A DNA stretch of 64,000 nt from contig JAFCFZ010000001.1 of assembly GCA_017608385.1 (NCBI GenBank), positions 8,734-72,733 of the forward strand, written 5' to 3'. The stretch is from Candidatus Parvarchaeota archaeon (GTDB lineage: Archaea > Nanobdellota > Nanobdellia > B33-G15). Made by a program: the position numbers and the translations under genes. How positions within the stretch are numbered: the first letter of the stretch is position 1; every line of letters starts with the position of its first letter. This document shows, piece by piece, positions 1-64,000 of this stretch. The notes under the pieces are model-generated. The model saw only the letters and a program-made list of their open reading frames with translations. It was not told the origin of the DNA and ran no database searches.

Positions 1-552
1 TCCAAATCCACTTCCTGAAGGAGATACTGTAATTGTTTCGGTTTCAAATCCTCTAGCTCTTTGAAGCCATGCTCTTGACATGTAACCATGAATAGGTTGA
101 CCAACCATATATCCTGAAACAAGAATCTTGTTTCTTATCAAATATTCCGCAGATGTAGAATTTTTCATATAAATTCTATCTCCTCCCATCAAAACTTCAT
201 AATTAATATTCTCTGCCATCAAAGGTTCAAGAAAAGATTCTGTGAGATTCCATGCATCTTGATTCATACTTTCTACCCATAAACTTCCTAATAAATCTAA
301 AACGCTTCTATCATAATCATTAATTTTTATGTAATCTCTTAAAATTAAGTCTTGAATAATTGGATTACTTATGATATCTGAAATCTCTGTTTTTTGCAGC
401 ATGGAGAGCGCATCACTCGCTGTTTTGAAATGAGTAGTATAAGTTTTAGTGGGAGTATTGGGAGTATATTGAGTTGAAATGTACATCATAGTTGAACTTA
501 TCAAAACCATCATTGCAAATAAAAGATCTATCATTGCAACTTGTGATTTCAT
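1..552 (-). CDS. Class III signal peptide (type IV pilin-like) protein, partial because the 3' end runs off the window; last gene of a 4-gene pilin operon
   Basis: Minus-strand ATG at 552..550 overlaps the stop of the upstream ORF (ATGA). The N-terminus MKSQVAMIDLLFAMMVLISS has a basic residue, then S-Q, then a hydrophobic helix with an acidic residue about +5 from Q, which is the prepilin pattern. The ORF stays open to position 1. Confidence 0.5.
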   Translation of the reverse strand, partial: MKSQVAMIDLLFAMMVLISSTMMYISTQYTPNTPTKTYTTHFKTASDALSMLQKTEISDIISNPIIQDLILRDYIKINDYDRSVLDLLGSLWVESMNQDAWNLTESFLEPLMAENINYEVLMGGDRIYMKNSTSAEYLIRNKILVSGYMVGQPIHGYMSRAWLQRARGFETETITVSPSGSGFG

Positions 553-1058
553 CTCCAAACCTCCATTTGCATTTTTGCGGGAATGTTTTCTGTTTCATTA
601 TCTAAAAGAAAAAATCTATAGATTGGAATAAGGATGTATGGATCTGAAGGAGGATTTCCTTTTGTATAATTTATTTGGGTAGTGTAATTAAAAACAGAGG
701 TAATATTTATGAAAAGATTGTATCCAGAAAGGCCAATGCTAGAGATAATGTTATTGGTACTCACATTCATCAACATATCCAACTTATTTTTTGAAACAAC
801 AAAATTTTCTTTTTCTAGACCTAGTTGGATATAATCTGAATCAGTCCAATTAGAAGGAACTCCTTCTGTTCTTAACAATAATTCAGATGAATAAACTGCC
901 CTATCATAAAGTTCATTTTTTTCTATTTTCTGATTTTTTTGATCGACAGTAGAATAAACTGATGAATTCAAAAAAATAATGAGGGTCATGAAAATAACTA
1001 CAGCAATGATTACTTCAAATGTAAATATTTGTGCTTTACGAGATGATAATAGTCCCAT
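549..1058 (-). CDS. Type IV pilin-like protein (class III signal peptide)
   Basis: The N-terminus MGLLSSRKAQIFTFEVIIAVVIFMTLIIF has K-A-Q followed by a hydrophobic helix with an E. Its start overlaps the upstream gene by 23 bp and its stop overlaps the next ATG, so the genes look translationally coupled. Several N-x-T/S sites are present. Confidence 0.5.
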   Translation of the reverse strand: MGLLSSRKAQIFTFEVIIAVVIFMTLIIFLNSSVYSTVDQKNQKIEKNELYDRAVYSSELLLRTEGVPSNWTDSDYIQLGLEKENFVVSKNKLDMLMNVSTNNIISSIGLSGYNLFINITSVFNYTTQINYTKGNPPSDPYILIPIYRFFLLDNETENIPAKMQMEVWR

Positions 1059-1431
1059 TTTGATTACTCACCCAATTTTTTCCTTTTGAAAGGATTCCTG
1101 ATATAGATTTAGCAACTATTTCTTTAGAAATGATATTTCCTCTAAAACTAATCAAAACTAAATCATTAGAAAGAGAAATATTGTATTTCTCCCCTAACAA
1201 ATATTCATCAATATAAAGAGTGGATGAAAATCCATCCCCTTCAAAAACAACTGTATTTATCCTTTCAACGGTTTTATCAAGGATTTGACTTGCTCTTAAT
1301 CCAATCACTGAATAACTATAATCTATTGTTTTTAGATATGAAGCAGTTGTTATCGCAATACTACCCAAAAATAGAACTGAAATAAGGATAATTATTTCCA
1401 TTCCTAATTGTGATTTAGTAGAGAGAGACAT
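1036..1431 (-). CDS. Type IV pilin-like protein (class III signal peptide)
   Basis: The N-terminus MSLSTKSQLGMEIIILISVLFLGSIAI has K-S-Q, then E at +5 and a hydrophobic segment. It overlaps both neighbouring genes. Confidence 0.5.
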   Translation of the reverse strand: MSLSTKSQLGMEIIILISVLFLGSIAITTASYLKTIDYSYSVIGLRASQILDKTVERINTVVFEGDGFSSTLYIDEYLLGEKYNISLSNDLVLISFRGNIISKEIVAKSISGILSKGKNWVSNQNGTIIIS

Positions 1432-1819
1432 TCACATATCCTCCTTCTGCCTTGATTTTTAGAAGATATTCTCCTTTACTTATTGGAACAGAAATAGTGA
1501 TATTAAAATTTGTATCAGAAAATATCTCAGAAACTCCTGCAGGAGTACTTACATAAACAGAAAGGGTACTTCCTGTTGAATTTATGTTCACTACATTTGA
1601 AGGAACATGAATTCTTAATGGAATTGTAGCTGGACTTCCTTGAGTATAAACAAATTCAGCAGCATCTCGGACTCCATCAACAAAATCTTGAGCATAATTA
1701 ATAGATATTTGATAGCCTAAGCCATTTGAATAATTAAATAAGTATACCCAAAGAGGAGTTAAAATCAATAAAAACCCAAAAACAATACTCATATACTCTA
1801 TAGAGACTTGTGATTTCAT
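1415..1819 (-). CDS. Type IV pilin-like protein of the euryarchaeal QxSxE[FY] type; first gene of the operon
   Basis: The N-terminus MKSQVSIEYMSIVFGFLLILTPL has the QVSIEY motif typical of EppA-processed pilins, followed by a hydrophobic helix. The remaining 134 aa are beta-rich and carry N-glycosylation sequons. Confidence 0.55.
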   Translation of the reverse strand: MKSQVSIEYMSIVFGFLLILTPLWVYLFNYSNGLGYQISINYAQDFVDGVRDAAEFVYTQGSPATIPLRIHVPSNVVNINSTGSTLSVYVSTPAGVSEIFSDTNFNITISVPISKGEYLLKIKAEGGYVNVSLY

Positions 1820-1892
1820 TCAAACGTTATTCCTCATGGCTGAGATTTAAATATGTCGAAAAGATTTAAAGAACTCATGATGTAATTACTTT

Positions 1893-3335
1893 ATGAGGTT
1901 TTTATCACTCCCTGTGATTTTACTTTTGATAATTGGGATTGCTTTTTCAAGTCCTGCTCTTTTTGGATTCACAATATTATCAGATAAACAGTCCTATGTT
2001 CCAAATGATACAGTGAATTTGCAAAATATTGTTCTTTATGGTGTTGATAATCCTGCTTATGGAGCTAATGTCACAATACATCTTTATGATCCTAACAGAC
2101 TTTCTTTTCTGAATTCCTCTTGTTCTACTGATGAAAATGGAATTTGTAATGTGAATTTTACACTAGGTAATGAATTGGGCTATTGGATTGTAAATGGAAT
2201 TACCGAATTATCTGGAAATAGCATAATGAGTGTTATTCTTCTTGATATTCATGAGGAAATTTGTGGGGATGGGTATTGTGATATTAATGAACCTGGAAAT
2301 TGTGAATTAGACTGTGGAAAAATGAATGGGGGTGTTTGTTCATTAGATCAAGAATGTTATTCTGAATCTTGTTGTCATGGAATATGTAGAGATGATTGTC
2401 CTCATTGTGGGGATGGGTATTGTGATTCAGGGGAAATTTGTGTTTCTGATTGTGGAGAAGACATAGATACTGTAATTGAAGAAATGACTTCTTCTGGTTG
2501 GGGTTTCTTTGTAAGTGTTGGAATGAAAATTCATTCTGAGACATATTTTCAAACCTCTCAAAATTCAATATTAGAATTCGAAGTAGTTGTTGAAAATTTA
2601 GTTAACTCAACTAAAGAAGGAGTTTATCTCAGATTCGAAGGTGTCTCAGATCCTAATTTCTTTCCTGAAATAACTGATATAAATCCCTTAACAAATCAAT
2701 CCTTTGTTGTTTCCATTCCAATCTTATCTGGAGAAGATTTAGGAAATAAAACAATTGAAATGATTGCTGTTTCAAATAGATCTGTAAGTAATAGAGTGGA
2801 TATCACAATAAATGTGATTGAGACAGAATTTGATTCTCTTTTTAATTGCGTATTACAAGAATGTGAAATTCTTTGTTGTGAAAATTATGTTTGTTGTGAA
2901 GGTGTTTGTAGAACCTCTTGTCCTTATTGTGGAGATGGAATTTGTTCAATTGGAGAAAATTGTTTGTGTTCTGATTGTAATTCTTGTGAAAACAGTGAAA
3001 TTACAGGAAACAAAGAAGAAGCAGAGTCCAAAATCACTCAAGCAGAACTAGCAATTCAAAATGCTTTTGTTTATGTTTTTCAATTAATGATACAAGAATC
3101 TAAAGATTTCCTAGAAATTGCTAAGAATAATTTTGTGATATTTGATTATTCTCAATCAATTGTAATGGCTAACAATTCTCTAGAAACAACAAACAAAACC
3201 CAAATTTATGAATTCCTAAGTTATGGGAGTGTTGTACTCCTTTTCAGCTTGTTTTTCATCAACAAGTTTTATAAATCTCGAAATCAATCAAGAAAATATG
3301 GCAAAAGTATCAGTAAAAGGAAATCTAGGCGTTAA
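1893..3335 (+). CDS. Secreted cysteine-rich repeat surface protein with a C-terminal TM anchor
   Basis: An N-terminal signal or TM helix (LPVILLLIIGIAF) is followed by three CGDG[YI]C...DCG cysteine-rich modules (EEICGDGYCDINEPGNCELDCG, CPHCGDGYCDSGEICVSDCG, CPYCGDGICSIGENCLCSDC). The C-terminus has a hydrophobic helix and a basic tail (VVLLFSLFFINKFYKSRNQSRKYGKSISKRKSRR). There are many N-x-S/T sites. Confidence 0.55.
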   Translation: MRFLSLPVILLLIIGIAFSSPALFGFTILSDKQSYVPNDTVNLQNIVLYGVDNPAYGANVTIHLYDPNRLSFLNSSCSTDENGICNVNFTLGNELGYWIVNGITELSGNSIMSVILLDIHEEICGDGYCDINEPGNCELDCGKMNGGVCSLDQECYSESCCHGICRDDCPHCGDGYCDSGEICVSDCGEDIDTVIEEMTSSGWGFFVSVGMKIHSETYFQTSQNSILEFEVVVENLVNSTKEGVYLRFEGVSDPNFFPEITDINPLTNQSFVVSIPILSGEDLGNKTIEMIAVSNRSVSNRVDITINVIETEFDSLFNCVLQECEILCCENYVCCEGVCRTSCPYCGDGICSIGENCLCSDCNSCENSEITGNKEEAESKITQAELAIQNAFVYVFQLMIQESKDFLEIAKNNFVIFDYSQSIVMANNSLETTNKTQIYEFLSYGSVVLLFSLFFINKFYKSRNQSRKYGKSISKRKSRR

Positions 3336-3984
3336 AAAGCCATTAGTTCTTGTCGGATTTTATAGTCCTGGTTTAATTGGAACCTTAGTTTCACAATATC
3401 TTGCTAAAAGAACCAAAGCAAACCAAATAGGTCATTTAGAAACAGAACTTCCTCCTGTTGCTATGATATCTAAAGGTAAGGTAGAACATCCTATAAGAAT
3501 TTACAGTGTGAAAAAAAAGAATATGATCATTATCTCATCAGAATTACCTATCCCTCCAAACAATGCAGATGCTATAGCAAAAAGTATTGTAGAATGGGTC
3601 AAAAAAATAAATGGAGAAATAATTTGTATTGAAGGAATGATGGCAAAAAAAGCAGATAAATTATTTATGGTAACTTCTAAAAAGAATCTTAAAACAAATA
3701 TCCAATCTTTAGGAGAGGGAATTATAATGGGTATAACTGGTGCTCTTTTATTAAATTCTTCAGAAAAGAATGTTCCAACTACATGTATTGTTGCAGAAAC
3801 AGAATCACTAATGCCTGATGGAAAAGTTTCTGCTAAGGTAATTGAAAAAATGAATGAATTATTCAAATGGAATATTGATGTTGCTCCCTTATTAAAAGAA
3901 ACTCTATTATTTGAAAAGAAAATGAAGGAAATGCCTCAAATGAGAAAACCACAGTCTTCTGAGATGGGAAGATTATATGGTTAA
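3298..3984 (+). CDS. PAC2-family proteasome assembly chaperone (PbaA-like)
   Basis: Taking the internal ATG at 3298 (MAKVSVKGN), the sequence KKPLVLVGFYSPGLIGTLVSQYL...ELPPVAMISKGKVEHPIRIY matches the conserved PAC2 N-terminal pattern. The C-terminus ends ...RLYG, which resembles the HbYX motif used for proteasome docking. Confidence 0.55.
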   Translation: MAKVSVKGNLGVKKPLVLVGFYSPGLIGTLVSQYLAKRTKANQIGHLETELPPVAMISKGKVEHPIRIYSVKKKNMIIISSELPIPPNNADAIAKSIVEWVKKINGEIICIEGMMAKKADKLFMVTSKKNLKTNIQSLGEGIIMGITGALLLNSSEKNVPTTCIVAETESLMPDGKVSAKVIEKMNELFKWNIDVAPLLKETLLFEKKMKEMPQMRKPQSSEMGRLYG

Positions 3985-4334
3985 CATATCTGTTCTATTT
4001 CTGTACCATTAACTAACATAACTTCACATGGAAAATATGCTGAACAATTATTTTTACAATAATCGAGAGTGATCAAATAATTTATGTTAAATCCTGCAAG
4101 AAAAATTTGTCTCATTTCAAAACAGTCATTTCTACATTTGTTCTCTAAATCTGAATTATATGTATTTATACATCCTGTATATTCTGAACTCATACAACAA
4201 AGATTGTAATCAAATGAGCAACAAAGCCTTTCATTTACAAATCCACAATTAAAGTAAGTTAGACTTATAAACAAGACAAGAGGAATTGAGAAGAGTAATA
4301 AAAGTATTCCAAAAAGAAATGGTTTAAGTTTCAT
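3981..4334 (-). CDS. Small secreted cysteine-rich protein
   Basis: An N-terminal signal-like helix (MKLKPFLFGILLLLFSIPLVLFISL) is followed by a 90-aa domain with about 13 Cys. I did not recognise a family. Confidence 0.35.
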   Translation of the reverse strand: MKLKPFLFGILLLLFSIPLVLFISLTYFNCGFVNERLCCSFDYNLCCMSSEYTGCINTYNSDLENKCRNDCFEMRQIFLAGFNINYLITLDYCKNNCSAYFPCEVMLVNGTEIEQIC

Positions 4335-4383
4335 AAAATTTAGAATAAGCCCATATTTAAAATGTTTTTCAATTCAGAAAGGT

Positions 4384-4391
4384 TTAAAAGA
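4384..4391 (+). promoter_or_regulatory. Putative archaeal TATA box for the 5S rRNA gene
   Basis: TTTAAAAG is centred about 24-28 nt upstream of the predicted 5S start and is preceded by a purine-rich BRE-like stretch (AAAGG). Confidence 0.4.
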
Positions 4392-4411
4392 ATAAAGGAA
4401 GGTATAATTTT

Positions 4412-4528
4412 TGCCCACGGTCATAGTTTTGGGGGAAACACCCGTTCCCATTTCGAACACGGAAGTTAAGCCCCAAAGCGTTATTGGGTGTACTGTCTAA
4501 CGACGGGAAACCAGTGAGCTGTGGGCAC
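4412..4528 (+). rRNA. rrf: 5S ribosomal RNA, stand-alone and not linked to 16S/23S
   Basis: The sequence contains the conserved 5S core ...GGTCATAG...CCCGTTCCCATTTCGAACACGGAAGTTAAGCCCC...GTACTG.... The terminal helix pairs 5' TGCCCACGG with 3' CTGTGGGCA. The region is GC-enriched relative to its flanks and is about 117 nt long. Confidence 0.85.
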
Positions 4529-4558
4529 TCTTATATATCTGATTTGATAATTTTTTTT

Positions 4559-4816
4559 ATGGCCAATCCATATGAAGAGGTTAAGAGATTGTTTGACCTA
4601 GCTAAAAAAAATCCAAACAATACTAAATATATCGAAACAGCTAGAGAGATCATGAAAAAGCAGAGAAAAGCCCTTCCAAAAGAACTCTCTGATAAATTCT
4701 GCAAAAAATGCAATATCTACTTTATTCCTGGTAAAAACTGTAAAGTTAGAATATCTAACAAATCAGTTTTCATTCATTGTGAAAAATGCAATACACTCAA
4801 AAGAATAAAAGCATAG
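4559..4816 (+). CDS. rnp4: RNase P protein component 4 (Rpp21/Rpr2 zinc-ribbon protein)
   Basis: I trimmed the ORF to the internal Met (MANPYEEVKRLFDLAKK) because the upstream part overlaps the 5S rRNA. A basic N-terminal helix and C-terminal CKKCNIYFIPGKNCKVRI...CEKCNTLKRI match the Rpp21 zinc-ribbon pattern. Confidence 0.6.
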   Translation: MANPYEEVKRLFDLAKKNPNNTKYIETAREIMKKQRKALPKELSDKFCKKCNIYFIPGKNCKVRISNKSVFIHCEKCNTLKRIKA

Positions 4817-4854
4817 CAAAAGATTTAAAACATGTTTTGATTTAAGGAGTTTAT

Positions 4855-5289
4855 ATGGTTACAGTCAATGATGTTCAAGGAAAAGAATTAGTAGACCTTC
4901 TTGGGGTAAAAATGAAGTCTATAAAGGAAATAAGTCCTCCAGAATGGTCTAAATTTGTTAGAACAGGACTTCACAAACAAAGACCACCTGTTCAAGAAGA
5001 CTGGTGGTTTACTAGATGTGGAGCTATTTTAAGAACTATTTATGTTCATGGCCCAACAGGGGTTGAAAGATTAAGAACAAAGTATGGTGGTAGAAAGGAT
5101 AGGGGTGTCAGAAAAGAACACTTCAAAAAAGGAAGTGGAAATATAATCAGAAAGTGTTTACAGCAATTAGAAACTGCTGAATTGATTGAAAAAGATAAAA
5201 AAGGGAGAAAAATAACCAAAAAAGGAATGAAACTTGTAGACAAAACTGCCATGGAGTTGATTAAAAATGCAGGAAAATCAACAAAATGA
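4855..5289 (+). CDS. rps19e: Ribosomal protein S19e
   Basis: The motifs PEWSKFVRTG, DWWFTRCGAILRTIY, GVERLRTKYGG, HFKKGSGNIIRKCLQQLE are characteristic of S19e. Confidence 0.85.
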   Translation: MVTVNDVQGKELVDLLGVKMKSIKEISPPEWSKFVRTGLHKQRPPVQEDWWFTRCGAILRTIYVHGPTGVERLRTKYGGRKDRGVRKEHFKKGSGNIIRKCLQQLETAELIEKDKKGRKITKKGMKLVDKTAMELIKNAGKSTK

Positions 5290-5503
5290 ACAGATAAAAA
5301 GAATGATTTTGTTTAAGTTTTTGACAAAAAAAGCAAGGGAAAGAATTAATATCGTTCGTTCAGCAAATCCCAAACTTGCTCAATCAGCTGAAATGGCAAT
5401 AATCGCTGCTATTCAAAAAGGAACAGAGAAAGTTGATGATGAAGAGTTAAAAAAGCTCCTCCAAATACTTTCACAAAAGAGAAAAACCAAAATAAAGATG
5501 TAA
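5267..5503 (+). CDS. PDCD5/TFAR19-like dsDNA-binding protein
   Basis: The pattern ILxxxLTxKARERINIVRSANPKLAQSAEMAIIAAIQKG...LKKLLQIL matches the PDCD5 family. It sits in the conserved S19e-PDCD5-L39e-L31e order. Confidence 0.6.
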   Translation: MQENQQNEQIKRMILFKFLTKKARERINIVRSANPKLAQSAEMAIIAAIQKGTEKVDDEELKKLLQILSQKRKTKIKM

Positions 5504-5504
5504 A

Positions 5505-5675
5505 ATGGCAAGAAACAAGAGAAAATCCGTGAAAACAAGACTTCTGAAAGCAGGGAAGATAAATAGACCCGCTACTTATTGGGCTATTGTTAGGAAATTT
5601 GGAAAAAGAGGACACAGATGGAGATTAAACCCTCAAGCTAGAAGACATTGGAGGAAAGATAAAATTAAGGTGTGA
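5505..5675 (+). CDS. rpl39e: Ribosomal protein L39e (56 aa, too short for the ORF track)
   Basis: ATG at 5505 gives MARNKRKSVKTRLLKAGKINRPATYWAIVRKFGKRGHRWRLNPQARRHWRKDKIKV with TGA at 5673-5675. It is very basic and fits the L39e pattern. Confidence 0.75.
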   Translation: MARNKRKSVKTRLLKAGKINRPATYWAIVRKFGKRGHRWRLNPQARRHWRKDKIKV

Positions 5676-5677
5676 AT

Positions 5678-6124
5678 ATGAAAGAAGGAGAAACAAGGCT
5701 ATACACTGTACCATTAAGAAGAGGGTATATGAAAAAACCCATTTGGAAAAAGACAAATGCAGCGGTTAAAACATTAAAAGCATTTCTCATAAGACATACT
5801 AAAATGGAGCCTAAGATACTAAGGGAATTAAATGAATATTTATGGTTAAGGGGAAATAAAAGGCCTCCAACAAGGGTTAAGATTAAGACTCTTATAAAAG
5901 ATGGTTTTGTTTATGCTAATTTAGAAGATAAAGAGATAATTATTGAGGAAAAGGAAGAGAAGAAAGACAAGACAAAAGAAGAAAAGAAGAAGGAAAAAGA
6001 AAAGAAGAAGGAAGAGAAAGGAGATAAGACAAAAGACGCTCCTGCACCAAAAATAAAGGAGAAAACAATTAGAGCATCCCCACAAAAAGGTATTAAAAGA
6101 AGGGTCATTCCTAAAAAAGAGTAG
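5678..6124 (+). CDS. rpl31e: Ribosomal protein L31e with a Lys/Glu-rich C-terminal extension
   Basis: MKEGETRLYTVPLRRGYMKKPIWKKTNAAVKTLKAFLIRHT...YLWLRGNKRPPTRVKIK is an L31e core. The last 60 aa are low-complexity (KEEKKDKTKEEKKKEKEKKKEEKGDKTKDAPAPK). Confidence 0.8.
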   Translation: MKEGETRLYTVPLRRGYMKKPIWKKTNAAVKTLKAFLIRHTKMEPKILRELNEYLWLRGNKRPPTRVKIKTLIKDGFVYANLEDKEIIIEEKEEKKDKTKEEKKKEKEKKKEEKGDKTKDAPAPKIKEKTIRASPQKGIKRRVIPKKE

Positions 6125-6132
6125 GTGTTATT

Positions 6133-6309
6133 ATGTTTCTAGTAAAAGGAGAATATCAAAAAGGGAAGGAGAGAATTACATTTAATATGGTTGTTAATGA
6201 AAAAGATGAGAAGAAAATTCATGAAAAGGTCCTCTCAGAAATTGGAGGAAATCATAAAGTAAGGAGAAATAAAATCAAAATTAATGGGGTTGAGAAAATT
6301 GGTAAGTGA
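6133..6309 (+). CDS. rplX: Ribosomal protein LX (L18Ae/L20A family), 58 aa, not in the ORF track
   Basis: ATG at 6133 gives MFLVKGEYQKGKERITFNMVVNEKDEKKIHEKVLSEIGGNHKVRRNKIKINGVEKIGK with TGA at 6307-6309. Both the pattern (MxxVKGxY...GxNHxVKR...I) and the position between L31e and prefoldin alpha fit LX. Confidence 0.55.
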   Translation: MFLVKGEYQKGKERITFNMVVNEKDEKKIHEKVLSEIGGNHKVRRNKIKINGVEKIGK

Positions 6310-6721
6310 GATACCTAAAGGATTATCACAGGAAGAAATTCAAAACAAAGCAGTAGAAATGGAAATGTTAAGGCAGAATATGCAGCAATTAGATCAACAA
6401 TTGATTGCATTAGAAACAAGAAAAATGCAAATTGAAGAAGTTTTGAAGGCAATTACTCAAATAAAGGGTGGAGAAGACATTTTACTCCCATTAGGTCCTG
6501 GTTTCTTTATTAAAGGTAATTTGAAGAAAACTGACAAAGTTATTGTTGCGGTTGGAGCTAATATGGCTCTTGAGAAGAGGATGTCTGAATCAAAAGATGA
6601 CATTGAAAAGAATTTGAAGGAAATTGATAAGATATCTAATAATCTTAAATCTGAATTATTAAGAGCTTCTGAACATATGGAAGAAACACAGAAAATCCTA
6701 ATAAAGTACTATGGCGGTTAA
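6284..6721 (+). CDS. pfdA: Prefoldin alpha subunit; start codon uncertain (6284 overlapping rplX, or internal Met at 6356)
   Basis: The protein has two long heptad coiled-coil arms (MLRQNMQQLDQQLIALETRKMQIEEVLKAI ... EKNLKEIDKISNNLKSELLRASEHMEE) flanking a beta hairpin (LLPLGPGFFIKGNL...VIVAVGANMALE). It lies in the conserved position upstream of ftsY. Confidence 0.65.
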   Translation: MGLRKLVSEIPKGLSQEEIQNKAVEMEMLRQNMQQLDQQLIALETRKMQIEEVLKAITQIKGGEDILLPLGPGFFIKGNLKKTDKVIVAVGANMALEKRMSESKDDIEKNLKEIDKISNNLKSELLRASEHMEETQKILIKYYGG

Positions 6722-7748
6722 AATGCTAGGATTTCTGAAAAAAAAGCTGAAGAATGCTGTTGAAGAAGTTAAAAAAAAGGTAGGGTCTGAAACTCCTGAG
6801 GAAGTTAAGCCAAAGATTTCTAAGAAAGCTCCAAAAATTTCAAAAAAGCCTGTTTCTAAAAAACAAGTCAGAAAAGAAGTTATCGAAGAAGAGACTCAAA
6901 AATTAGGCTTTCGTGAAAGGGTTAAACAAAGATTCATTAAAAAAATAAGTGCCTCTGAATTTGAAGAAATATTTTTCGAGTTTGAGATGGCTCTTTTAGA
7001 GAATAATGTTGCTCAAGAAGTTGTAGAAAAACTAAAATTAGATATGAAAAAGGAATTTGTTGGAGAAGAAACTAAAAAAAGGAGAACACTAGAAAAAGTG
7101 ATACTTGACTCATTTAATGAGATCCTTATTGAAGGTAAATTTAAGATCCCAACCAAAAAGCCCTTTGTTTGTATGTTTATTGGAGTAAATGGTGTTGGTA
7201 AAACAACAAGTATGGCTAAGTTAGCATATTATCTCCAAAAAAAGAAGAAAAAATTGGTTTTTGCTGCATCTGATACTTTTAGAGCTGCTTCTATTGAACA
7301 ACTAGAAAAACATGGAAACAAACTAAAAATAAAGGTGATAAAACATAGTTATGGGGCAGATGCTGCTGCGGTTTCATTTGATGCAATAAACTATGCTAAA
7401 AAACATAATCTTAATTTTGTTCTTATAGACACTGCTGGGAGAATGCATTCTAACAAAAATCTAATGGATGAACTAAAGAAAATTAAAAGAGTTTCCAATC
7501 CTGATTTTGTGTTTTTTGTTGCTGATTCATTAACTGGAAATGATGCAGTTAATCAAGCTAAAACATTCAATGAAGAAATAGGATTTGATGGAATCATTCT
7601 AACTAAATCTGATGTTGACCAAAAAGGTGGAGCTATTATCTCAGTAAGTTACGTCACTGGAAAACCAATATATTTCCTTGGGATGGGACAAAATTACAAA
7701 GATTTGAAACCTTTCAAGAAGCAAGAGATCTTGAATAAAATAATTTAA
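6711..7748 (+). CDS. ftsY: Signal recognition particle receptor FtsY
   Basis: A Lys-rich N-terminal region is followed by an NG domain with GVNGVGKTTSMAKLA, DTFRAAS, DTAGR, LTKSDVDQKGG. Confidence 0.85.
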   Translation: MAVKMLGFLKKKLKNAVEEVKKKVGSETPEEVKPKISKKAPKISKKPVSKKQVRKEVIEEETQKLGFRERVKQRFIKKISASEFEEIFFEFEMALLENNVAQEVVEKLKLDMKKEFVGEETKKRRTLEKVILDSFNEILIEGKFKIPTKKPFVCMFIGVNGVGKTTSMAKLAYYLQKKKKKLVFAASDTFRAASIEQLEKHGNKLKIKVIKHSYGADAAAVSFDAINYAKKHNLNFVLIDTAGRMHSNKNLMDELKKIKRVSNPDFVFFVADSLTGNDAVNQAKTFNEEIGFDGIILTKSDVDQKGGAIISVSYVTGKPIYFLGMGQNYKDLKPFKKQEILNKII

Positions 7749-7789
7749 ATTAGTACAACGCCAGGAGCAGGATTTGAACTTTAACGAAC

Positions 7790-8683
7790 TCACATTCTTC
7801 TCAAAATATCGATTCTCTTTTCAGCTGGAGGATGTGTGGCAAATAAACTATCTAAAGCTGACTTTTTTGGATCAAAAAAGAAGATATGAGATACTGCTTC
7901 ACTTACTTTGAGACGATTTTTATTATGTTTAGATATTTTTTCAAGTGCATCTGCCAATGAATCGGGATTTCTGGTTAATTGAGCAGAACCCGCATCTGCC
8001 AAATACTCTCTCTTTCTTGAGATTGCTAGTTGGACTATTCTTGTGATTATGGGAGATAATATGGCAAGAATAATTGCTACTATCAAAAGAACCACTTCAA
8101 CTCCACTCTTATCCCTACTTCTATTTCCTCCAAACCACCACATCCTGATCATCATATTGCTGATTATAGCAACTAAACCTACCAATACTGCAACCAACAT
8201 TGAAAATCTAATATCATAATTTCTTATGTGAGCTATCTCATGAGCCATTACTCCTTCTATCTCATCTCTATCTAATTTTTTGAGTGCTCCTGTTGTTATA
8301 GCTACCACTGATTTACTTGGATCTGTTCCAGAAGCAAATGCATTGATGTCTTCAGAAGGGATCACATAGACTTTGGGTTTAGGAATCCCTGCTGCAATAC
8401 TTAATCCATCCACCACATTATGTAAGTGTAAATATTTCCTCTCATCAGCTAATTTAGCTCCCGTAGCTGACAAAACTACTTTGTATCCCTGTTTGTATCC
8501 AGCATAAATGTAAATTAAAACAAGGATCACTCCCATACTGATTATTATATAAGAATATTCATTGAAAAAAAAACTAATAATAATAATTAAAGAAAAAAGG
8601 ATTACTCCCACAAAAAAAGCAAGTGCTACGGATTTTCGCTTATTCGAATTAATTTGGTCAAAAACATCTATTCTTTGCTTCAT
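7790..8683 (-). CDS. htpX: HtpX-like M48 zinc metalloprotease
   Basis: It has the HEIAHIRNYD (HExxH) motif and four TM segments, and pairs with the neighbouring LemA gene. Confidence 0.75.
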   Translation of the reverse strand: MKQRIDVFDQINSNKRKSVALAFFVGVILFSLIIIISFFFNEYSYIIISMGVILVLIYIYAGYKQGYKVVLSATGAKLADERKYLHLHNVVDGLSIAAGIPKPKVYVIPSEDINAFASGTDPSKSVVAITTGALKKLDRDEIEGVMAHEIAHIRNYDIRFSMLVAVLVGLVAIISNMMIRMWWFGGNRSRDKSGVEVVLLIVAIILAILSPIITRIVQLAISRKREYLADAGSAQLTRNPDSLADALEKISKHNKNRLKVSEAVSHIFFFDPKKSALDSLFATHPPAEKRIDILRRM

Positions 8684-9246
8684 TATTCAAACTTCACATT
8701 TACCGGTGCTCTTTCGCTTGCGGCTATTTTTATAAATTCCTTGGCCCTTCTTCCCATAATGGCTGAAAACCATCTTCCTGGAATTGTTGTCACAGAATTG
8801 TTGTAAGTCAATATTGAATCATTGTAGTATTGTCTTGAGTAAGCTATTTTGTTCTCTATTCCTTCTAATTGTTCTTGTAACAATTTGAAGTTCTCGCTTG
8901 CCTGAAGTTTTGGGTAATTTTCAGCTATAGCAAAAACAGATCTTAAAGCAGATGTTAGTTGGTTACTTGCGTCAACCCTACCCTGTAAATTTCCTGCCTT
9001 TAACATATTTTCTCTTGCTTTAGTGACATTACTGAATATCTTTTTCTCGTGTTTTGCGTATCCTTTCACTGTTTCAACCAGATTTGGTACTAAATCTGTT
9101 CTTTTCTTGAGTTGTACATCAATTTGAGACAAAGCGTTGTCGATTCTATTACCCATTATAACGATTTTGTTATAATAGTAAAGTAATCCCAGGACAAATA
9201 GGAATATTGCTCCTACAATAACTCCAAAGATTATCCATTCAATCAT
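8683..9246 (-). CDS. LemA family protein
   Basis: An N-terminal TM helix is followed by the LemA core (NALSQIDVQLKKRTDLVPNLVETVKGYAKHEK...YYNDSILTYNN). The LemA-HtpX pair is conserved. Confidence 0.7.
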   Translation of the reverse strand: MIEWIIFGVIVGAIFLFVLGLLYYYNKIVIMGNRIDNALSQIDVQLKKRTDLVPNLVETVKGYAKHEKKIFSNVTKARENMLKAGNLQGRVDASNQLTSALRSVFAIAENYPKLQASENFKLLQEQLEGIENKIAYSRQYYNDSILTYNNSVTTIPGRWFSAIMGRRAKEFIKIAASERAPVNVKFE

Positions 9247-9325
9247 AATTTAATATCCATGAAACTCAAATATAAACTTTCACATGAATCGTTAATGATA
9301 TAATAGCTGTTTTAACTTCAAAATT

Positions 9326-10150
9326 ATGGATAGAGGAGTACTAATGGAAATTAGAAGAGAGTATAGACAATATCGTGTAGAAAGAAAAGCATGGGAAGAA
9401 AGAACAGAGAAAAAAAGAGACGAACAACCTTCTCTAAATCAAATAGCAGAGAAATTAGATATAGAGGGCGTTACTGCTTCAAGAAAAGCAAAACAATACA
9501 ACTTATTTGAAGATTATTTAAAGAAATTATTAGAAATGAGGGGGGAAGAAATAATACAAGAAGGTTATCTTTTTTATCAGGCATTATCTAATGATTTTGT
9601 TAGGTTAATACATAAAAAAGTTAATGGTTCAAAAGATAAAAATTCATTTAATTTCCTTGTTTCTGAAGGTTTAGAACATCTATTAAGATCTTGGAAGAAA
9701 AAGAAGAGATTGGTGAGTGGAAAAAAACCCAAATTTTTGAAAAAGGATGGTTTAGTAGGTGTCCTTGTTGAAGATTTTATTGAGGAAGGACCTGTAGACA
9801 TAAAAGAGATGATGGATAGAAAGGATAAGGAAGACCAATTCACAGGACTTTATGACTTAGTTCTTTTGGACAAGAGTTTTTGGCAAACACCATTAGTGTT
9901 TTCTTTAACACGGCTTATTCCCCATTCTACCTTTACAAAAACAATTACACCTAAGTGTATAAGAAATGAACATCTTCAAAAATATGAAGTAAGTTTACCT
10001 TTTGGTTTTGAATACTTGATTGAATTAGGATTAGTAGAATTAACAAGTAGAACAATGAACAAAAGTAAATACGCTCTTACAGACGATGGTAAAAGATTTG
10101 CAAAAGCAATTAAACAAACTAAAAAATATCTTGGAATTTCTAGTCCTTAA
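9326..10150 (+). CDS. Hypothetical protein with HTH-like segments at both ends
   Basis: This 274-aa protein has a charged N-terminus, an HTH-like stretch (SLNQIAEKLDIEGVTASRKA) and a winged-helix-like stretch near the C-terminus (KYALTDDGKRFAKAI). I did not recognise a family. Confidence 0.35.
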   Translation: MDRGVLMEIRREYRQYRVERKAWEERTEKKRDEQPSLNQIAEKLDIEGVTASRKAKQYNLFEDYLKKLLEMRGEEIIQEGYLFYQALSNDFVRLIHKKVNGSKDKNSFNFLVSEGLEHLLRSWKKKKRLVSGKKPKFLKKDGLVGVLVEDFIEEGPVDIKEMMDRKDKEDQFTGLYDLVLLDKSFWQTPLVFSLTRLIPHSTFTKTITPKCIRNEHLQKYEVSLPFGFEYLIELGLVELTSRTMNKSKYALTDDGKRFAKAIKQTKKYLGISSP

Positions 10151-10453
10151 TGGAAACATTTAAAAGGTGTTTTCTGCTTGTTGAAAAGCAATGTTAAGAA
10201 CAATGTTTGTGCAAGAAGGAAACACCATTAGAAATATGGTAAGAGAAGGAGAAATTGTATTTGCCCCTTCATTAGGTGGTAGAATTACAAGAGAAAAAGA
10301 CAAACTCTTTCTAATTACTAGCACAAAGAAGATTGAAATTCCACGAGATTTGATCCATAAAATCAAAATCAGAAAGGAAAATAACAGAAAAATAGCTTAT
10401 TCTGAATAGATTACTTTGATAGTAACATTTAAAAACTAAAGAAAGGTCCTTTT

Positions 10454-10545
10454 AGTGAACAGGATGTATGAAGATCACGGTCTTCATGTGACAAACTAGA
10501 TTCGCAAGGATTCTGTGAGTTGGAGGAAACTCCGTCTTGTTCACT
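10454..10545 (+). ncRNA. Candidate structured RNA element (GC-enriched multi-stem) immediately upstream of SRP54
   Basis: The region is about 45% GC while its flanks are about 25%. An 11-bp outer stem pairs AGTGAACAGGA (10454-10464) with TCTTGTTCACT (10535-10545). Inside it there is a 7-bp hairpin ATGAAGA-TCACGG-TCTTCAT (10468-10487) and a GGAG-GAAA-CTCC GNRA hairpin (10522-10533). The strand is not established. Confidence 0.35.
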
Positions 10546-10628
10546 TATATTTCTATAAATAGCCAATAAAATTTCTTTTTTGGATTATCCTGAATAGATT
10601 TAAAAACCTGCTTTCTATTGAAATTTTC

Positions 10629-11921
10629 ATGTTTGATGGCGTTAAAGGGATATTTAAGAAAATATTCAGAGCAGGATATGTAGATGAAAAACTCTTAGAG
10701 GAGATTATAAGAGACTTACAAAGAGAATTGATTTCTTCGGATGTAGATGTTAAATTAGTTTCACAAATATCAAAAAATATCAGGGAAAATATACTTAAAA
10801 AAAGAAAAGAATTCAGCAAAAAAGAACAGATTGTCAAGGCTATTTACGATGAATTGGTTAATTTATTAGGAGAAGGTGGAAAAATAGACATTTCTAAGAA
10901 ACCATATAAGATTTTATTAGTTGGTTTATTTGGTTCTGGTAAAACAACCACTTCAGCAAAATTAGCAGCACTTTACAAGAAAAAAGGATACAAAGTACTC
11001 TTATTAGGTGTAGACACATTTAGACCCGCTGCTCAAGAACAATTAAAGCAATTGGGAGAAAAAATAAGTGTTCCTGTTTATGCTGAGAAAAAAATGAAGG
11101 ATACTTTCAAATTATTTGAAAAGGACACTAAAAAATATGATGTTATAATTACAGATTCAGCAGGAAGGGACGCTTTAGATAAATCATTGATAAAGGAAAT
11201 AAAGGAGATAAATAAGAAATTCAAGCCAGATAATACTCAATTAGTTTTAAGTGGAGATATCGGACAAAATGCGAGGAAACAAGCAGAAGAATTCCACAAA
11301 AACCTTGCAATTAAGGGAGTTATTGTAACAAAGTTAGATGGTACTGCTAAAGGAGGAGGAGCTTTAGTTGCTTGTTCTATTTCCGGAGTCAAAGTTAGTT
11401 ATGTAGGTGTGGGGGAAAAAATAACAGATCTAGAAGAATTTCATCCAACAAGATTTATCTCAAGAATAACAGGTATGGGAGATTTAGAAACCTTATTGGA
11501 AAAAGCCGGGGAAATAATTGATGAGGAAAAAGCAGAAAAAGATGCTAAAAAATTCATGTCTGGTGATATTAACTTGCTTGATTTGTATGAGCAATTAGGA
11601 AATTTAGAACAAATGGGTTCTTTAGATAAAGTAATGAATATGATTCCTGGACTATCTATGGCTAAACTTCCAAAAAAAATGGATGTCGAAGAGGAAAAAA
11701 TGAAGAAATTCAGAAATGTTATGGATTCCATGACCAAAGAAGAACTAGAGAATCCAAAATTACTTAATGCTTCAAGAGTCAAACGAATAGCAAAAGGCGC
11801 TGGAGCAACTGAATCAAATGTCAGAGCTTTAATAAAGCAATATAATACAATGAAAAAAGCAGTTAAAGGCTTAGGAAACAAAAAATTAATGAAAATGATG
11901 AAAAGGTTTGGGTTAGGATGA
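10629..11921 (+). CDS. srp54: Signal recognition particle protein SRP54
   Basis: The N domain and G domain carry GLFGSGKTTTSAKLA, DTFRPAA, DSAGR, TKLDGTAKGGGA, followed by a Met-rich M domain (MNMIPGLSMAKLPKKM...LMKMMKRFG). Confidence 0.9.
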   Translation: MFDGVKGIFKKIFRAGYVDEKLLEEIIRDLQRELISSDVDVKLVSQISKNIRENILKKRKEFSKKEQIVKAIYDELVNLLGEGGKIDISKKPYKILLVGLFGSGKTTTSAKLAALYKKKGYKVLLLGVDTFRPAAQEQLKQLGEKISVPVYAEKKMKDTFKLFEKDTKKYDVIITDSAGRDALDKSLIKEIKEINKKFKPDNTQLVLSGDIGQNARKQAEEFHKNLAIKGVIVTKLDGTAKGGGALVACSISGVKVSYVGVGEKITDLEEFHPTRFISRITGMGDLETLLEKAGEIIDEEKAEKDAKKFMSGDINLLDLYEQLGNLEQMGSLDKVMNMIPGLSMAKLPKKMDVEEEKMKKFRNVMDSMTKEELENPKLLNASRVKRIAKGAGATESNVRALIKQYNTMKKAVKGLGNKKLMKMMKRFGLG

Positions 11922-12076
11922 AGTGCTCAATTTGTAAAAAGAATGTAGATGAAACATTTTTAAACAAAATAAAAGGAACTTATGTAAAGGTAAAAGGTAA
12001 AAAAAAGCCTGTTTGCCAAAAATGTCAATTAAAAAATAAGGATGTTGGAGAGAAATTAAGACAAGTTTTTAAATAA
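11918..12076 (+). CDS. Small zinc-ribbon protein (52 aa), hypothetical
   Basis: Its ATG overlaps the srp54 stop (ATGA). MKCSICKKNV...PVCQKCQLKN gives two CxxC pairs. It was not in the ORF track because it is under 60 aa. Confidence 0.4.
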   Translation: MKCSICKKNVDETFLNKIKGTYVKVKGKKKPVCQKCQLKNKDVGEKLRQVFK

Positions 12077-12095
12077 AACTATAGTAGTGATTAAA

Positions 12096-12386
12096 ATGGT
12101 AACAAGATCTCATGGACCAAGAAGGGATACAAGAAAGAAATTGAGAAAAACCGCAAGGACTAAAGGTAAAATTAGCACTAAAAAGCTCATTCAAACATTG
12201 AAACAAGGTGAGAAAGTGGTAATAAAACCCGAGCCAGCTATTCAAAAGTCTCTACCTTTCAAAAGATTTATTGGTAAGGTCGGTGTGGTTTTAGGTTCAA
12301 GAGGAAAATCATATTTAGTAAAAATAAAGGATGGAAACAAAGAAAAAACAGTTATTTGTAAACCCATTCATTTAACCAAGGTGTAA
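12096..12386 (+). CDS. rpl21e: Ribosomal protein L21e
   Basis: MVTRSHGPRRDTRKKL...KKLIQTLKQGEKVVIKPEPA...GKVGVVLGSRGKSYLVKIKDG is the L21e pattern. Confidence 0.8.
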   Translation: MVTRSHGPRRDTRKKLRKTARTKGKISTKKLIQTLKQGEKVVIKPEPAIQKSLPFKRFIGKVGVVLGSRGKSYLVKIKDGNKEKTVICKPIHLTKV

Positions 12387-12388
12387 AA

Positions 12389-12733
12389 ATGTACGATTAT
12401 GAAGTTTTAGAAGAGAAACCGGTTTCAATAGCTGAAGCTAAAGAAATAATGAAAAAAAATAGTTCAAAAGAGATGACATTTGAACAAAAACAATCATATG
12501 AGCATGTAAAGAAAATGTCAAAATTAAAAGAAAAAGATGCTCTCAAATTAAAAGAAGAATTGGGGGCCTTGAGTATAAGAAAACTCAAAGAAATAAACAC
12601 AATCAGAATAATTGATTTACTTCCAACAACTCCAGAAGAATTAAGATTTATTCTCGCTGACACAAAAACAATATTTGATAAAGAGGAAGCGGATAAGATA
12701 TTAGAAGTAGTGAAAAAGTATGCAAAGAGGTAA
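12389..12733 (+). CDS. rpoF: DNA-directed RNA polymerase subunit F (Rpo4)
   Basis: The sequence (VSIAEAKEIMKK...EQKQSYEHVKKMSKL...ALKLKEELGAL...IIDLLPTTPEELRFIL...ILEVVKKY) matches RpoF, and it sits in the conserved L21e-RpoF-DUF655 order. Confidence 0.7.
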   Translation: MYDYEVLEEKPVSIAEAKEIMKKNSSKEMTFEQKQSYEHVKKMSKLKEKDALKLKEELGALSIRKLKEINTIRIIDLLPTTPEELRFILADTKTIFDKEEADKILEVVKKYAKR

Positions 12734-12738
12734 AGAAA

Positions 12739-13284
12739 ATGATTCAAAGAAAAAAGGAAGAAAAAGCGATAGTACTAGACTTCCTGCCTCATGGATATCC
12801 ATTTTCTAATCAAAGAACCCCAATTATTCAAATTCTTGGAGAAAATTATATGACTCTTTTGGAAGCAGTTCCAAAAACAGGGGTATTTCTAAAACCAAGA
12901 GATGAGGTTTACATAGGTCCTGAAAAAAGAGATCAAGTCCATCATGTTGTTGGAAAGATAGAATATGAAAAAATGACTCAAACAGCAATAATGATTTTAG
13001 AAGAAATTGTAAAAGAAGTTGTAAAAGAAAAGGAAGAGTATTATGTTAATTTCTTCAATAAAGCATGTTCATTAACTACAAGACTTCATCAATTAGAATT
13101 AATACCTGGAATAGGTAAAAAACATATGTGGAAAATACTTGAGGAAAGAGAAGAAAAACAATTTGAAAGTTTTGAAGGTATCAAAAAAAGGATTGATTTT
13201 CTTCCAGATCCAGAAAAGAGCATAATAAAGAGGATAATGGCTGAATTTGAGGGGGCAGACAAATACAAGATTTTTGTTGGTTAA
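12739..13284 (+). CDS. DUF655-family protein with a C-terminal HhH-like region (conserved archaeal RNA/DNA-binding protein)
   Basis: The sequence VLDFLPHGYP...IIQILGENYMTLLEAVPKTG...ELIPGIGKKHMWKILEER follows rpoF as in most archaea. Confidence 0.6.
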   Translation: MIQRKKEEKAIVLDFLPHGYPFSNQRTPIIQILGENYMTLLEAVPKTGVFLKPRDEVYIGPEKRDQVHHVVGKIEYEKMTQTAIMILEEIVKEVVKEKEEYYVNFFNKACSLTTRLHQLELIPGIGKKHMWKILEEREEKQFESFEGIKKRIDFLPDPEKSIIKRIMAEFEGADKYKIFVG

Positions 13285-13285
13285 C

Positions 13286-14017
13286 ATGTTAGAAAGATTC
13301 ACATTCAAAACGGAATACAAAAATACAAACCAATACAAAAATGCAGCAATCTTATCTATTATTATTTCAATTATTCTTATTCTTATGGCAGCAATTTTAT
13401 TTGATTTTTATTCATTGGCTTATACATTAGGAATTGGGGCAATGATTTACCAATTCTATGCTTTTTTCATAATATTTGAAATGTCTAAAAAGAAAATGAA
13501 AATAGGTAGTCATATTGTCACATTCTTGATGTTTTTTTTATTAATTACTGCAGTCATAATGGTCATAAAATTTGACAGAGCCAAGATAAGAGAGAACCCA
13601 ATGGGTCTTGCTTTAGGATTTTTAACAATAATTACTCCTGTGTTTTTTTGGGAAGAATTCTTTAAAAAAGCTGAGAAAATATTCAAGCCATTATTGATCC
13701 TTTTACTGTTGGTTCCTCTAATGATTCCAGGATATGCCCAAAACGAGACAAATGGAACATTACAGCAAGTAAGCAACGTCTTAGACTATGCGAAAATAGC
13801 TGTGGACTATGTCTCAGGAATTTTTGGTTTTTTTGGAGGGATACAAACAACAATACAAAACATGTTCGGTCTTGATCCAGGACAAGCCCAAATAATCAAC
13901 ATAGGGATTATCTTGGTGGTGCTCTATTTATTTTTGAGAACAATGAAATGGATTGTTAAGTGGATTATTCTAATATTGTTCGTATGGATTGCTCTTCAAG
14001 TAATAGGAATAATTTAA
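13286..14017 (+). CDS. Polytopic membrane protein, hypothetical
   Basis: It starts at the ATG just after the DUF655 stop and has about 7 hydrophobic helices. No family was recognised. Confidence 0.4.
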   Translation: MLERFTFKTEYKNTNQYKNAAILSIIISIILILMAAILFDFYSLAYTLGIGAMIYQFYAFFIIFEMSKKKMKIGSHIVTFLMFFLLITAVIMVIKFDRAKIRENPMGLALGFLTIITPVFFWEEFFKKAEKIFKPLLILLLLVPLMIPGYAQNETNGTLQQVSNVLDYAKIAVDYVSGIFGFFGGIQTTIQNMFGLDPGQAQIINIGIILVVLYLFLRTMKWIVKWIILILFVWIALQVIGII

Positions 14018-14469
14018 TAAGAGTTAGAAAATTGGATTGTGATTTTATCTGACTTATACAATTCTATATTTATTTTAGTACCGGAGATGTAATATCCAGA
14101 CAATTCAACACTCAAGGGAAGAGAAGCATCCAAACACTTTCTAATCCCAACCGATTCAAGATTCACACAAAACTTTCTCCCAATAATTGAAAGATAATAA
14201 ATAGACTCAATTAGTTTATCTGGAAAATCGATTTTATATGTTAAATTAACTGAATTTGTATCTTTTGTTAAGGAATATATTTTCAAAAAGGAAGAATCAA
14301 CATAATTCAAAAAATTGTCCATGCCTTCTTCATAAACATAATCTTCTACATTTGGTAAGAATAAACTAGATAAAAATACTGCAAGGCCAATAACTAATGT
14401 AACACCAATAGTAAAGGTGATAATTTCACTAATAACCACTGCTTGGGCTTTCATATTACTTAGCCACAC
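14014..14469 (-). CDS. Possible pilin-like or secreted protein with a class III-like signal
   Basis: The N-terminus MWLSNMKAQAVVISEIITFTIGVTLVIGLAVFL has K-A-Q followed by a hydrophobic helix with an E. Confidence 0.35.
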   Translation of the reverse strand: MWLSNMKAQAVVISEIITFTIGVTLVIGLAVFLSSLFLPNVEDYVYEEGMDNFLNYVDSSFLKIYSLTKDTNSVNLTYKIDFPDKLIESIYYLSIIGRKFCVNLESVGIRKCLDASLPLSVELSGYYISGTKINIELYKSDKITIQFSNSY

Positions 14470-15295
14470 TAAAAAGATCGAGTATTGTTTCTATTTTGTC
14501 CTTCTTTTTGTTGAGTCTTTCAAGAACTTGTCTATATGTTTCTTCAGTTATCTCTCCTTTAGATAATCTGGAATCTAAACTAGATATTTCCTCATCCACT
14601 GACTTTAATGAAACAGATATCTTTTCTTCAACTGAAACTCCTTTTTTAGGGATCAATAATGCTTTTTTCTCTGTTTTTTCCTTGTGTTTAACATATTTTG
14701 AAGCCAATTCATTATATGTTTCATTCACATCTTCTTCTAAAATTCTAAAACTATCTCTTGTTTTTTCCCTAGCATCTCCTGCGAGTATTAATTTCAAATC
14801 GCTTTTTTCAGACTCAACATCATAAATTCCAGATATCTTTAGCCAGACTTCCATAATTAATGTTCTTTTGATAAAATAAATCAATGATGCTAAAACCATT
14901 GTAATTATTGAGAATAAAAGGAGTTGTATTGTTGTATTTCCTCCAGGTAATAGGTATAAATAAAAAATTAATGAGAAGATACCAACAACTGCAAGAAGTT
15001 TCCATAAAAGACCATATTTAGGTCCCTTTCTTATCTTTTTGATTCCTTTTATTATAGACTTAACAGGTTTGAGTCTCCCTGACCTGAATATGTCTTCCAT
15101 TTCTAGATCTTCAAACTTAGTGAATTTATTGAGAATTGGAAAATAACCTAACTCTTGCATAATTTCAGAAGAAAAAACCCTAACTTCTTCAGGGTCTCCT
15201 GACCTTATACTAAGGTCTTGATAAAGATATTTGTTCTTTAATTTATTAGTTTGAAACTCATCTTCTATTTTTTCAACTCTTGGTTTGAAAAACAT
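14456..15295 (-). CDS. Membrane protein with a C-terminal SHOCT-like domain
   Basis: Two central TM helices are followed by a charged coiled-coil tail and the C-terminal SRLSKGEITEETYRQVLERL, which matches the SHOCT motif. Confidence 0.45.
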   Translation of the reverse strand: MFFKPRVEKIEDEFQTNKLKNKYLYQDLSIRSGDPEEVRVFSSEIMQELGYFPILNKFTKFEDLEMEDIFRSGRLKPVKSIIKGIKKIRKGPKYGLLWKLLAVVGIFSLIFYLYLLPGGNTTIQLLLFSIITMVLASLIYFIKRTLIMEVWLKISGIYDVESEKSDLKLILAGDAREKTRDSFRILEEDVNETYNELASKYVKHKEKTEKKALLIPKKGVSVEEKISVSLKSVDEEISSLDSRLSKGEITEETYRQVLERLNKKKDKIETILDLFSVAK

Positions 15296-15601
15296 GATTA
15301 TATTCTATAATGTGTTCTTATAAAGTTTTCATTAGTCAAATTAAGTAATCTTAAATATTTGTATGAATAGTTTCAATTGTGAAAAGAGAATACCAATTTT
15401 TGATAAAGAGTATCAATAAAAAGAATTTTAGCAAATATGTTTTCATATCTGTAATATTCTTCATAATAATGATGTCCCTTTTTCTTATTCCAACTGATTG
15501 TGAGGCTTTAACAGGAAGTTATGTTAATTATGGTGACAAGAAATTAACTTTTAAAAAATGCAAAAATGTTTATGGTCTTGAAATAGGTTTGGCTGATTTT
15601 A

Positions 15602-16153
15602 ATGAATGAAAAATTCAAAAAAGAAGACAAGAGAAAATTGTTTCATTTGATTCTTGGGATAATTATAGGTGTCTTTGTAGGTTTGGATAGATTAATTGGA
15701 TTGGTTTTATTATTGGCTTTATTTTTTTGGGGAGTACCTCACTATATCTACTCTAAAAAAAGACAAACTCCTATCACTCTAAAACGAATAATGGAAATTG
15801 TTGAGAGAGAAGGGAAGAAGGGAGAAGGTGCTTTAACTTTTGTCCTTGGTTGTTTAATTGTTGTTTTAATATTTCCAAATGATTTTTCCATTCCTGGAAT
15901 TTTTGTACTTGCTTTTTCAGATGCTATAGCATCAATGGTTGGAATATTACATGGAAAAAGAGGGAAAAACAAGACAGTAGAGGGTAGTATTGCTTTTTTT
16001 CTTGCTTCAATAGTTGTTCTTAATTTCTTTTTTAGTTTTTACATGGCAGTTGTTGTTGGATTCTTGGTTGCTGTAATTGAATATTATGTAAAGAGAGATA
16101 ATTTGATAATTCCTTTTTCAACATCTTTATTGGTTTATATCCTTCCAATTTAA
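15602..16153 (+). CDS. CTP-transferase family membrane protein (CDP-archaeol synthase or dolichol kinase-like)
   Basis: This 183-aa protein has about 5 TM segments and the motif AFSDAIASMVGILHGKRGKNKTVEGSIAFFLAS, which resembles the CdsA/CarS/DolK cytidylyltransferase signature. Confidence 0.45.
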   Translation: MNEKFKKEDKRKLFHLILGIIIGVFVGLDRLIGLVLLLALFFWGVPHYIYSKKRQTPITLKRIMEIVEREGKKGEGALTFVLGCLIVVLIFPNDFSIPGIFVLAFSDAIASMVGILHGKRGKNKTVEGSIAFFLASIVVLNFFFSFYMAVVVGFLVAVIEYYVKRDNLIIPFSTSLLVYILPI

Positions 16154-16777
16154 AACAGGCTTAGAAAATCTTTCGTAATCATCTCTTATTCTAGGACATG
16201 CAAAATTTATCCAAAAATCAATAGTATCAAAATTAACAAGTTCTTCAGGAATCAATGTCTCAAAAAGAAAAACATATGATTTTTTTCCTTTTTTTTCCAA
16301 TATTTTTTTGGTTTTCAACGCATTTTCAAGGTTAAATTGGCCTTTCTTAGTGGATACTAATAATCCAATGTTCTTTGCTATTTCAAAATCAATTAGAAAT
16401 TTTGTTTTGATCGCTTCGTGTTTCATTATTTCTCTTTCGCTTATCTCCTCAATATTTTTTGAGTCAAGAAGATAAACAGGTTTTCCAGTATTTCTCTTTA
16501 TTTCAATTGCATGAAACTTTCCAGAACCAAGCAAAAGAAAAACATCTGCCTTATTATTCTTTACATTCTCTACATTACAACCTAAAACTTGTCCAGCCAT
16601 TATTGTTTTCTTATGCTTTTTCAAAAAGGAGAATAATTGTTCTGCTTGTTTTTTATTTTGAATTATGTAAACTATTGCAAGTTTTTCATATTCTGAAACT
16701 TTTTTCAATACCTTATCTAGAAATGGCTTACTAAGCCTTTCCTCAAAATAATACGGGACAAATTTTACTTCCATCAT
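16127..16777 (-). CDS. Dph2-like protein (compact, 216 aa), putative diphthamide synthesis
   Basis: GQVLGCNVENV, LLLGSGKFHAIEI and FACPRIRDD resemble the Cys-containing motifs and the GDGxFH motif of Dph2. It is only about two thirds the usual length. Confidence 0.35.
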   Translation of the reverse strand: MMEVKFVPYYFEERLSKPFLDKVLKKVSEYEKLAIVYIIQNKKQAEQLFSFLKKHKKTIMAGQVLGCNVENVKNNKADVFLLLGSGKFHAIEIKRNTGKPVYLLDSKNIEEISEREIMKHEAIKTKFLIDFEIAKNIGLLVSTKKGQFNLENALKTKKILEKKGKKSYVFLFETLIPEELVNFDTIDFWINFACPRIRDDYERFSKPVLNWKDINQ

Positions 16778-16811
16778 TAACCTTTTATTCTTATCTTTTT
16801 AATTTGTTCTT

Positions 16812-17516
16812 ATGTGGTTAATAGATGAAAAAGGTAGAATACATTTAACAGATAAGGAAGTGTTGGAAACTGATTTAGGAAAAGTTAAACTAGCCGGTGA
16901 GGTGGGTGACACACTCAAATCTCACACAGGTAAGAAATTCTTTATAATCAAACCAGAAATCCCAGATATGTTCAAAAAAATGAAAAGAGGTCCTCAAACA
17001 ATAAGAAATAAGGATATGGGCCTTATAGCTGTTAAAACAGGATTAAGAGAAGGGTATAATGTTCTGGATGCTGGCGCTGGTTCAGGATTCTTAACTTGTT
17101 TTATGGCAAAAGTAGTTGGAGATAGTGGAAGGATTTATGCCTATGAAAGAGAAAAGAGATTTTCTAAAATAGTAAGAGAAAATGTGAAAAGACTTGGATT
17201 GAAAAATGTCGAAATTATTGAAAAAGATGTTTACAATGGGATTGATCAAAAAAAATTGGATTTGATTACACTAGATCTTCCAGAACCTTGGAAAGCATTA
17301 AAACATGTTAAAAAAGCTTTGAAAAAATCTGGATTTTTGGCTGTTTATCTTCCAAATATGACTCAGGTTCAAAAATTCCTTGAAAAAAATAATATGTTTC
17401 TTGAATCAATAAATGAGATACTTCATAGAGAATGGGAAATTGAAAATAGAATATGTAGACCTAAACATCATATGTTAGGACATACTGCTTTCATTTTAAT
17501 ATTAAGGAATTTTTAA
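16812..17516 (+). CDS. trmI: tRNA (adenine-N1)-methyltransferase TrmI (Gcd14 family)
   Basis: An N-terminal beta domain is followed by a SAM motif (VLDAGAGSGFLTCFMAKVVGDSGRIYAYE) and the downstream DLITLDLPEPWKALKHVKKALKKSGFLAVYLPN. Confidence 0.75.
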   Translation: MWLIDEKGRIHLTDKEVLETDLGKVKLAGEVGDTLKSHTGKKFFIIKPEIPDMFKKMKRGPQTIRNKDMGLIAVKTGLREGYNVLDAGAGSGFLTCFMAKVVGDSGRIYAYEREKRFSKIVRENVKRLGLKNVEIIEKDVYNGIDQKKLDLITLDLPEPWKALKHVKKALKKSGFLAVYLPNMTQVQKFLEKNNMFLESINEILHREWEIENRICRPKHHMLGHTAFILILRNF

Positions 17517-17729
17517 TTTTCCTTCAGTTATTCGTTGGATAATAATGGCTACATCCTGTCCGGATTTGGCTTTTATGCACTTTCCTTTCAGGAGATTTTC
17601 ACATTTTAAAGTTTTAAAACATCTTCTACAAAGAACTGTTTTTTGAGATTTTCTAAATCCAACCGGTTTTCCACATTTATAACAAAAACATATGTTCCAC
17701 ATAATACTGGAAACAGTACCCAAAAGCAT
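17502..17729 (-). CDS. Small zinc-ribbon protein, hypothetical
   Basis: This 75-aa basic protein has CYKCGKP...CRRC...C...C. It is weak, and could alternatively be a spurious ORF in a divergent intergenic region. Confidence 0.3.
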   Translation of the reverse strand: MLLGTVSSIMWNICFCYKCGKPVGFRKSQKTVLCRRCFKTLKCENLLKGKCIKAKSGQDVAIIIQRITEGKLKIP

Positions 17730-17756
17730 AAAAATGTTTTTTAACCATTTCTTTTT

Positions 17757-18707
17757 ATGAGTGACATGGAAGCAATAAAAGATATTTCCGGTGTAGGAGA
17801 AAAAATAGCTGAAAAATTAGAAGAGGCAGGATACACCGATTTAATGGCCATTGCAGTGAGCCCTTCTGGACAATTAGCAGATGATGCGGGTGTAGGAGAA
17901 GCTACAGCCAAAAAAATAATTCAATCAGCCAGAGCAAGCTTAAAAATGGGTTTTATGAGTGGCATGGACGTTCTTGAAAAAAGAAAGAGTGTTGAATATA
18001 TCACAACTGGAAGTCCAGAATTTGACAGATTAATTGGAGGAAAGGGTGTTGAAAGTCAAGCAATTACTGAAGCTTTTGGAGAATTTGGTTCTGGAAAAAC
18101 ACAATTAGGTGCCCAGTTGGCAGTTAATGTTCAACTACCTAAAGACATGGGTGGATGTGATGGTTATGCTGTATGGATTGATACAGAAAATACTTTTAGA
18201 CCAAAAAGGATTATGCAATTGGCTGAAAAGATGGGATTAGATCCAGAAGAAGCACTAAAAAGAGTGAAAGTGGGTCGGGCTTTCTCAAGTGACCATCAGA
18301 TGTTATTGGCTGAAAAAGTAGCAGATTTAATTGAAAATGAAGGGATTAACGTCAAAATTGTTATTATGGATTCCCTCACAGGATTATTTAGAGCAGAATA
18401 TGTAGGAAGAGGTACTTTAGCAAGCAGACAGCAAAAATTAAATTCACACTTACATACACTTCAAAGACTTGCAGATAGATTTAATCTAGCAATTTTTGTT
18501 ACTAATCAAGTCATGTCAAGACCAGATACCTTTTTTGGAGACCCTACTAAAGCAATAGGGGGCCATATATTAGGTCATGCAGCAACATACAGGCTTTATT
18601 TAAGAAAGAGTAAGGGAAATAAGAGAATTGCAAGACTTGTTGATTCTCCTTGTCTTCCGGATGGGGAAGCTGTATTTACTGTTAGTGAAGAAGGAATTAG
18701 AGATTAA
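17757..18707 (+). CDS. radA: DNA repair and recombination protein RadA
   Basis: An N-terminal HhH region ([17 protein letters not shown]) is followed by Walker A ([10 protein letters not shown]), an IDTENTFRP segment and Walker B (LIVMDS). Confidence 0.9.
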
Positions 18708-19808
18708 TTAATGTTTTTTTCTGAAAATTTTCTTTTTTAGGTAGAAAGTATAGATTAAATATATTATCACAACACCAATAAATGCAATGAAGAGACCTCT
18801 ATAAGTTGAATTACTCCATATTGTTGCAAATGCATTCAATACTGAAGAAGGTAAAACTATTCCAAAAATCCCATAATCATATTTTATTAATTGTTCTTCT
18901 CCATCATTATCAATATACATTGCATATGCTGCCAATATCTTTGAGTCTTTAGGAATATCAATATTTTGTGAAAAAGAAGTATTAGTCATTGCAGAAACAT
19001 CCTTAGCAAAAACATAGTCTTGGACTCCTTCCATTGTGAAATAAGAAACAGTGATGCTTATGTTTTGTCTAATATTTCCCATATTAGATAAATTAACATT
19101 CATTATAGTGTAATTGTTTTGAATAATTTCTGTTTCAAAAAAGACTTTTACATTAGGGATAACTACAGCAAAATCAACAACAAAATCAACTCTCTCATTT
19201 AAACCTCCAGAATTAGTGCCTATAAATGTTAAATTAAAATTTCTGTTAGAAACAGGTTTTACAAGCGAAATATTTATAGTCCTCTCTCCATTTCTTGGAA
19301 GATTGAATTGGGTAGGACTTATAGTAATGTCAACATTTCCCTTTAATTCCCAACTAACATCCAAAGGAACATTTCCAGAGTTTCTTACGAGTATATCTTC
19401 ATTTGTTATGTTTTTGAAACAAATAAGAGTAAAGGTCCTTGTAGAAGGTAGGAGCATTGGTGTAGGAGATATTGTTAATTGTTTTCTATAGTTAGTGCTT
19501 CCTTCTGAAGTTGTAAATGATAAGGTTATATTGTAGTTTCCAGCAGGAATATTGGAAGTGGATAATATTTTAGCATTGTCTATCAAATAAGTTATTGCAC
19601 TTTGACTCTCCAATGTTTCATTATATCCTTCTCCTAACAAAGTGAGAGTATAACTCACGCTTTGACTCTCATCAAACGAGATAGTATAATCAATTTGAAC
19701 ATTGTCGTAAGCAGTAGCAGTTGATTTACTAAGAATCATATCATATGAAACTGCATTTGTAATCCCTACCATAAGAAATATAGTAAGTAATCCAAATAAT
19801 TTCTTCAT
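18708..19808 (-). CDS. Secreted or surface protein with an N-terminal signal and a C-terminal TM anchor
   Basis: The start is taken at MKKLFGLLTIFLMVGITNA. It has a beta-rich body with many N-x-S/T sites and the C-terminus GLFIAFIGVVIIYLIYTFYLKKKIFRKKH (a TM helix and a basic tail). Confidence 0.5.
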   Translation of the reverse strand: MKKLFGLLTIFLMVGITNAVSYDMILSKSTATAYDNVQIDYTISFDESQSVSYTLTLLGEGYNETLESQSAITYLIDNAKILSTSNIPAGNYNITLSFTTSEGSTNYRKQLTISPTPMLLPSTRTFTLICFKNITNEDILVRNSGNVPLDVSWELKGNVDITISPTQFNLPRNGERTINISLVKPVSNRNFNLTFIGTNSGGLNERVDFVVDFAVVIPNVKVFFETEIIQNNYTIMNVNLSNMGNIRQNISITVSYFTMEGVQDYVFAKDVSAMTNTSFSQNIDIPKDSKILAAYAMYIDNDGEEQLIKYDYGIFGIVLPSSVLNAFATIWSNSTYRGLFIAFIGVVIIYLIYTFYLKKKIFRKKH

Positions 19809-19845
19809 AAAAAAGAGAATCATAAGAGGAAATATATAGGTTTTG

Positions 19846-20505
19846 TTATTTTGGTTTTAAAGATTTGAAATAATCACAATAATGTCTTACTGGACAAAGA
19901 AGACACTTTGGATTTAAAGATTTACACATTTCTCTGCCGTGCTGGATAAGCAGGACATGAAACTTGTAAGATAATTCATCAGGAACTTCATTATTCAATA
20001 TTATTTGAGTTTTAGATGCACTTGTCTTTCCCACAAAACCTATTCTTTGAGAAACTCGATGAACATGAGTATCAACAGGGATTATTTCTTTTTTAAACCC
20101 AAAATTAAGGACTACTGCGGCTGTTTTTGGACCAATCCCTTCTAATTGTTGTAACCATTCCATTGCTGTGTTAACATCCTCTTTTCCAAGAAAATCAATA
20201 TTCAATTCTCCTCTTTTTTCAAAGATCTTCAACAGGCTTTTTTTGATTCGCTTTGCTTTAATATTAGGTAATCCGCCTGATTTTATGATTTTAGCTATTT
20301 TTTTTTCTTCTGCCTCCAAAACAGTATACCAATTTTTGAAATGCTTCTTCAAATTTGAAAAAGCTCTACTGCTATTTTTGTCAGAAGTGTTTTGAGATAA
20401 TATTGTAGATACCACTAAACCAATAGGATCAATGTTTTTAGGTGCCCAATCAGGAACACCATACTTTTCTTCCAAAATTTCTAAGATCTTTTTGAGATTC
20501 TTCAC
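19846..20505 (-). CDS. nth: Endonuclease III (HhH-GPD DNA glycosylase with a 4Fe-4S cluster)
   Basis: It has the HhH-GPD core (LEGIGPKTAAVVLNFGF..IPVDTHVHRV) and a C-terminal C-x6-C-x2-C-x5-C cluster (CKSLNPKCLLCPVRHYC). Confidence 0.85.
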   Translation of the reverse strand: MKNLKKILEILEEKYGVPDWAPKNIDPIGLVVSTILSQNTSDKNSSRAFSNLKKHFKNWYTVLEAEEKKIAKIIKSGGLPNIKAKRIKKSLLKIFEKRGELNIDFLGKEDVNTAMEWLQQLEGIGPKTAAVVLNFGFKKEIIPVDTHVHRVSQRIGFVGKTSASKTQIILNNEVPDELSYKFHVLLIQHGREMCKSLNPKCLLCPVRHYCDYFKSLKPK

Positions 20506-20636
20506 AAAATAAGAGTGTTATCTTTTCTTATATCTTTTAGCATGATAAGAAAAATTTATAAGCAAAATTATGGATAAATACATCATGCAAGGTGATTATT
20601 TTTGCCTGGAGAGAAGTTCCACCTAAATTTAATTCT

Positions 20637-20722
20637 GGCGGGGTGACCGAACGGCCAGGTGGTCGGCTGCAAAGATTTATCACAGCTACCGACATAATTG
20701 GGTTCGACTCCCAACCCCGCCT
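20637..20722 (+). tRNA. tRNA-Cys(GCA) with a 15-nt intron in the anticodon loop
   Basis: The acceptor stem pairs GGCGGGG with CCCCGCC. The T arm is TTGGG-TTCGACT-CCCAA and the discriminator is U73, which is a Cys identity element. The anticodon stem pairs GTCGG with CCGAC, and the loop reads CTGCAA, so U33 and anticodon GCA. About 15 nt (AGATTTATCACAGCT) are inserted after position 37. There is no encoded CCA. It lies 16 bp upstream of cysS. Confidence 0.75.
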
Positions 20723-20737
20723 TTCGGAGGAATTCAT

Positions 20738-22117
20738 ATGAAAATATATCTATATAACACATTAACAAGAAAAAAAGAGAAATTTGTTCCAATAAAGAAA
20801 GGAGAAGCAGGAATATATTGTTGTGGGCCTACTGTTTATGATTATGCTCATATTGGGAATTTGAGAGCTTATTTGTTTGAAGATATACTTAGAAGAATGT
20901 TTCTTTACAATAATTACAAAATAGATCATGTCATGAACATAACTGATGTTGGACATCTTACTTCTGATGCTGATGAAGGGGAAGATAAAATGGAGAAAGG
21001 AGCGAAAAGAGAAGGAAAAGCTGCTTGGGATATTGCTGAAAAATACACAAAAGCGTTTTTCCATGACACTAATCTTTTAAATATAGTAAGGCCAGAAACA
21101 ACACCAAAAGCAACAGACCACATAAAGGAAATGATTAAGTGGATTAAGAAATTAGAAGAAAAAAGATTTACATACAAAACATCTGACGGAATTTATTATG
21201 ATACTTCTAAATATGAAAAGTATGCTGATTTTGCAAAACTTAATTTGGAAGGCCTAAAAAAAGGTGCAAGGATTGAGTTTTCTAAGGAAAAAAAGAATCC
21301 TTCTGATTTTGCTTTGTGGAAATTCTCTCCTTCTGACAAAAAAAGAGATATGGAGTGGGAATCTCCGTGGGGAAAGGGATTTCCAGGATGGCATATAGAG
21401 TGTTCTGTCATGTCTATAAAGTATTTGGGAAAACAATTTGACATTCATTGTGGTGGAATAGATCATATAAATGTTCATCATACTAATGAAATAGCTCAAA
21501 CAGAACCAGTTATTGGTAAAAAATGGGTTAATTATTGGCTTCATAATGATCATCTGGTTTTGAAAGAAGGAAAAATGAGCAAGTCTGAAGGAAATTTCAC
21601 AACCTTACAAACCTTGATCGATAAAGGGTTTGATCCTTTAGCTTTTAGATATCTTTGTTTTGGTGCAAATTATAGGACTAAAATAGAATTTTCCTGGGAA
21701 GGAATGAAAAAGGCACAACAATCTTATGATTCTCTAAGAAATAGGGTTTCTCTTGCTAAAAAGGAAAATGGAAAGGAAAACAAAAAGCTCTTTGAAAAGT
21801 TTGAAAAAGAGTTTCATGAAAGAATCAATGATAACCTTGACACTCCACAAGCAATGGCTATTGTTTGGAATATGATAAAATCAGATCTTTCTGGAAAAGA
21901 AAAAATAGAATTAGTCACAAAGTTTGATAAAATTCTTGGATTGGATTTATTGGAAGAAGAAGAACTCCCAGAAAATGCATTAGATATGATCAAAAAAAGA
22001 GAAGAAGCCAGAAAGAATAAGAATTGGAAAACAGCAGATAGAATAAGGGAAGATCTTGATGGAATGAATGTTTTTGTAGAGGATACTAAAGAAGGAACAA
22101 TATGGAGAATCAAATAG
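20738..22117 (+). CDS. cysS: Cysteinyl-tRNA synthetase
   Basis: It has a HIGH-type motif (CGPTVYDYAHIGNLR) and KMSKS (KMSKSEGN), plus the zinc-binding Cys at CGG. It is class I aaRS length. Confidence 0.9.
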   Translation: MKIYLYNTLTRKKEKFVPIKKGEAGIYCCGPTVYDYAHIGNLRAYLFEDILRRMFLYNNYKIDHVMNITDVGHLTSDADEGEDKMEKGAKREGKAAWDIAEKYTKAFFHDTNLLNIVRPETTPKATDHIKEMIKWIKKLEEKRFTYKTSDGIYYDTSKYEKYADFAKLNLEGLKKGARIEFSKEKKNPSDFALWKFSPSDKKRDMEWESPWGKGFPGWHIECSVMSIKYLGKQFDIHCGGIDHINVHHTNEIAQTEPVIGKKWVNYWLHNDHLVLKEGKMSKSEGNFTTLQTLIDKGFDPLAFRYLCFGANYRTKIEFSWEGMKKAQQSYDSLRNRVSLAKKENGKENKKLFEKFEKEFHERINDNLDTPQAMAIVWNMIKSDLSGKEKIELVTKFDKILGLDLLEEEELPENALDMIKKREEARKNKNWKTADRIREDLDGMNVFVEDTKEGTIWRIK

Positions 22118-23003
22118 GCTCTGCATCAAAACCTCTTTTTACTAATTCTTTAGCAAATTCTTTGTTGAATCCATGAGTTACATATATTTTTTCAGGATTA
22201 ACTTTTTCAGCTGTTTCAATCAAACCAGGAAAGTCTGCATGATCTGACAATGGAAAGGTTACATCATGACCTACTATATCTTTAGCCCAACCTGAAAAAA
22301 ATGCTCTTTTTGCCTTGAAATCTATTTTTGTTCGAGGAGGAGTTATAAAAACAAAGGGTTTTTTGTCAAAATTATGTTTTCTTGCTTCTCTAAAAGTCAT
22401 AAATCCATTTAAGTCAATCCCAAATCTAGAATAAACGCTGTTCATTTTAAGCATTGATCCATGAACAAAAACAGGATGTTCTAAATCTTCAAACAATTTC
22501 GCAAGGAGTTGGGATTTTCCCAAAGAATATGCATAAGCAACAACATTATTTCCCTTATTCAATTGTTTATTTATCCAATCTAATGAAGAAATCATTACTT
22601 CCTCTGGTTCTGGTAAAACATAATCTTCTCTTCCAAAAGTAGACTCCATAATCAAAATGTCTGCTTTTTTTGGAAAAAACTTATTCATGAATAGTCTTTT
22701 CCTATCTGAAAAATCTCCAGTATAAAGAATAGTCTGGTCTCCTTCATACAATAAAGCAGCTGATCCTAAGATGTGTCCTGCATCAAGAAGTTTAACATTT
22801 TTAGGTAAATCAATAACATTTTTTGGATCAAAATTGTATCTTGCTTTCATTAATTCAACTGTCTCAGGGGTTGCTATTATCTTTCCTTCCATTATCTTGT
22901 GATCTGCATGTGCATGAGAAACAAAAGTGATATCCGCTTTATGGTCCATTCCTATTTTTATTTTACCATCTACAATAGTTTCATTTTCCTTATCAAAATA
23001 CAT
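22110..23003 (-). CDS. Metallo-beta-lactamase fold hydrolase, possibly a beta-CASP-like nuclease
   Basis: HAHADH, AGHILGS and YTGD motifs, plus a late SDHADF motif, are consistent with an MBL fold and possibly a beta-CASP nuclease. It is compact at 297 aa. Confidence 0.5.
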   Translation of the reverse strand: MYFDKENETIVDGKIKIGMDHKADITFVSHAHADHKIMEGKIIATPETVELMKARYNFDPKNVIDLPKNVKLLDAGHILGSAALLYEGDQTILYTGDFSDRKRLFMNKFFPKKADILIMESTFGREDYVLPEPEEVMISSLDWINKQLNKGNNVVAYAYSLGKSQLLAKLFEDLEHPVFVHGSMLKMNSVYSRFGIDLNGFMTFREARKHNFDKKPFVFITPPRTKIDFKAKRAFFSGWAKDIVGHDVTFPLSDHADFPGLIETAEKVNPEKIYVTHGFNKEFAKELVKRGFDAEPI

Positions 23004-23007
23004 TTTA

Positions 23008-23904
23008 TTAGCCAGTTATCTTATCTTTGAGTCCACTTATAATCTCATTGGCTGAAACCCCTATCCCTGCTCCAGCTAGAGCTCCACCCATATTTTTTCC
23101 TATGTCTCCTAAAACATCAAAGAAACGAGTAGGGAAAAGTATCTTTGTTGAAGATCCTCTTCCTAACTCTTCTAATGCTTTTATATAGAAATACATCAAT
23201 GCTTTGTCTTCTAATTTTCCTGCTGCTTCCCCTACAACTTCCACCATTACTCTCTTTGCTTCAGCTAACAATCTTTGAGCCTGTAATTGTTGTGCTGCTA
23301 TTTCTTTTTGTTGCATTGCAACTGCTATCTCTTCTGGTGGTGTTAATGATCTAATTTGTAAGGTAGGTATGTCAATCCCCCATCTCCACAGTTCTCTTCT
23401 AACAGCATCTTTTACCAAATCATTCAAATGATTTAATTTTGAGAATAAATCTCTCATATCAAGATTAGCCATGACATTTCTAACCTGAGAAATTAATAGA
23501 TTTTGTATTGCTTTTTGATAATTTTCTATTTGAAGAACTGCTTTTTGAGGATCTACAACTCTATAATAAACCAAACTATTTACTTTTAACCTCAAATCGT
23601 CTTTTGTGAATACTAAAGGAACTATAACATCAAGCATTCTTGTTCTAACATCAATTTTTTGAAATTCTTTTTCAAAAAAAGGTATAACAACACTCCATCC
23701 TGGTCCCCCTATCCTATTAAATCTTCCAAATCTGAATATTATTGCTCTTTCATACTCATCATATTTTCTTACAAAGAATTTGTAAAACAAGGCTATGAAA
23801 AAGATCAGGCCTAACAGGTAAGTGAACCATCTAAACCATGTAAAAACATTATAGGCCCAAATAAACACGAAAATACCAAAAACTAAGAGTATTTCTCCAA
23901 GCAT
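23008..23904 (-). CDS. SPFH/band-7 (stomatin/prohibitin-like) membrane protein
   Basis: An N-terminal TM helix is followed by a band-7 core (VDVRTRMLDVIVPLVFTKDDLRLKVNSLVYYRVVDPQKAV) and a coiled-coil tail. Confidence 0.7.
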   Translation of the reverse strand: MLGEILLVFGIFVFIWAYNVFTWFRWFTYLLGLIFFIALFYKFFVRKYDEYERAIIFRFGRFNRIGGPGWSVVIPFFEKEFQKIDVRTRMLDVIVPLVFTKDDLRLKVNSLVYYRVVDPQKAVLQIENYQKAIQNLLISQVRNVMANLDMRDLFSKLNHLNDLVKDAVRRELWRWGIDIPTLQIRSLTPPEEIAVAMQQKEIAAQQLQAQRLLAEAKRVMVEVVGEAAGKLEDKALMYFYIKALEELGRGSSTKILFPTRFFDVLGDIGKNMGGALAGAGIGVSANEIISGLKDKITG

Positions 23905-23943
23905 ATAAATTCCATATAAAACAATTAATTTAATACTTTCGTA

Positions 23944-25014
23944 TTAGAAAAATTTCTCAATTAATTTAACTGTTATATTTGTATTTTTAAGATATTTTAT
24001 TGCATAATGTACAGGTTTTTTAAATATCCTGAGGATCAATAAACCATAACTAAGCTTTTTTCCAATTACTCTTTTTATCTCTTTTTCATATCCTAAGATT
24101 TCTTTTTTTCCATTTTTTAATGCTAGATCAATGAATTTAGCCCCTTTTATCGCACTAAGAATTGCACAATATATTCCTTCTCCTGAAATAGGATAAATAA
24201 ATCCTGCTGCATCTCCAATTAATATTATTCTATTTGAAGCAAGATTGGCCTTATTATTATAAACAGGCAAAACCCAATTATCTATCTTATTAAAATCAAT
24301 CTCCAAAATCAGACCAAATTCCCACTCTAATTTCTTAATAAATTCCTTAAAAGCAGCCGTTGTTTCCAAAATATTCATATCTCCTCCAACCCCAATTGAA
24401 ATATTATTTTTTCTTGGAAATACCCAACCATATCCTCTTTTAATTGAATCAGTGTAAATATTGAATTTGTTTTTAAATATCTCATTTATTTTTTTCTTAC
24501 TCATTAAAATTTCTTTTGAAGAACTTTTTGCGTATTGTCTCTTACCTTTGTTTAAATATCTATATACAATACTTGTGGGACCATCAGCACCAACCAAAAA
24601 TTTAGCAGAATATCTTTTTCCTGAGACAGTTTCACAAACAACTTCATCTTCTTTGTTTTCAATTTTAGAAACCATTTCACCTCTAATTATCTTTGTCCCT
24701 GCTTTTTTTGCTTTATTCTCAAGAAAACCATCAAAATTCTTTCTTGTTACAGTGACTCCACTATATTTTTCATGTGAAAGCTCTAAAACTTTTTCTCCAG
24801 AAAATATTCTTGTTCCTCTTATTTCACATTCTATTATATCTTCGGGAATATCTCCTACTAAATCCAATGTTTTTTTAGATATCCCTCCTCCGCATGGTTT
24901 TTCCATGATTTTGGGATCTTTTTCAATTAGTAAAACATCAATGCCTTTTTCAGATAATTCTTTGGCTATTGTTGATCCTGCAGGACCAGCACCTACAACA
25001 ATAACATCAAACAT
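23944..25014 (-). CDS. Geranylgeranyl reductase family FAD-dependent oxidoreductase (digeranylgeranylglycerophospholipid reductase-like)
   Basis: It has an N-terminal Rossmann motif (MFDVIVVGAGPAGSTIAKELSEKGIDVLLIEKD) and the downstream LVGADGPTS and IGDAAG motifs. Confidence 0.8.
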   Translation of the reverse strand: MFDVIVVGAGPAGSTIAKELSEKGIDVLLIEKDPKIMEKPCGGGISKKTLDLVGDIPEDIIECEIRGTRIFSGEKVLELSHEKYSGVTVTRKNFDGFLENKAKKAGTKIIRGEMVSKIENKEDEVVCETVSGKRYSAKFLVGADGPTSIVYRYLNKGKRQYAKSSSKEILMSKKKINEIFKNKFNIYTDSIKRGYGWVFPRKNNISIGVGGDMNILETTAAFKEFIKKLEWEFGLILEIDFNKIDNWVLPVYNNKANLASNRIILIGDAAGFIYPISGEGIYCAILSAIKGAKFIDLALKNGKKEILGYEKEIKRVIGKKLSYGLLILRIFKKPVHYAIKYLKNTNITVKLIEKFF

Positions 25015-25110
25015 AAAAAGAAGTCATATGTGTTGGATAAATATTTTTTCATTCAAAACTTTTTTAATTATCCAGATATTTAAGATTCCTACTGATTCGG
25101 GGGTGAACAG

Positions 25111-25380
25111 ATGACAGAGATTAGTGAAGTGTTTATCGGCAAAAAACCTTTTATGAACTATGTAACTGCTGTGGTTATGCAATTTAATTCTGGTTCAAAA
25201 GTAACCTTTGTTAAAGCAAGGGGACAACACATATCCAGAGCTGTTGATGTTGCTGAAGTGGTTAAAAATAGATTTGTCAAAGATATTGAAGTAAAAGAAG
25301 TAAAAATAGGTTCACAAGATTTTGAGTCTGAAGGTAGAAAAATAAGGGTAAGTACTATTGAAATTGCGCTAGGAAAGTGA
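25111..25380 (+). CDS. albA: Chromatin protein Alba
   Basis: This 89-aa protein has KKPFMNYVTAVVMQFNSG..VTFVKARGQHISRAVDVAEVVKNRF, which is the Alba pattern. Confidence 0.8.
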   Translation: MTEISEVFIGKKPFMNYVTAVVMQFNSGSKVTFVKARGQHISRAVDVAEVVKNRFVKDIEVKEVKIGSQDFESEGRKIRVSTIEIALGK

Positions 25381-25431
25381 TTTTTTCTATTTTATTTAAT
25401 GTTTTTAAAATACCAAGAATATAACTCTCTA

Positions 25432-26139
25432 ATGATAGATGTTCATTGTCACCTTAACTCAAAGGATTTTGATAAGGATTTAAAAGAAGTAGTTGGAAGA
25501 GCTAAAGACATAATCATAATTGATGCTGGCACAGACTATGAATCAAATGTAAAAAGTTTGGAAATCTCTAGAAATTTTAAAAATGTTTATTCTTGTCTTG
25601 GAATGGAACCTTGTTTAAAGGATTTTGAAAGGATTAATGAATTAATCTTCAATAACAAGCAAAATATTGTTGGAATTGGGGAAGTAGGACTTGATTATAA
25701 GATATGTAAAGAAAGAGAAGATGAAGATTTCAGAAGATTCATAAGATTGGCAAATAAATTCAATATTCCTATTGTAGTACATAGTAGATGGGCTGTAAAA
25801 CCTGTTTTAAATGTTTTAGAAGAGGAAGAAGCAAAAAAAGTCATTTTGCATGCTTTTTCTGGAAATATTAAGGAAGGATTGAGAGCAGTGGAAAATAACT
25901 GGTTTATTTCAATTCCAACTAGTATCAAATGGGCTGAACAAAAACAAGAAATTGCTAAAGCAATTCCAATCAAAAACTTGTTAACTGAAACAGATTCTCC
26001 AGTTATGTGGGAAGGTAGGAACGAACCCAAAAATGTGGAGTTTGTTGTGAAAAAAATAGCCGAAATAAAAGATTTAAGTGTTGAGAAAGCCGATAAAATA
26101 ATAACTTCAAACGGAAAAAAGGTGTTTAGAATTGGTTGA
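25432..26139 (+). CDS. tatD: TatD family metal-dependent DNase/hydrolase
   Basis: The start is taken at MIDVHCHL, the canonical TatD N-terminus. It also has GIGEVGLDY, VVHSR and a downstream LTETDSP motif. Confidence 0.7.
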   Translation: MIDVHCHLNSKDFDKDLKEVVGRAKDIIIIDAGTDYESNVKSLEISRNFKNVYSCLGMEPCLKDFERINELIFNNKQNIVGIGEVGLDYKICKEREDEDFRRFIRLANKFNIPIVVHSRWAVKPVLNVLEEEEAKKVILHAFSGNIKEGLRAVENNWFISIPTSIKWAEQKQEIAKAIPIKNLLTETDSPVMWEGRNEPKNVEFVVKKIAEIKDLSVEKADKIITSNGKKVFRIG

Positions 26140-27025
26140 AATTACATTTTTAGGAACTGGAAACATGTTTCCTACTGAAAGGAGGAACCATCCATCAGTT
26201 TTGTTAAGATATAATGGGGATCTTATTTTATTTGATTGTGGAGAAGGAACACAAAAACAACTGAGAAAAGCCAAGATTCCTCCAACTAAAATCAAGTATA
26301 TTTTCATAACCCATTGGCATGGAGATCATTCTTTAGGTCTTCCAGGAATGTTTCAAAGTTTAAGCGCTCATGGAAAAAAAGAGAAATTAATTGTAGTAGG
26401 TCCTGCAAAAACAAAAGAAAGAATTGAATACATAAAAAAAGCGTTTACTTGGTATGAAAACTTTCAAATAGAAGTTATAGAAGCAAAAAATGGAAAAGTA
26501 ATCGAAACAGATGAATGGATAATAAAAGCGATGGAAGTGAAGCATGGAACTCCTTGTTTAGCTTATTCTTTTGAAGAGAAAGAGAAAGTTAAAATCAATA
26601 TTGAATACACTAAGAAATTTGGTTTGATTCAACATCCTTTACTTGGCAAATTGCAAAAAGGCCAAACAATAGAGTGGAAAGGGAAAAAGATAACTCCAAA
26701 AAAAGGTACTTTCAAAAAAAAGGGAAAAAAGATAACTTATATTACAGATACAGTATTTTTTCCTGAATTAATTGATTTTTCAATGGATTCTGATGTAATT
26801 ATTTCTGAGTGTTCCTTTATGGATAGAGATACAGAAATGGCTCTTGATAAGAAACATATGATTACTTCTCAAGTTGGGATGTTGGCTAAAAAATCTAATG
26901 CAAAAAAACTATTATTATTTCATATTAGTCCAAGATATTCAAACGAAAAAGAGGTTGTTGAAGAAGTAAAAAAAGTTTTTGAAGAGGCTAAATTAGTTAA
27001 TGATTTAGAGAAGATTAATGTTTGA
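26132..27025 (+). CDS. rnz: Ribonuclease Z (tRNA 3' processing endonuclease)
   Basis: The sequence reads ITFLGTGNMFPTERRNHPSVLL...LFDCGEGTQKQL...FITHWHGDHSLGLPGM and ends with an MBL C-terminus (LLLFHISPRY). Confidence 0.8.
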   Translation: MVEITFLGTGNMFPTERRNHPSVLLRYNGDLILFDCGEGTQKQLRKAKIPPTKIKYIFITHWHGDHSLGLPGMFQSLSAHGKKEKLIVVGPAKTKERIEYIKKAFTWYENFQIEVIEAKNGKVIETDEWIIKAMEVKHGTPCLAYSFEEKEKVKINIEYTKKFGLIQHPLLGKLQKGQTIEWKGKKITPKKGTFKKKGKKITYITDTVFFPELIDFSMDSDVIISECSFMDRDTEMALDKKHMITSQVGMLAKKSNAKKLLLFHISPRYSNEKEVVEEVKKVFEEAKLVNDLEKINV

Positions 27026-27064
27026 GGAAAAAGATTTAATATAGTCACCACTTAATTATGAGTA

Positions 27065-27631
27065 ATGGATAAAAAACTAATAAAAGATCTTCTTCAAGTA
27101 ACACAAACTGTTGAAAAATTTGTAAAGGAAAATAATATTTCTGGAATTAAGAATTGGTCTGACCATATTATACATTCTGCTACCATTTATCAAGATAAAT
27201 ATTCAATAAAAACAGCCGTTTTAGTTTATGCTTTATCAAATATCTTAGGAGACGATAGATTCAAGATAAAATTCAAAAAAGAGTTTAATACTTTCAAAAA
27301 AAGGGTTCTTACTAATTTAAAAAAAGCAATATTTTATCTTGAACATAAAAATATTCAAGGTTTTGAAACAGAAATGACGGATATTTTAAGAGCAATTGCA
27401 AAAGCAGACGCCAAGTTTTCTGAACATCTTGGAATAATTCTTAGAAAAGCTAAGATAGTCAAAGGAAGTTGGATGCACCATCATGGGATTACTATGGGGA
27501 GAATTGCAAAATTATTAGGAATTACAAAGTGGGAATTAATGAGAAAAGTAGGAAGTATGAAAGAGGATATTCCTGAAAACATTGATAGATTAAAAATAGC
27601 TAGGGAATTTTTTGGTGTTAAAAATGTCTGA
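27065..27631 (+). CDS. Hypothetical protein with a C-terminal HTH-like motif
   Basis: This 188-aa helical protein has a likely helix-turn-helix, GITMGRIAKLLGITKWELMRKVG. It overlaps the next gene by 20 bp. Confidence 0.35.
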   Translation: MDKKLIKDLLQVTQTVEKFVKENNISGIKNWSDHIIHSATIYQDKYSIKTAVLVYALSNILGDDRFKIKFKKEFNTFKKRVLTNLKKAIFYLEHKNIQGFETEMTDILRAIAKADAKFSEHLGIILRKAKIVKGSWMHHHGITMGRIAKLLGITKWELMRKVGSMKEDIPENIDRLKIAREFFGVKNV

Positions 27632-28319
27632 AAAAATAATTGTTTTTGATTCATCTACATTGATCTCAATGTCAAATGTATGTATTTTAGATATATTCAG
27701 AAAGCTCAAGGAGAGATCAAAAATTAGATTTGTTATAGGTCCAGAAGTAAAAAAAGAGGTTGTTGATGATGCTTTGAAGGGAAATAGATTCAAATTTTCT
27801 GGGTTAAGGATTATGAGGCTTATTAAAGAAGGAATTATTGAAGTAATAGGTAATTCACAGATAAATGCAGAATCCCAAAATCTATTGAATATTGCAAACA
27901 GAGTTTATTCCAAAAAAAGATCAAACGTAAAGGTAATTCACAGGGGAGAAATGGAATCAATTGCCCTAATGAAATTTTTGAAAACAGATATGTTAGCTTG
28001 TGATGAAACAATAATGAGATTGTTTTTAGAAGACCCTGAAGAATTAAATTCACTTCTCACTAAACGGCTAAAATCTAAAATAGTTTTTGATAAAAAGATA
28101 CACAAACAGTTTATGAATGGAATTAAGATAAAGGTGATAAGATCTGTTGAAATTGCTGCGATAGCTCATCAAATTGGTCTTTTTGAACCTTTTAGAGATA
28201 TTGTCTTCAGAGGAAGTGCTCAAACTCTTAAAGGAGTTTTGTGGGCTTTGAAAGTCAGTGGTTGCGGTGTTTCTTATGAAAATATGGAAGCATATGTGAA
28301 AGAATTAGTTGGAAAATAA
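27624..28319 (+). CDS. PIN-domain-like protein, hypothetical
   Basis: The start is taken at MSEKIIVFDSSTLIS, which has the N-terminal acidic Asp strand of PIN domains. Further acidic positions lie in GPEVKKEV, HRGEMES and LACDET. There is no zinc ribbon. Confidence 0.4.
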   Translation: MSEKIIVFDSSTLISMSNVCILDIFRKLKERSKIRFVIGPEVKKEVVDDALKGNRFKFSGLRIMRLIKEGIIEVIGNSQINAESQNLLNIANRVYSKKRSNVKVIHRGEMESIALMKFLKTDMLACDETIMRLFLEDPEELNSLLTKRLKSKIVFDKKIHKQFMNGIKIKVIRSVEIAAIAHQIGLFEPFRDIVFRGSAQTLKGVLWALKVSGCGVSYENMEAYVKELVGK

Positions 28320-30908
28320 TTAAATGTCATTTAATTCTGAAAAATCAAAATATTCTAAATCATCTGATTTTTCTTTTGGTTTTTCCTCTAAAGGTTCTTC
28401 TGGACTTTCTTCTTCATCTTCTCCTTTAAAATCGGGTATTTCATCAAATGTTTCTGATTTCTCTTCAAATTTTGGTACTTCTTTTTTTGGTTCAGAAGTA
28501 TAGGCTTCTATATATTTACCCATTTTTGGGATTCCTTCTACTTCCCTCTCAATATTTCTTACTTTCTCAAGAAGCATTTTTCTTTCAAATGATGCGATTA
28601 TACTTCTTGTTTTAACAACAACATCTGGACTTACTGAGATGGAATCTATTCCTATATCAACTAAAAATTCAGTAAAATCAGGGAAAACGCTTGGTGCTTG
28701 TCCACAAATACCCACAGGTACCCCATTTTCATGAGCCTTTTTAACTAAATATTCAATAGCTCTCTTAACTGCTAAGTTTCTCTCATCAAAATAACCCATT
28801 TTTGCTAATTTAGCAGAATCCCTATCTACACCTAAAACTAATTGAGTTAAATCATTTGATCCGATGGAAAAACCATCACATAATTTTGCAAATTCATCTG
28901 CAAGGAAAATGATACTTGGAACTTCTGCCATTAACAAAACCTTAAAATTCTTACTTCTTTCTAATCCTTCTTCTTTCATAATCTGAAGAATTTTCTTAAC
29001 TTCCCAAGTATTTCTTACAAATGGAAGCATTACCCATAAATTCAAAAGATTTTTTTCAGTTCTTACTTTTCTAACTACTTCACATTCCAATCTAAATGCT
29101 TTTTCAAATTCTGAACTTATATATCTTGAACATCCTCTCCAACCAATCATGGGATTATTTTCTTTTGGTTCAAATTTATCTCCACCCTTTAAATCATGAT
29201 ATTCATTTGTTTTAAAATCTGAAAATCTAAGGATAACTGGTCTTGGATTGACTGCGGATGCTACTTTTGTGACTCCTTCAATCAACTTATCAACAAATTT
29301 GGATTCCTCTCCTTTTTCAATTAAGGCATTTGGATGTTCACCTATTTCAGAAGCAACTATAAATTCCTCTCTCATCAAACCAATTCCATCAAATGGAAGG
29401 TTCTTGTATTCATCTATTTTTTCAGGAGCCCCTAAATTCATATATACTCTTGTGGCTGTTACAGGAGCTTCATAATGGAATCCTATTTCTTGTTCTGGTT
29501 TTTTTTCTTCTATCTTAGTGAGACCCATATAAACAAAGCCACTCGTACCATCAGCTGTGATTTCGTCGTTGTCTTTTAATGTAGTGGTGGCTTTTTCTGT
29601 TCCAACAATTGCTGGGATTCCCATTTCCCTAGAAACAATAGCTGCATGACATGTCATCCCACCTTCATCAGTAACAATTGCTGCAGCCCTTTTCATTGCT
29701 GGAACCATATCTGGATCTGTCATCTTAGTTACAATAACATCTCCTTGCTTGACCCTTTCTAATTCAGATTTATCTTTGATTAATTTGACAATACCAGAAC
29801 CCATTCCAGGGCTTGCTCCTAACCCTTTTAGAACTGGATCTCCTTGAGGTTTAGCTGCGCCTTCTTTTGGTTTTGGGCCATCTTTTTTTATTGTTGTTAT
29901 TGCTCTTGATTGAACAATGTATATTCGTCCCCTTTCAATTGCCCATTCAATATCTTGTGGCTTTTGATAATGTTCATCAATTTTCTTAATCATTTTAGAG
30001 AGTTCAATTATTTCCTCATCTGTCATTATTTGTGCTTCTTTCTTTTTATCAGGAACTTCTGTGACAATTGTTTTTCCAGTTAATGGGTCCTTAATCTTCA
30101 TTTTTGTTTGTTTCTTAATTTCTTTGGTTGTAATTTCAAATGAATTTTTATCAACAAGGTATCTGTCTGGATTTATTTCACCAGCAACAACAGTATCCCC
30201 TAGTCCCCATCCTGCTTCAATCATAATTTCTGGTGCACCTGTTGAGGGATCTGAGGAAAACGCAACTCCTGCTTTTTCAGCATCAACCATTTTTTGCACA
30301 ACAACTGCTATTTTTACCTTCATGTGAGGAAAATTGTTTGTTTCTCTGTAAAAAATTGCTCTTGAAGTGAACAAAGAAGCCCAACATGCTTGAACTGCTT
30401 TTGCAACAGCTTCATCTCCCTTGATATTTAAGAAGGTGGCTTGTTGTCCTGCAAAAGAAGCTTCTGGCAAATCCTCTGCAGTTGCAGAAGATCTTACTGC
30501 TATGAACTGTTTATCTCTTGACATCTTCAATAAATCAGGTTTTTTAGAATCAGGAACATTTAATTCTGGAGCCCTTCCACTCATATCTAAATATGCCTTA
30601 ACAATTTGTCTCTTCAATTCGATAGGCATTTTTTGTTTAATAATTGATTTTTGTATTTGATTAGCAACATCTTGTAACTTAACATTATCATTAACATCTA
30701 ATCCTTCTAAGATATCTGTAATATGACTTTTTAGATCAGTACTTATAATAAAGTCCCAATATGCATCTGCTGTAACAACAAAACCAGGTGGGATTGGAAA
30801 TCCTTTGTTATACATCTCTCCTAGATTTGCTCCTTTTCCACCAGCAACATCTAATGAGTCTTTATTTAGTTCTTTAAACCATCTTATATATTTTGAATTT
30901 TGGGTCAA
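28320..30908 (-). CDS. ppsA: Phosphoenolpyruvate synthase (pyruvate, water dikinase) with an acidic C-terminal extension
   Basis: The N-terminus reads WFKELNKDSLDVAGGKGANLGEM. It has a central phosphohistidine region (GGMTCHAAIVSREMGIPAIVG) and a C-terminal PEP-utilising TIM barrel. The last ~90 aa are very acidic (EDEEESPEEPLEEKPKEKSDDLEYFDFSELNDI). Confidence 0.85.
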   Translation of the reverse strand: MTQNSKYIRWFKELNKDSLDVAGGKGANLGEMYNKGFPIPPGFVVTADAYWDFIISTDLKSHITDILEGLDVNDNVKLQDVANQIQKSIIKQKMPIELKRQIVKAYLDMSGRAPELNVPDSKKPDLLKMSRDKQFIAVRSSATAEDLPEASFAGQQATFLNIKGDEAVAKAVQACWASLFTSRAIFYRETNNFPHMKVKIAVVVQKMVDAEKAGVAFSSDPSTGAPEIMIEAGWGLGDTVVAGEINPDRYLVDKNSFEITTKEIKKQTKMKIKDPLTGKTIVTEVPDKKKEAQIMTDEEIIELSKMIKKIDEHYQKPQDIEWAIERGRIYIVQSRAITTIKKDGPKPKEGAAKPQGDPVLKGLGASPGMGSGIVKLIKDKSELERVKQGDVIVTKMTDPDMVPAMKRAAAIVTDEGGMTCHAAIVSREMGIPAIVGTEKATTTLKDNDEITADGTSGFVYMGLTKIEEKKPEQEIGFHYEAPVTATRVYMNLGAPEKIDEYKNLPFDGIGLMREEFIVASEIGEHPNALIEKGEESKFVDKLIEGVTKVASAVNPRPVILRFSDFKTNEYHDLKGGDKFEPKENNPMIGWRGCSRYISSEFEKAFRLECEVVRKVRTEKNLLNLWVMLPFVRNTWEVKKILQIMKEEGLERSKNFKVLLMAEVPSIIFLADEFAKLCDGFSIGSNDLTQLVLGVDRDSAKLAKMGYFDERNLAVKRAIEYLVKKAHENGVPVGICGQAPSVFPDFTEFLVDIGIDSISVSPDVVVKTRSIIASFERKMLLEKVRNIEREVEGIPKMGKYIEAYTSEPKKEVPKFEEKSETFDEIPDFKGEDEEESPEEPLEEKPKEKSDDLEYFDFSELNDI

Positions 30909-31429
30909 GTACTCACCTTTTTGACTTGAAGTTTAAATTTGCAAGGAAGTTTTTTTCCTGCTTTGTCTAAAGCCATTTTGGCTTTTTCAATACCGTTCTC
31001 ATCAACACCTACATACATTATTTCCTGATCTTTTTTAACTCTGGCTGCTGATCCAATAGTTTTACCAAAAGCTTGTTTCATGCCTTTTTGAAATCTATCT
31101 GCTCCAGCACCTTTAGCAATTGGGTTTTCCCTTAAGATGTGATGAGGATGAACTTTGATATGAAAATGATATGCTTTTCCTAAATTGCTACTTAAAACCC
31201 TGTTAGAAGCAACTCTAGCAGATTCTAAAGAAGCATCTCTTATCTGAATAGGGTCTTTTGAAAATAATCCAACTCTATGGGAAAATTCCCTTGTTCTATC
31301 ACCCATATGATATATTGTTATCTTTGAATGTGGAGCTCCAGGAACAAATCCCTTCTTCTTATATCTACTTTGTCTTGTATATGGTCTTTCTAATTTATTA
31401 TAGCATCTTGCTGGTCTTAATTTTGCCAT
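30905..31429 (-). CDS. rpl10e: Ribosomal protein L10e (uL16)
   Basis: MAKLRPARCYNKLERPYTRQSRYKKKGFVPGAPHSKITIYHMGD is the L10e pattern. Confidence 0.85.
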   Translation of the reverse strand: MAKLRPARCYNKLERPYTRQSRYKKKGFVPGAPHSKITIYHMGDRTREFSHRVGLFSKDPIQIRDASLESARVASNRVLSSNLGKAYHFHIKVHPHHILRENPIAKGAGADRFQKGMKQAFGKTIGSAARVKKDQEIMYVGVDENGIEKAKMALDKAGKKLPCKFKLQVKKVST

Positions 31430-31521
31430 AGCAATCTCCAATAGTAATCAAATTTAAAGCTTTTTGTTTTTGAAATGGAATAAACAACAAAAAATTGAAG
31501 TAAAAAATATTGAGATTAAGT

Positions 31522-32061
31522 TTAAGCGTGAGCTGGTTGTGGCTGAGCCGTTTCTGTTAAAATACCTTCTAACTCTGAAAAGTCAATATTTCTAACTCTT
31601 TTCCAATCCTTAGAATCTCTTTTATCTCTACCTAAAGCACTCTCATAAACTTCAATTATTTTTTTGATTGATTCTTTACAAGGTATACTCTCAAGTCTTT
31701 CTTCAAGTTCTTTTGATTTTTTTATTGCTGATTTTCCTTTTATTTTGTGGTGAATATAATGCCCTACAACAGGAATGATAATTGAAGCAATTGTAGCTGT
31801 ACCAATTGTTAACATATTTTCTGGAGTTGGTTCCATTGCGAAAGGCATGATATATTTATCAATTAATCCCATTTTAACTAAATATGCTGTTCCGCCTAAT
31901 TCTCCCAAAAAAAATCCATGCATTATTTCATAATAATCCGCTTTCGCTAATTCTCTCTTATTTTCCAAAATATCTAAAACTAAATCATAACGTTCAGAGG
32001 TTGTGAACTTTTTCACATCTTCTTTTGTTAAATTTCCTAAATCTTCTTTAGTTATTTTCAT
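31522..32061 (-). CDS. Hypothetical protein
   Basis: This 179-aa protein has a central hydrophobic helix and a charged C-terminus. No family was recognised. Confidence 0.35.
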   Translation of the reverse strand: MKITKEDLGNLTKEDVKKFTTSERYDLVLDILENKRELAKADYYEIMHGFFLGELGGTAYLVKMGLIDKYIMPFAMEPTPENMLTIGTATIASIIIPVVGHYIHHKIKGKSAIKKSKELEERLESIPCKESIKKIIEVYESALGRDKRDSKDWKRVRNIDFSELEGILTETAQPQPAHA

Positions 32062-32160
32062 TATTTTATAGTAGTTATAATCATTTAAATATATTTACAT
32101 TTAATAAAGGTTTTGAAAAACTAATTAGATTTAAATCTGTAAAAATTTAACAATATAATT

Positions 32161-32577
32161 ATGGATCCTCTTCTAGACCTAGCTAAAAAGGAGGTTAGGA
32201 TAAGTGACCATATTTTAACAGTTACAATGCCAATGTTAAAGGATAAGAAATTAATCTTGTCTGCAACAAGTCATTTGGAGAATTCTATCAATCATATAAT
32301 GAATTATTTTATAAGAAAGTCAAAAAAACCGATTCCACAAGATAAAGACCTTCTACGAAGGATGTTTATACAACATTACACGGGTCCTCAGGAAATAATA
32401 GACATTGTCAAAAAGATAGACAAGATAAAGAATATGAAGCAACGAGAACAAATAAGCTTCATAAAAGGGAACGATGTAGTCATTCTAACTAACAATTACA
32501 AAACCAATGTTATTAAAGAAGAGGAAATTAAAGAAATTTTAAGTGAGTTAAAAATGTTTTTGGCAAAGCTCGGGTGA
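32161..32577 (+). CDS. Hypothetical small helical protein
   Basis: This 138-aa protein contains LLRRMFIQHY, which matches Rx4-6H-x-Y (a HEPN-like signature, weak). It is 5 bp from the next gene. Confidence 0.35.
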   Translation: MDPLLDLAKKEVRISDHILTVTMPMLKDKKLILSATSHLENSINHIMNYFIRKSKKPIPQDKDLLRRMFIQHYTGPQEIIDIVKKIDKIKNMKQREQISFIKGNDVVILTNNYKTNVIKEEEIKEILSELKMFLAKLG

Positions 32578-32581
32578 AAAA

Positions 32582-32953
32582 GTGATAAGAAGCATTAGTG
32601 TTGAGATTGAAAAAGCAAGAAATTTGGTAAATAACTTTGAAAAACTTCCTGCAAGAGACATAAAGAATATTGTTCAATATTTAATGAGTGCGATTAATAT
32701 GAGATTAATCCATGTTAGTCAAGAATTTGAGGATTTTGATAGGGATTTTTTAGTTGCTTATGAAAATCAAATTCTTTCAAAAGACATGGGAGAGATGTAT
32801 TTTTACTTAAAAGGACTCTACTCAAAGGAGTTCAAAAAATCAGACAGAGACATGGTTATTGTGAAAGGATGGAAAAACAATTTTTATATAAAAAAAACAT
32901 ATTTCAAAAACATAATTGACTCTGTTGAACACTTAATTGAATTAATGGATTAA
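32582..32953 (+). CDS. Hypothetical small protein
   Basis: This 123-aa protein appears to be in an operon with 32161..32577. No family was recognised. Confidence 0.35.
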   Translation: MIRSISVEIEKARNLVNNFEKLPARDIKNIVQYLMSAINMRLIHVSQEFEDFDRDFLVAYENQILSKDMGEMYFYLKGLYSKEFKKSDRDMVIVKGWKNNFYIKKTYFKNIIDSVEHLIELMD

Positions 32954-34012
32954 ATTCAAAGCTATTTCTTCTGCACCATTTGTCCCAACATCTGCTTTTT
33001 CAAGCTTTTTCTTGTATTCTTCGTGATTATCAAAAAATGCGTTTAATTTCTCTTCAATTGCCTCACTAGTAAACCTATTTCTTGAATAGAAATAGTCTCC
33101 AAATCCAAGTCTTTTAACTAAATGAGCATTCATAAATTGTTCAACATGATTCTTTATTGGAAACATGAAAATAGGTTTTTTGTAACCAATTGCCTCAGAA
33201 ATGGTTGAATATCCTCCTAAGGTTATTATTCCCTTTGCTTTTCTAATATAATTTTCAGAAAGAAAGGGGTATAGATACATGTTTCTTCTTTTCATCTTAT
33301 TTTTGAAGAGATTATTGGTAGATATTACAAATTTCTTGTCTTTGAATTTAGGTAAAATTTTGAAAAGAATATCTAACATATCATTAGAAAAGTCAGAACC
33401 ACCTAATGTAACTAAATAATAATCATCTTCTTCAACAACTCCTCTCTCTTTTCTAAGAATTAATCCTGTGTATTCTATCCTTCGGATATGTGATTTAGGT
33501 CTATAAAAGCAAGGAACAAAAACTTTTTCAGAATTTCTTATTAAAAAGCCCATCATTTTTTCTATAACTACTAATTGATTCTTCATATTATTTGGTACTG
33601 AAACTCTCTTAGATTCATCCAAAGCAACAATATGGTTGGTTAAAGAGTAAATTCTTTGATTTTTACTAAGAGCAACCAAAAAAGAGGTAGGTTCTGAGTC
33701 TGAAAATATTAAATCTGGTTTGAAACTATCTATTAATCCAGCAATTTTTAGATAATTCTTTGTCATTTGGATAGGATAATCAAGATTTCTCGCAATAGAA
33801 GCAGAAAGATCAAAAGCAAATTGCTTTTTTCCAAAACTAATGCTATCTATTTTAATCGGGGAGTGTCCCTTTTGTTTTAAATAACTAAATGAATAATCTG
33901 AAGCAATAACCTTACATTCTGCTTTTCCCTTTAATTGTCTTAGAATTGCATCAACTCTTGTTGCGTGTCCTAATCCTACTCCTAAAACCGAAAAAAGTAT
34001 CTTTTTTTTCAT
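32942..34012 (-). CDS. GT-B fold glycosyltransferase (family 1/28, MurG/MGT-like)
   Basis: The N-terminus is MKKKILFSVLGVGLGHATRVDAIL (a G-rich loop with His). The C-terminal half has ITLGGYSTISEAIGYKKPIFMFP, the donor-binding region. Confidence 0.6.
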   Translation of the reverse strand: MKKKILFSVLGVGLGHATRVDAILRQLKGKAECKVIASDYSFSYLKQKGHSPIKIDSISFGKKQFAFDLSASIARNLDYPIQMTKNYLKIAGLIDSFKPDLIFSDSEPTSFLVALSKNQRIYSLTNHIVALDESKRVSVPNNMKNQLVVIEKMMGFLIRNSEKVFVPCFYRPKSHIRRIEYTGLILRKERGVVEEDDYYLVTLGGSDFSNDMLDILFKILPKFKDKKFVISTNNLFKNKMKRRNMYLYPFLSENYIRKAKGIITLGGYSTISEAIGYKKPIFMFPIKNHVEQFMNAHLVKRLGFGDYFYSRNRFTSEAIEEKLNAFFDNHEEYKKKLEKADVGTNGAEEIALNLIH

Positions 34013-34632
34013 ATCAAATAAAAACTCTCCCCATATTTACAATTAGCTTGTTTGCCATAATACACTGCTTTGGCCTCCATTAGGTATTTCAAAGGCTTGA
34101 CCCATATCCATTGGGACTTAAATGCTTCAAGAGCCCGCATCTTTTTGTCAAAGGTGTCAGATATGTCATGAATTATAAATGGTTTATATTTGAACCAATT
34201 CCACAAATTTATTTCAAATTTGAAGGATTTCCCTTGAAATTTGGTTGATTTGAGAAAACGATTCATTATTTGATTAACAGCTAAATGATCTCCATGACCA
34301 TCAAATTCTGAATGATAAAAAACTCTGTCTGGCTTATGTCTTTCAAAGATTCTTCTTAATTCTTCTCTCTTATCTTGATTAAATTCTTCTTTTATTTTAC
34401 CATCTTTTAAACCAAGAAAATATGTTCTATGTGTTCCTAATATTCTACTTGCTTTTTTTACTTCTTTCTTTCTAATTGTTATAACTTCTTCTTCAGGCAC
34501 CCAAAAAGGCCATCCTTGACCATAACTAAAGATTACTGTAACTACTTCTTCTTCCGGAGAGGTCTTTGCTATTGTGCCTCCTACACCTAAAACTTCATCA
34601 TCTGGATGTGACGCAGCCACAAGAATTGTCAT
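34009..34632 (-). CDS. PIG-L/LmbE family N-acetylglucosaminyl deacetylase
   Basis: The start is taken at MTILVAASHPDDEVLGVGGTIAK, where AHPDDE is the family zinc-binding motif. HxxH lies downstream (GHGDH). Confidence 0.7.
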   Translation of the reverse strand: MTILVAASHPDDEVLGVGGTIAKTSPEEEVVTVIFSYGQGWPFWVPEEEVITIRKKEVKKASRILGTHRTYFLGLKDGKIKEEFNQDKREELRRIFERHKPDRVFYHSEFDGHGDHLAVNQIMNRFLKSTKFQGKSFKFEINLWNWFKYKPFIIHDISDTFDKKMRALEAFKSQWIWVKPLKYLMEAKAVYYGKQANCKYGESFYLI

Positions 34633-34636
34633 GTTC

Positions 34637-35137
34637 TTAATTATTTTCAACGTAATTATATAACTTATCAAATTTGTATTTGTACTTCAAACAAAAGATT
34701 CCAAAGAAAAATCCTAAGACAGAACCAACTAATATATCATAGAGATAGTGAGTTCCATTATATACTCTTGAAAAAGCCACAAAAAAGGCTAATAAGTAGG
34801 CATAAACTCTTTTTTTAGGATAATAATAGGAAAAAATCACTGCAAGGAAAAAAGCGTTTGCAGAATGAGCTGATGGAAAGGAATAGAAAAAGTCTGAGGC
34901 TCCATACAAAGGTCTAGGTCTCATAAAAAACAATTTTAAAATAAACACTATCATATTATTGAAAAGAAACCCTACAAATGCAAAAAAACCTCTAGAATCA
35001 TCTTTTACAAACCAATAAACAAACAAAAAAGCAAGAATTAAAGCTGATGAGAGAAAAATATCAAAAATTAATGAGAAAAAATCAAAGATGGGACTCCTAA
35101 ACTGAGAGTAAATCAAAAACGATATAAATTCATCCAT
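34637..35137 (-). CDS. PAP2 superfamily phosphatase (integral membrane)
   Basis: It has the KxxxxxxRP (FFMRPRP), PSAHS (FPSAHSA) and SRxxxxxHxxxD (SRVYNGTHYLYD) motifs and about 5 TM helices. Confidence 0.7.
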   Translation of the reverse strand: MDEFISFLIYSQFRSPIFDFFSLIFDIFLSSALILAFLFVYWFVKDDSRGFFAFVGFLFNNMIVFILKLFFMRPRPLYGASDFFYSFPSAHSANAFFLAVIFSYYYPKKRVYAYLLAFFVAFSRVYNGTHYLYDILVGSVLGFFFGIFCLKYKYKFDKLYNYVENN

Positions 35138-35138
35138 A

Positions 35139-35366
35139 TCACTGCACAGCTATCATTGTAGTGGTTCTTTTGATTTCTTTGTGTTTTCTTGTACCAATAA
35201 CAAAGTCTTGCAATCCTGCCATGGAGTCTACTTCTATTTTTGTTACTAAGTCATATTCTCCATAAACTACTGCAACATCCTTAATTTCTTTTTTCTTCAT
35301 TAAACTTGAGGATATCTTTGTTTCAGATCCTGGTTCGACCACAAATAATACATAGGCAACAACCAT
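35139..35366 (-). CDS. Stand-alone Lrp/AsnC C-terminal ligand-binding (RAM) domain protein
   Basis: This 75-aa protein has VVEPGSETKISSSLMKKKEIKDVAVVYGEYDLVTKIEVDSMAGLQDFV, the AsnC-type RAM domain pattern, with no HTH. Confidence 0.55.
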   Translation of the reverse strand: MVVAYVLFVVEPGSETKISSSLMKKKEIKDVAVVYGEYDLVTKIEVDSMAGLQDFVIGTRKHKEIKRTTTMIAVQ

Positions 35367-35385
35367 TTAGCATCACCAATTGATT

Positions 35386-35904
35386 TTAATCACTCTGTCT
35401 TTTAATTATTTTCCTATTTACAATTGATGAGTTTGGAAGGATTACTAAACTCTTATCTTCTAGCTCAATTTCAGTAAAAACAAGGTTTACTTTGGTAATT
35501 TTTCCTTTAACGCCACTTATTTCCACAAAATCGCCTTCCACAAATATTTTTTGTCTCATTATCAGAAACCCAGATAATGAATTTTGAATAAATTCCTTTA
35601 TAGAATAAAGAATGATTATCAAGAATGAAATTATCATAAAAACTCCTGCTATATTCAATACAAAGTCTCCTACAGGAAATTGGTAAATAGCTAATAAAAA
35701 CGCAAAGAAATACACCACATATTTTGTCCCATTTGCTATGAAAACCCCAGTAGACTCATTCATTTCCAAAGTTCTTTTGATTTGTGGTTTAGAAAGAATG
35801 TGTTCCAACAATTCCTGCAACATTCTTCCACCTAACAATCCTAATAAAATCGAAAGAAATGCAATTACAAAAGGTAATGGTTCCATTTTTAAAGAAACAA
35901 ACAA
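35386..35904 (-). CDS. Small MscS-like mechanosensitive channel family protein
   Basis: Three TM helices are followed by a beta domain (FVEGDFVEISGVKGKITKVNLVFTEIELEDKSLVILPNSSIV) that is typical of MscS. Confidence 0.55.
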   Translation of the reverse strand: MFVSLKMEPLPFVIAFLSILLGLLGGRMLQELLEHILSKPQIKRTLEMNESTGVFIANGTKYVVYFFAFLLAIYQFPVGDFVLNIAGVFMIISFLIIILYSIKEFIQNSLSGFLIMRQKIFVEGDFVEISGVKGKITKVNLVFTEIELEDKSLVILPNSSIVNRKIIKRQSD

Positions 35905-35937
35905 GGTTTTTATAAAAATTGTCTTTTACATATTATT

Positions 35938-36732
35938 ATGTCAACAAACCTTTCTGCAGGTTCTTCTTCTGCTGAAGAAGAATATTCTGCAGCTAAAGAC
36001 AACAAGGCAAAGATTGCTGCTCTAAAAAAAATGATTAGTGAGGTGCCAAAACATAAGGGTACTGAGAAATTGATTGCTCATCTAAGAAGAAGAGTGTCTT
36101 TGTTAAAAGAAGATGGAGGGAAAAAAGGAGTCCGTAAGCATGGAATAAAAAAAGAAGGAGATGCAAGAGTGGTATTATTCGGAACTCCTAATTCTGGAAA
36201 ATCATTTTTACTGAATAAAATAACTGGGAAAGAGGTAGCATCTGGCCCAGAACCATTTGAAACTCAAAAACCAGAAATAGGAATGATTGATTATGATGGT
36301 GTTAAAATTCAATTAATTGAATTACCGAGTGTTCACAAAGGGTATGCAGATAAGAGAAAAGGATATCTTAGTTTAGCATGGACTAGTGAATTAATTATTG
36401 TGTTGGGAGATAGAAAGCTCTGTGAGGAAGAGTTGGAAGGAATTGATATTAAAAAGATATTTCTAAAAGATTTTAAGAATATTAAAAAGATTATTTGGAA
36501 AAATCTTGGTTTGATAAAAGTATTCACCAAAGCTAGAGGTAAGGGAATTGGTGGAGCAATGGCTTTAAAAAAAGGGGCTAAGATAAGAGATGCTGGAAAT
36601 AAAATTCATAAGGATTTCATAAAGGATTTTAAGTTTGCTAGATTATGGAGAGACGGTTCAATTCCAGGTAAAATAATTGGACTAAATTATAAATTAAAAG
36701 AAAAAGATATTATTGAGTTTCGCACTGATTAA
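35938..36732 (+). CDS. DRG/Obg-family GTPase (short form)
   Basis: A basic N-terminal helix leads to KEGDARVVLFGTPNSGKSFLLNKITG (G1) and IQLIELPS (G3). The C-terminal KEKDIIEFRTD is TGS-like. Confidence 0.6.
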   Translation: MSTNLSAGSSSAEEEYSAAKDNKAKIAALKKMISEVPKHKGTEKLIAHLRRRVSLLKEDGGKKGVRKHGIKKEGDARVVLFGTPNSGKSFLLNKITGKEVASGPEPFETQKPEIGMIDYDGVKIQLIELPSVHKGYADKRKGYLSLAWTSELIIVLGDRKLCEEELEGIDIKKIFLKDFKNIKKIIWKNLGLIKVFTKARGKGIGGAMALKKGAKIRDAGNKIHKDFIKDFKFARLWRDGSIPGKIIGLNYKLKEKDIIEFRTD

Positions 36733-37889
36733 AAATATTGAAACAATTTCTTTTGAGTTTGATGAAAATCCATTGCTTTTGATTTTAAAGGGCCTAACAT
36801 TGTTTTTATCTCTTCCAATGTTGTTTTTCTCTTGTTTATCATTGCCTTTTTTGCAGCTTCTCTGACAACCCATACCCCAAGTGGAACACTATAAGATGGA
36901 TCTACTTCTCTTATTGCAATGACTGTTGCTTGTTTCTTAATTTTCATTAAATAATCCAAAATAGGAAGTCTTGAAGCATAATAACCTCCTGCTGTATTCT
37001 CAGCATATTTTTTTCTGCCTTCAAAAGGTTCATAATCCGAACTAACTTTGACATAATCTCCCCTCCACCAGAAAGTATTAGGATTCCATAATTCAAACAA
37101 CTCAAATGCCCAATTATTTGGCATAAGAAATATTTTGAAAGTATTTCCATAATGGCCTCCTTCAAAAACATAATAATCGTTGATAACAGGATATCTCCTT
37201 ATTTCTTGCATCATTGATTTTCCTAGAGAATCATCGGTTGCAGTAATCCCCCATCTAGTTGGAACAAGTCTTTTCTTTATTCCCAATAATCCTGCACTAA
37301 ATATTTTTTCAAGATAATAAATGCTAAATTTCTTGCTATAAAGTTGATAAAGTCCTTCTACTGCCTTTATTTCATCATTAACAACTTTCTCAACCTTTAT
37401 TGGGACTTTAGGATTATCAACTACTCTCATGTAATCCAATTCAGATGAAGGACCAACAGGAGCCATCTCCTTAGTAAACATATTTCCTATTGGTGCTTTT
37501 TTAAGATAAATTTCAACATCAACTGGTTTGATAGACATTGCTATCTCCTGGAACTTTTCAATAACATCTTTTCTATTTGTTCTAGAATTTACTAAAGAAG
37601 TTCGATAATTGATTATGTTTTGCATTGGAATATTTTGTAAACTCCAAAAATCAGGTGCATCGTATATCCATGCATTTTCACTTTCTTCCATTGGAGACAA
37701 CAATCCAACATTCATATTAGGATAATTAGCTCTTCCAACAAAAATTCCTGGTGGTGAAGATCCTGCAAAGTCTTTCTTAAACTTAGTTGGTCTTGCATAA
37801 AATTGGAGCTTTTTTAATAAAGGGCAAGGATTCAAATTACAATAATTCTTTCCTTTACATACCATACATAATTCTGGATTAATATCCAT
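36729..37889 (-). CDS. NreA-like protein (archaeal DNA repair-associated), putative
   Basis: The N-terminal Cys cluster CMVCKGKNYCNLNPCPLLKK resembles the NreA N-terminus. The rest is a conserved-looking globular protein of 386 aa. Confidence 0.4.
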   Translation of the reverse strand: MDINPELCMVCKGKNYCNLNPCPLLKKLQFYARPTKFKKDFAGSSPPGIFVGRANYPNMNVGLLSPMEESENAWIYDAPDFWSLQNIPMQNIINYRTSLVNSRTNRKDVIEKFQEIAMSIKPVDVEIYLKKAPIGNMFTKEMAPVGPSSELDYMRVVDNPKVPIKVEKVVNDEIKAVEGLYQLYSKKFSIYYLEKIFSAGLLGIKKRLVPTRWGITATDDSLGKSMMQEIRRYPVINDYYVFEGGHYGNTFKIFLMPNNWAFELFELWNPNTFWWRGDYVKVSSDYEPFEGRKKYAENTAGGYYASRLPILDYLMKIKKQATVIAIREVDPSYSVPLGVWVVREAAKKAMINKRKTTLEEIKTMLGPLKSKAMDFHQTQKKLFQYF

Positions 37890-38008
37890 ATAGAAAGGTC
37901 AAACTCCTATTTTAAAAGAATTCATGTATTCCTTACCACTATTTATCAAAAGCTTTATAAAATAATGAAATTGGTTAACAATATCAAGCTTGAACTATGT
38001 GATGATAG

Positions 38009-38563
38009 ATGGGATTTTATAAGTATCTAAAAGAAAACAGGAAAATTATTTCTGATAAGAGTAAATTAATTTCTTGGAGAAAGCAAACAACTATGGTTAG
38101 AATTGAAAAACCAACCAAAATAGATAGAGCTAGAAGTTTGGGTTACAAGGCTAAACAAGGTTTTGTGGTTGTTAGAGTAAAAATCAGGAAAGGTATGAGA
38201 AAAAGACCTAAACCATCTATGGGAAGAAAACCAAGCAAATCTGGTAGGTATTTTCCACCAGGAAAATCATTACAAAGCATATCAGAAGAAAGAGTTCAAA
38301 AGAAATTCATTAATATGGAAGTTCTTAATTCATACAAAGCTGGAGAAGACGGAAAAAGCAAATGGTTTGAAGTTATTTTAATTGATAGAAGTCATCCTGC
38401 AATCATTAAAGACAAAGATGTTGGAAGAATTGCGAAAGAAAGAAAAAGGGTTCTTAGAGGATTAACAAGCGCAGGAAAAAGGGGTAGAGGACTTCATAAA
38501 AAGGGAAAGGGTTCCGAAAAAACCAGACCAAGCATAAGAGCTGGAGGGAGGAAAGGGAAATGA
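38009..38563 (+). CDS. rpl15e: Ribosomal protein L15e
   Basis: MGFYKYLKE...LISWRKQTTMVRIEKPTKIDRARSLGYKAKQGFVVVRVKIRKG is the L15e pattern. Confidence 0.85.
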   Translation: MGFYKYLKENRKIISDKSKLISWRKQTTMVRIEKPTKIDRARSLGYKAKQGFVVVRVKIRKGMRKRPKPSMGRKPSKSGRYFPPGKSLQSISEERVQKKFINMEVLNSYKAGEDGKSKWFEVILIDRSHPAIIKDKDVGRIAKERKRVLRGLTSAGKRGRGLHKKGKGSEKTRPSIRAGGRKGK

Positions 38564-38877
38564 TGCCAGGAATGAATCCACGTGATATTCAAAGAATTAT
38601 GAAGCAGTTAAATGCTAAAAAAATAGATGCTGAAGAAGTTATAATCAAAACAAAAGAAGGGGAATTAGTCATAAAAAATCCAGATGTAACTCAGATGGGA
38701 GTTAGTGGAAATACTGTTTTTCAGATTATGGGGGATATTGAAGAGAAATCAACTCAAGAAGATAGTAATGATGTTAAGTTAATTATGGAAAAAACCGGAA
38801 AAGATGAAGATACAGTAAAAAAAACCCTTGAAAAGAATGAAGGTGACATGGCCCAAACAATTTTAGATCTCTCTTAA
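38560..38877 (+). CDS. nac: Nascent polypeptide-associated complex protein (NAC alpha, NAC plus UBA)
   Basis: A NAC domain (EEVIIKTKEGELVIKNPDVTQMGVSGNTVFQIMG) is followed by a C-terminal UBA (VKLIMEKTGKDEDTVKKTLEKNEGDMAQTILDL). Confidence 0.8.
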   Translation: MMPGMNPRDIQRIMKQLNAKKIDAEEVIIKTKEGELVIKNPDVTQMGVSGNTVFQIMGDIEEKSTQEDSNDVKLIMEKTGKDEDTVKKTLEKNEGDMAQTILDLS

Positions 38878-40484
38878 TCTTTCATCAATAATTCAATGAT
38901 TCTTGCATAAGCTGGTCTTGTGATAAATATTCCTACACTTGTGGCAATTATTGTTGTTATTGCAAATCCTCTTAAAACTCCAGCACCAGCAACTGCCAAA
39001 GGAAGCATTGTTGCTACTGTTGCTGCGAATGCTGCGATTATTATGAAAAAGGCATGTTTTAATCTGGATTTTATACTTTCAATTCTCCTTTTGTCTCCCC
39101 TTCCATGGAGAACTTCATCAGTCATAACTATTTGATCGTCTACTCCTGTTCCAACTGCTGCAATAAGTCCAGCTATTCCTGCTAAATCAAGAGTCCATTG
39201 TAAGAGTGCAGCAACTCCTAAAGTAATGAATATTTCAGATAAAGTCACAAATAATATTGGTAAAGATATTTTCAAGCTTCTATATCTCAAGAAAACAATA
39301 ACTTCTATTCCAAAAATAGCCATCAAGAGCACAAAGAATATGTTTTGTGCAAATTCATTTCCCAATTGAGGAGAAATTATTTCTGTTCTTTCAAGTGTCA
39401 TTGGAACTGGAAGAGTTCTTGATTGCAACAATGCTTGTAATATCTTCATTTCTTTTTGTGATTCAATTTGTGATTCTCTTGCTCCACTTATGGAAGGGTT
39501 TGTAACTGTTTTTCCCTTTAAGTTTGAAGAAATTCTTAACTCAGTTCCTACTGGCTCTCCATCAATATAAAATCCAATTGATCCATCCAAATAACAACCG
39601 GAATCCGTACAATCAACAACAGACATATTAGAAGTAGCATTTGCAAATTTTGCAGCTCCTTCTTGAGAAATGAATATTTCAAAGTTAAAGCTCCAAAAAA
39701 TGCTTCCATCAGAAGACTCTTGTGGAGTTATTTGAGCATAACATCCTGTTCCACCAATACATACTGATAAAATATCATTTCCAGTAAAAATAGTCTTATT
39801 CCCTATTCTTGCCTCAAAATTACCTTCTCTTTCTAATAGTTCTTGTACCTGTTCAGGTCCTACTCCTGCAAATTCCAAACGGAAATATTGGTTTCCTGAA
39901 AAATCTTGGACATAAGATATTGGTATTTCTTTTATTCCAAAAATATTCAATCTTTGTTCAAGAACTGCAATAACATTTTCTACTTCATCTTGAGTTAAAG
40001 TTTTATTGGGTTTCAACAAAACTTTAGTCCCTCCCTCTATTTCAAGACCAAATTCAATATTGGTGTCTCCTATCTCCTCTACAAAAAATCCAATGTTTGT
40101 TTTATTTTTTAATTCTCCTGGGAAATACATTTCACTAAAGGTTGAGAATACATAAGGAAGTGTTTCTCTTTTAAATTCAACAGTAACCGCTTCTGAAGTA
40201 TTTAGTTTGGAAGTGGCTTGAACAAAATCCCCCATATTATTGATTTCATAACCATTTATGTTTGTGACAACATCACCTATACTTATTCCATAAAAAACAG
40301 CGGGCTCCTTAACTGATGTTATTTCTAAACCTACTTTATCAAAATTAGGATGTATCCAAAAGAAACTTGAAAACAAAAAAGCAAGAACTAAAATAATTCT
40401 CCATTCCTGCAATATTTTGATGATTTTTTTGTTCATTTCTTTCTCTCCATATAGATTCTTTGAAGTCCTGCACTCAATATCCAA
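38874..40484 (-). CDS. secD: Protein-export membrane protein SecD
   Basis: A large periplasmic domain is followed by a 6-TM SecD/F C-terminal bundle (ILQALLQSRTLPVPMTL..., GVDDQIVMTDE). It is downstream of secF. Confidence 0.75.
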   Translation of the reverse strand: MDIECRTSKNLYGEKEMNKKIIKILQEWRIILVLAFLFSSFFWIHPNFDKVGLEITSVKEPAVFYGISIGDVVTNINGYEINNMGDFVQATSKLNTSEAVTVEFKRETLPYVFSTFSEMYFPGELKNKTNIGFFVEEIGDTNIEFGLEIEGGTKVLLKPNKTLTQDEVENVIAVLEQRLNIFGIKEIPISYVQDFSGNQYFRLEFAGVGPEQVQELLEREGNFEARIGNKTIFTGNDILSVCIGGTGCYAQITPQESSDGSIFWSFNFEIFISQEGAAKFANATSNMSVVDCTDSGCYLDGSIGFYIDGEPVGTELRISSNLKGKTVTNPSISGARESQIESQKEMKILQALLQSRTLPVPMTLERTEIISPQLGNEFAQNIFFVLLMAIFGIEVIVFLRYRSLKISLPILFVTLSEIFITLGVAALLQWTLDLAGIAGLIAAVGTGVDDQIVMTDEVLHGRGDKRRIESIKSRLKHAFFIIIAAFAATVATMLPLAVAGAGVLRGFAITTIIATSVGIFITRPAYARIIELLMKD

Positions 40485-41317
40485 GTATTAATCACATCAA
40501 AGAAGATTGCAACAAACAAAACAAAAGCAATGTGTTGAATAATTGCTACATTTGACAAAACCAACATTATTGAATAAGTAGTGATGGCTGCAACATCCAT
40601 TGTTAATTCTGTTTTAATGGCTCTCCTTATCCTGCTCATCAAGGTCCCATCTCTTCTCTTAATAATGTTAGTTGCTAACAAAATGTCAGATTCAGTAGAA
40701 TAAGCAATAACCATCAAAATAGCACCGATTGTAGCTATGGAAAAGCTTATGTTGAATATTGCAAAAATTCCTAAGACACTGATAACATCCAACATTGTGG
40801 AACCCATGATAGATATGGCTGGAATAAAGCTTCTAAAGTAATAATAAATAACTAAAGACATCAAAAAGAAGGCAAGAATTATCACTCCGATTGAGTCAAC
40901 CAAAAAAGAAGAAGCAATCAGTGCCGATTGAGAACTTACACTTGTGTTTTCACTATCTAAAACAATACCTAATTCATTTCCTAAATCTTCCAAAACATTA
41001 GAATAATTCAATTCTTTCCCTACTTGAATATCATAACCAATTGTATTTCCAGAAATGTCTCTTAATTCTCTAACAACAACATCTTCTGTTGAAAATAAAT
41101 TGTTAGAAATCTGTTTTAAGTTATTAAGATCATATTGTTGATTTGTGTAAAAAGTTATGGCGGTTCCTCCCTTTATTGTAATATCCTGTTCAAAGAATTC
41201 TCCTGTTGTTGCAAATCTAAAAACAAGAGCGCTTATCATAAATATTGAAATTATTATTGGAATTACAATTAGCTTTTTGTAATTATCATCATATAATTTC
41301 CATATCTTCTCAATCAT
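40433..41317 (-). CDS. secF: Protein-export membrane protein SecF
   Basis: This 294-aa protein has an N-terminal TM helix, a small extracytoplasmic loop and a C-terminal 5-TM bundle. It overlaps secD by about 50 bp. Confidence 0.7.
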   Translation of the reverse strand: MIEKIWKLYDDNYKKLIVIPIIISIFMISALVFRFATTGEFFEQDITIKGGTAITFYTNQQYDLNNLKQISNNLFSTEDVVVRELRDISGNTIGYDIQVGKELNYSNVLEDLGNELGIVLDSENTSVSSQSALIASSFLVDSIGVIILAFFLMSLVIYYYFRSFIPAISIMGSTMLDVISVLGIFAIFNISFSIATIGAILMVIAYSTESDILLATNIIKRRDGTLMSRIRRAIKTELTMDVAAITTYSIMLVLSNVAIIQHIAFVLFVAIFFDVINTWILSAGLQRIYMERKK

Positions 41318-41383
41318 GAAATTTGGTTTTCTTGAGTATTAATAAATCTTACAGTTGTTGTTTATTTCAAAACATCAAGCGGT

Positions 41384-43435
41384 TTAGACTTGTTCTAACA
41401 AATTTTCGCCTATTTTTTTACCAAGAATATCTATAATTTTATCTCTATTTTTTCTTATGTCTTTTACATCTTTGATACCTGCTCTAAACAATTTTCTTCC
41501 CCTGTATCTACCAATTCCTCTAAATCTAACCAAAGCAAGTAGTTCTTCCTTGATTCCTTTAACAACCCTTACTCTTAATTTAGTCAATTCCTTTACATGT
41601 TGTTTTGAATCAACAAGATTTGCTATTTCTGAAGAAGCATAAAGAACCCAATCTAAATTTCTAACTCTATTATAAAGTTCTCCAGGAGAAACTCTATATT
41701 CTTTCAAAATAGAATCCTCTGTTCTTTCGTTAATCCATTCAAACATTACTAGAGCTGTTTTGAAAGATGAAAGAAACTTCTCATAATCATAGTCCCATGG
41801 ACTTGGTTCTTCTTGAATAAGTATGAATTCCCCTAATCTCATTTGTATTTCAGGAAATTCTTTTGGATTTACTCTCATCAATGGGTGCATTTCTGCAGTG
41901 TTACACACCATTTGTAGATATGCAAAGTCTTTCTGTGGTTCTTTTCCAATCAAACAATCTGCAATATGTCTTCCTGTTTTTGGATCAAGATATAATTCAC
42001 TTATTCTATTTCCAAGAGGAGTTGCAAAGAATCCTCCTTCTTTTTCCTCAACCATTCCCCCCTCAATAAGTAAAGAGATTATCTTATCTATTTTTGATTC
42101 TAATTCCAAAATGTTCCCATATTGTTTTGCCCAAAATGTTTTTGAAAAAAAGTTTTTTAGGTCATTAATATTCCTTGTAGACATGCTCGCAATAAGAGCA
42201 AGAATATGAGATCTTAAAACTGGTTCTGAAGATAATTTTGAAAATATTTCTTCAGTATCTGAATTGATATATTCTTCAAAAATAATGTCTTTTTGATCTT
42301 CTGAATTTGCTATACATATTGCTTCTCCTTCTTTATCATAATCTGGTCTTCCTGCTCTTCCTGCCATTTGTTTATATTCTAAAACTGGAATTCTAACTAC
42401 TCTTCCAACATATCTTGTCAAATCTCTAACAACAACCCTAAAAGCAGGGAGATTCACCCCCATTGCCAGAGTAGGAGTAGCACATATTGCCTTTATTTTT
42501 CCCTGTTTGAATCCTGCTTCAATCAATTTTCTTTGTTCAGAAACAAGACCTGCGTGATGGAAAGCAACCCCTTTTTCTACAAAAGAAGAAATTTTCCTGC
42601 ATTGCTCTGTTGGAACTCTTAATGAATGGAGTACTTTATCAGCAAGTTCCTTTTCATTACCAACATTTTTTTCAGAAAGAACTCTGGCAAGACTCTCTGC
42701 AAATCTTCTTGAAGAAACAAAAAATATGATTTGTTTTTCTTTTTTTAGAGTGTCCATTAAAATAGATATTTCTGCTCTTCCTTTGTTAATCACTTCTTCT
42801 TTTTCATTCTCAAAGAATATATTATTATCATAAAACACTCCTTCCTTTAATTGAACAGGCCTATAATCACTTTCCACTAAATCTGCATTTATCCATTCAG
42901 CAATTTCTCCTGCGTTTTTTATTGTTGCACTTAAACAAATAAATTGAGAATTTAGGTGAAGTAATTTTGTCATTAATATTTCTAGAGTAGGTCCTCTTGA
43001 AATATCATTTAACATGTGGACCTCATCAATCACAACAGTTGCAACGGAATTTACCCACAAAACTCTATGTCTTAACAAAGAATCCATTTTTTCAGAAGTA
43101 GTAATAACAATATCATACTTATCCAACCACTTATCAGACGAGTCAAAATCTCCTACAGAAAGTGCTGTTTTAAAATCAGGATATTTTTCAGTAAAATAAT
43201 CATATTTTTCATGTGCTATTGAACGAAGAGGAACTATGTAAAGCATTTTTCCCTTTTCCAACATAAGGTTATTGATTCCTGCCATCTCTGCAACAAGGGT
43301 TTTACCTGATGCAGTAGGTGAAGCTATTACAAGACTTTTCCCATCAAAAAGGCCTTTTTCCACTGCTTTTTGCTGTGGAGGTCTTAAAACTTCAAAACCA
43401 AGCCTCTCTTTTATGTTTAAAGGGACTTTTTTCAT
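41384..43435 (-). CDS. hel308: Ski2-like DNA helicase Hel308/Hjm
   Basis: It has motif I (IASPTASGKTL), DEVH (VIDEVHML), motif III (LSAT) and motif VI (QMAGRAGR), and a C-terminal winged-helix and HLH region. Confidence 0.8.
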   Translation of the reverse strand: MKKVPLNIKERLGFEVLRPPQQKAVEKGLFDGKSLVIASPTASGKTLVAEMAGINNLMLEKGKMLYIVPLRSIAHEKYDYFTEKYPDFKTALSVGDFDSSDKWLDKYDIVITTSEKMDSLLRHRVLWVNSVATVVIDEVHMLNDISRGPTLEILMTKLLHLNSQFICLSATIKNAGEIAEWINADLVESDYRPVQLKEGVFYDNNIFFENEKEEVINKGRAEISILMDTLKKEKQIIFFVSSRRFAESLARVLSEKNVGNEKELADKVLHSLRVPTEQCRKISSFVEKGVAFHHAGLVSEQRKLIEAGFKQGKIKAICATPTLAMGVNLPAFRVVVRDLTRYVGRVVRIPVLEYKQMAGRAGRPDYDKEGEAICIANSEDQKDIIFEEYINSDTEEIFSKLSSEPVLRSHILALIASMSTRNINDLKNFFSKTFWAKQYGNILELESKIDKIISLLIEGGMVEEKEGGFFATPLGNRISELYLDPKTGRHIADCLIGKEPQKDFAYLQMVCNTAEMHPLMRVNPKEFPEIQMRLGEFILIQEEPSPWDYDYEKFLSSFKTALVMFEWINERTEDSILKEYRVSPGELYNRVRNLDWVLYASSEIANLVDSKQHVKELTKLRVRVVKGIKEELLALVRFRGIGRYRGRKLFRAGIKDVKDIRKNRDKIIDILGKKIGENLLEQV

Positions 43436-43485
43436 AAAAGAAAGAAATCAAAAACATTATATATTTTAATCGATAGGTTCAAAAT

Positions 43486-44604
43486 ATGAAAAAATCTCAA
43501 AATGCTGTGCCTGCTATTCTTTTCTTATTTTTGGGGCTTTTTTTGTTTTATGTACTAATGATGACACCTAGTCAAATGGAAGGGCTTTTTGGAGATGACT
43601 CACCAACAACAAATGTTTCACAGGGAATTTCAGAAGAAGTTGGTTTGGTAGGAGGTTCAAGCGGAACAGAAATAGTTGGAACAAGGGATTTTCCAGAGTT
43701 TTTTGTTGCTTATCCTAGTGAGAGGACATTGAGGCACCACGAGAATCAGTTTACTTTATCCTCTAATATTTTTTATTCTGATTCTAAATATTATGATTTT
43801 GAAAAAGGGGACAATACTAAAGGAGTGCAAATATACATGAATATTGCTTCTTTGACAGGAGGCCCTTCATTAAGAGTTCTTCTTAATGGAGTTGAAGTGG
43901 GAACTGTACCCTCTGCAGGAGAAACAACATTAGAAATTGATGAGGCTCAACTTAACTCAAGTAATAGAATTTTGGTAGTTTGTCAATTCCAAGGATGGGC
44001 TTTCTGGGCAGGAGAAACATGTAATTTTGATGAAATGAATATTTATATTGAGAATTTTGAAACCAAAGACAGTAATTTCTCAAGAAATTTTGACATAACT
44101 GAAAAAGAAGCATATGCTTCATTTGTTGTTCTAAATTTCAGCATTGGTGAAAAAACAAATGATGGTGACATTATTGTTAGCATAAATGATGTAGAAGTTT
44201 ACAAAGACAACCCTGTTGAAGGAATATACACTGTAGAGGAAGAAATGAATATCCTTCAAACAAATAAACTACTTGTTCAAGTAGAAACAGGTGGGATTTA
44301 TGAAGTCAAAAAAATGACTTTAGGATTTAAAATGGATCAAATAGCTGAAAAAATGCCAATTATTGATTTTTACCTTGATGATACAAATTCTGACATAATT
44401 GTTAGAGTTTATGTTGAGGAATTAGTTCTTGGACCTAATATTCTAAATCTAAGAATGGAATCAGCAGGAGTGACATATCAAATAAGTCCATTAAGGGCAG
44501 GTTGGAATGAGATCACAATAAATAAAGAACATCTTAGATTAAGAAATTCAATGAGACTATCTTCAAATGGTTTAGTTGATATTGACCACATTGAGATAGA
44601 ATAA
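43486..44604 (+). CDS. Large secreted protein with a class III-like (K-S-Q) N-terminus
   Basis: MKKSQNAVPAILFLFLGLFLFYVLMM is followed by a 340-aa beta-rich domain. I did not recognise a family. Confidence 0.45.
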   Translation: MKKSQNAVPAILFLFLGLFLFYVLMMTPSQMEGLFGDDSPTTNVSQGISEEVGLVGGSSGTEIVGTRDFPEFFVAYPSERTLRHHENQFTLSSNIFYSDSKYYDFEKGDNTKGVQIYMNIASLTGGPSLRVLLNGVEVGTVPSAGETTLEIDEAQLNSSNRILVVCQFQGWAFWAGETCNFDEMNIYIENFETKDSNFSRNFDITEKEAYASFVVLNFSIGEKTNDGDIIVSINDVEVYKDNPVEGIYTVEEEMNILQTNKLLVQVETGGIYEVKKMTLGFKMDQIAEKMPIIDFYLDDTNSDIIVRVYVEELVLGPNILNLRMESAGVTYQISPLRAGWNEITINKEHLRLRNSMRLSSNGLVDIDHIEIE

Positions 44605-44613
44605 GGTGCAAAA

Positions 44614-46233
44614 ATGCCTATTGAAGAAAAATGGTTTTTTGAGGAGGAGGAGGAAGAGGATTCTGATGGAGAGTCTTCTGACTCTGATGGAGAGTCTTCT
44701 GACTCTGATGGAGGTTCATCTAAAAAACAGGGGGGCTGGGCCTACATAATAATGAGTATTGTTTTTGGATTTGTTGGATTTCTTATTTTAGGATTATTGG
44801 GTGGTTTTCTTCTCTTTATATTTCCATTAATTATCTGGTACTTTGGACCAGGAAAGGGAGTCAATTTTGTTATTTTGATTCTTGCTGCTTTTTTGGGATT
44901 GTGGTTTGGTGGAATTTTAGCAGCATTTCTTCTTCCTCTCCCAATTGCAGCTTGGTTATTTAGTGGTTCTTTCTTTGGAGAAGAAGGCGAAGGTAAATTT
45001 TTAAGAGGAATGTTAAGTATTGCTGCATTTATTCCGTTTTTCCTCGTATTTTTGTGGCCAATGATAGGAAGTTTTTTTGGATCTCAAGTTGCAATGGTTG
45101 GAACAAGCTTTGATGATTTTATTGGTATGATAAGTTCTCAAAAAGATCTTTTGATGAATGCAGATTATCAAAGATATTTAGGAGTTCAACAAAGTGTTTA
45201 TGATACTTCTTCACAAACTTATTCAAGTCCTACTACTAGTTTTGAGATAAACAGTTTTACTATCTCTCCTGAAAGTGGATGTTTTGAATTAAACACAATG
45301 AACTTTTTTGGTGTTGTAAAAAACACGGGGACTTTGAATATTGAAGGTATGAAAACGGGATTTTATTTAGATCCCACTCAAATAGGAACTAATTGTGAAC
45401 AAACAATCACCCAAATGGGGCACAAATATAAATGTCTTCTTGGACAAGAATGTATTATGGGGAAATGTGGGCTTGTTTTAGGAGAATACTTCTTAAATGC
45501 TGTTGAACCAGATTGTACATCTCATCCAAATCATGAGAGATGGGGATGTTATTGTGTGGATGAAGATGAAGTTAATACTATGAATACATTATATCCAAAT
45601 GCAATTGGAACATTTACTAAAACGATTGAGATGATTGATCCAAGTGATCCTCTTGATGTTGTAGACGCTATAACATGTAGGTTATTTGCTTATGCTCAAG
45701 CAGAATATACTGTTAGATCAAGATTAGAAGTTTCAATGATAAACTCTGAGTATTACATACTTAAGGGATTAGTATTTTCATCTGTCCCAGCAGTTCAATC
45801 AATAGGTCCTGTTCAATTGAGAATGGGTGTTGGAACACAACCAATTATTAACAACGAAGATAAAAGAGTTTTAACTGTTGCTCTTGGTAATGAAGGAAAT
45901 GGAGAATTAATTGATCTCAATAGTGTCTCATTATATGTCCCTACAGAATTTTCATCAGCAGGATGTGAAGGAGGTCAATTTGTTAGAACAGTTTGTTCAA
46001 GCGCTCCATCTAATATAGATAATTGTGAGGAAATGAGAAGTGAGGGATATAATTTATTTGTATTAGCAGTTGAAGCAACTCCCTATTCCTCCTATTCATG
46101 CTCATTAACTATTAATGAAAATATAAAGAATCTAGGTGGTGAAAACCGAAGATCATTTGTATTTTTAGCAGATGCTTCATATAATTACATGGTCAAAGCT
46201 CCTGCATTCATAACAGGAAATAGGTGTGTTTAA
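44614..46233 (+). CDS. Polytopic membrane protein with an acidic SDGESSD repeat N-terminus and a Cys-containing extracellular C-domain
   Basis: The N-terminus reads EEEEEEDSDGESSDSDGESSDSDGGSS. It is followed by about 6 TM helices in roughly 180 aa, then a roughly 350-aa soluble domain with about 12 Cys. Confidence 0.5.
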   Translation: MPIEEKWFFEEEEEEDSDGESSDSDGESSDSDGGSSKKQGGWAYIIMSIVFGFVGFLILGLLGGFLLFIFPLIIWYFGPGKGVNFVILILAAFLGLWFGGILAAFLLPLPIAAWLFSGSFFGEEGEGKFLRGMLSIAAFIPFFLVFLWPMIGSFFGSQVAMVGTSFDDFIGMISSQKDLLMNADYQRYLGVQQSVYDTSSQTYSSPTTSFEINSFTISPESGCFELNTMNFFGVVKNTGTLNIEGMKTGFYLDPTQIGTNCEQTITQMGHKYKCLLGQECIMGKCGLVLGEYFLNAVEPDCTSHPNHERWGCYCVDEDEVNTMNTLYPNAIGTFTKTIEMIDPSDPLDVVDAITCRLFAYAQAEYTVRSRLEVSMINSEYYILKGLVFSSVPAVQSIGPVQLRMGVGTQPIINNEDKRVLTVALGNEGNGELIDLNSVSLYVPTEFSSAGCEGGQFVRTVCSSAPSNIDNCEEMRSEGYNLFVLAVEATPYSSYSCSLTINENIKNLGGENRRSFVFLADASYNYMVKAPAFITGNRCV

Positions 46234-47264
46234 TGGATTTGAAAAAAATAATACCAATATTGGCAGTGGTTTTGGTACTTGGATGTATACAAGCTCCAGC
46301 AGAAGAAACCAAATTAATGGAATCTGAAGGATTAGGAATTCTATTATTCGGACTTCCATCTAATCCAGAAAATCCTGTTATAGAAATTGAAAAAGTTCCC
46401 GCTAATTCAGATGCCTTTCTTAGTCTTATCTTAAGAAACAATGCAGAAGGAGACATAGCTAAAGATATCACAGTTAGTCTAGACAATGTTGAGCCGTTTG
46501 ATATTGTAGAATGTGGAGATCAACATTCTCCTGTTGCTCAAAGAACTGAAGCATGTTATGGAAGTATATATGATGACAGACTTGAAGATGACTATAGAAC
46601 ACACAGAATAAATGAGATGAGACCTGATGAAGAATTAGAATTTTTTTGGGTGTTAAAATCTCCATCTAAACTAATAACGGGGGGTTTGTATTATCAACAC
46701 CCTATTTATGTAAGTGTGAATTATCACTATCATACAAGTATCTATACTGGTGTTGCTGCAATGACCTTTCAAGAGTATTCTTCAAGAAAATCTGGAGGAG
46801 GAAGTTTAACAGGAACTAGTACTTCAAGTGCAGGAGAGGTAATTGTTTATTCCCAAACAAGTGAGCCTATCTTATATGTTCAAGGTTCTCCTGGTTCATT
46901 TGTATTGAAATTATTAATAACTAATAGAGGAAATGGGATCCCAAAACCGAATGAAAAAGTCAACTTAACTATTGAGTTTGATAAAAATCTTGTTGAATTA
47001 AATGGAGAAACAACAGTTGATGTTGCAAATCAAAATCAGTTAAGATGGTTTAATACAGAATATGGAGCAAACAAACAAGATAGAGAATCATTATTACTCC
47101 AACAAATAGAACCAATCAATTTGATATCAAATTCTTACACAATAAATGTTCCTTTCAAATTATTGGAAAGTAATGCTAATTACCAAATTTTACCTTTTTA
47201 TGTGAGAATCAGTTATGATTATTCTTTAGAAAGTCAGACAGCATTAGGGGTGATACCAACTTGA
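46224..47264 (+). CDS. Lipobox-like secreted protein
   Basis: The N-terminus MDLKKIIPILAVVLVLGCIQAPAEE contains the lipobox-like LVLGC. It is beta-rich with N-glycan sequons and overlaps the next gene. Confidence 0.5.
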   Translation: MCLMDLKKIIPILAVVLVLGCIQAPAEETKLMESEGLGILLFGLPSNPENPVIEIEKVPANSDAFLSLILRNNAEGDIAKDITVSLDNVEPFDIVECGDQHSPVAQRTEACYGSIYDDRLEDDYRTHRINEMRPDEELEFFWVLKSPSKLITGGLYYQHPIYVSVNYHYHTSIYTGVAAMTFQEYSSRKSGGGSLTGTSTSSAGEVIVYSQTSEPILYVQGSPGSFVLKLLITNRGNGIPKPNEKVNLTIEFDKNLVELNGETTVDVANQNQLRWFNTEYGANKQDRESLLLQQIEPINLISNSYTINVPFKLLESNANYQILPFYVRISYDYSLESQTALGVIPT

Positions 47265-48136
47265 AAAAATATATACCTCTCTTTCTAGTGTTGCTTGTTC
47301 TTGGATGTATTCAACAAGAACCTGAAACAAATGACAAAATAATAACTTTTAACGGTTTGACAATTGTTTCATTCTCTGCAGACATAACCAACTTATTACC
47401 AGGAGAAACAACAGATTTGGAACTTTATATCAGAAACATTGGTGACTTCACTGCAGATAATATTGAGACTAAATTAATTGGTTTAGGTGAAATGACTGCA
47501 TTAATGAGAGGTTCCCCTCTAACAGAATTAGAACAAGCAGATTATGATTCATTTTCATGGGAATTAACAGCACCAAATATAGCTGGATTTACAACAGAGG
47601 TACCAATGACCCCTCAAGCAACAGTATATTACAAATATTTTTCACAGGCTTGGTCTGATGTAAATATTGTTCCTTCTTCATATTCTGAACAAGTAACTTC
47701 AGCAAATGGTACTTCCTCAGCTCCAATTGACATCACTATAACCCCAAGTTCAACTCCTTTGAGAACATATAGAGACAATATGCCTCTAAACATCCATATA
47801 GATTTAACAAATAGAGGGGGGGGAGGAATAGCATATTTCGAAAGTGGAGTTGAAAATTCAGCAAAAGCCAATTTTGTTGAGAATATAGTTATTAGATTCC
47901 CATCAGAATGGATAATTACAGATGATTCTTGGACCCTTTTAGGGGATAATGGTGCTGAAAAAGTATATTCATTGGGATGTTCTAGTGAATCCATTGTCCC
48001 ATATATCTGTCCTTCTGGATATAGTAAAGTGGGGAGTTCTTGTATTCAGTGTCCTTCTGGATATAGTTATAATGTAGAAGTTGGATGTGTTTTAGAAGTT
48101 GCAATAATTGATCCGGAAGTTTTCAGGATACAATAA
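47261..48136 (+). CDS. Lipobox-like secreted protein with CPSGY repeats; its C-terminal part appears to continue in ORF 48108..48626 after a +1 frameshift
   Basis: The N-terminus MKKYIPLFLVLLVLGCIQQEPE carries the same LVLGCIQ as the upstream gene. The C-terminus starts the repeats ICPSGYSKVGSSCIQCPSGYSYNVEVGC. The ORF ends 11 codons after a T4 run (48120-48123) where the reading frame switches. Confidence 0.5.
   Translation: MKKYIPLFLVLLVLGCIQQEPETNDKIITFNGLTIVSFSADITNLLPGETTDLELYIRNIGDFTADNIETKLIGLGEMTALMRGSPLTELEQADYDSFSWELTAPNIAGFTTEVPMTPQATVYYKYFSQAWSDVNIVPSSYSEQVTSANGTSSAPIDITITPSSTPLRTYRDNMPLNIHIDLTNRGGGGIAYFESGVENSAKANFVENIVIRFPSEWIITDDSWTLLGDNGAEKVYSLGCSSESIVPYICPSGYSKVGSSCIQCPSGYSYNVEVGCVLEVAIIDPEVFRIQ
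48008..48121 (+). repeat. 114-bp perfect direct repeat, copy 1 (copy 2 at 48243..48356)
   Basis: The 114-bp sequence TGTCCTTCTGGATATAGTAAAGTGGGGAG...ATTGATCCGGAAGTT is identical at both sites. A diverged 121-bp copy of the same coding unit lies between the two. Confidence 0.85.
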
Positions 48137-48626
48137 GGTTGGGGTCTTTTGTATAACATGTCCATCTGGATATACCTACGACATGGAGATTGGTTGTATA
48201 AAAGGAGAGGATATACTCTCAACAGAATCTACAGACCCTATTTGTCCTTCTGGATATAGTAAAGTGGGGAGTTCTTGTATTCAGTGTCCTTCTGGATATA
48301 GTTATAATGTAGAAGTTGGATGTGTTTTAGAAGTTGCAATAATTGATCCGGAAGTTATAATTGATCCGGAAGTTGCTGATCCTCTTTGTCCAAATGGTTC
48401 TGTGGAAGAAGAAGGAAAATGTATTTCAACAGATTCAGAAAGTTGTACAATTGATGATTTGAATTATAAATTAAGATTAACTCAAGGTAATTCAAACTTA
48501 GTTATAGTTCCATTCAATATCAGTCAAGTAGACACACCAGTAACTGAAAGATTCTATGTGAATATGACTTATGGATATAAATTGAATTCAAATCCAATAA
48601 CAATAACAATAATTCCCTTAATCTAA
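48108..48626 (+). CDS. CPSGY-repeat protein fragment, probably the C-terminal continuation of 47261..48136
   Basis: It has no signal peptide of its own. It continues the repeat motif (GYNKVGVFCITCPSGYTYDMEIGC, ICPSGYSKVGSSCIQCPSGYSYNVEVGC, IIDPEVIIDPEV, CPNGSVEEEGKC). Confidence 0.45.
   Translation: MIRKFSGYNKVGVFCITCPSGYTYDMEIGCIKGEDILSTESTDPICPSGYSKVGSSCIQCPSGYSYNVEVGCVLEVAIIDPEVIIDPEVADPLCPNGSVEEEGKCISTDSESCTIDDLNYKLRLTQGNSNLVIVPFNISQVDTPVTERFYVNMTYGYKLNSNPITITIIPLI
48243..48356 (+). repeat. 114-bp perfect direct repeat, copy 2
   Basis: It is identical to 48008..48121. Confidence 0.85.
48339..48374 (+). repeat. 18-bp tandem duplication (ATAATTGATCCGGAAGTT x2) encoding IIDPEV-IIDPEV
   Basis: It is read directly from the sequence and abuts the end of repeat copy 2. 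Confidence 0.8.
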
Positions 48627-49846
48627 AAAAAGTCAGTTATTCTTCTCTCTTTCATAACTATTGGTTCTCCATAAACACCATCATATCCTGGTTTAACTTG
48701 GAGTTTATTATTTCTCATCAAAGCAACCATATCCCCTAACTTTCTATTTATTGCAGAAATATTTTCAATTGGAACATTAAGAAGAATATTAAACTCATTA
48801 TCAAATTTTTCAATAAAAGAATTATAAATATCCCATGCTTTTTTAGTTGCTATGCCTGTCTCCTCTACTTTTGAAATTAATTCTTGAAAAGGGAGAAGTT
48901 TTTTGAAAGGAATACTATTTTCAGGAACAAAACCCAATTTCCTATCTGCTAACTCATCAACTCTGTAATCAACACCAATTGTAAGGGGTTTTCCACATTT
49001 TGGACAAATCCCTTTAACCTTTTTAGTTTCAGAGGGTTTCATAACAACATTACAAGATCTATGTCCATCATAATGATATTTCCCATAAGCTGGTTCAGTT
49101 TCAATAGTAAAGAGAAATTTTTCTTTTGTTCTTATTGCTTGTATAATATTATCATATGTTGGATCATCAATATCAAAAACATTACATTCTCTTCCTATTC
49201 TCCAGGGATATGGTGAATGACTATCACTGTTTGAAATCAATGTGTATTTATCCAATTGACTTAATCTCCAATTCATTTCTGGATCACTTGACAATCCCGT
49301 CTCCAAAGCAAAAATATGTTTTGTCATATCTTCATAACAGTCTTCCACTGTATCAAATCCACTTTTAGAACCAAAAAGTGAAAACCAAGGTGTCCAAATA
49401 TGTGCAGGAATTATTTGAATATTTTTGTCAATTGATTTGAGGATTTCTACTAATTCGGGGGACTTAATTCCTAAAATAGGTCTACCATCTGAAATTAAAT
49501 TCCCTCTTTTACCAAGAACATCTATTATTTGGTAGGCTGAATCAAAACTAGGCACGGTGATTATATGGTGAATCTTCCTAACTTTATCTCCCTTTTTGTA
49601 GATACATGATATTTCTCCAGTTAACATGAATTTCATACCTTTGTGATCAAAAAGACCATTGTTCAAATCAGATAACTGGGGTTTTATTTCATCTAACCAT
49701 CTCTTAAATGTACAATCTCCTGTTGCTAAAACATGTAAACCTTTCATCTTTCCATATTTAGTCATGATTGAAGGTATCATCTTATCAGAAGTTCCTCTAG
49801 CATAAGGTGAGTGTAGATGTAAATCTGCAAATAACATTTTAACCAA
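48623..49846 (-). CDS. PHP-domain endonuclease, EndoQ-like, with a C-terminal zinc ribbon
   Basis: The N-terminus LFADLHLHSPYARGTS...GLHVLATGDCTF...MKFMLTGEIS resembles the EndoQ/PHP N-terminus. The C-terminal part has GICPKCGKPLTIG, a zinc ribbon. Confidence 0.5.
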   Translation of the reverse strand: MVKMLFADLHLHSPYARGTSDKMIPSIMTKYGKMKGLHVLATGDCTFKRWLDEIKPQLSDLNNGLFDHKGMKFMLTGEISCIYKKGDKVRKIHHIITVPSFDSAYQIIDVLGKRGNLISDGRPILGIKSPELVEILKSIDKNIQIIPAHIWTPWFSLFGSKSGFDTVEDCYEDMTKHIFALETGLSSDPEMNWRLSQLDKYTLISNSDSHSPYPWRIGRECNVFDIDDPTYDNIIQAIRTKEKFLFTIETEPAYGKYHYDGHRSCNVVMKPSETKKVKGICPKCGKPLTIGVDYRVDELADRKLGFVPENSIPFKKLLPFQELISKVEETGIATKKAWDIYNSFIEKFDNEFNILLNVPIENISAINRKLGDMVALMRNNKLQVKPGYDGVYGEPIVMKERRITDFF

Positions 49847-50573
49847 TATAATTAATTGATTCTTTTTCTAAATTCCTTTTTGAAGACCTTCTTTTTGGTT
49901 CCTCAACAAGAGTCATTTCTTTCATCTTTTTGAGGTCTATTTTAAATCCTAAATATTCAGAAAGGAACTTAACTATTTTCCTGGCGCCTTTTACACCAAG
50001 ATAAGCTGGATGAGCATAAGTGTCAACAAGAAGAGAAAATCCTTCAAAGCCATTTTGTTGTGCTAGTCCTAATAATACTCCTGCAGCACCTATTACTACA
50101 CTAACGCAAGAAGGATCTGTACAAACCCCTCTTTTACCTATTTTTGAAAGTGTTTTTTTACTGGTTGCTACAGTATGTAATTTAACTATTTTAGGAACTT
50201 TTCTATGACCTATCCCACCTAAAGTAATAATTTCTTTGACTCCTAAATCTCTTGAAACTTTTAGAATTGCTTCTGATATCCTATAAGTCCCTGGTTCTGA
50301 TGAAGCTTGAGTATCTCCAATCAAAAGAACAATGTCTCTTTTCTTGTTTTTTATGAAGTAAACCTTTAAATTTGGAAGAGTTACCAAACTCTCTTCAGAA
50401 ACAAAAACAGAATGAGGTAAATCATCAGAATAAATAGTACAATATTCTTCTGCTTTCAATTCTTTTGCAATAAAATCCACAGATATTTTTGCTACATTTC
50501 CTATTCCTGGAAGCCCTTCAACTAGTATTGGATTTTTTAGATTTGGTTTCTTTTTCTTCTTGATTAATATCAT
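49839..50573 (-). CDS. PAC2-family proteasome assembly chaperone (second paralog)
   Basis: ILVEGLPGIGNVAKISVDFIAKEL...DLPHSVFVSEESLVTLPNLKVYF is the PAC2 N-terminal pattern. The C-terminus is charged. Confidence 0.5.
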   Translation of the reverse strand: MILIKKKKKPNLKNPILVEGLPGIGNVAKISVDFIAKELKAEEYCTIYSDDLPHSVFVSEESLVTLPNLKVYFIKNKKRDIVLLIGDTQASSEPGTYRISEAILKVSRDLGVKEIITLGGIGHRKVPKIVKLHTVATSKKTLSKIGKRGVCTDPSCVSVVIGAAGVLLGLAQQNGFEGFSLLVDTYAHPAYLGVKGARKIVKFLSEYLGFKIDLKKMKEMTLVEEPKRRSSKRNLEKESINYIG

Positions 50574-50715
50574 TTTTTGTCATTCTCCTGTATTTTCCAT
50601 ATTTGTCTTCAGGTGAAAACTTTGGGGGCTTATTTTGTATTGTCTTTTTTTCACAAATAGGACATTTCTCCTTCAAAGTGTATTCTCTGCATTTATCGCA
50701 GAAAAGTATCATCAT
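50518..50715 (-). CDS. nop10: H/ACA RNP protein Nop10
   Basis: It has the Nop10 zinc ribbon CDKCREYTLKEKCPICEKKT plus PPKFSPEDKYGKYRR, the Nop10 signature. Confidence 0.8.
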   Translation of the reverse strand: MMILFCDKCREYTLKEKCPICEKKTIQNKPPKFSPEDKYGKYRRMTKNDINQEEKETKSKKSNTS

Positions 50716-51476
50716 AATAATACCTTAAATTCCGTGTTATTTTTCTTGCTCAAAGATTCCATTTCTTCTAAAAAAGAATTCATTATCTTTTCTCCTTCTT
50801 TGTAATCATTTGTAACAAAAAAAACCTCATATTTTGGAGCAGCTCTGTATTTTAATTCTATTTGAGGAACTTTTTCAGATGCCTTTGAAAATATTTGTTT
50901 TATCATTTCTGATCCATCGGGATTAAGGTTTTTTATGAAAAGGTCCTTTTTGATTTTGATTTTCTTTCTTGCAATTATTGCTTCAACTTCTTTTATCATC
51001 TCTTTTTTCCATTCATTATTTATGCTCAATGAATCAATAACTTCTATTCCTTTTCTTTGAACAAGTTTCATAAAATCTCCAAGACTATTGTAATCCTTTA
51101 AAATCTCTTCTTCAACGTCCTCTGATGTTCCTGTTTTCAGTTTTTTTCCAATGAATTCAAGAAGTTTATCAAATCTTTTTGAAAGTCTCCATTCAGCAAA
51201 TTTTCTCTTTTTTTCTCCTTCCCTTACTCTCTTAAGAGAAACATCAACATATCTTTTATCATAATTTATTCTCAAAGCAATGCAAATAATTTGTTTTTCA
51301 TGTTGAATATAATCTTTAATGTTCTTTATTCTCCCACTTGCAACTTCTGATATATGTAGCATTGCATCTTGGTTTTCATACTCATCTAAAGAAACAAATG
51401 CTGAATGAGGAGAAATACTCTTTACAGTACATACAAGAAGTTCATTTCTTTTAGGTAAACCTCTTTTAAGTTTCAT
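50712..51476 (-). CDS. eif2a: Translation initiation factor 2 alpha subunit (aIF2alpha)
   Basis: An N-terminal S1 domain (LPKRNELLVCTVKSISPHSAFVSLDEYENQDAMLHISEVAS) is followed by a helical domain and a C-terminal alpha/beta domain. It sits in the conserved L44e-S27e-eIF2alpha-Nop10 order. Confidence 0.8.
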   Translation of the reverse strand: MKLKRGLPKRNELLVCTVKSISPHSAFVSLDEYENQDAMLHISEVASGRIKNIKDYIQHEKQIICIALRINYDKRYVDVSLKRVREGEKKRKFAEWRLSKRFDKLLEFIGKKLKTGTSEDVEEEILKDYNSLGDFMKLVQRKGIEVIDSLSINNEWKKEMIKEVEAIIARKKIKIKKDLFIKNLNPDGSEMIKQIFSKASEKVPQIELKYRAAPKYEVFFVTNDYKEGEKIMNSFLEEMESLSKKNNTEFKVLL

Positions 51477-51661
51477 TCTAGTACTTCCAAAACTTTTGCC
51501 TTTATTTTAGACTTTCCTCCAGTAGGTTCAACAAGCAATGATTTACATTTAGGACATTCAACTTTACTGGCTGCACTTCCAAAAACTACTGCTTCTGTTT
51601 TACATTTAGGACATTTTATTTTCAAAAACCTAGATTTTGGAGTTTGTATCATATCACTCAT
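51473..51661 (-). CDS. rps27e: Ribosomal protein S27e
   Basis: Taking the internal start MSDMIQTPKSRFLKIKCPKCKTEAVVFGSAASKVECPKCKSLLVEPTGGKSKI gives a 62-aa C4 zinc-finger protein. The ATG overlaps the L44e stop. Confidence 0.8.
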   Translation of the reverse strand: MSDMIQTPKSRFLKIKCPKCKTEAVVFGSAASKVECPKCKSLLVEPTGGKSKIKAKVLEVLE

Positions 51662-51951
51662 TGCATTTCCACCTTTTTTGCTCTTTTTCCTTTTTTTGGT
51701 GTTTGTGATTTTCCACAATCAGGACATTTATATCTCAAATCAATCTTTTTTGAGGATTTTGCACCATATTTTGCTCCTTTTTCAGGTTTAGGTCTTGGAT
51801 ATCCTCCATAACCAGCTATTTTTGATTTGAATCTTCTTTGTCCTTCTTTCATAGAACCTCTTCTTCTACCAGATTTAACTATTGAAGTCGTATGTTCGGT
51901 GTGTTTCTTACATTTTGGACAGTATCTTCTATTTTTCTTTGGAATTTTCAT
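51658..51951 (-). CDS. rpl44e: Ribosomal protein L44e
   Basis: The sequence MKIPKKNRRYCPKCKKHTEHT...KSKIAGYGGYPRPK...RYKCPDCGKS is the L44e pattern with its C4 zinc finger. Confidence 0.85.
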   Translation of the reverse strand: MKIPKKNRRYCPKCKKHTEHTTSIVKSGRRRGSMKEGQRRFKSKIAGYGGYPRPKPEKGAKYGAKSSKKIDLRYKCPDCGKSQTPKKGKRAKKVEMQ

Positions 51952-52525
51952 CTTTGATCTCCTCTACTTTACCTCTTTTGGTCAAGAGGTCTGATAACTC
52001 TTCAGAGAGATTTCCCATATCCTCTTTTGAGAATGGACCATAACTCTTGTTATTCCAAACAAATGGAGCTACGTCATCTAAAAATCTCACGAGTTTTGTT
52101 TTACCCACCCCTTCTCCTTTTTTAACCTTTTCCGCTGATGTAATTGCCTTTGAAACATTATTTCTGTGCTGTTTTACAGTGTCTAAGGTCTTTTCAAAAA
52201 GCTTTTTCTCGTGTTCTAACATATTTGAAGTATTATGAATACTTATTTCTTTTTTAGCTGACAAAATTGCATGATAAATTATTTTCTTTTCTCTTAATTG
52301 GAATAAAATATCAACAACCCTAATAGCATTTTCCATCTCAACCCTGGCTCTTTCTTCCATCTCCTTTGAAAAGGGGTTATTGTCTTTTTTGTTTTTTGAA
52401 ATAATATTTTTTTTATCTTGAAGATATTCTGAGATTTCTTGAAGAAAATCGTCTCCCAAATCTTGAATGCTTGAGCTTTCTTTTTCTCTTCTTTGCATAT
52501 TTCTTATCTCAGAATAAGTTATCAT
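51929..52525 (-). CDS. GINS complex subunit (Gins51/Gins23-like), putative
   Basis: The N-terminal MITYSEIRNMQRREKESSSIQDLGDDFLQEISEYL matches the archaeal GINS A-domain start (Y.E.R...REK.S..L..L..DFY..V..YL). It is adjacent to the primase and PCNA genes. Confidence 0.45.
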   Translation of the reverse strand: MITYSEIRNMQRREKESSSIQDLGDDFLQEISEYLQDKKNIISKNKKDNNPFSKEMEERARVEMENAIRVVDILFQLREKKIIYHAILSAKKEISIHNTSNMLEHEKKLFEKTLDTVKQHRNNVSKAITSAEKVKKGEGVGKTKLVRFLDDVAPFVWNNKSYGPFSKEDMGNLSEELSDLLTKRGKVEEIKDENSKEK

Positions 52526-53817
52526 TTTTTATTACCCAATTTTTTCTTGTATTTCTGGTTTTTAAAGCTATATGTGACTGGATTTTTGATTTGTTTACAT
52601 ATATTATCAGGAAAACAAACTTTCATATCTTTATAGTATCCTTTATTATCACAATTGGGTGGAAGATATCCAATATTTCTAGAATACCATTTTATCTGAC
52701 TTTTGATATAATTTGGTCTAAGGGGTTCTGGATTTTTTTTATTCCACTCTTCTAAAGTATTTTCAATCATTTTTTGATCCCATCCTACTAATCTTAAAAA
52801 AGTAGCTAAGACAAAAACACTTCTCTTTCTTCCATCTTCAATGCCTTGAAGGATCTTTTTTATACATGGAGGAAAGAATTTCTCTGGTATTGCTTTTTCA
52901 GGAATAACATATTCTTTTCCCAAATCTCTTTTTAGGCTCTCTTCCACATCTTGTCTCTGAACAAAGTCATATGCTTGTGAAAAGAGCCACTTAGCTTCAT
53001 TCTTTTTTCCTTTTTTTGTGATAAATTGCTTTTCAAAAGAGACTTTATCCTTTTCTGCCATTTTCCTATCAAATTCTAAAATTTTATCCTTATCAACAGG
53101 GATACTAACTAACCATGTTTTTTCATTTAATGAATAAGGCATTCTGATTAAATGTCTACTTGAAATAGCTACTGAATCTATTGAAATGACTTGAGAAGGA
53201 TCAAAAACACCATCTATAAAGAGTTCTTTTTCTTTTTTGCCTGATTCCTTAGCAATTTTCTCAATGCTTCCTTCATAATCAATTAGTTCATTGGAAAGCC
53301 TTCCAGATACCATTTGCATTATATACTTTGCAATGTTTTGAGCTGCCTCTGGAAACAACTCCATAGTAGGTTTTCCATTGACTGCTGGAGGAAATGTCTC
53401 AAATGGAACAGCTATATGCCATCCTGTTCCTCCTGAAAATTTAACAGAAATATTCTCTAGTTCATGATATTCTAATGCTTTTACAACTAAATGAGCGCAT
53501 ATCCTTCCATAATCAAAAACACTAGTGTCAATATCTAGTATCAAATCCCACCCCGATCTGATGTTATCCATTTCTTTTTTACTCATTTCAGAACTAAGCA
53601 TCATGGGATTAATCCATCTCTCTTCACTCATATGAAAACTAACAGCTCCATTTCTGACCCAATCTTCTAAATCAGATTGGTATCTAAGGGTTTGAGGTCT
53701 CCTCCCAAAGCCACCATCACGGAATTTAGGGGAAATTTCTCTATTCTCTGCTTCCTTGAGAATTGCTTGTTTAACTTCCTCTCTAGAATAATACTTCAGG
53801 ATATCACTAATCTTCAT
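52522..53817 (-). CDS. priSL: DNA primase, with the PriS catalytic domain fused to a PriL-like Fe-S C-terminal domain
   Basis: The PriS motifs are LILDIDT (DxD) and FSGGTGWHI (SGGRGYH-like), with a zinc knuckle nearby. The C-terminal 100 aa (FFPPCIKKILQGIEDGRKRSVFVLATFLRLVGW...YLPPNCDNKGYYKDMKVCFPDNICKQI) resembles the PriL C-terminal Fe-S region. I saw no separate priL in the window. Confidence 0.5.
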   Translation of the reverse strand: MKISDILKYYSREEVKQAILKEAENREISPKFRDGGFGRRPQTLRYQSDLEDWVRNGAVSFHMSEERWINPMMLSSEMSKKEMDNIRSGWDLILDIDTSVFDYGRICAHLVVKALEYHELENISVKFSGGTGWHIAVPFETFPPAVNGKPTMELFPEAAQNIAKYIMQMVSGRLSNELIDYEGSIEKIAKESGKKEKELFIDGVFDPSQVISIDSVAISSRHLIRMPYSLNEKTWLVSIPVDKDKILEFDRKMAEKDKVSFEKQFITKKGKKNEAKWLFSQAYDFVQRQDVEESLKRDLGKEYVIPEKAIPEKFFPPCIKKILQGIEDGRKRSVFVLATFLRLVGWDQKMIENTLEEWNKKNPEPLRPNYIKSQIKWYSRNIGYLPPNCDNKGYYKDMKVCFPDNICKQIKNPVTYSFKNQKYKKKLGNKK

Positions 53818-53870
53818 AGAAATAATTCTGGTTTTATAGTTTAAAAAATTCTTGTATAAGGTATCACTAA

Positions 53871-54611
53871 TTAATCTAATTCTGTTCTGGGTGCTAAAAC
53901 AAATTTTAGGCTTAATTTATCTTCAACTCTATATTCTAATTGAACTGGATAATCTGTGCTAAATTTTATTGTCAAATCATCTGAAAAAGAGGATGGTTTT
54001 AACATTCTTTCAAGATAATCTATTCCATATCTTGATCTCCCCACTCCTTCAAATGAAAATCCCTTGGTTTCTTTATTAAGAAGCATATGAAAACCTTGAG
54101 AATTTCCTTCAGAACTCATTTCAAAACCTTTTTCAGAAGCTTCAAAAACAGCTGCTTCAGAAATCATCGAAGCATCTGTGACAACATCTTTAAAGAGTTT
54201 TGAGGTAATATTCAATGTACATCCAAATTCTAAAGGAGGTATTGATTGTTCAGAATCAAGAGGTTCAATTAAAGGTAATAAGAAGTTTCTTACTGAATTT
54301 CCTTGGAAAAGTATTTTTAACTTATTTTCTTCATCCAATATTTCCATAACTAAAATGTCCTCTGGTCTTGCTCTTTTCAAAATTTTCAACAATAAATCTA
54401 GATTTATTGTCATCAAAGTGTCTGATGCTTCAAAAGAATCAAAAGCAGTATTATTAATATTTAGGATCACCATAGCAGCTCCAGCAGGATCCATTGCTAT
54501 TAGTTTCATTCCTGTTGGACTTAATTTGAATGTTCCCTCAGTAACTAAAGAAGATATAGAATCTAATACATTTCTTAAAAATGAAGGATCTGAGGTTCTT
54601 AATTTGAACAT
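53871..54611 (-). CDS. pcn: DNA polymerase sliding clamp PCNA
   Basis: This 246-aa protein (MFKLRTSDPSFLRNVLDSISSLVTEGTFKLSPTGMKLIAMDPAGAAMVILNINNTAFDSFEA) shows the two-domain PCNA fold pattern. Confidence 0.8.
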   Translation of the reverse strand: MFKLRTSDPSFLRNVLDSISSLVTEGTFKLSPTGMKLIAMDPAGAAMVILNINNTAFDSFEASDTLMTINLDLLLKILKRARPEDILVMEILDEENKLKILFQGNSVRNFLLPLIEPLDSEQSIPPLEFGCTLNITSKLFKDVVTDASMISEAAVFEASEKGFEMSSEGNSQGFHMLLNKETKGFSFEGVGRSRYGIDYLERMLKPSSFSDDLTIKFSTDYPVQLEYRVEDKLSLKFVLAPRTELD

Positions 54612-54664
54612 AGATTAAGGGTCTTGTTTTGATTTTATATATTTTTAGTAATGAAAGTATCTAA

Positions 54665-54883
54665 TTAAAAAGAAAACAATCTGCTAATTCCCGCCAGTAA
54701 CACTCCAATTATAATCATTAGAAGGGGTATTGTTAATCCAAAACCAAGTAAATCGAATATTGGGACTGTCATATCAAATGGTAATGGTATTAAATTCATA
54801 AAAAAGACAACGCCTAACACAGCAATAATAATTCCTAATAACAAAAATTTGGTTCTATTACCCATCATTAGAGCCTTTTTCAT
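54665..54883 (-). CDS. Small two-TM membrane protein, hypothetical
   Basis: This 72-aa protein has two hydrophobic helices. Confidence 0.3.
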   Translation of the reverse strand: MKKALMMGNRTKFLLLGIIIAVLGVVFFMNLIPLPFDMTVPIFDLLGFGLTIPLLMIIIGVLLAGISRLFSF

Positions 54884-55211
54884 TTAGAGACTTAGTTTCC
54901 TTTTCTTTAAATTTATTGTGAAAATCAATATATTTGAAGTAAATTTTTGTGTCAAGATCTTTCATATTTTGGATTACCTCTGCTTTTATTTCGGACGTTT
55001 CAATAACAATTCCTATTGTTCTTACTAAGGAACCTATTTCTAAGTCTTTCAACATTTCATCTGAAGGAACTAAAACAGTTGCTTTTCCTTCTCCATCATC
55101 TAATACAAAATAACCAGAATCATCTTTTTCTACAATAGTTCCAAGAATCGCCATCCTTTCACCAGGAATCATATCTTTGATCCTGCTTGGCTTTGTAACC
55201 TTTCTTTCCAT
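54858..55211 (-). CDS. OB-fold nucleic-acid-binding protein (RPA/SSB-like), putative
   Basis: IKDMIPGERMAILGTIVEKDDSGYFVLDDGEGKATVLVPSD fits an OB-fold ssDNA-binding pattern. It is immediately upstream of PCNA. Confidence 0.35.
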   Translation of the reverse strand: MERKVTKPSRIKDMIPGERMAILGTIVEKDDSGYFVLDDGEGKATVLVPSDEMLKDLEIGSLVRTIGIVIETSEIKAEVIQNMKDLDTKIYFKYIDFHNKFKEKETKSLNEKGSNDG

Positions 55212-55287
55212 AGAAAAAGATTGTTTTTTCTTATTAAAAAATTAGCTGATAGTTATTAATATATAACAAAAAGTATTATGTTAAATA

Positions 55288-56373
55288 ATGAAAATGGTTG
55301 TAAGTTCTTGGATTCCTAGAAGTCATTTACATTTACTAGAAGTAAAAAAATCTTTGGACAAATTAAGTTTGATAATAAGCAATATCTCTCTTGAAGAAGA
55401 ATTGAAATGTTATATAGAGGGTTTTAGAGGTTACAAAAAGATAAAGTTTAGTATGAATCAAAATGGATTATATTCTTTTGTTTTGGAGAGTAAAAAAAGT
55501 TTAGAGGAAATAAGAGATGATATGTTTTATTTGTTTTTGGAGAGAATTGTAAAAAATTCCCACAAAGTTACATATAAACAAATAAAAAGAGATATATTGA
55601 AACCAGGAATAACAGTAACAATTATTTCTCCAAAAAAAGAAATGCCAAAAGAAAGCATTAAAATTGATGAATTTATCTTAAAATACGAAAAAGATTATTC
55701 AAAGAGTGAAATTAATTATATTTCTGGTCCAGAAAAAAAGGCAATATTATTAGCAGAAGACATTAATCTGTTGACTCTACTTTCTAAATCAAATTATGAT
55801 ATGATGGATGAAATGGAATTAGAATACCATAAAGCAGATAATATCTTTAATCTCTTAGGAAGTGAAATAGATCCAAAATCCTTGAAAAAAGTGGTTTTTT
55901 CTTTAGATTTAGTAAAAAAAAGGGCAGGAGAGATTATATCTAAAATAGAACATGGGGGTCAAGTAATCCAAAGGTTAATTAATAATTTTGAAAAAAACAA
56001 GTTTTATGAAAAAATTGAATTGAACAAATGGAGTTATCAAATAAAATCTGATCACAATTATGTTTTGAATCTGTGGGGTCTATTATTGAATTTTTTAAAA
56101 AATATAGATTTTGCAGCTGAAACAAGATTGACTTATCAAGAAATGATCGAATCAAGAAGAATACAGGGACTTTTAAGTATAGACAGTGCGGCAGTGATTT
56201 CTTCTCTTTTTATAGGAATATTCTTTTCAGAATTTGTAGGGGTAGGTGGAATTGTTCTACTCTTTGTTTTCTTAATTACTTGGATGTTTCTTTATAGGTT
56301 TTTTAAGACACTAAAATCGAAAGTTAGTGGTAAAGAATTAAAAGAACTAGGTATTGTAAAAAAGAATAATTAG
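55288..56373 (+). CDS. Hypothetical protein with C-terminal TM helices
   Basis: This 361-aa protein is helical and charged, with two C-terminal hydrophobic helices. No family was recognised. Confidence 0.35.
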   Translation: MKMVVSSWIPRSHLHLLEVKKSLDKLSLIISNISLEEELKCYIEGFRGYKKIKFSMNQNGLYSFVLESKKSLEEIRDDMFYLFLERIVKNSHKVTYKQIKRDILKPGITVTIISPKKEMPKESIKIDEFILKYEKDYSKSEINYISGPEKKAILLAEDINLLTLLSKSNYDMMDEMELEYHKADNIFNLLGSEIDPKSLKKVVFSLDLVKKRAGEIISKIEHGGQVIQRLINNFEKNKFYEKIELNKWSYQIKSDHNYVLNLWGLLLNFLKNIDFAAETRLTYQEMIESRRIQGLLSIDSAAVISSLFIGIFFSEFVGVGGIVLLFVFLITWMFLYRFFKTLKSKVSGKELKELGIVKKNN

Positions 56374-56693
56374 CTGTATTCTCTCCAGACCTTTTTACAT
56401 TTAGTACATTTATAAAATATAGTTGGTGCCTCATCACCTGCCCTTGTTTGTTCTACCCAAAAATATGCTGATTTATTACCACATTTTCTACATTCTTTAT
56501 CTATTTCAGGAAGTGTAATCTTCTCATCCTCATCTTTTATCAAAACTATCTTTTGTTTTTTTTCGCCCTTTTCAATTATTTTTTTATTGGTGTTAGAATA
56601 TTTATCACACTTTTTACAATAAAAGCTTCTTTTCCCCTTGTGCTCTTTTGGTACTAAAATACACCCACACTTCTGACAAAACATACTTCTCAA
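56370..56693 (-). CDS. tfs: Transcription factor S / RNAP subunit M (TFIIS-type zinc ribbon)
   Basis: An N-terminal Zn ribbon (FCQKCGCIL...YCKKCDK) is followed by the C-terminal TFIIS ribbon CRKCGNKSAYFWVEQTRAGDEAPTIFYKCTKCKKVW with its acidic hairpin. Confidence 0.8.
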   Translation of the reverse strand: MRSMFCQKCGCILVPKEHKGKRSFYCKKCDKYSNTNKKIIEKGEKKQKIVLIKDEDEKITLPEIDKECRKCGNKSAYFWVEQTRAGDEAPTIFYKCTKCKKVWREYS

Positions 56694-56721
56694 TAAGAAA
56701 CAGCCTTTTTTTTAAACCTTT

Positions 56722-57279
56722 CTAAATTCCTAAAAAGTTATGGAGGATTGCTCTAGGGTATCCTAAGATAGGAATAGCAATACCTGCCTTTCCTAAAATT
56801 TGATCATATGTTATATTTATCTCAAAAATACCTATTCCTATATTTGCATCTCCTTTTGTAGTGTAGAAATATATTTCTCCTTGTTTTTCTCTAGCAATAA
56901 CTCTGTGAATTATGGAACTATTTGTATATTTGTAAGGAACATAAATGATTACATCTCCAACATTAATGTCCTCAGGTAAAACTCTTACAACAGTAACAGC
57001 ATCACCTGGGTTTAATCCATTTAGGAATGGAAATTCTGAATAATTTATGCTTCTGGAATCAAGCCAATCAAAATAAGTTGTATTAACATTTTCAGCATGT
57101 ATCATACTTCCACTTAATACTGAAACAACATCCTGCCACCCCATTATTAACAAAAATCCAGGATAAGCAATAAATTTTAGAAGTAAATAAGAGACAATAA
57201 TAAACGCAATATAACTTTGAGGAGACTCATCTTCCCATAAAAATTTCCATATTTTCTTCAAAGTCTTTTTGATGTCCAT
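56722..57279 (-). CDS. Archaeal-type signal peptidase I (S26B)
   Basis: An N-terminal TM helix is followed by VLSGSMIHA, which carries the catalytic Ser, and then a beta-rich catalytic domain. Confidence 0.6.
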   Translation of the reverse strand: MDIKKTLKKIWKFLWEDESPQSYIAFIIVSYLLLKFIAYPGFLLIMGWQDVVSVLSGSMIHAENVNTTYFDWLDSRSINYSEFPFLNGLNPGDAVTVVRVLPEDINVGDVIIYVPYKYTNSSIIHRVIAREKQGEIYFYTTKGDANIGIGIFEINITYDQILGKAGIAIPILGYPRAILHNFLGI

Positions 57280-57309
57280 GCAAATTAAAAAAGGAGAGAT
57301 ATTTTAAGT

Positions 57310-57564
57310 TTATTTGATTTCCAATTCTTTCCATTCTTTACCTAATGATTTGAGTGCTGAAACCACTGTTTTCTTTGGGTCTCCTTTTGACTTGACAAGA
57401 AGTGCCATTTCATCAATGAGAGGATGATCTTGTTTATAACCAGAGATTAAAACATCCTTATTTTCAGCAAGTTTATGTCTCAACATATTAATCAAAGTGG
57501 TTGTTTCTCCCTTAACACGAACCTTTATTGTTTCCTTGTCTATCTTTTCTATTGAGATTTCCAT
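57310..57564 (-). CDS. rpoL: DNA-directed RNA polymerase subunit L (Rpo11)
   Basis: This 84-aa protein has GETTTLINMLRHKLAENKDVLISGYKQDHPLIDE, which follows the RpoL pattern (E.HTLGN.LR..L..DV.FAGY...HPL). Confidence 0.65.
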   Translation of the reverse strand: MEISIEKIDKETIKVRVKGETTTLINMLRHKLAENKDVLISGYKQDHPLIDEMALLVKSKGDPKKTVVSALKSLGKEWKELEIK

Positions 57565-57595
57565 GAATCTTCCAAAAAAGAATGTATTAAAAAAC

Positions 57596-58267
57596 TTATG
57601 CTTGTCTTAAAGAAATTGAAATTCCTTTGTTAGATATCTTGTATGCAAACAAACCTTGCTTATGTTTTGTTCTTCTCATCTTAACCACTTGAAGGCTTCT
57701 GTCAAAATCTCCCCCCAATCCACCATAGTGTAATACAATAACAGAATCTGATAAAAACTCCTCTACTTGGAACCTTGAATATCCTTTCTCGGCAATAATC
57801 TCTGAAGTCATTATAGCTGTACATCCATTATTCTTCACTGTCTTTCCTAATTCATAAATATTTTTTCTTAATTCATAAATATCTTTTAGATAAAATCCAA
57901 TTCCAGAAATAGAGTCTATAACAATTCTCTTTATTTTGTTTCTTTTCAACAAAAGTGAGAACTCCTGCTTAAATTTATCATATTCAAAAGGAGAAAAATG
58001 AAGTAATTTTATTTTCCCGCTCTTTATGTGTTTTTCCAAGTCCCAACCATATGCGGAAGCATCTCTTATAAGATCCTCAGCTGTTTCTTCAAATGAAACA
58101 TAAAGACCATTTTCACCATCAAGAGCACCTTGTATTAAAAATTGTAGAGAAAATGTGGTTTTTCCAGTACCTGGTCCGCCAGAAAGAAGAATAACACTTC
58201 CTAATTCTAAACCGCCATTAGCTATTTTATCCAAACCAGGAATTCCAGATTTTATTCTTAACCCCAT
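57596..58267 (-). CDS. KaiC-like / RadB-like RecA-superfamily ATPase
   Basis: SGIPGLDKIANGGLELGSVILLSGGPGTGKTTFSLQF and an IVLH... segment are Walker A and B motifs of the KaiC-like family. Confidence 0.7.
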   Translation of the reverse strand: MGLRIKSGIPGLDKIANGGLELGSVILLSGGPGTGKTTFSLQFLIQGALDGENGLYVSFEETAEDLIRDASAYGWDLEKHIKSGKIKLLHFSPFEYDKFKQEFSLLLKRNKIKRIVIDSISGIGFYLKDIYELRKNIYELGKTVKNNGCTAIMTSEIIAEKGYSRFQVEEFLSDSVIVLHYGGLGGDFDRSLQVVKMRRTKHKQGLFAYKISNKGISISLRQA

Positions 58268-59163
58268 TGATTTTTAATATTCTTGAAACATTTAAAAACT
58301 TACTTGATATGGTTTTATTCATGATAAAAACTCCATTTAACTATGGAAAAGAAGTATTTGATAGTCCTAAGTCCGCAGTAGAACAATTTCTCAAAAAAAG
58401 TGGGGGAAGAGACAAAGATTTTATTGATTCAGGTATGAAAATTTTCAAAAATGAGGACAAATTAAGATCTTTTCTTCATGAATTTTATTTGTTAATGACA
58501 AAACAAAGAATTAGAGAATCTTACACTCCAGACATACTTGCCTCTCACTTAATTAATTCTTCAGAAGAAATAGATAAGATAATCAATACCTTTTATGAGA
58601 GAGCTAGTGAAATTTATGGACTTTATAGACCAGAGAAGTTCAAAAAACTAGATATTCAAAAATTAATAAAAAATATTGAAAAGGAAAAAGAAGGAGAAGA
58701 AGGAGATATGGGTTTTTATCTTGATAAAAAAACTCTTATTCTTTTGAAATCATATTCAAAACAGATAAAGGAATTGATAAAATTAAGAGAGGAAATAGTC
58801 AAAAATATTGAAACACTCATGAATTCATTTGCTAAGAATCTAAGTAAAGTATTGGGAGAGATGTTAGCCGCAAAAATTATCTCTATTGCGGGTTCATTAA
58901 AGAACCTAGTAAATATGCCAAGTAGCACTATTCAAGTATTGGGAGCTGAAAAAGCATTATTTAGACATTTAAGAAGTGGAACAAAACCACCAAAACATGG
59001 TGTAATAATTCAACATCCAATTGTTGCAAAAGCAAAGAAACAAGATAAAGGCAGATTTGCAAGGACTGTAGCTTCAAAAGCAGCAATTGCTGCTAAAATA
59101 GATTATTTTGATGGAGAATTCATAGGAGATAAACTTTTGAAAGAGTTGGAGGAAAGAAGATGA
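58267..59163 (+). CDS. nop5: C/D box snoRNP protein Nop5 (Nop56/58)
   Basis: A coiled-coil region is followed by NOSIC and Nop domains (LGEMLAAKIISIAGSLKNLVNMPSSTIQVLGAEKALFRHL...PKHGVIIQHPIV...KGRFARTVASKAAIAAKID). Confidence 0.85.
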   Translation: MIFNILETFKNLLDMVLFMIKTPFNYGKEVFDSPKSAVEQFLKKSGGRDKDFIDSGMKIFKNEDKLRSFLHEFYLLMTKQRIRESYTPDILASHLINSSEEIDKIINTFYERASEIYGLYRPEKFKKLDIQKLIKNIEKEKEGEEGDMGFYLDKKTLILLKSYSKQIKELIKLREEIVKNIETLMNSFAKNLSKVLGEMLAAKIISIAGSLKNLVNMPSSTIQVLGAEKALFRHLRSGTKPPKHGVIIQHPIVAKAKKQDKGRFARTVASKAAIAAKIDYFDGEFIGDKLLKELEERR

Positions 59164-59834
59164 AAAAGACAAGAGTTCAAGGTGTATTTATGCGCGGAAG
59201 AGACTTAGCTACTCTAAATCTTGACAAAGGAAATTCAGTTTACAAAGAAGTGTTAGTAAAAGATGGAAAGAATGAATATAGAATGTGGAACCCTAAAAGA
59301 AGCAAGTTAGGCGCAGCAATTATGAAAAATATAAGGGGAGTGAACATCAAAAAAGGAGATAAAGTTCTTTATTTGGGTGCTGCAAGTGGTACTACACCTA
59401 GTCATGTTTCAGATATTGTTGGTAAAGAAGGCTATGTATTCTGTTTAGAAATGTCTGCTAGGGTTTTGAGAGATCTAGTTTTTGTTGCAGAATCAAGAAA
59501 AAACATGTTTCCTATTTTAGCAGATGCAAGAAGTATTGATTCTTACAAAAATATGGTTCCAGAATGTGATGTAATCTATCAAGATATCGCTTCACCTCAA
59601 CAAACAGACATTTTAATCAGAAATTGTGATGAGTTCCTTAAAGATGGAGGTTATGTTTATTTTGCAGTTAAATCAAGGAGTATAGATGTCACTGCAAATC
59701 CTAATAAAATTTTCCAAGAAGTAGAAAAAAGACTAAAAAGTCATTTTAAGATTATAGATAAAAAAAGGCTTGAACCTTTTAAAAAAGACCATATGTTTTT
59801 TGTTCTTGAAAAGAAAAGAGTTTTAAACAAGTAG
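59160..59834 (+). CDS. flpA: Fibrillarin (rRNA 2'-O-methyltransferase)
   Basis: MWNPKRSKLGAAIM, VLYLGAASGTTPSHVSDIVG and DVIYQDIASPQQ are fibrillarin motifs. It is paired with nop5. Confidence 0.9.
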   Translation: MKKTRVQGVFMRGRDLATLNLDKGNSVYKEVLVKDGKNEYRMWNPKRSKLGAAIMKNIRGVNIKKGDKVLYLGAASGTTPSHVSDIVGKEGYVFCLEMSARVLRDLVFVAESRKNMFPILADARSIDSYKNMVPECDVIYQDIASPQQTDILIRNCDEFLKDGGYVYFAVKSRSIDVTANPNKIFQEVEKRLKSHFKIIDKKRLEPFKKDHMFFVLEKKRVLNK

Positions 59835-59850
59835 ATGTTTTTATAAAAAC

Positions 59851-60063
59851 ATGAAATACCAACAACCTAATGATGTAGAAAAGCTATACATTTTCTCCAT
59901 TGTGGTCCTTGGAATTTGTGGACTTGCACTATTCTATGCAGCAGTTAATTTACCTGTTATAGAGGGTCCATGGCAAACAATTACAGCAGTAATGAGCTGG
60001 ATAAATGTCATGGTTCTATTAGTAGTAGGTGCCCAATTAGAAGGAATCAGAGGAAAAAGATAA
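59851..60063 (+). CDS. Small two-TM membrane protein, hypothetical
   Basis: This 70-aa protein has two hydrophobic helices. Confidence 0.3.
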   Translation: MKYQQPNDVEKLYIFSIVVLGICGLALFYAAVNLPVIEGPWQTITAVMSWINVMVLLVVGAQLEGIRGKR

Positions 60064-60147
60064 ACTTTTTTTTCATTAGTAAATTTTTTAAATCAGTTGT
60101 AGGTGATTAATTTATTCTTATAATATAGGTGGGAGGTGCTATGAGAA

Positions 60148-61767
60148 ATGAATGGAAATCAAAATAAAGCAACACAGCCAATAGTCCTACTTCCAGATAA
60201 TTATTCTAGATTAATTGGAAGAGATGCTCAAAGAACAAATATTATGGCTGCAAGAATTGTTGCTGAAACAGTTAGAACAACTTTAGGCCCTAAAGGAATG
60301 GATAAGATGCTTGTTGATTCTTTAGGAGATATTACAGTTACAAACGACGGTGTGACTATTTTAGAAGAAATGGAAATACAACACCCTGCAGCCAAAATGA
60401 TGGTTGAAATTGCTAAAACTCAAGAAGAAGAAGTTGGAGATGGAACTACTACTGCAGTAGTTATTGCTGGAGAATTACTCAAACAAGCAAATGAATTGCT
60501 TGATCAAGAGATTCATCCTACAATACTTGCAAAAGGATATAGACTAGCATCTGAAAAAGCAGAAGCAACTCTAAAAAAGATGGCAATAAAGGTTGATGAT
60601 AAAAAAAGAGAGTATATGTTAAAAGTTGCAAAAACAGCAATGACAGGAAAGAGTGCAGAAGTTGCAAGAGATAAATTAGCACAGCTCTTGGTTGATGCAA
60701 TTATCCAAATAAGTGATAAAAATGAAGTTGACCTAAACAATGTAAAAATTGAAAAAAGAACTGGTGGAGGAATTGATGATACAGTGCTAATACATGGTAT
60801 TGTCATTGACAAAGAAAGAGTTCATTCAGAAATGCCTTCAAAAATGGGAAATGCTAAAATACTCCTTTTGGATGCTGCTTTAGAAGTGAAGGAAACTGAA
60901 ACAGATGCTCAAATAAGAATAACTTCTCCAGACCAATTACAGGCTTTCTTAGAACAAGAAGAAAAAACACTAAATGACATGGTCAACAAGATTGAGAAAA
61001 GTGGTGCAAATGTTGTTTTCTGTCAAAAGGGAATAGATGATTTTGTTCAACATCTTTTAGCAAAAAAAGGAATTTATGCTGTAAGAAGAGTTAAAAAATC
61101 TGATATGGAAAAGTTGGCAAAAGCAACTGGTGGAAAAATTTCCAATAGTCTCAAATCAATTGATAATGTAGATATTGGGTTTGCAGGAAAAGTTTATGAG
61201 AAAAAATTTGGGGATAATGCCTTAACCTTTGTCACTGATTGTAAAAATCCAAAAGCAGTCACACTCCTAGTAAGGGGAAGTACTGAACATATTTTGGACG
61301 AAATTGAAAGAGCTATTGAGGATGCTCTTGGAGATTTAGGTTCAGTGATAAGAAATGGGACAATTGTTCCGGGTGGAGGAGCTCCTGAAATAGAAGTAGC
61401 TAAAGAATTAGAAGAGTTTTCTCAAGGAATGGCAGGAAGAGAACAATTAGCTGTAAAAGCTTTTGCAAAGTCAATGGAGATTATTCCAAGAACATTAGCT
61501 GAAAATGCAGGTCTTGATCCAATTGATATGATTGTTGAGTTGAAAGCAAGTCATGAATCTGGAAACAAACATCATGGTGTAGATGTTTTCAAAGGAACAA
61601 TTGTTGATATGTTGAAACAAGGAGTAATCGAACCGTTGGAAGTCAAGACTCAAGCAATTAAATCTGCAAGTGAAACAGCTATTCTTATACTAAGGATAGA
61701 TGATGTGATTGCTGCTTCTGGAAAAGAAATGCAAAATCCACAGATGCCTCCTATGGGAGATTACTAA
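60148..61767 (+). CDS. ths: Thermosome subunit (group II chaperonin)
   Basis: It has [30 protein letters not shown] and the group II lid region, over a length of 539 aa. Confidence 0.9.
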
Positions 61768-61801
61768 AACTTTTTAATATATCTTCTTCTTTATTTTTAG
61801 C

Positions 61802-62263
61802 ATGCCTAAAAAGAGTTCTAAGTCTAGTCCTTCTAATAATAGGTTAAAATATTTAGAGGACAAGATTGAACAAATCGAGAAGAAAACAAAAATTCTTGAT
61901 CAGTTTGAGTCTGCCATAACCAAATTAGCAGAACAAACAGATAAAATGGTTACAGTCAGTATAAATTTGCAAGCAAAAATGACTGAATTAATGATAAAAA
62001 CAACAGATCTTACTGAAAATGTCGTTGAGATGGTTGATATTCTAAAAGAAGCAGGTGACCTAGAAATGGATTCGGATAAGGAAGGAGGAAAAATTAGTAT
62101 TGAACCTATTGTTACTGAATTGAAAAAGATGCAAGAACAAAATGCTTTAACAATGAAAGAAATGAAGGGTCTTTTAGATTATATGAAAAAGATGTATACT
62201 AAACAATTAATTGGTGAGGCTGTAAGAAGTAACACAGCTGAAAGTGGCGGTTATGTTATCTAA
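61802..62263 (+). CDS. Coiled-coil hypothetical protein upstream of the pilin array
   Basis: This 153-aa protein is heptad-rich (LEDKIEQIEKKTKILDQFESAITKLAEQTDKM...). It overlaps the first pilin gene. Confidence 0.35.
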   Translation: MPKKSSKSSPSNNRLKYLEDKIEQIEKKTKILDQFESAITKLAEQTDKMVTVSINLQAKMTELMIKTTDLTENVVEMVDILKEAGDLEMDSDKEGGKISIEPIVTELKKMQEQNALTMKEMKGLLDYMKKMYTKQLIGEAVRSNTAESGGYVI

Positions 62264-62723
62264 AAAAGGGATTACACCTGTTATAGCAACGGTTTTATTG
62301 TTGATGATGACTGTTTCTGCAGCGGCAGGAGCATATTATTGGATAACAACTGTTCAATCAAGTCTTCAACAAGATGCTCAAGGTGCTATTGCTTCTTCAG
62401 GTATTAGTGGAGGATTTAGAATAAGTATCCTTTCTGGAGGTATTTCTTGTAATGGTACTTCAGATGAAGTAACAGTTTATGTAAAAAATGCAGGCACTCA
62501 AACCATCCCTGCTGGAACTTGGTATTCTTTCTTAAAAAATACCCAAAACATTGGAGTGGGAACCTGGTCTAGTTCTGAATCTGCTTTTAATTCTGGAAAC
62601 ACTTTAACAATAACCTTTGCACTTGATTCTGGGAATGGAATGTCTTCAGGAAACACATATACAATCCAAGTGAGTCCATCAAAGGGTACATCAGCAACAA
62701 CAAGCTGTAGAGCAACAACATAA
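62253..62723 (+). CDS. Type IV pilin-like protein of the KKGITPVIA class III signal family
   Basis: MLSKKGITPVIATVLLLMMTVSAAAGAYYW is an archaeal flagellin/pilin N-terminal-type signal (K-K-G then I-T-P-V-I-A). The 130-aa Ser/Thr/Gly-rich beta domain has two Cys. The start could instead be 62244. Confidence 0.6.
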   Translation: MLSKKGITPVIATVLLLMMTVSAAAGAYYWITTVQSSLQQDAQGAIASSGISGGFRISILSGGISCNGTSDEVTVYVKNAGTQTIPAGTWYSFLKNTQNIGVGTWSSSESAFNSGNTLTITFALDSGNGMSSGNTYTIQVSPSKGTSATTSCRATT

Positions 62724-62759
62724 AAAATCAATTAAATCTATGTATCATAATAACTATTA

Positions 62760-63224
62760 ATGAATAAAAAAGGAATCACTCCTGTGATTTCTATTGTTTT
62801 AATGATTATGATCACAGTTAGTGCTGCTTCTGCTGGTTATTTTTGGATGGGATCTATTCAATCTAATCTCCAAGTAAGTGCTCAAAATGCTATATCTTCC
62901 ACAGGTTTAGGGGGGAATTATCAAATTTCTGCTTTAGCGGGAGGAGTTATTTGTGAATCAGGAGTTGATGGAACAATTCAAGTTTATGTCTCAAATACGG
63001 GATCAAATAATATTGAAATGGGGGATTGGTATATCTTTGTAAAGGATTCAATAAATGCAAATGTTGGAACTTGGACAAATACTACTTTTCTAAATTCGGG
63101 GGAAACAGTTCCCATATTGTTTGAATTTTTGTCTGGCAGTTCTTTGTCAAATAAAACTCAATATGTTATTCAAATTAACTCACCAAAAGGGGGTTCTGCA
63201 ACAACATCTTGTTTACCTAAGTGA
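62760..63224 (+). CDS. Type IV pilin-like protein, paralog 2
   Basis: MNKKGITPVISIVLMIMITVSAASAGYFW has the same architecture and the same two conserved Cys positions (...ICESG..., ...TTSC...). Confidence 0.6.
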   Translation: MNKKGITPVISIVLMIMITVSAASAGYFWMGSIQSNLQVSAQNAISSTGLGGNYQISALAGGVICESGVDGTIQVYVSNTGSNNIEMGDWYIFVKDSINANVGTWTNTTFLNSGETVPILFEFLSGSSLSNKTQYVIQINSPKGGSATTSCLPK

Positions 63225-63260
63225 TAAACTATTTAAACATTCTTGATGTATGTGTTTAAC

Positions 63261-63755
63261 ATGAATAAGAAAGGTATTACACCTGTTATAGCAATTGTTT
63301 TATTGCTCATGATGACAGTTAGTTCTGCAGCAGCTGCTTATTATTGGATGACCACAATTCAGTCCAACCTACAGCAGCAAGCGCAGGGAGCAATATCATC
63401 TGCTGGTTTAGGTGGAGGTTACGGTATCAGTGTTTTATCTGGAAGTACATCTTGTTTGTATAATGGCACAACAGGTACACAAGTAGACGCTTACCTTAGT
63501 GTTACTGGATCCAACCAAATGCCTATTGGAGATTGGTATGCTTTTGTCGTAGACTCTACTGGTGCGAGTGTTGGTACTTGGTCCAAAACAAGTCAAGCAG
63601 CACTATCATCTGGTGTTGCAACAAAAGTTGAATTTACAAATGTATCAATAGTGACTGCAAGTTACAACCTAACTAAAGCAACAGTATATACTGTAACAGT
63701 TAACTCACCAAAGGGTACATCTGCAACAACAAGCTGCACAGGTAGTACGATATAA
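63261..63755 (+). CDS. Type IV pilin-like protein, paralog 3
   Basis: The start is taken at MNKKGITPVIAIVLLLMMTVSSAAAAYYW. It has the same domain and Cys pair. Confidence 0.6.
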   Translation: MNKKGITPVIAIVLLLMMTVSSAAAAYYWMTTIQSNLQQQAQGAISSAGLGGGYGISVLSGSTSCLYNGTTGTQVDAYLSVTGSNQMPIGDWYAFVVDSTGASVGTWSKTSQAALSSGVATKVEFTNVSIVTASYNLTKATVYTVTVNSPKGTSATTSCTGSTI

Positions 63756-63785
63756 ATAAACCTTTATTTTTTGATTTGATTTAAT

Positions 63786-64000
63786 ATGAAAAAAGGACAA
63801 TCCACAGTAGTTAGTAGCGTACTTATTTCTGGTATTATTATCTCTATAATTAGTCTCACTTATGTGTGGGGCAGACCTTTAATTCAGAAGACAGCAGATA
63901 AATCAAACATTGATTCTGCTAAAAATGACCTAATCAATTTAAAGGATATGATTATTGAGGCAGCAAGTACTGGAAGTACTGGGAGATATGAATTAAATTT
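63786..64000 (+). CDS. Pilin-like protein with a KKGQ-type class III signal, partial because the 3' end runs off the window
   Basis: MKKGQSTVVSSVLISGIIISIISLTYVWG has K-K-G then Q followed by a hydrophobic helix (a FlaK/EppA-type site). The ORF is open to the window end. Confidence 0.45.
   Translation, partial: MKKGQSTVVSSVLISGIIISIISLTYVWGRPLIQKTADKSNIDSAKNDLINLKDMIIEAASTGSTGRYELN

Follow-up and report, generated by a model that had tools for sequence, protein, structure and literature searches.

A probable Epd-like type IV pilus operon in a Candidatus Parvarchaeota archaeon and its place among archaeal type IV filaments

Described filament systems and placement of the locus

The Epd pilins of M. 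maripaludis are processed at RAQI, KGQV, KGQL and KGQI, and their Q+1 and E+5 residues are conserved (PMC4371748, PMC3875500). The EppA peptidase, whose gene sits in the epd locus, needs Q+1, and FlaK does not process Q+1 substrates in this organism (PMC4371748, PMC3875500). Moreover, filaments of Clade 1, or System 1, which have been reported in DPANN archaea, are characterized by a split platform, at least five class III proteins and large adhesin-like pilins (Makarova 2016, PMC4858521; Sivabalasarma & Albers 2026 preprint). A pair of platform genes is not peculiar to Clade 1, since some loci of Clades 2 and 4A have one too.

The locus described here lies at one end of a 64,000-nucleotide stretch of DNA (the window) from a Candidatus Parvarchaeota archaeon. 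Its positions 1-1819 probably hold the genes nearest the promoter of a polycistronic operon that encodes an archaeal type IV pilus of the Epd kind in a Woesearchaeota-like DPANN archaeon. Judged by gene content and motifs, the locus appears to match the System 1/Clade 1 type IV filaments. It is well supported that it adds a member to a system already known from methanogens and DPANN archaea and does not represent a new kind of apparatus. The features are as follows:

1415-1819, minus strand: gene 1 (ORF1), 134 aa, first in the operon; leader MKS followed by QVSIEY, with Q+1, S+3, E+5 and Y+6
1036-1431, minus strand: gene 2 (ORF2), 131 aa; leader MSLSTKS followed by QLGMEI
549-1058, minus strand: gene 3 (ORF3), 169 aa; leader MGLLSSRKA followed by QIFTFEV, with Q+1 and E+6
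1-552, minus strand: gene 4 (ORF4), partial at the window edge, 184 aa; leader MKS followed by QVAMID, with Q+1 and D+6
1820-1892, no strand: divergent intergenic region, 73 bp, with TTTAAA (TATA-like, as read from the sequence) at 1846 and 1865
1893-3335, plus strand: Cys-rich type I membrane protein, 480 aa; a Sec-like signal and an MG2/Ig-like domain at the N-terminus, a TM segment with a basic tail at the C-terminus

The locus resembles that of the Epd pilus in its short leaders with [KR][GA]Q, Q+1 and E+5 (DUF361/PF04021), in a transcription unit that joins at least five class III minor pilin-like genes to an ATPase gene, in a two-gene TadC platform, and in one or more large adhesin-like class III proteins. 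It differs in the Ser at -1 of three of its four genes, a position filled by Gly or Ala in the characterised Epd pilins, and in the Y+6 of gene 1, reportedly missing from M. maripaludis pilins. Additionally, an EppA gene was found neither inside the locus nor beside it in the lineages viewed. The modules of the large protein are of VWA or galactose-binding-like type, and DUF2341, the domain reported for Clade 1 adhesins, was not found.

Similarities extend to the bacterial Tad/Flp pilus (Flp, TadE, TadF, CpaF/TadA, TadB and TadC). Both have a G/XXXXEY-type processing motif with E+5 and Y+6, pseudopilins in the range of about 130-190 aa and a pair of platform genes, and the ATPase matches CpaF at E 7e-46. 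Unlike the bacterial system, however, the locus has Q+1, no secretin or Rcp genes, and an ATPase of archaeal lineage that is closer to afGspE and FlaI; furthermore, the globular beta domain of gene 1 has no counterpart in Flp.

Operon layout and class III signals

The four minus-strand reading frames overlap by 17, 23 and 4 bp, and the four overlapping genes with [KR][SA]Q N-termini noticed at first are confirmed. The 4-bp overlap of genes 3 and 4 reads ATGA, and a Shine-Dalgarno-like GGAGG or GGTGA stands 7-9 nt 5' of every internal start; for instance, GGAGG lies 8 nt upstream of the start of gene 2, at its 17-bp overlap with gene 1. The pilin-like set is larger than the four genes first proposed, since related loci have five such genes in a row. 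In the divergent intergenic region, the two TTTAAA elements, one for each divergent start codon and about 25-30 nt 5' of it, may serve as promoters.

All four ORFs begin with a short basic leader and [KR][SA]Q, followed by a hydrophobic helix. Each has Q+1 and K or R at -2. The acidic residue follows at +5 in the first two ORFs and at +6 in the other two, and every ORF has Ser at -1 except ORF3, which has Ala. The mean Kyte-Doolittle hydropathy of the 20 residues after Q is 1.7-2.9. A composite pattern, [KR][GASC]Q plus a 20-residue hydrophobic stretch, was scanned over 17,934 positions in the 76 likely genes of the window and gave six matches, all within the first 8 residues and none internal. 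The class III motif in the operon is beyond chance, because it is strictly N-terminal in the window proteins and four of the six matches fall in one run of consecutive genes. The class III, EppA-type pilin signature noticed earlier holds: all four ORFs have Q+1, the first two have E+5, and the motif is shared with the Epd pilins.

A strict FlaFind-type rule rejects all four ORFs: three for Ser at -1 (ORF1, ORF2, which also has Gly at +3, and ORF4) and ORF3 for Phe at +3. The predictor run proposed earlier as a check would therefore have returned a false negative.

More class III-type genes, missed on first reading, are located elsewhere in the window, at 14014-14454, 43486-44604, 62244-63755 and 63786-64000. 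The window also has three tandem TIGR02537-positive pilin genes.

Protein families, related loci and the assembly machine

The ORF1 family comprises at least 645 cluster representatives at E<=1e-3. In an alignment of 106 members, 23-40% identical to ORF1, only Q+1 and E+5 are invariant (106/106). The leader is 3-14 residues long, K or R occupies -2 in 90/106 sequences, and Y is found at +6 in 90/106. At -1 there are 44 A, 42 G, 13 S and 3 C, that is, A, G or S in 99/106 and G or A in 86/106. Ser at this position is a minority variant outside the canonical G/A, and orthologues in other lineages have G/A. PF04021 (Class_IIIsignal, DUF361) is matched by 30 of the 106 homologues (best E 1.2e-6), some family members are named 'UPF0333 family' by JGI, and the gene 2 orthologue in L009 has a weak precomputed PF04021 match. 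On sequence grounds, gene 1 is placed in a DUF361/UPF0333-type family. In the Pfam check suggested for the four window proteins, none of the four itself matches PF04021, TIGR02537 or any pilin model, even at E<=1.

This lack of a direct match would suit a reading in which the N-termini are uncleaved signal anchors and the proteins are accessory parts (ArlF/ArlG-like stators or alignment proteins) that do not polymerise. The non-canonical Ser or Cys at -1, a fifth gene product without Q and the acidic residue, and a peptidase gene found neither in the scanned ORFs nor in the viewed loci point the same way. However, complete conservation of Q+1 and E+5, together with K/R at -2 in most members, is hard to square with a plain anchor at such low identity; in addition, the experimentally processed Epd pilins share the signature, and most family members keep canonical G/A at -1. 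We regard this reading as very improbable.

The AF2 model of gene 1 (pLDDT 84.9, pTM 0.68) consists of a helix at residues 2-60 and a 7-strand domain, so the predicted fold is pilin-like, with a long N-terminal helix and a beta domain. For gene 3, a single-sequence AF2 model is confident in the N-terminal helix only (overall pLDDT 42.5). The structural expectation for the operon was hence borne out for gene 1; the gene 3 model is too poor to use. Gene 2 is a full-length paralogue of gene 1 by profile comparison (hhalign probability 96.8%, E 2e-10, 124 columns; A3 against gene 2, 96.5%). In the same kind of comparison, no homology to the gene 1 family was detected beyond the N-terminus for genes 3, 4 and 5.

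Two sets of related loci were compared: close ones (L001-L006, with ORF1 65-74% identical) and distant DPANN ones, including L007, L008, L010, L012, L013 and L014. In L004, where ORF1 is 74% identical, the order is 134, 133, 169, 613, 402 and 79 aa, then T2SSE (529 aa), T2SSF (266 aa), T2SSF (329 aa) and a 141-aa pilin with Q+1/E+5. The 79-aa gene between gene 5 and the ATPase is HTH-like. The succession of three small pilin-like genes, one large variable gene and a fifth gene is kept in L004 and five more distant DPANN lineages, and this order is common to all six distant loci named above, from Aenigmatarchaeota and other DPANN contigs. Five consecutive genes have class III-like N-termini across lineages, although gene 5, of about 320-420 aa, lacks Q and the acidic residue. 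Positional orthology across the distant loci is borne out by hmmsearch: gene 1 is recovered most consistently, in 6/6 distant loci (E 1e-11 to 1e-16), gene 2 in L007 and L012 (E 1e-14 and 1e-11) and L014 (1e-4), and gene 3 in L007 and L012 (E 1e-29) and L014 (1e-3), with [KR][AS]Q and D/E at +6 of gene 3 kept across lineages. Gene 3, which has 7 N-glycosylation sequons, would be a pilin-like minor subunit. Such sequons number 1.1-4.1 per 100 aa in the locus proteins, compared with 0-0.4 in the cytoplasmic proteins of the window.

The window itself ends at position 1, and the ATPase and TadC genes are known from the loci of relatives. In line with the first reading, no T2SSE ATPase, T2SSF platform or A24 peptidase turned up among the 27 window ORFs scanned with Pfam (the largest, multi-TM and class III-like ones). 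The suggestion to look beyond position 1 proved fruitful: wherever a related contig extends far enough, a T2SSE ATPase gene (seen at L004, L007, L008, L010, L012 and L014) and one or two TadC/T2SSF genes come next. L007, L008 and L012, like L004, have two platform genes; those of L004 align to ArlJ profile positions 5-248 (266 aa) and 267-463 (329 aa), its N- and C-terminal halves. Clade 1 loci often include the gene of a dedicated EppA peptidase with 9 TM segments; an A24/EppA peptidase gene was not seen in the viewed stretches (<=10 kb on each side) of seven lineages.

The L004 ATPase, of the VirB11/T2SSE family, matches PF00437 at 116 bits, and among solved structures A. fulgidus GspE (2oap, E 1.6e-72) is its best match. 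The archaellum (ArlB, ArlI, ArlJ) likewise uses class III signals, and its ATPase and platform are homologous to those of the related loci. An archaellum locus does not fit, as the ATPase scores 262 bits against the FlaI equivalog model (cut-off 550), the platform is split in place of a single ArlJ, and ArlF/G/H/X/CDE genes are missing from the locus.

Five pilin-like genes with an ATPase and a platform also recall the comG and gsp operons. The machine might accordingly build a short pseudopilus, made up entirely of the five proteins, that serves secretion, uptake of DNA or nutrients, or display of binding proteins on the surface, as T2SS, Com or bindosome systems do. Class III binding proteins are argued to functionalise type IV filament machines (Sivabalasarma & Albers 2026 preprint), reduced-genome DPANN archaea need to scavenge metabolites, and the ATPase matches the bindosome BasE model weakly, its 151 bits falling far short of the cut-off of 1000. 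We nevertheless consider a pseudopilus unlikely: genes 1-5 showed no substrate-binding-protein domains, the VWA and galactose-binding-like modules of gene 4 suggest adhesion, and the homologous Epd system builds pili required for attachment.

Filament subunits, adhesion and proposed assembly

On the preferred reading, an Epd-like pilus, the four products would be inserted into the membrane through their hydrophobic N-terminal helices and would lose their short basic leaders by a cut between [S/A] and Q, made by an EppA-like class III signal (prepilin) peptidase able to act on Gln at +1. The ATPase and the split TadC platform, presumably encoded just past position 1, would then pull the mature subunits from the membrane. 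The subunits would polymerise via their conserved N-terminal helices, with E+5 serving subunit registration as in bacterial pilins. Genes 1 and 2 would encode paralogous small pilins, while gene 3, gene 4 and the fifth gene, outside the window, would complete the conserved five-protein set. The bulk filament subunit would probably come from elsewhere, either from a gene like that of the 141-aa pilin after TadC in L004 or from pilins acting in trans.

Alternatively, as in the major-plus-minor arrangement suggested at first, gene 1, alone or with gene 2, could be the major filament subunit and genes 3-5 minor, in a Tad/Flp-like layout with the major pilin gene in front. Gene 1 comes first, right behind a TATA-like element, is the member recovered in every distant locus, and has the Flp-like E+5/Y+6 pair; moreover, the readable distant stretches, most of which end before or inside the TadC genes, contain no other small pilin gene. 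On the other hand, most distant loci end right after TadC and further pilins may lie beyond, L004 has its separate pilin at just this place, and the three tandem TIGR02537-positive pilin genes of the window could act in trans. The M. maripaludis major pilin, furthermore, stands alone, has about 74 aa and lacks a globular domain. Together, these points leave gene 1 a possible, though somewhat unlikely, major subunit.

Gene 4 was initially counted as one of four pilin-like subunits; comparison shows that it is not a small pilin. The 184-aa fragment is 61% identical to a 613-aa protein of L003, so that gene 4 is apparently the N-terminal part of a roughly 613-aa protein that runs past the window edge. 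Orthologues of 631-1340 aa were recovered by hmmsearch (E 2e-39 to 7e-4). The L007 protein carries a VWA domain (33.7 bits against a cut-off of 23.8), those of L013 and L009 match this domain more weakly, and L004 has a weak galactose-binding-like segment. VWA was detected in Aenigmatarchaeota orthologues and not in the lineage of the window. Given its size and variability, and the VWA domain that it often carries in other lineages, gene 4 is likely a large modular pilin-like protein and the best adhesin candidate, perhaps at the tip.

The divergent Cys-rich protein had been proposed as an adhesin as well, and it could be a dedicated adhesin or anchor of the pilus. Its surface-protein architecture was confirmed, with 30 Cys, 11 sequons and three CGDG[YI]C modules (residues 124, 172 and 346) besides the secretion signal, TM segment and basic tail; no PDB sequence match was found, and MG2 scores 27.1 bits, below the cut-off of 32.8 that the L004 orthologue just reaches (32.8 bits). 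It is transcribed divergently from the shared 73-bp region, and synteny is kept in L001-L006. Its link to the pilus did not fare as well: synteny is confined to these close relatives, the gene is absent from L007-L014, where no homologue was detected (the six distant loci included), and PAC2 or other genes adjoin the operon there. The protein is a putative pilus member. Its Sec-type, not class III, signal and its own TM anchor also speak against a pilus part, and a dedicated adhesin or anchor role seems improbable.

In bacterial minor-pilin tip complexes with PilY1, four to five low-abundance pilin-like proteins are encoded together and are thought to prime assembly and to sit at the tip. Modular pilins exist too, such as the vWA-bearing PilB of Streptococcus sanguinis. 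By analogy, the co-encoded pilin-like set with one large member bearing a VWA-type module resembles these complexes, a likeness of architecture in which no sequence homology was detected and in which VWA belongs to the Aenigmatarchaeota orthologues. For the Epd-like pilus proposed here, the five-protein set may act as a minor-pilin priming or tip complex, with the lineage-variable gene 4 as its adhesive module.

A bolder and rather unlikely extension is that the five-gene set forms a DPANN-wide tip or priming complex in which a swapped gene 4 determines the host cell attached, and that, in this lineage, Ser at -1 reflects co-evolution with an undescribed prepilin peptidase of altered specificity. 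If this were true, the modules of gene 4 (VWA, galactose-binding-like and others, in proteins of 613-1340 aa) would set which host cell the symbiont attaches to.

Pilin-like genes and their class III signature

Four overlapping minus-strand genes fill window positions 1-1819, in a window of about 31% G+C and clearly archaeal gene content (S19e, thermosome, SRP54, SecD/F, PAC2). Their coordinates are exactly those of the original prediction. A slash marks the predicted class III (archaeal prepilin) cleavage site.

1415-1819 (-): ORF1, 134 aa, N-terminus MKS/QVSIEY
1036-1431 (-): ORF2, 131 aa, N-terminus ..TKS/QLGMEI
549-1058 (-): ORF3, 169 aa, N-terminus ..RKA/QIFTFEV
1-552 (-): ORF4, partial, 184 aa, N-terminus MKS/QVAMID

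The overlaps between neighbours measure 17, 23 and 4 bp, and the one between ORF3 and ORF4 is ATGA. Each internal start (ORF2-ORF4) is preceded within the upstream gene by GGAGG or GGTGA at 7-9 nt, and both ORF1 and a divergent cysteine-rich gene have TTTAAA some 25-30 nt before their ATG. A strongly hydrophobic 20-mer directly follows the N-terminal motif in all four products. The composite class III motif occurs six times in the 76 likely genes of the window, each time among the first eight residues; four of these occurrences belong to the adjacent ORF1-ORF4. A chance motif is ruled out, with no internal occurrence among 17,934 positions of the same genes.

Pfam and NCBIfam searches with ORF1-ORF4 returned no pilin model even at E<=1. 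An ORF1-family profile was built from four sequences, and a full HMM scan with it retrieved 645 cluster representatives at E<=1e-3, of which 112 reached E<=1e-10; almost every match is full-length, at 130-145 aa. In an alignment of 106 members (23-40% identity to ORF1), the sole invariant columns are Q4 and E8, corresponding to Q+1 and E+5 relative to the cleavage site. Position -2 is K or R in 90 of the 106, position -1 is A in 44, G in 42, S in 13 and C in 3, position +3 is A, S or G, and position +6 is Y in 90. Leaders are 3-14 residues long. Q+1 and E+5, present in all 106 members, agree with the class III pilin signature that had been predicted. PF04021 ('Class III signal peptide') is matched by 30 of the 106, and some members carry the JGI label 'UPF0333 family'. 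The reading as an ordinary Sec signal is rejected, given a leader of just 3-14 residues, the position of the conserved Q and E inside the helix start and the lack of an AxA-type site.

A strict FlaFind-type rule, reportedly formulated by Szabo in 2007 as [KRDE][GA][ALIFQMVED][ILMVTAS]x3, is in this form passed by only 55 of the 106 members and would reject all four window ORFs. Rule-based class III predictors that require G or A at -1 would miss the window lineage. In M. maripaludis, Epd pilins have leaders of 5-13 residues with Q+1 and E+5, and are processed at RAQI, KGQV, KGQL or KGQI, with Q+1 needed by the peptidase EppA (PMC3875500; PMC4371748). Judged from sequence, the ORF1-family signature is that of these Epd pilins.

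In the AlphaFold model of ORF1 (pLDDT 84.9, pTM 0.68), residues 2-60 form one helix and seven strands come after it; as modelled, this architecture is the pilin 'lollipop', and for ORF1 the anticipated pilin-like structure was recovered. Foldseek found no significant match to this model in the PDB, and fold-search support is limited. ORF2 is paralogous to ORF1 over its full length (hhalign probability 96.8%), and only the N-terminal pattern is common to the ORF1 family and ORF3/ORF4. The single-sequence model of ORF3 (pLDDT 42.5) is too low in confidence to use. No match was returned by a PDB sequence search with ORF3, a homologue search with the partial ORF4 protein, or metagenome scans with one alignment query and one single-protein query. 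The pilin-like proteins of the locus carry N-glycosylation sequons at 3 to 10 times the density of cytoplasmic proteins of the window, which is consistent with surface exposure.

The operon in related genomes

Relatives indicate what probably lies beyond position 1. In L003, a Woesearchaeota MAG (ORF4 61% identical), the order is PAC2, a Cys-rich protein of 470 aa, genes of 134, 132, 169 and 613 aa, and a fifth gene starting MVNKG/VVFSIMTLFLL. The whole unit is visible in a second close relative, L004 (ORF1 74% identical):

Pilin-like genes 1-5: 134, 133, 169, 613 and 402 aa
Next: a 79-aa gene
Next: T2SSE ATPase, 529 aa (116 bits)
Next: T2SSF, 266 aa, and T2SSF, 329 aa
Last: a 141-aa protein starting MRAQAALEYLMTYGW

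The solved structures closest to this ATPase are A. fulgidus GspE (E 1.6e-72), FlaI and CpaF. One T2SSF protein aligns to the N-terminal half of ArlJ and the other to its C-terminal half, and therefore the platform is split. An archaellum is rejected, as this ATPase falls short of the equivalog cut-off, the platform is in two parts and accessory genes are missing.

Distant ORF1-family members, 24-31% identical, occur in the same arrangement. Aenigmatarchaeota loci L007, L008 and L012 read 136/135/169/970-975 (VWA)/334-335 aa, a CBS protein, an intein-containing T2SSE and two T2SSF. L010 reads 143/129/168/1340/419 aa, followed further on by T2SSE and T2SSF. L013 and L014 hold the same module, L014 extending to the T2SSE ATPase gene and L013 stopping before an identifiable one; the truncated L009 retains the first four genes. 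The class III pattern is kept gene by gene across lineages: K[GA]Q...E at +5 in genes 1-2, KAQ....D/E at +6 in gene 3, K[GA][QI]....D/E at +6 in gene 4, and KG followed by hydrophobic residues in gene 5. K[SA]Q, the form seen in the window, is therefore one lineage's variant of K[GA]Q. By synteny with these relatives, ATPase and TadC genes are predicted in the window's own genome. An A24 prepilin peptidase was found neither among the window ORFs scanned nor in any related locus viewed.

Two side observations concern the ATPase gene. In the Aenigmatarchaeota loci an intein carrying a LAGLIDADG endonuclease splits it (PF14890, PF14528; L007 15888-18908, L008 8428-11448, L012 8473-11421). Directly upstream of the ATPase gene lies a cytoplasmic winged-helix/HTH-like gene (L004 5946-6185, L010 15100-16248, L014 9239-10405), whose product measures 79 aa in the window lineage (weakly Lrs14-like in L004, E 5.5e-4) and 382-388 aa in others; it is possibly a locus-specific regulator or accessory protein.

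Window positions 1-1819 are best explained, with good probability, as the 5' portion of an operon for an Epd-like type IV pilus, with a split platform, at least five class III proteins, a large adhesin-like class III protein and Q+1/E+5 substrates. The same features are described for Clade 1 of Makarova et al. 2016 (PMC4858521) and 'System 1' of Sivabalasarma & Albers 2026, reported in methanogens, Thermococcales and DPANN. The likeness in split platform and large adhesin-like protein is known here from the relatives' loci. The original prediction of a pilin-like set was largely right but incomplete, as relatives add gene 5, the ATPase and the split platform.

Genes 1-5 would form a conserved minor-pilin priming or tip set, with gene 4 as its putative adhesive module. 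Gene 4 encodes 613 aa with a weak galactose-binding-like segment in the window's lineage, and is VWA-bearing and up to 1340 aa in others. One candidate for the major subunit is the 141-aa Q+1/E+5 pilin that follows TadC; in L004 its N-terminal 22 residues match the ORF1 family (90.7% probability), and it has no homologue within the window. Another possibility is a major subunit provided in trans. That gene 1 is itself the major pilin is a less likely rival reading.

Other surface genes and the flanks of the operon

Further class III genes lie at the far end of the window:

62244-62723, 62760-63224 and 63243-63755 (+): three tandem paralogous pilin/archaellin-type genes, N-termini KKG/ITPVIA
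63786-64000 (+): partial gene, MKKGQSTVVSS, weakly DUF7289-like

Within the trio, TIGR02537 gives 41.3 and 37.0 bits against a cut-off of 20, and PF01917 gives 31.5 bits against one of 29.5; the genes possibly provide in-trans major pilins. The genome thus holds two class III substrate types, Q+1 and G/ITPV, and therefore two peptidases, or one of broad specificity, are predicted; the non-Q+1 substrates at 62244-63755 predict PibD/FlaK-type activity.

Other window genes are noted separately:

14014-14454 (-): stand-alone class-III-like gene, 146 aa, starting MKAQAVVISE before a hydrophobic helix; weak full-length DUF7266 match (E 1.7e-3)
14456-15295: adjoining gene, 279-aa two-TM coiled-coil protein
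43486-48626 (+): surface-protein cluster, no Pfam assignment; a 372-aa class-III-like protein starting MKKSQNAVPAILF, lacking the acidic residue; a 539-aa protein that has four TM segments and whose ectodomain is Cys-rich; two proteins (346, 291 aa) with lipobox-like VLGCIQ N-termini; a 172-aa protein
57596-58267 (-): stand-alone KaiC-family ATPase, 223 aa (PF06745, 212 bits), a family listed among potential regulators of type IV pili in archaea (Makarova 2016, PMC4858521)

The divergent 480-aa protein is present as originally described, with three CGDG[YI]C modules, a C-terminal TM segment and a basic tail; it has 30 cysteines and a Sec-type signal. Its proposed role as adhesin of the locus is not supported: it is syntenic only in close relatives (L001-L006), and searches of the distant loci (L007-L014) detected no homologue. 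A PDB sequence search gave no match. This protein may be linked functionally to the pilus, but nothing found here supports it.

PAC2, of the proteasome assembly chaperone family, adjoins the pilin operon in several distantly related DPANN lineages, directly so in L009, L010 and L013; in L007, L008, L012 and L014 other genes abut the operon.

Window 3298-3984 (+): PAC2
L009 9164-9934, L010 7243-8013, L013 2493-3251: PAC2
Window 3981-4334 (-), L003 266-631: small secreted Cys-rich protein, 117 aa, beside PAC2

In the distant lineages PAC2 is usually the last gene of the block L44e-S27e-eIF2alpha-Nop10-PAC2. The window lineage differs by an inverted orientation and by the insertion of the gene for the 480-aa Cys-rich protein, which separates PAC2 from the operon. 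The 117-aa protein, without family assignment, is conserved in L001, L003 and L005.

Implications for host contact

DPANN archaea rely on physical contact with their hosts, and to our knowledge the structures used for attachment are mostly uncharacterised. The locus represents a concrete conserved gene set, made up of five pilin-like genes together with those for an ATPase and a split platform, in which gene 4, and not the Cys-rich neighbour, is the clear candidate for a host-binding module. The general picture of archaeal type IV filaments is unchanged, but it is extended to a Woesearchaeota-like genome.

Follow-up and report, generated by a model that had tools for sequence, protein, structure and literature searches.

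Upstream of srp54 in the genome of an uncultured DPANN archaeon lies a 92-nt element (10454-10545, forward strand) that forms an exceptionally stable, strand-specific structure of RNA type, beyond what is expected by chance. Positions are those of the window, the whole 64-kb stretch of DNA that was analysed. We tentatively read the element as a young, independently transcribed small non-coding RNA gene that is confined to this DPANN species, and for now it stands as a candidate and no more. Because the element matches no RNA family and is missing in the closest relatives, it would at best be a young, species-specific small RNA.

Fold and composition of the element

The initial annotation had placed a GC-rich multi-hairpin element at 10446-10546. 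The structured element is found inside that box, and its exact span is 10454-10545. Its ends are inverted-repeat arms at 10454-10464 and 10535-10545 (AGTGAACAGGA and TCTTGTTCACT), which form ten Watson-Crick pairs and one G-T; this is the 11-bp closing stem with one G-U described in the annotation, and it reaches 12 bp with wobble pairing. Both the hairpin with seven perfect pairs (ATGAAGA-TCACGG-TCTTCAT) and the one that reads GGAG-GAAA-CTCC were also found as described, the former as part of a 9-bp helix with wobble pairs. Likewise correct were the distance of 83 nt between the end of the element and the srp54 ATG and the length of the interval 10151-10628 (478 bp). The overall shape of the predicted fold is cloverleaf-like, with four helices and a multi-branch junction. 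Its parts are as follows.

10454-10465/10534-10545, forward strand: P1, closing helix, 12 bp with wobble pairs
10467-10475/10480-10488, forward strand: P2, hairpin of 9 bp with loop CACG and a perfect ATGAAGA/TCTTCAT core
10489-10498, forward strand: linker between P2 and P3
10499-10506/10514-10521, forward strand: P3, middle arm, uncertain, the alternative being a GCAA-capped arm
10522-10525/10530-10533, forward strand: P4, hairpin GGAG-GAAA-CUCC of 4 bp with a GAAA loop

The minimum free energy (MFE) of the exact 92-mer is -35.1 kcal/mol, compared with -21.4 +/- 3.1 kcal/mol for dinucleotide shuffles (z = -4.36), and none of the 200 shuffles folded equally well. When flanks were included, the z value was -3.57. 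The whole 64-kb window was also scanned on both strands in 100-nt segments advanced by 5 nt. By GC-corrected MFE, the element ranked first of ~25,000 such overlapping segments (z = -4.26), and by raw MFE it ranked third, after a tRNA and a coding tandem repeat. The reverse strand of the element folds poorly (-22.9 kcal/mol, z = -1.41), because seven of the 33 pairs in the fold are G-U. The G-U pairs and the strand asymmetry together imply that the symmetry is read at the level of RNA, from the forward strand, rather than at the level of DNA.

Pair probabilities in P1, P2, and P4 were 0.86-1.0, the outermost pairs excepted (0.72 for A1-U92 and 0.64 for U14-G35). P3 is an ill-defined arm, with pair probabilities of 0.46-0.67. 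In an alternative fold no more than 0.4 kcal/mol away, the middle region becomes an irregular arm capped by a GCAA tetraloop, and the molecule becomes an almost linker-free four-way junction. This alternative is the MFE structure at 25 C. It contains two GNRA-capped arms, one with GAAA and one with GCAA.

The GC content of the element is 43.5%. The adjoining spacers (10410-10453 and 10546-10628) are at 22-23%, the neighbouring genes at 30-34%, all of them below the element, and the mean of the window is 31.5%. The contrast of about 45% GC with surroundings of about 25% that had first drawn attention to the element therefore holds for the spacers, but not for the whole region. A crude intergenic screen of the window found only two stretches of non-coding DNA that are GC-richer than the element, the 5S rRNA gene and an intron-containing tRNA-Cys gene; the remaining GC peaks in the window are small ribosomal-protein genes. 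The overall GC content of a sister lineage, L035, is 45%, and the comparison with 31.5% in the window implies a strong AT drift in the present genome, which the element has not followed. The element has no coding capacity: the only ORFs that overlap it are 30 and 45 codons long, and both are on the reverse strand.

Neighbouring genes and transcription signals

The SRP54 protein of the host is 61-62% identical to metagenomic proteins labelled 'Nanoarchaeota archaeon' and at most 50% identical to those of GTDB representatives labelled Nanoarchaeia, Woesearchaeota or Aenigmatarchaeota. The genes and signals that bear on the element are listed below. On the 3' side of srp54, the gene order continues with a 52-aa ORF, followed by L21e, rpoF, and DUF655.

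4413-4527, forward strand: 5S rRNA gene (Rfam, 73.5 bits)
6711-7748, forward strand: ftsY
7790-8683, reverse strand: htpX
8683-9246, reverse strand: lemA
9326-10150, forward strand: 274-aa ORF
10191-10409, forward strand: ORF72 (72 aa), with its stop 44 nt before the element
10397-10412, forward strand: direct repeat copy 1, TTATTCTGAATAGATT, overlapping the last ORF72 codons (AYSE) and the stop
10424-10435, forward strand: putative BRE/TATA-like promoter of the element (AACA plus TTTAAAAA), with the TATA part at 10428-10435
10546-10581, forward strand: U-rich trailer, a likely termination tract, with TATATTTCT right after P1 and TTTCTTTTTT at 10572-10581
10585-10600, forward strand: direct repeat copy 2, TTATCCTGAATAGATT, which adjoins the srp54 TATA box on its 5' side and overlaps it
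10599-10606, forward strand: srp54 TATA box TTTAAAAA, 30 nt before the ATG and downstream of the element
10629-11921, forward strand: srp54, with its ATG at 10629

ORF72 had been regarded as weak and doubtful in the initial annotation. It has a homolog in L035 (1754-1972) of identical length, with 56% amino-acid identity and conserved termini, and the non-coding DNA around it cannot be aligned with that of L035. Conservation of the protein amid unalignable non-coding DNA indicates that ORF72 is a real, conserved gene. The AF2 model of its product (mean pLDDT 78.5) is a small beta-rich fold for which no fold match was found in the PDB, and the sole match in a metagenome search with the ORF72 alignment was an unrelated contig (L044), which is GC-rich, bacterial, and pseudopilin-like. 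A conserved ORF72 protein covering the region had been named as an outcome that would speak against a structured RNA; ORF72 is genuinely conserved, but it stops 44 nt short of the element, does not overlap it, and does not explain it. The 274-aa ORF upstream has no homolog among 1.84 billion representative proteins.

The TATA box of srp54 is conserved with identical spacing in L035 and L038, both of which are without the element, and no Shine-Dalgarno sequence was found before the srp54 ATG. The presence of its own TATA box 30 nt before the ATG and downstream of the element indicates that srp54 is transcribed independently of the element and yields a leaderless mRNA. Leaderless mRNAs appear to be the rule in this genome, since the motif TTTA[AT]A[AT] has a sharp maximum 27-32 nt before the start codon (16 genes, genome-wide). 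The TATA box of ORF72 (10159) is located 32 nt before its ATG, and that of the 5S rRNA gene (4383) is located 30 nt before the mature 5' end.

The putative promoter of the element, whose box reads AACATTTAAAAA, is near-identical to that of ORF72, and AACATTTAAAA(A) is common to the element promoter, the ORF72 promoter (10154-10165), and a site at 58287-58300. From the 5' edge of the TATA box to the start of P1 there are 26 nt. With the spacing of 27-32 nt seen elsewhere in the genome, transcription of the element would start at ~10455-10460, at the base of P1 or slightly within it. Such a start is 1-6 nt inside the P1 5' arm, so that the full 12-bp helix would be formed only in read-through transcripts of ORF72. 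In archaea, transcription terminates at oligo-T, generally without a need for hairpins, and the trailer at 10546-10581 is likely to be a termination tract of this kind. The 5S rRNA gene is followed by CTTATATATCT, with a T8 run ~27 nt downstream.

An independent archaeal sRNA gene is expected to combine a BRE/TATA at about -27 with a stable, discrete transcript and termination at oligo-T. Judged by its sequence, the element has promoter-like and terminator-like signals at the canonical spacing. The reading that we favour would then comprise the following steps. TBP and TFB would bind the AACA-TTTAAAAA box at 10424-10435, and transcription would start at the P1 base, ~10455-10460. The RNA would fold into a compact junction of four helices, namely the closing helix of up to 12 bp, P2 with its 9 bp, the irregular arm in the middle, and the 4 bp of P4 under a GAAA loop. 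Transcription would end in the U-rich trailer (10546-10554) or in the T6 run (10576-10581), giving an RNA of ~90-125 nt. The transcription of the element, the ends of the RNA, and any function are inferred. A search for trans-targets with RNAduplex covered every start region of the window and gave no more signal than shuffled controls did; in view of this negative result, our guess would be a stable RNA that binds protein or serves as a scaffold, and not an antisense regulator.

Known RNA families and related loci

Rfam was searched at gathering thresholds and at E-value thresholds, with the whole window and with the segment 10100-10700 (601 nt) as queries. The Rfam check of the srp54 upstream region proposed in the initial annotation yielded no family: at E <= 10, nothing in the 601-nt search overlapped the structured core of the element. 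A weak match to Rfam 6A (10408-10456) touches the element by a 3-nt edge only, and the sole C/D match, snoJ26, is at 10214-10271, outside the element. The annotation had also stated that the element could not be matched to tRNA, SRP RNA, RNase P RNA, or C/D box RNA, and Rfam, ARAGORN, and motif checks agree with it.

tRNAs have a 7-bp acceptor stem, a T-arm with a GTTCRANYC-like loop, a D-arm, and a 7-nt anticodon loop (RF00005). The element is tRNA-like in having a closing helix and three hairpin arms at a four-way junction, a size of ~90 nt, and the GC content of a stable RNA. Its 12-bp P1 has the length of a stacked acceptor and T-stem minihelix, which is a resemblance only. In contrast to a tRNA, the element lacks a T-loop, the GG of the D-loop, and an anticodon loop of 7 nt, and its closing helix is 12 rather than 7 bp long. 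At 10454-10545, ARAGORN made no call with default settings, with introns allowed, or at the 80% threshold, there was no Rfam tRNA match, and the T-loop motif is absent from the element. The positive control for this test was the tRNA-Cys(GCA) gene of the window (20637-20722, with a 15-nt intron), which was missed by default ARAGORN and by Rfam gathering thresholds and was found by intron-aware ARAGORN.

Archaeal SRP RNA is ~300 nt long and universally conserved, and its helix 8 carries a GNRA loop and conserved symmetric and asymmetric loops (GGAA...AGCA). The element recalls the S domain of this RNA (helices 5, 6, 8), since it adjoins srp54 and is near ftsY, and since it has hairpins with GNRA-type caps and a closing helix. 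However, at 92 nt it is far shorter, and it is absent in relatives with the same srp54. No Rfam SRP model, archaeal or bacterial, matched the element at the gathering threshold or at E <= 10, and the helix-8 GGAA..AGCA motif is absent from both strands.

Box C/D sRNAs are 50-70 nt long and have a C box (RUGAUGA) near the 5' end, a D box (CUGA) near the 3' end, and a K-turn. Neither strand of 10436-10590 contains an exact C box or CUGA, and the nearest C-box-like match, AUGAAGA, lies within the P2 helix. Archaeal H/ACA sRNAs are hairpins that enclose a pseudouridylation pocket, with a K-turn or K-loop higher up the stem and an ACA box directly 3' of its lower part. The fold of the element has no internal-loop pocket, P1 is followed by UAUAUU and not by ACA, and the only ACA triplets on the forward strand are at 10459 and 10491. 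No riboswitch family in Rfam matched the element.

The 5S rRNA (RF00001) has a three-way junction and loops A to E, and its model gave no match to the element at E <= 10. The element and the 5S gene of the same genome have a common layout: in both, a TATA box lies ~26-30 nt before a terminal helix made by the 5' and 3' ends, and in both there is a TATAT-rich trailer with a T-run ~30 nt downstream. The branching pattern of the element is, however, different from that of 5S. The string TTTAAAA..TAAAGRAAGGT occurs in both promoters and ranks ~8 of 6400 windows, so that the likeness, while suggestive, is not unique. A derivation of the element from the 5S locus was considered and rejected, the gene bodies being unrelated and the promoter similarity not unique.

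A close parallel in kind may be the Hgc RNAs of Methanocaldococcus, reportedly described by Klein, Misulovin and Eddy (PNAS, 2002) as GC-rich ncRNA genes in an AT-rich archaeal genome. The element shares with them a GC island, a stable fold, a TATA box upstream, oligo-T downstream, and a lack of coding potential. It differs in that it matches no Rfam family, Hgc included, and is absent even from the sister lineage. Applied to the window, the GC-island criterion picks exactly the 5S rRNA gene, the tRNA-Cys gene, and the element.

Orthologous loci were fetched via SRP54 and comprised 34 GTDB loci and the contigs of the closest metagenomic SRP54s. The element is absent from all of them, including the nearest relatives L035-L037 (SRP54 identity of 81%), L038 (64%), and L039-L042 (~62%). 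In L035, the space from ORF72 to srp54 holds a 304-aa gene of opposite orientation; in L038, lemA abuts srp54, and in L039-L042 ftsY does. A lack of conservation and covariation of the stems in orthologous regions had been named in the initial annotation as part of a refuting outcome, and the complete absence of the element at all three levels of SRP54 identity means that neither conservation nor covariation supports it. In blastn and nhmmer searches of the window and the fetched loci, the element matched only itself, and a covariance model of the element (R1) run over 243 kb (the window and DPANN loci) recovered only the query. Phage and plasmid blastn searches with the element gave nothing meaningful. 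Four pattern scans of viral contigs produced a single match (L045) and no relative of the element; this match was rejected as two 10-mers that occur by chance inside a phage ORF, with an unrelated interior. The sole other copy of the element (L043) belongs to the same species, and in 4105 nt it differs by five SNPs, none of which is within the element.

On present searches, the element thus appears to be an orphan confined to one species. The proposal of a structured ncRNA made in the initial annotation is supported by the intrinsic evidence (fold, strand, GC content, TATA box, T-run, and non-coding nature), but not by relatives. The absence of the element from the nearest relatives and of any homolog in the searches counts against the small RNA reading, and so do the predicted start inside the P1 arm, the ill-defined P3, and the lack of a predicted target that stands out.

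Origin of the element and alternative readings

The 16-nt direct repeat TTATYCTGAATAGATT, the copies of which are identical at 15 of 16 positions, brackets a 172-nt segment that holds the element. In L035, the same pair of repeats flanks the 304-aa gene. Copy 2 is conserved there as TTTTCTGAATAGATTTAAAAACC, and the srp54-proximal copy of L035, AGCTTTTCTGAATAGATT, matches the end of ORF72 in the window at 18 of 19 positions. Judging by these repeats, it is most likely that ORF72 and the srp54 promoter were directly adjacent at one time and that the junction was duplicated when DNA entered it. The inserts differ between the two lineages, and a remnant of the L035 304-aa gene was rejected as the source of the element, since the two resemble each other neither in protein nor in DNA sequence. 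As the occupant of a hot spot for insertions, between ORF72 and the promoter of srp54, the element would be evolutionarily young or recently acquired.

The same repeats bear on a reading that we hold to be somewhat unlikely, in which the element is a functionless young insert or a gene-loss relic at a recombination hot spot. It might then be a piece of foreign or palindromic (MITE-like) DNA of higher GC content, whose hairpins were inherited or are fortuitous and have not yet decayed. The bracketing of the 172-nt segment and of a different insert in L035 by one pair of repeats speaks for this; like the nearby 274-aa ORF, which is an ORFan too, the element lacks a homolog in every search, and its GC content resembles the 45% of the sister lineage. 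MITEs are recognised by terminal inverted repeats, a flanking target-site duplication, and many genomic copies. The element does have 11-bp inverted termini, but the 16-nt repeat brackets the larger segment and not these termini, and there is no second copy in the window or in the fetched loci. Seven G-U pairs and a large strand asymmetry would not be expected of a DNA palindrome or of MITE termini. Furthermore, the adjoining spacers at 22% GC show that neutral DNA at this site is driven towards AT, whereas the element is not, and the element ranks first among the folds of the window and has promoter and terminator signals at the correct spacing. Also to be considered, and in our view unlikely, is that the element belongs to the mRNA of ORF72, as a 3'-end structure or terminator-insulator. 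The ORF72 mRNA would be leaderless from 10191, its 3' UTR would carry the element, with the closing helix followed by UAUAUUUCU and the T-run, and the structure would stabilise the 3' end and stop read-through into the leaderless srp54 promoter. Formation of the full 12-bp P1 does require a start upstream of ~10454, as in ORF72 read-through, and a U-rich tract lies directly 3' of the closing helix. Moreover, this is the only examined genome with a co-directional, non-operon gene shortly upstream of a leaderless srp54, the upstream neighbour of srp54 being divergent in L035 and L038, and ftsY abutting srp54 in L039-L042; this unique arrangement would explain why the element is lineage-specific. 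On the other hand, archaeal terminators generally have no need of hairpins, a multi-branched 92-nt structure is much more elaborate than terminators are, a good TATA box is present at the canonical distance between the ORF72 stop and the element, and the ORF72 homolog of L035 has no such 3' structure.

Two further readings are much less probable. That the element is a divergent known RNA (tRNA-like, SRP S-domain-like, or 5S-like) or an inverted repeat bound by protein at the DNA level appears very improbable to us. A genuine intron-containing tRNA-Cys in the window had indeed been missed by tools, the shape of the element is cloverleaf-like, srp54 is adjacent and ftsY nearby, and the promoter region resembles that of the 5S gene. 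Against this, ARAGORN made no call even with introns and at the 80% threshold, neither strand has a T-loop, a helix-8 motif, or an exact C box or D box, no Rfam family overlaps the structured core, and the promoter similarity is shared with other sites; the G-U pairs argue against a DNA-level site. The least credible reading is the one in which the element is a riboswitch-like 5' leader of srp54, as the initial annotation had suggested as an alternative to an ncRNA. Such a leader would be part of a long isoform starting at ~10458, and its structure would control read-through of the T-run. The element does precede srp54 by 83 nt on a common strand, and the T-run is in between. Cis-regulatory leaders and riboswitches, however, lie between the transcription start site and the start codon and are conserved with their gene. 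Here, the TATA box exactly 30 nt before the srp54 ATG, which fits a leaderless genome, lies downstream of the element and is conserved in the element-less L035 and L038, no Shine-Dalgarno sequence precedes the ATG, and no riboswitch family matches.

Very young structured RNA genes that are restricted to one lineage are rarely documented in genome-reduced DPANN archaea, and the gene that we favour would be such a case if it is transcribed. Genome-reduced DPANN genomes are expected to shed, not to gain, non-essential elements, and to our knowledge the ncRNA repertoire of DPANN archaea is almost unexplored. Transcription would also mean that the combination of GC island and fold stability still works as a criterion in DPANN genomes. 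If the element is not transcribed, it would be a recent insert, and the value of the analysis would lie in the local annotation, with srp54 leaderless under its own promoter and ORF72 a real gene. It is rather improbable that the element founds a class of compact four-way-junction RNAs that is as yet undescribed and known from this one species, possibly acting as a tRNA-like or protein-binding scaffold. The gene for such a stable RNA would have been born or acquired only recently, at a hot spot for insertions and in a host under strong AT drift.

In the srp54 upstream regions of 23 DPANN loci, no analogous GC-rich stable fold was found beyond known tRNA and 5S genes. That stable RNA genes do precede srp54 in other DPANN genomes, a tRNA gene in L003 and a 5S rRNA gene in L012, L017, L018, and L023, speaks in favour of the small RNA reading.

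Gene order and insertions upstream of srp54

In relatives whose SRP54 is about 62% identical (loci L039-L042), ftsY adjoins srp54 with a gap of 23 nt. In the window (6711-11921), htpX, lemA, an ORFan of 274 aa, and ORF72, a 72-aa protein gene, stand between ftsY and srp54. In both this lineage and its sister (L035, the locus of the nearest relative), a second copy of the ORF72 3′ end immediately precedes the TATA box of srp54. The relevant features are as follows:

9326-10150, + strand: ORFan, 274 aa
10397-10412 and 10585-10600: duplicated ORF72 3′ end, window
1954-1976 and 2953-2977: duplicated ORF72 3′ end, L035

The inserts found between the duplicated ends differ, being the 92-nt GC-rich element in the window and a 304-aa reverse-strand gene in L035. 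The ORF72-srp54 site is an insertion hot spot. GC content is 31.5% here versus 45% in L035, a large shift in composition for two lineages that share 81% SRP54 identity.

ORF72 and the ORFan preceding it

ORF72 (10191-10409, +) is a real, lineage-restricted protein of 72 aa; it is 56% identical to its counterpart at L035 1754-1972, across two lineages. Its AF2 model is beta-rich (mean pLDDT 78.5), and a comparison with the PDB yielded no fold match. The sole other similarity, a short MFVQEGNT-containing stretch in a pseudopilin-like ORF on a GC-rich bacterial contig (L044), is probably due to chance. The 274-aa ORFan is not present in the sister lineage, and searches of 5.8 billion clustered and 1.84 billion representative proteins found no homolog; winged-helix matches at its C-terminus were all sub-threshold.

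The segment 10136-10235 (+) ranks second in fold stability in the whole window (z = -4.28). It forms a long hairpin that takes in the 274-aa ORF's stop codon, the TATA box of ORF72, and roughly the first 15 codons of that gene. Its 5′ arm lacks conservation in L035; one conceivable function would be to mask the start of ORF72 within read-through transcripts.

Promoters, tRNA genes, and other GC and fold peaks

Window-wide, TATA-like heptamers begin 27-32 nt before the ATG in 16 genes, and the 5S rRNA has one at the same 30-nt upstream spacing. The genome is largely leaderless. Examples of these heptamers, and other features, are:

4824, 10159, 10599, and 58291, + strand: TATA-like heptamers
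20637-20722, + strand: unannotated tRNA-Cys(GCA), from aragorn -i
5506-5676, + strand, and 51477-51657, - strand: small basic protein genes

Genes for tRNAs with introns are easy to overlook in this genome. The tRNA-Cys gene (GC about 59%; 15-nt intron at position 37/38) is detected by aragorn -i, and weakly matched by the Rfam tRNA-Sec model (24 bits), but was found neither by default ARAGORN nor at Rfam gathering thresholds. A "tRNA-Lys" with a 299-nt intron (56005-56400, -), also called by aragorn -i, is almost certainly a false positive, because the sequence there is rich in AT and lies antisense to an ORF of 361 aa.

The two small basic protein genes, the source of two intergenic GC peaks, look by eye like L39e-like and zinc-ribbon S27e-like ribosomal protein genes. 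One top raw-MFE and GC peak stems from a perfect tandem DNA repeat within an ORF (44640-44720, +; GATTCTGATGGAGAGTCTTCTGAC...), which encodes an acidic repeat rich in Ser/Asp/Gly/Glu.

Follow-up and report, generated by a model that had tools for sequence, protein, structure and literature searches.

The DNA between positions 20,637 and 20,722 of the window (the whole stretch of 64,000 nucleotides analysed here) raises the question of whether it holds a tRNA-Cys gene interrupted by an intron, and whether such a gene forms one unit with cysS, the gene for cysteinyl-tRNA synthetase (CysRS), which follows it. The explanation that accounts best for the data as a whole, and that is very probably correct, is a functional DPANN tRNA-Cys(GCA) gene with a 15-nt intron between positions 37 and 38, joined into one unit with cysS.

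The window encodes RadA, PCNA, TFS, RpoL, Nop5, fibrillarin, a thermosome subunit, aIF2-alpha and Alba, together with archaeal ribosomal proteins and a protein subunit of RNase P. The named relatives of its RadA belong to Nanoarchaeia, Nanoarchaeota, Woesearchaeota and Tiddalikarchaeum, the nearest RadA being 83% identical. The best genome matches of its CysRS include Woesearchaeota, Nanoarchaeota and Pacearchaeota; the nearest CysRS overall is 65% to 66% identical. The archaeal gene set, the relatives of these two proteins and the identities of the nearest RadA and CysRS point to a DPANN archaeon with no close sequenced relative as the host.

The split tRNA-Cys gene

The locus comprises the following parts:

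20637..20672, plus strand: tRNA-Cys exon 1 (positions 1-37, anticodon GCA at 20669-20671), from the ARAGORN intron search and cloverleaf covariation
20673..20687, plus strand: intron AGATTTATCACAGCT, 15 nt, at the canonical position 37/38, with a relaxed hBHBh' form, from ARAGORN and the geometry of the bulge-helix-bulge (BHB)
20688..20722, plus strand: tRNA-Cys exon 2 (positions 38-73, U73 at 20722), from the sequence, ARAGORN and covariation

Read directly, the sequence is laid out as GGCGGGG-TG-ACC-GAACGGCCA-GGT-G-GTCGG-CTGCAA / AGATTTATCACAGCT / A-CCGAC-ATAA-TTGGG-TTCGACT-CCCAA-CCCCGCC-T. The acceptor stem is formed by GGCGGGG (20637-20643) and CCCCGCC (20715-20721), the anticodon stem by GTCGG (20662-20666) and CCGAC (20689-20693), and the T arm is TTGGG-TTCGACT-CCCAA. 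The anticodon loop runs C-T-GCA-A at 20667-20672, continues into the insert (20673-20687) and resumes with A38 (20688); a 7-nt loop, CUGCAAA, having U33 and a purine at position 37, arises only once the 15 nt are taken out. The T at 20722 provides the discriminator U73. CCA is not encoded, TTC coming after U73. These stems, the T arm, U73 and the loop are the ones named in the original prediction. The GCA anticodon and U73 are universal identity elements for CysRS, U73 being the main one.

With its intron search, ARAGORN calls tRNA-Cys(gca) [20637,20722] with i(37,15), that is, an intron at 20673..20687. This check, named in the original prediction, reproduces base for base the predicted isotype, anticodon, and the position, length and sequence of the intron. 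As a control for chance, ARAGORN (introns up to 60 nt) made no call in 40 block-shuffled windows, against one in the real window. Run in default mode over all 64 kb, ARAGORN reports no tRNA, and an Rfam scan at gathering thresholds picks up the 5S rRNA at 4413..4527 and nothing else. Both miss tRNA-Cys because of the intron, not because the gene is absent; the earlier reading by hand therefore added real information. Since default finders and Rfam miss a gene split in this way, DPANN genomes annotated with them will appear to be without tRNA-Cys.

The tRNA-Cys gene is the sole tRNA gene in the 64 kb. A second intron-mode call of ARAGORN, tRNA-Lys(ctt) c[56005,56400] with a 299-nt intron, was ruled out as a false positive on account of its 24.7% G+C content, mismatched stems, implausible arm and overlap with ORFs. 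At a relaxed threshold ARAGORN makes nine further calls in the window, with introns of 98-1776 nt.

An intron-containing tRNA-Cys upstream of cysS and on the same strand was found in five diverged lineages, all with the intron at 37/38:

Window (= L081, L082): intron 15 nt, spacer 15 nt, CysRS taken as the reference
L083-85 (syntenic): intron 35 nt, spacer 16 nt, CysRS 65% identical to that of the window
L086: intron 50 nt, spacer 22 nt, CysRS 66% identical to that of the window
L088-89: intron 33 nt, spacer 2 nt, CysRS 60% identical to that of the window
L176: intron 35 nt, spacer 72 nt with T-runs and GGAGG, CysRS 42% identical to that of the window

For L086, ARAGORN models a 29-nt intron with a long variable arm; homology to the other lineages speaks instead for a 50-nt intron at 37/38, and the ARAGORN model was discarded.

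The tRNA-Cys sequence of the window, its homologues from the four other lineages and two intron-less tRNA-Cys genes of other DPANN genomes were collected for covariation analysis, for which six sequences were aligned after removal of the introns. Standard cloverleaf pairs occupy 100% of the 120 cells of this alignment (20/20 pairs standard), and 13 of the 20 pairs are altered on both sides. None of 500 shuffles matches these values, and sliding the 3' partners leaves pairing at 33-48%. U8, U33, G34-C35-A36 and U73 are invariant across the six sequences. All four stems of tRNA-Cys evolve in a compensatory fashion once the intron is removed. It is virtually certain that 20637..20722 on the plus strand is a tRNA-Cys(GCA) gene split by an intron at 37/38. 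The intron is of the canonical-position archaeal class, a kind ordinary in archaea, of which this is one more example; its placement relative to the cognate synthetase gene is unusually neat.

Two other identities, in which the 15 nt would be no intron, are barely credible for the locus, namely a tRNA pseudogene in decay and a tRNA-Sec-like tRNA with a long variable arm: standard annotation tools pass it over and the best Rfam model on the unspliced sequence is tRNA-Sec (24 bits, E = 0.009), but that score compares with a gathering score of 47, the match takes the intron as the variable arm and contains many non-standard pairs, the anticodon is GCA where tRNA-Sec would need UCA, taking out the insert yields a perfect, co-varying cloverleaf, U73 and GCA are invariant in the six sequences, and among the relatives the exons are conserved while the insert ranges in length from 15 to 50 nt, as an intron does and a variable arm does not. 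Another identity or a long variable arm, which the original prediction had regarded as speaking against it, is represented by this tRNA-Sec match only, and the match was rejected on its sub-threshold score, its non-standard pairs and the GCA anticodon.

Two minus-strand ORFs in the mechanical ORF list, 20537..20737 and 20583..20792, cover tRNA-Cys and the start of cysS. The original prediction held them to be spurious, and with a covariation-backed tRNA and the cysS start beneath them it is reasonable to do so. Scarcity of stop codons is in any case usual in G+C-rich tRNA DNA. A 78-aa "gene" has been annotated across the tRNA-Cys of L176.

The intron and its splice junctions

Position 37/38 is the site of most archaeal tRNA introns, and canonical pre-tRNA introns at this site are recognised by the splicing endonuclease EndA through a BHB motif (PMC5829648). 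Relaxed motifs are cut by EndAs that bear specific loop inserts; the L3 insert of EndA occurs across diverse DPANN lineages, and inserts are linked to more disrupted tRNA genes (PMC5829648).

The junctions of the intron can be arranged in such a motif. The flanking helix h is the anticodon stem. The 5' bulge consists of A36-A37 / A1 (AA/A) and the 3' bulge of C14-U15 / A38 (CU/A), where the slash marks the predicted cut; in both bulges this falls after the second bulge nucleotide. Canonical BHB substrates are likewise cut after the second bulge nucleotide. Three of the four pairs of the central helix H are Watson-Crick (C32-G13, U33-A12 and G34-C11), the fourth being a C35xA10 mismatch, and the outer helix h' has 2 bp, G2-C9 and A3-U8, closing a UUUA loop. 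A BHB-like fit equal to the real one is expected in about 0.8% of random 15-mers of the same base composition. The C32-G pair between anticodon loop and intron occurs in four of the five lineages, including that of the window.

The BHB motif anticipated in the original prediction was found in part. The geometry fits and the C32-G pair is present, but the central helix carries the C35-A mismatch and the BHB conformation is calculated at -4.4 kcal/mol against -8.3 kcal/mol for the minimum-energy fold, whose register pairs G34-C14 and C35-G13. Because of this mismatch, and because the BHB is not the minimum-energy fold, the junctions are best described as a slightly relaxed BHB motif, as modelled. 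EndA, to which the original prediction also pointed, is absent from the window as searched: no tRNA_int_endo domain was found by Pfam in the 82 called ORFs, nor by NCBIfam in ten of these. An RNA ligase and a CCA-adding enzyme were likewise not found in the 64-kb window. As 64 kb is only a small part of the genome, the absence of EndA there is uninformative for the genome.

The longer introns of L083, L086 and L176 share the motif CUGA-3 nt-RUGAUG, the flanking pair of which changes from G-C to A-U in L086. Such a motif is characteristic of archaeal D'/C' K-loops. The 15-nt intron of the window has lost it, and when the intron was examined as a possible box C/D guide, the C (RUGAUGA) and D (CUGA) boxes were both absent from AGATTTATCACAGCT. 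A guide function is not claimed for the K-loop introns of the relatives, in which only about 4 bp of complementarity to tRNA is seen by eye.

Linkage of tRNA-Cys to cysS

The features that bear on the expression of the two genes are:

20550..20562, plus strand: predicted promoter, an A-rich BRE-like stretch and the TATA box TTTATAAG (20555-20562), from spacing
20585..20626, plus strand: 5' leader with a conserved block (20585-20609), a candidate leaderless mini-ORF and/or small hairpin
20723..20737, plus strand: 15-nt spacer TTCGGAGGAATTCAT, with a Shine-Dalgarno (SD)-like GGAGG at 20726-20730, 7 nt before the ATG
20738..22117, plus strand: cysS, cysteinyl-tRNA synthetase, 459 aa (Pfam tRNA-synt_1e, E = 7.8e-97, and CysS_C; homologues are cysteine--tRNA ligases)
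26165..27025, plus strand: ribonuclease Z, a tRNA 3' endonuclease (NCBIfam equivalog TIGR02651 RNase_Z, 301.9 bits with the cut-off at 292.95; Pfam Lactamase_B_4)
4559..4816, plus strand: RNase P protein subunit Rpp21/Rpr2 (Pfam Rpr2, E = 3.7e-14, 53.2 bits with the cut-off at 29.3; in NCBIfam, RNase P component 4 scores below its cut-off)

The gap between tRNA-Cys and cysS, given as 16 bp in the original prediction, is 15 nt (20723-20737), in fair agreement, and the identity of cysS is confirmed by Pfam. Four neighbouring proteins of L176 are 50-83% identical to those of the window, whereas the CysRS sequences are only 42% identical. The L176 enzyme belongs to a different, DALR_2-bearing clade, its best matches (57-61%) being in Thermoplasmata, Micrarchaeota and Aenigmatarchaeota, and the CysRS of the window is nearer to enzymes of Spirochaetia and Cloacimonadota (48-53%) than to that of L176. 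Because the neighbours are better conserved than CysRS, which is of another clade, cysS was evidently replaced in one lineage and yet remained behind tRNA-Cys. In L180, which carries the nearest relative of the L176-type CysRS, the tRNA-Cys about 10 nt ahead of cysS is unrelated and intron-less. The arrangement has thus persisted among the five diverged lineages through one change of cysS clade, and it recurs independently in L180. Recurrence of this kind speaks for an advantage of the adjacency or, at the least, for ease of co-transfer.

Beyond these lineages, CysRS-based scans of genome and metagenome contigs gave 160 loci, all at most 59% identical, none of which has an intron-containing tRNA-Cys before cysS. 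Only three of them have a tRNA near cysS: an intron-less tRNA-Cys 470 bp upstream (L026), an intron-less tRNA-Cys that adjoins cysS on the opposite strand (L016) and a tRNA-His 4 nt upstream (L004). An exact-pattern scan of metagenome contigs with exon 1 gave no matches, no tRNA-Cys/cysS unit was seen on looking up P0005, P0006, P0009, P0013, P0127 and P0128, and the literature, searched for earlier descriptions of an archaeal tRNA-Cys/cysS unit, yielded nothing relevant.

The spacer at 20723-20737 has neither a TATA box nor an oligo-T run. In the window 36 genes are preceded by a gap of 50 nt or more, and 17 of these carry a TATA-like hexamer whose start is 24-40 nt from the ATG on the upstream side; the starts peak sharply at 26-32 nt (mode 28-29), which is a leaderless arrangement. 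The 5S rRNA has a TATA-like box 30 nt before its mature 5' end. No TATA-like box lies within 60 nt upstream of tRNA-Cys. The TATA box TTTATAAG begins about 80 nt upstream of the tRNA and exactly 30 nt upstream of 20585, and an equivalent box lies 28-31 nt before the same leader ATG in L176, L083 and L086. A weak TATA-like TTTATC within the intron (20677), considered as a promoter for cysS, was rejected, since its distance of 61 nt to the ATG does not fall in the peak at 26-32 nt and the relatives do not conserve it. A 5-mer SD sequence occurs in only 5 of the 36 genes with gaps of at least 50 nt, cysS being among them, and the association of SD with gap in the genome is not significant (Fisher p = 0.23). 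A scan of the window for sigma-70 promoters and intrinsic terminators was not informative, the host being archaeal.

It is probable that tRNA-Cys and cysS are co-transcribed, because the spacer lacks a TATA box and a T-run and no good promoter is present other than the one some 80 nt ahead of the tRNA. A single transcript from about 20585 through tRNA-Cys into cysS is the most economical reading. The original prediction had described a compact unit, possibly co-transcribed; sequence logic and the conserved adjacency support this idea, with the qualification that the probable start of the transcript is some 52 nt ahead of tRNA-Cys and not at the tRNA.

Expression of the unit can be pictured as follows. 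Transcription would start near 20585 from the BRE/TATA element at 20550-20562 and proceed through tRNA-Cys into cysS. RNase P would take off the 52-nt leader, and a cut by RNase Z after U73 would free the tRNA and leave the cysS mRNA with a 15-nt leader carrying GGAGG. EndA would cut in both 3-nt bulges (AA/A and CU/A) of the relaxed BHB, an RNA ligase would join the exons, and CCA, since it is not encoded, would be added last and post-transcriptionally. The outcome would be a cysteine tRNA and its charging enzyme made from one unit.

Alternatively, the two genes may be mere neighbours, expressed separately from no shared transcript and held together by neutral synteny. This is distinctly the less likely reading, although several observations agree with it. 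The 72-nt spacer of L176 contains T5 and T7 runs, which are potential archaeal transcription terminators; in both L086 and L088 the tRNA has a TATA box of its own at a distance of about 32 nt; by far the most cysS loci, among the 160 of the two CysRS-based scans together with further look-ups, have no tRNA-Cys nearby; and the SD-versus-gap statistic is weak. Against it, nothing resembling a promoter fits between tRNA-Cys and cysS in the window, where the 60 nt before the ATG are G+C-rich tRNA and the 15-nt spacer, and in L088 the cysS ATG follows the discriminator by 2 nt. In addition, the adjacency outlives the change of cysS clade (42% identity) and recurs in L180 with an unrelated tRNA-Cys. 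Because of the T-runs of L176 and the TATA boxes close to the tRNA in L086 and L088, read-through into cysS is not a fixed feature of the family.

Co-transcription, the favoured reading for the window, would have a straightforward use, as a tRNA placed directly before its own synthetase is a simple route to co-expressing both partners. The locus is also a compact test case in which one archaeal transcript would need RNase P, RNase Z, EndA and translation.

The conserved leader and known systems

A block of 23-25 nt at the predicted transcript start (20585-20609, ATGCAAGGTGATTATTTTTGCCTGG) is nearly invariant in the window, L083, L086 and L176, although the intergenic DNA around it cannot be aligned among these four lineages. 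The block has no second copy in the window and is confined to loci of these lineages. L088 has no block, its TATA box lying about 32 nt before the tRNA, and L086 has both the block and a second TATA box beside the tRNA.

The block can be read in two ways. As an ORF, it extends from ATG to TAA in the window, with a Cys codon, TGC, at 20603-20605, and would encode MQGDYFCLERSST; the corresponding readings in L083, L086 and L176 are MKGGYFCLD, MKGGCFCL and MSGGYFCLC, each followed by a stop. In all four lineages the leader ATG lies 28-31 nt after the start of the TATA box, a spacing shared with the leaderless genes of the genome. Codon 7 is TGC in all four; L086 has an additional TGT as codon 5, and L176 one as codon 9. 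As RNA, the block is predicted to form a hairpin, AGGUGA-UUAUUU-UUGCCU in the window (AGGUGR across the lineages). For the leader as a whole two weak hairpins are predicted, with a consensus energy of -6.5 kcal/mol and no compensatory pairs. Codons 3-7 show no third-position change and two second-position changes among the four sequences, a pattern that favours constraint at the level of the nucleotides over that of the protein. The leader matches no Rfam family, and over 20560-20800 the T-box model gives no match even when E values as high as 10 are allowed. A terminator scan of the leader gave none, and no terminator/antiterminator pair was seen.

The block raises the possibility that the unit is actively regulated through its leader, so as to tune the output of tRNA-Cys and CysRS. 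Either ribosomes on a leaderless ORF of 8-13 codons would sense Cys-tRNA at the Cys codon or codons, or a protein would bind the hairpin. This is improbable as matters stand, but it would fit the retention of the block at the predicted start in four lineages with the ATG spaced from the TATA box as in leaderless genes, the constant TGC at codon 7 with second Cys codons gained at different positions in L086 and L176, and the persistence of the block in L086 despite a second TATA box next to the tRNA. On the other side, the comparison rests on four sequences, the changes in codons 3-7 at second and not third positions point to nucleotide-level constraint, a hairpin can form from the same block, the leader yielded no terminator/antiterminator pair, and the L088 lineage lacks the block. 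We know of no established leader-peptide control in Archaea.

Carried to its full extent, and with the same small likelihood, this would make the promoter, the Cys-codon mini-ORF or hairpin, the intron-containing tRNA-Cys and cysS a "cysteine decoding" operon that regulates itself in a DPANN lineage. At the 5' end of the transcript, the conserved 23-nt element would sense the supply of Cys-tRNA, or bind a protein such as CysRS, and would set the output of both the tRNA and the synthetase. If this were true, selection for coupling would explain why cysS was kept behind tRNA-Cys after its clade was replaced, and Archaea would gain their first example of leader-type control over a tRNA/synthetase pair. 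Of all parts of the locus, only the conserved element where transcription is predicted to start could prove new; it is short and well defined, and so easily tested.

The favoured reading, a functional split tRNA-Cys in one unit with cysS, can be compared with several known systems. Like canonical 37/38 BHB introns, the insert lies exactly at 37/38 in an archaeal host, is short (15 nt), is flanked by the anticodon stem, has 3-nt bulges on opposite strands with predicted cuts after the second nucleotide, and includes the C32-G pair. It differs from them in the one C-A mismatch of the central 4-bp helix and the 2-bp outer helix, and no cognate EndA is encoded within the 64-kb window.

The tRNA-Trp intron of Haloferax volcanii and other Euryarchaea encodes a box C/D guide RNA. 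The resemblance lies in the D'/C' K-loop within the 37/38 introns of L083, L086 and L176, with its compensatory flanking pair, and in the Nop5 and fibrillarin genes of the window. In contrast, the intron of the window is without the motif, and the relatives have only the K-loop half, without terminal C and D boxes.

Bacterial synthetase genes can be controlled by the cognate amino acid, as through the T-box leader of Bacillus gltX-cysE-cysS and the pheL leader peptide of E. coli pheST; T-boxes are bacterial. The locus shares with these a short conserved leader upstream of a synthetase gene, with the cognate codon inside. It differs in having no T-box, only 1-2 Cys codons and no identified terminator/antiterminator, and in that the leader precedes a tRNA gene.

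In bacterial operons of the tRNA-tufB type, tRNA-mRNA co-transcripts are released by RNase P and RNase Z. The "tRNA punctuation" model of mitochondria describes the release of tRNA-mRNA co-transcripts by the same two enzymes (PMC5474008). As in both, the tRNA in the window abuts a protein gene with neither promoter nor terminator between them, and the window has genes for RNase Z and an RNase P subunit; the L088 ATG, 2 nt after the discriminator, resembles the leaderless mRNAs of mitochondria. Unlike those systems, the shared transcript here is a predicted one, the tRNA must also be spliced, and the partner of the tRNA is its cognate synthetase.

Conserved elements around tRNA-Cys

In four lineages (the window's own and three relatives, L083, L086 and L176, which also have an intron-containing tRNA-Cys upstream of cysS) an almost unchanged block of 23-25 nt lies 5' of the tRNA-Cys gene, at the predicted transcription start.

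Conserved leader block
Window, 20585-20626 (core 20585-20609)
L083, 3827-3856
L086, 1635-1661
L176, 8722-8751

The block can be read as a putative leaderless ORF of 8-13 codons, having the consensus M-x-G-G-Y-F-C-L and one or two Cys codons. It can also be read as a small predicted hairpin, AGGUGR-UUAUUU-UUGCCU. No match to the block was found in Rfam.

Over the whole window, TATA-like hexamers show a sharp peak 26-32 nt upstream of the ATG of genes that have an upstream gap. From this spacing, the first genes in this genome seem, as judged from the sequence, to be mostly leaderless. A TATA-like hexamer likewise starts 30 nt before the 5' end of the 5S rRNA (4413-4527). Shine-Dalgarno-like motifs are situated chiefly upstream of closely packed genes (9/32 versus 5/36), the difference not being significant.

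The tRNA-Cys introns of the three relatives are longer than that of the window.

Longer tRNA-Cys introns
L083, 3915-3949
L176, 8807-8841
L086, 1741-1790

A motif resembling a box D'/C' K-loop, GGUGUR-CUGA-3 nt-RUGAUG-YGUU, is common to these introns, and its flanking pair is compensatory (G-C in L083 and L176, A-U in L086). Terminal C/D boxes are absent from all three, and a guide is not clear in them. The motif is absent from the 15-nt intron of the window.

Other tRNA calls and an overlapping ORF

In intron mode ARAGORN also placed a tRNA-Lys(ctt), interrupted by 299 nt, at 56005-56400 (-) of the window. This call was rejected as a false positive: its G+C content is 24.7%, its stems contain mismatches, one arm is odd, and ORFs overlap it. 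In related DPANN contigs ARAGORN called further putative intron-containing tRNAs; the inserts are 13 nt at position 39 for Ser(cga), 42 nt at 41 for Glu(ttc), 32 nt at 38 for Leu(taa) and 37 nt at 37 for Ala(ggc). Part of these calls may represent introns at non-canonical positions.

Further intron-containing tRNA calls (by contig)
L177, 6542-6639 (-)
L178, 817-914 (-)
L009, 6663-7217
L108, 5163-5717
L012, 2372-2505

In L176, an NCBI-derived contig, the collection's gene calls include a 78-aa "gene" (8729-8965) spanning both the tRNA-Cys gene and the spacer before cysS. It is probably a spurious ORF, like those that the original prediction had flagged in the window.

The synthetase and its neighbors

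The cysS gene situated 3' of tRNA-Cys in L176 (8949-10343) is only 42% identical to that of the window (20738-22117). Its product belongs to a different, DALR_2-bearing, archaeal-type clade, yet four proteins neighboring cysS are 50-83% identical between the two. This points to a synthetase that would have been replaced while its position behind tRNA-Cys was kept.

The window's cysS is followed by a convergent gene, which overlaps the stop end of cysS by 8 nt.

22110-23003 (-), MBL/beta-CASP nuclease; best NCBIfam match ligase-associated exonuclease, below cut-off

The pairing is retained in L083 and L086, and in L176 a counterpart is present that does not overlap cysS.

tRNA-cysS spacing in other lineages

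Other tRNA-cysS junctions
L180, 2918-2990, intron-less tRNA-Cys; 3001-4419, cysS with a GTG start
L088, 3895-4003, tRNA-cysS junction; same in L089

In L180, a 1.08 Mb contig carrying the nearest relative of the L176-type synthetase, cysS starts about 10 nt after the tRNA. On the upstream side the pair has a PALP (cysteine-synthase-like) gene as its neighbor, and on the downstream side NifU and a NifS-like aminotransferase, in what looks like a cysteine-related neighborhood. In L004, a Woesearchaeota genome, tRNA-His(GTG) (3923-3996) ends 4 nt upstream of the cysS start; here a non-cognate tRNA is in the position equivalent to that of tRNA-Cys.

In L088 and L089, 2 nt separate the tRNA discriminator from the cysS ATG (…CCTCGCC-T-GT-ATG). 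After RNase Z cleavage the cysS mRNA of L088 would be essentially leaderless, an arrangement resembling the tRNA punctuation of mitochondria.
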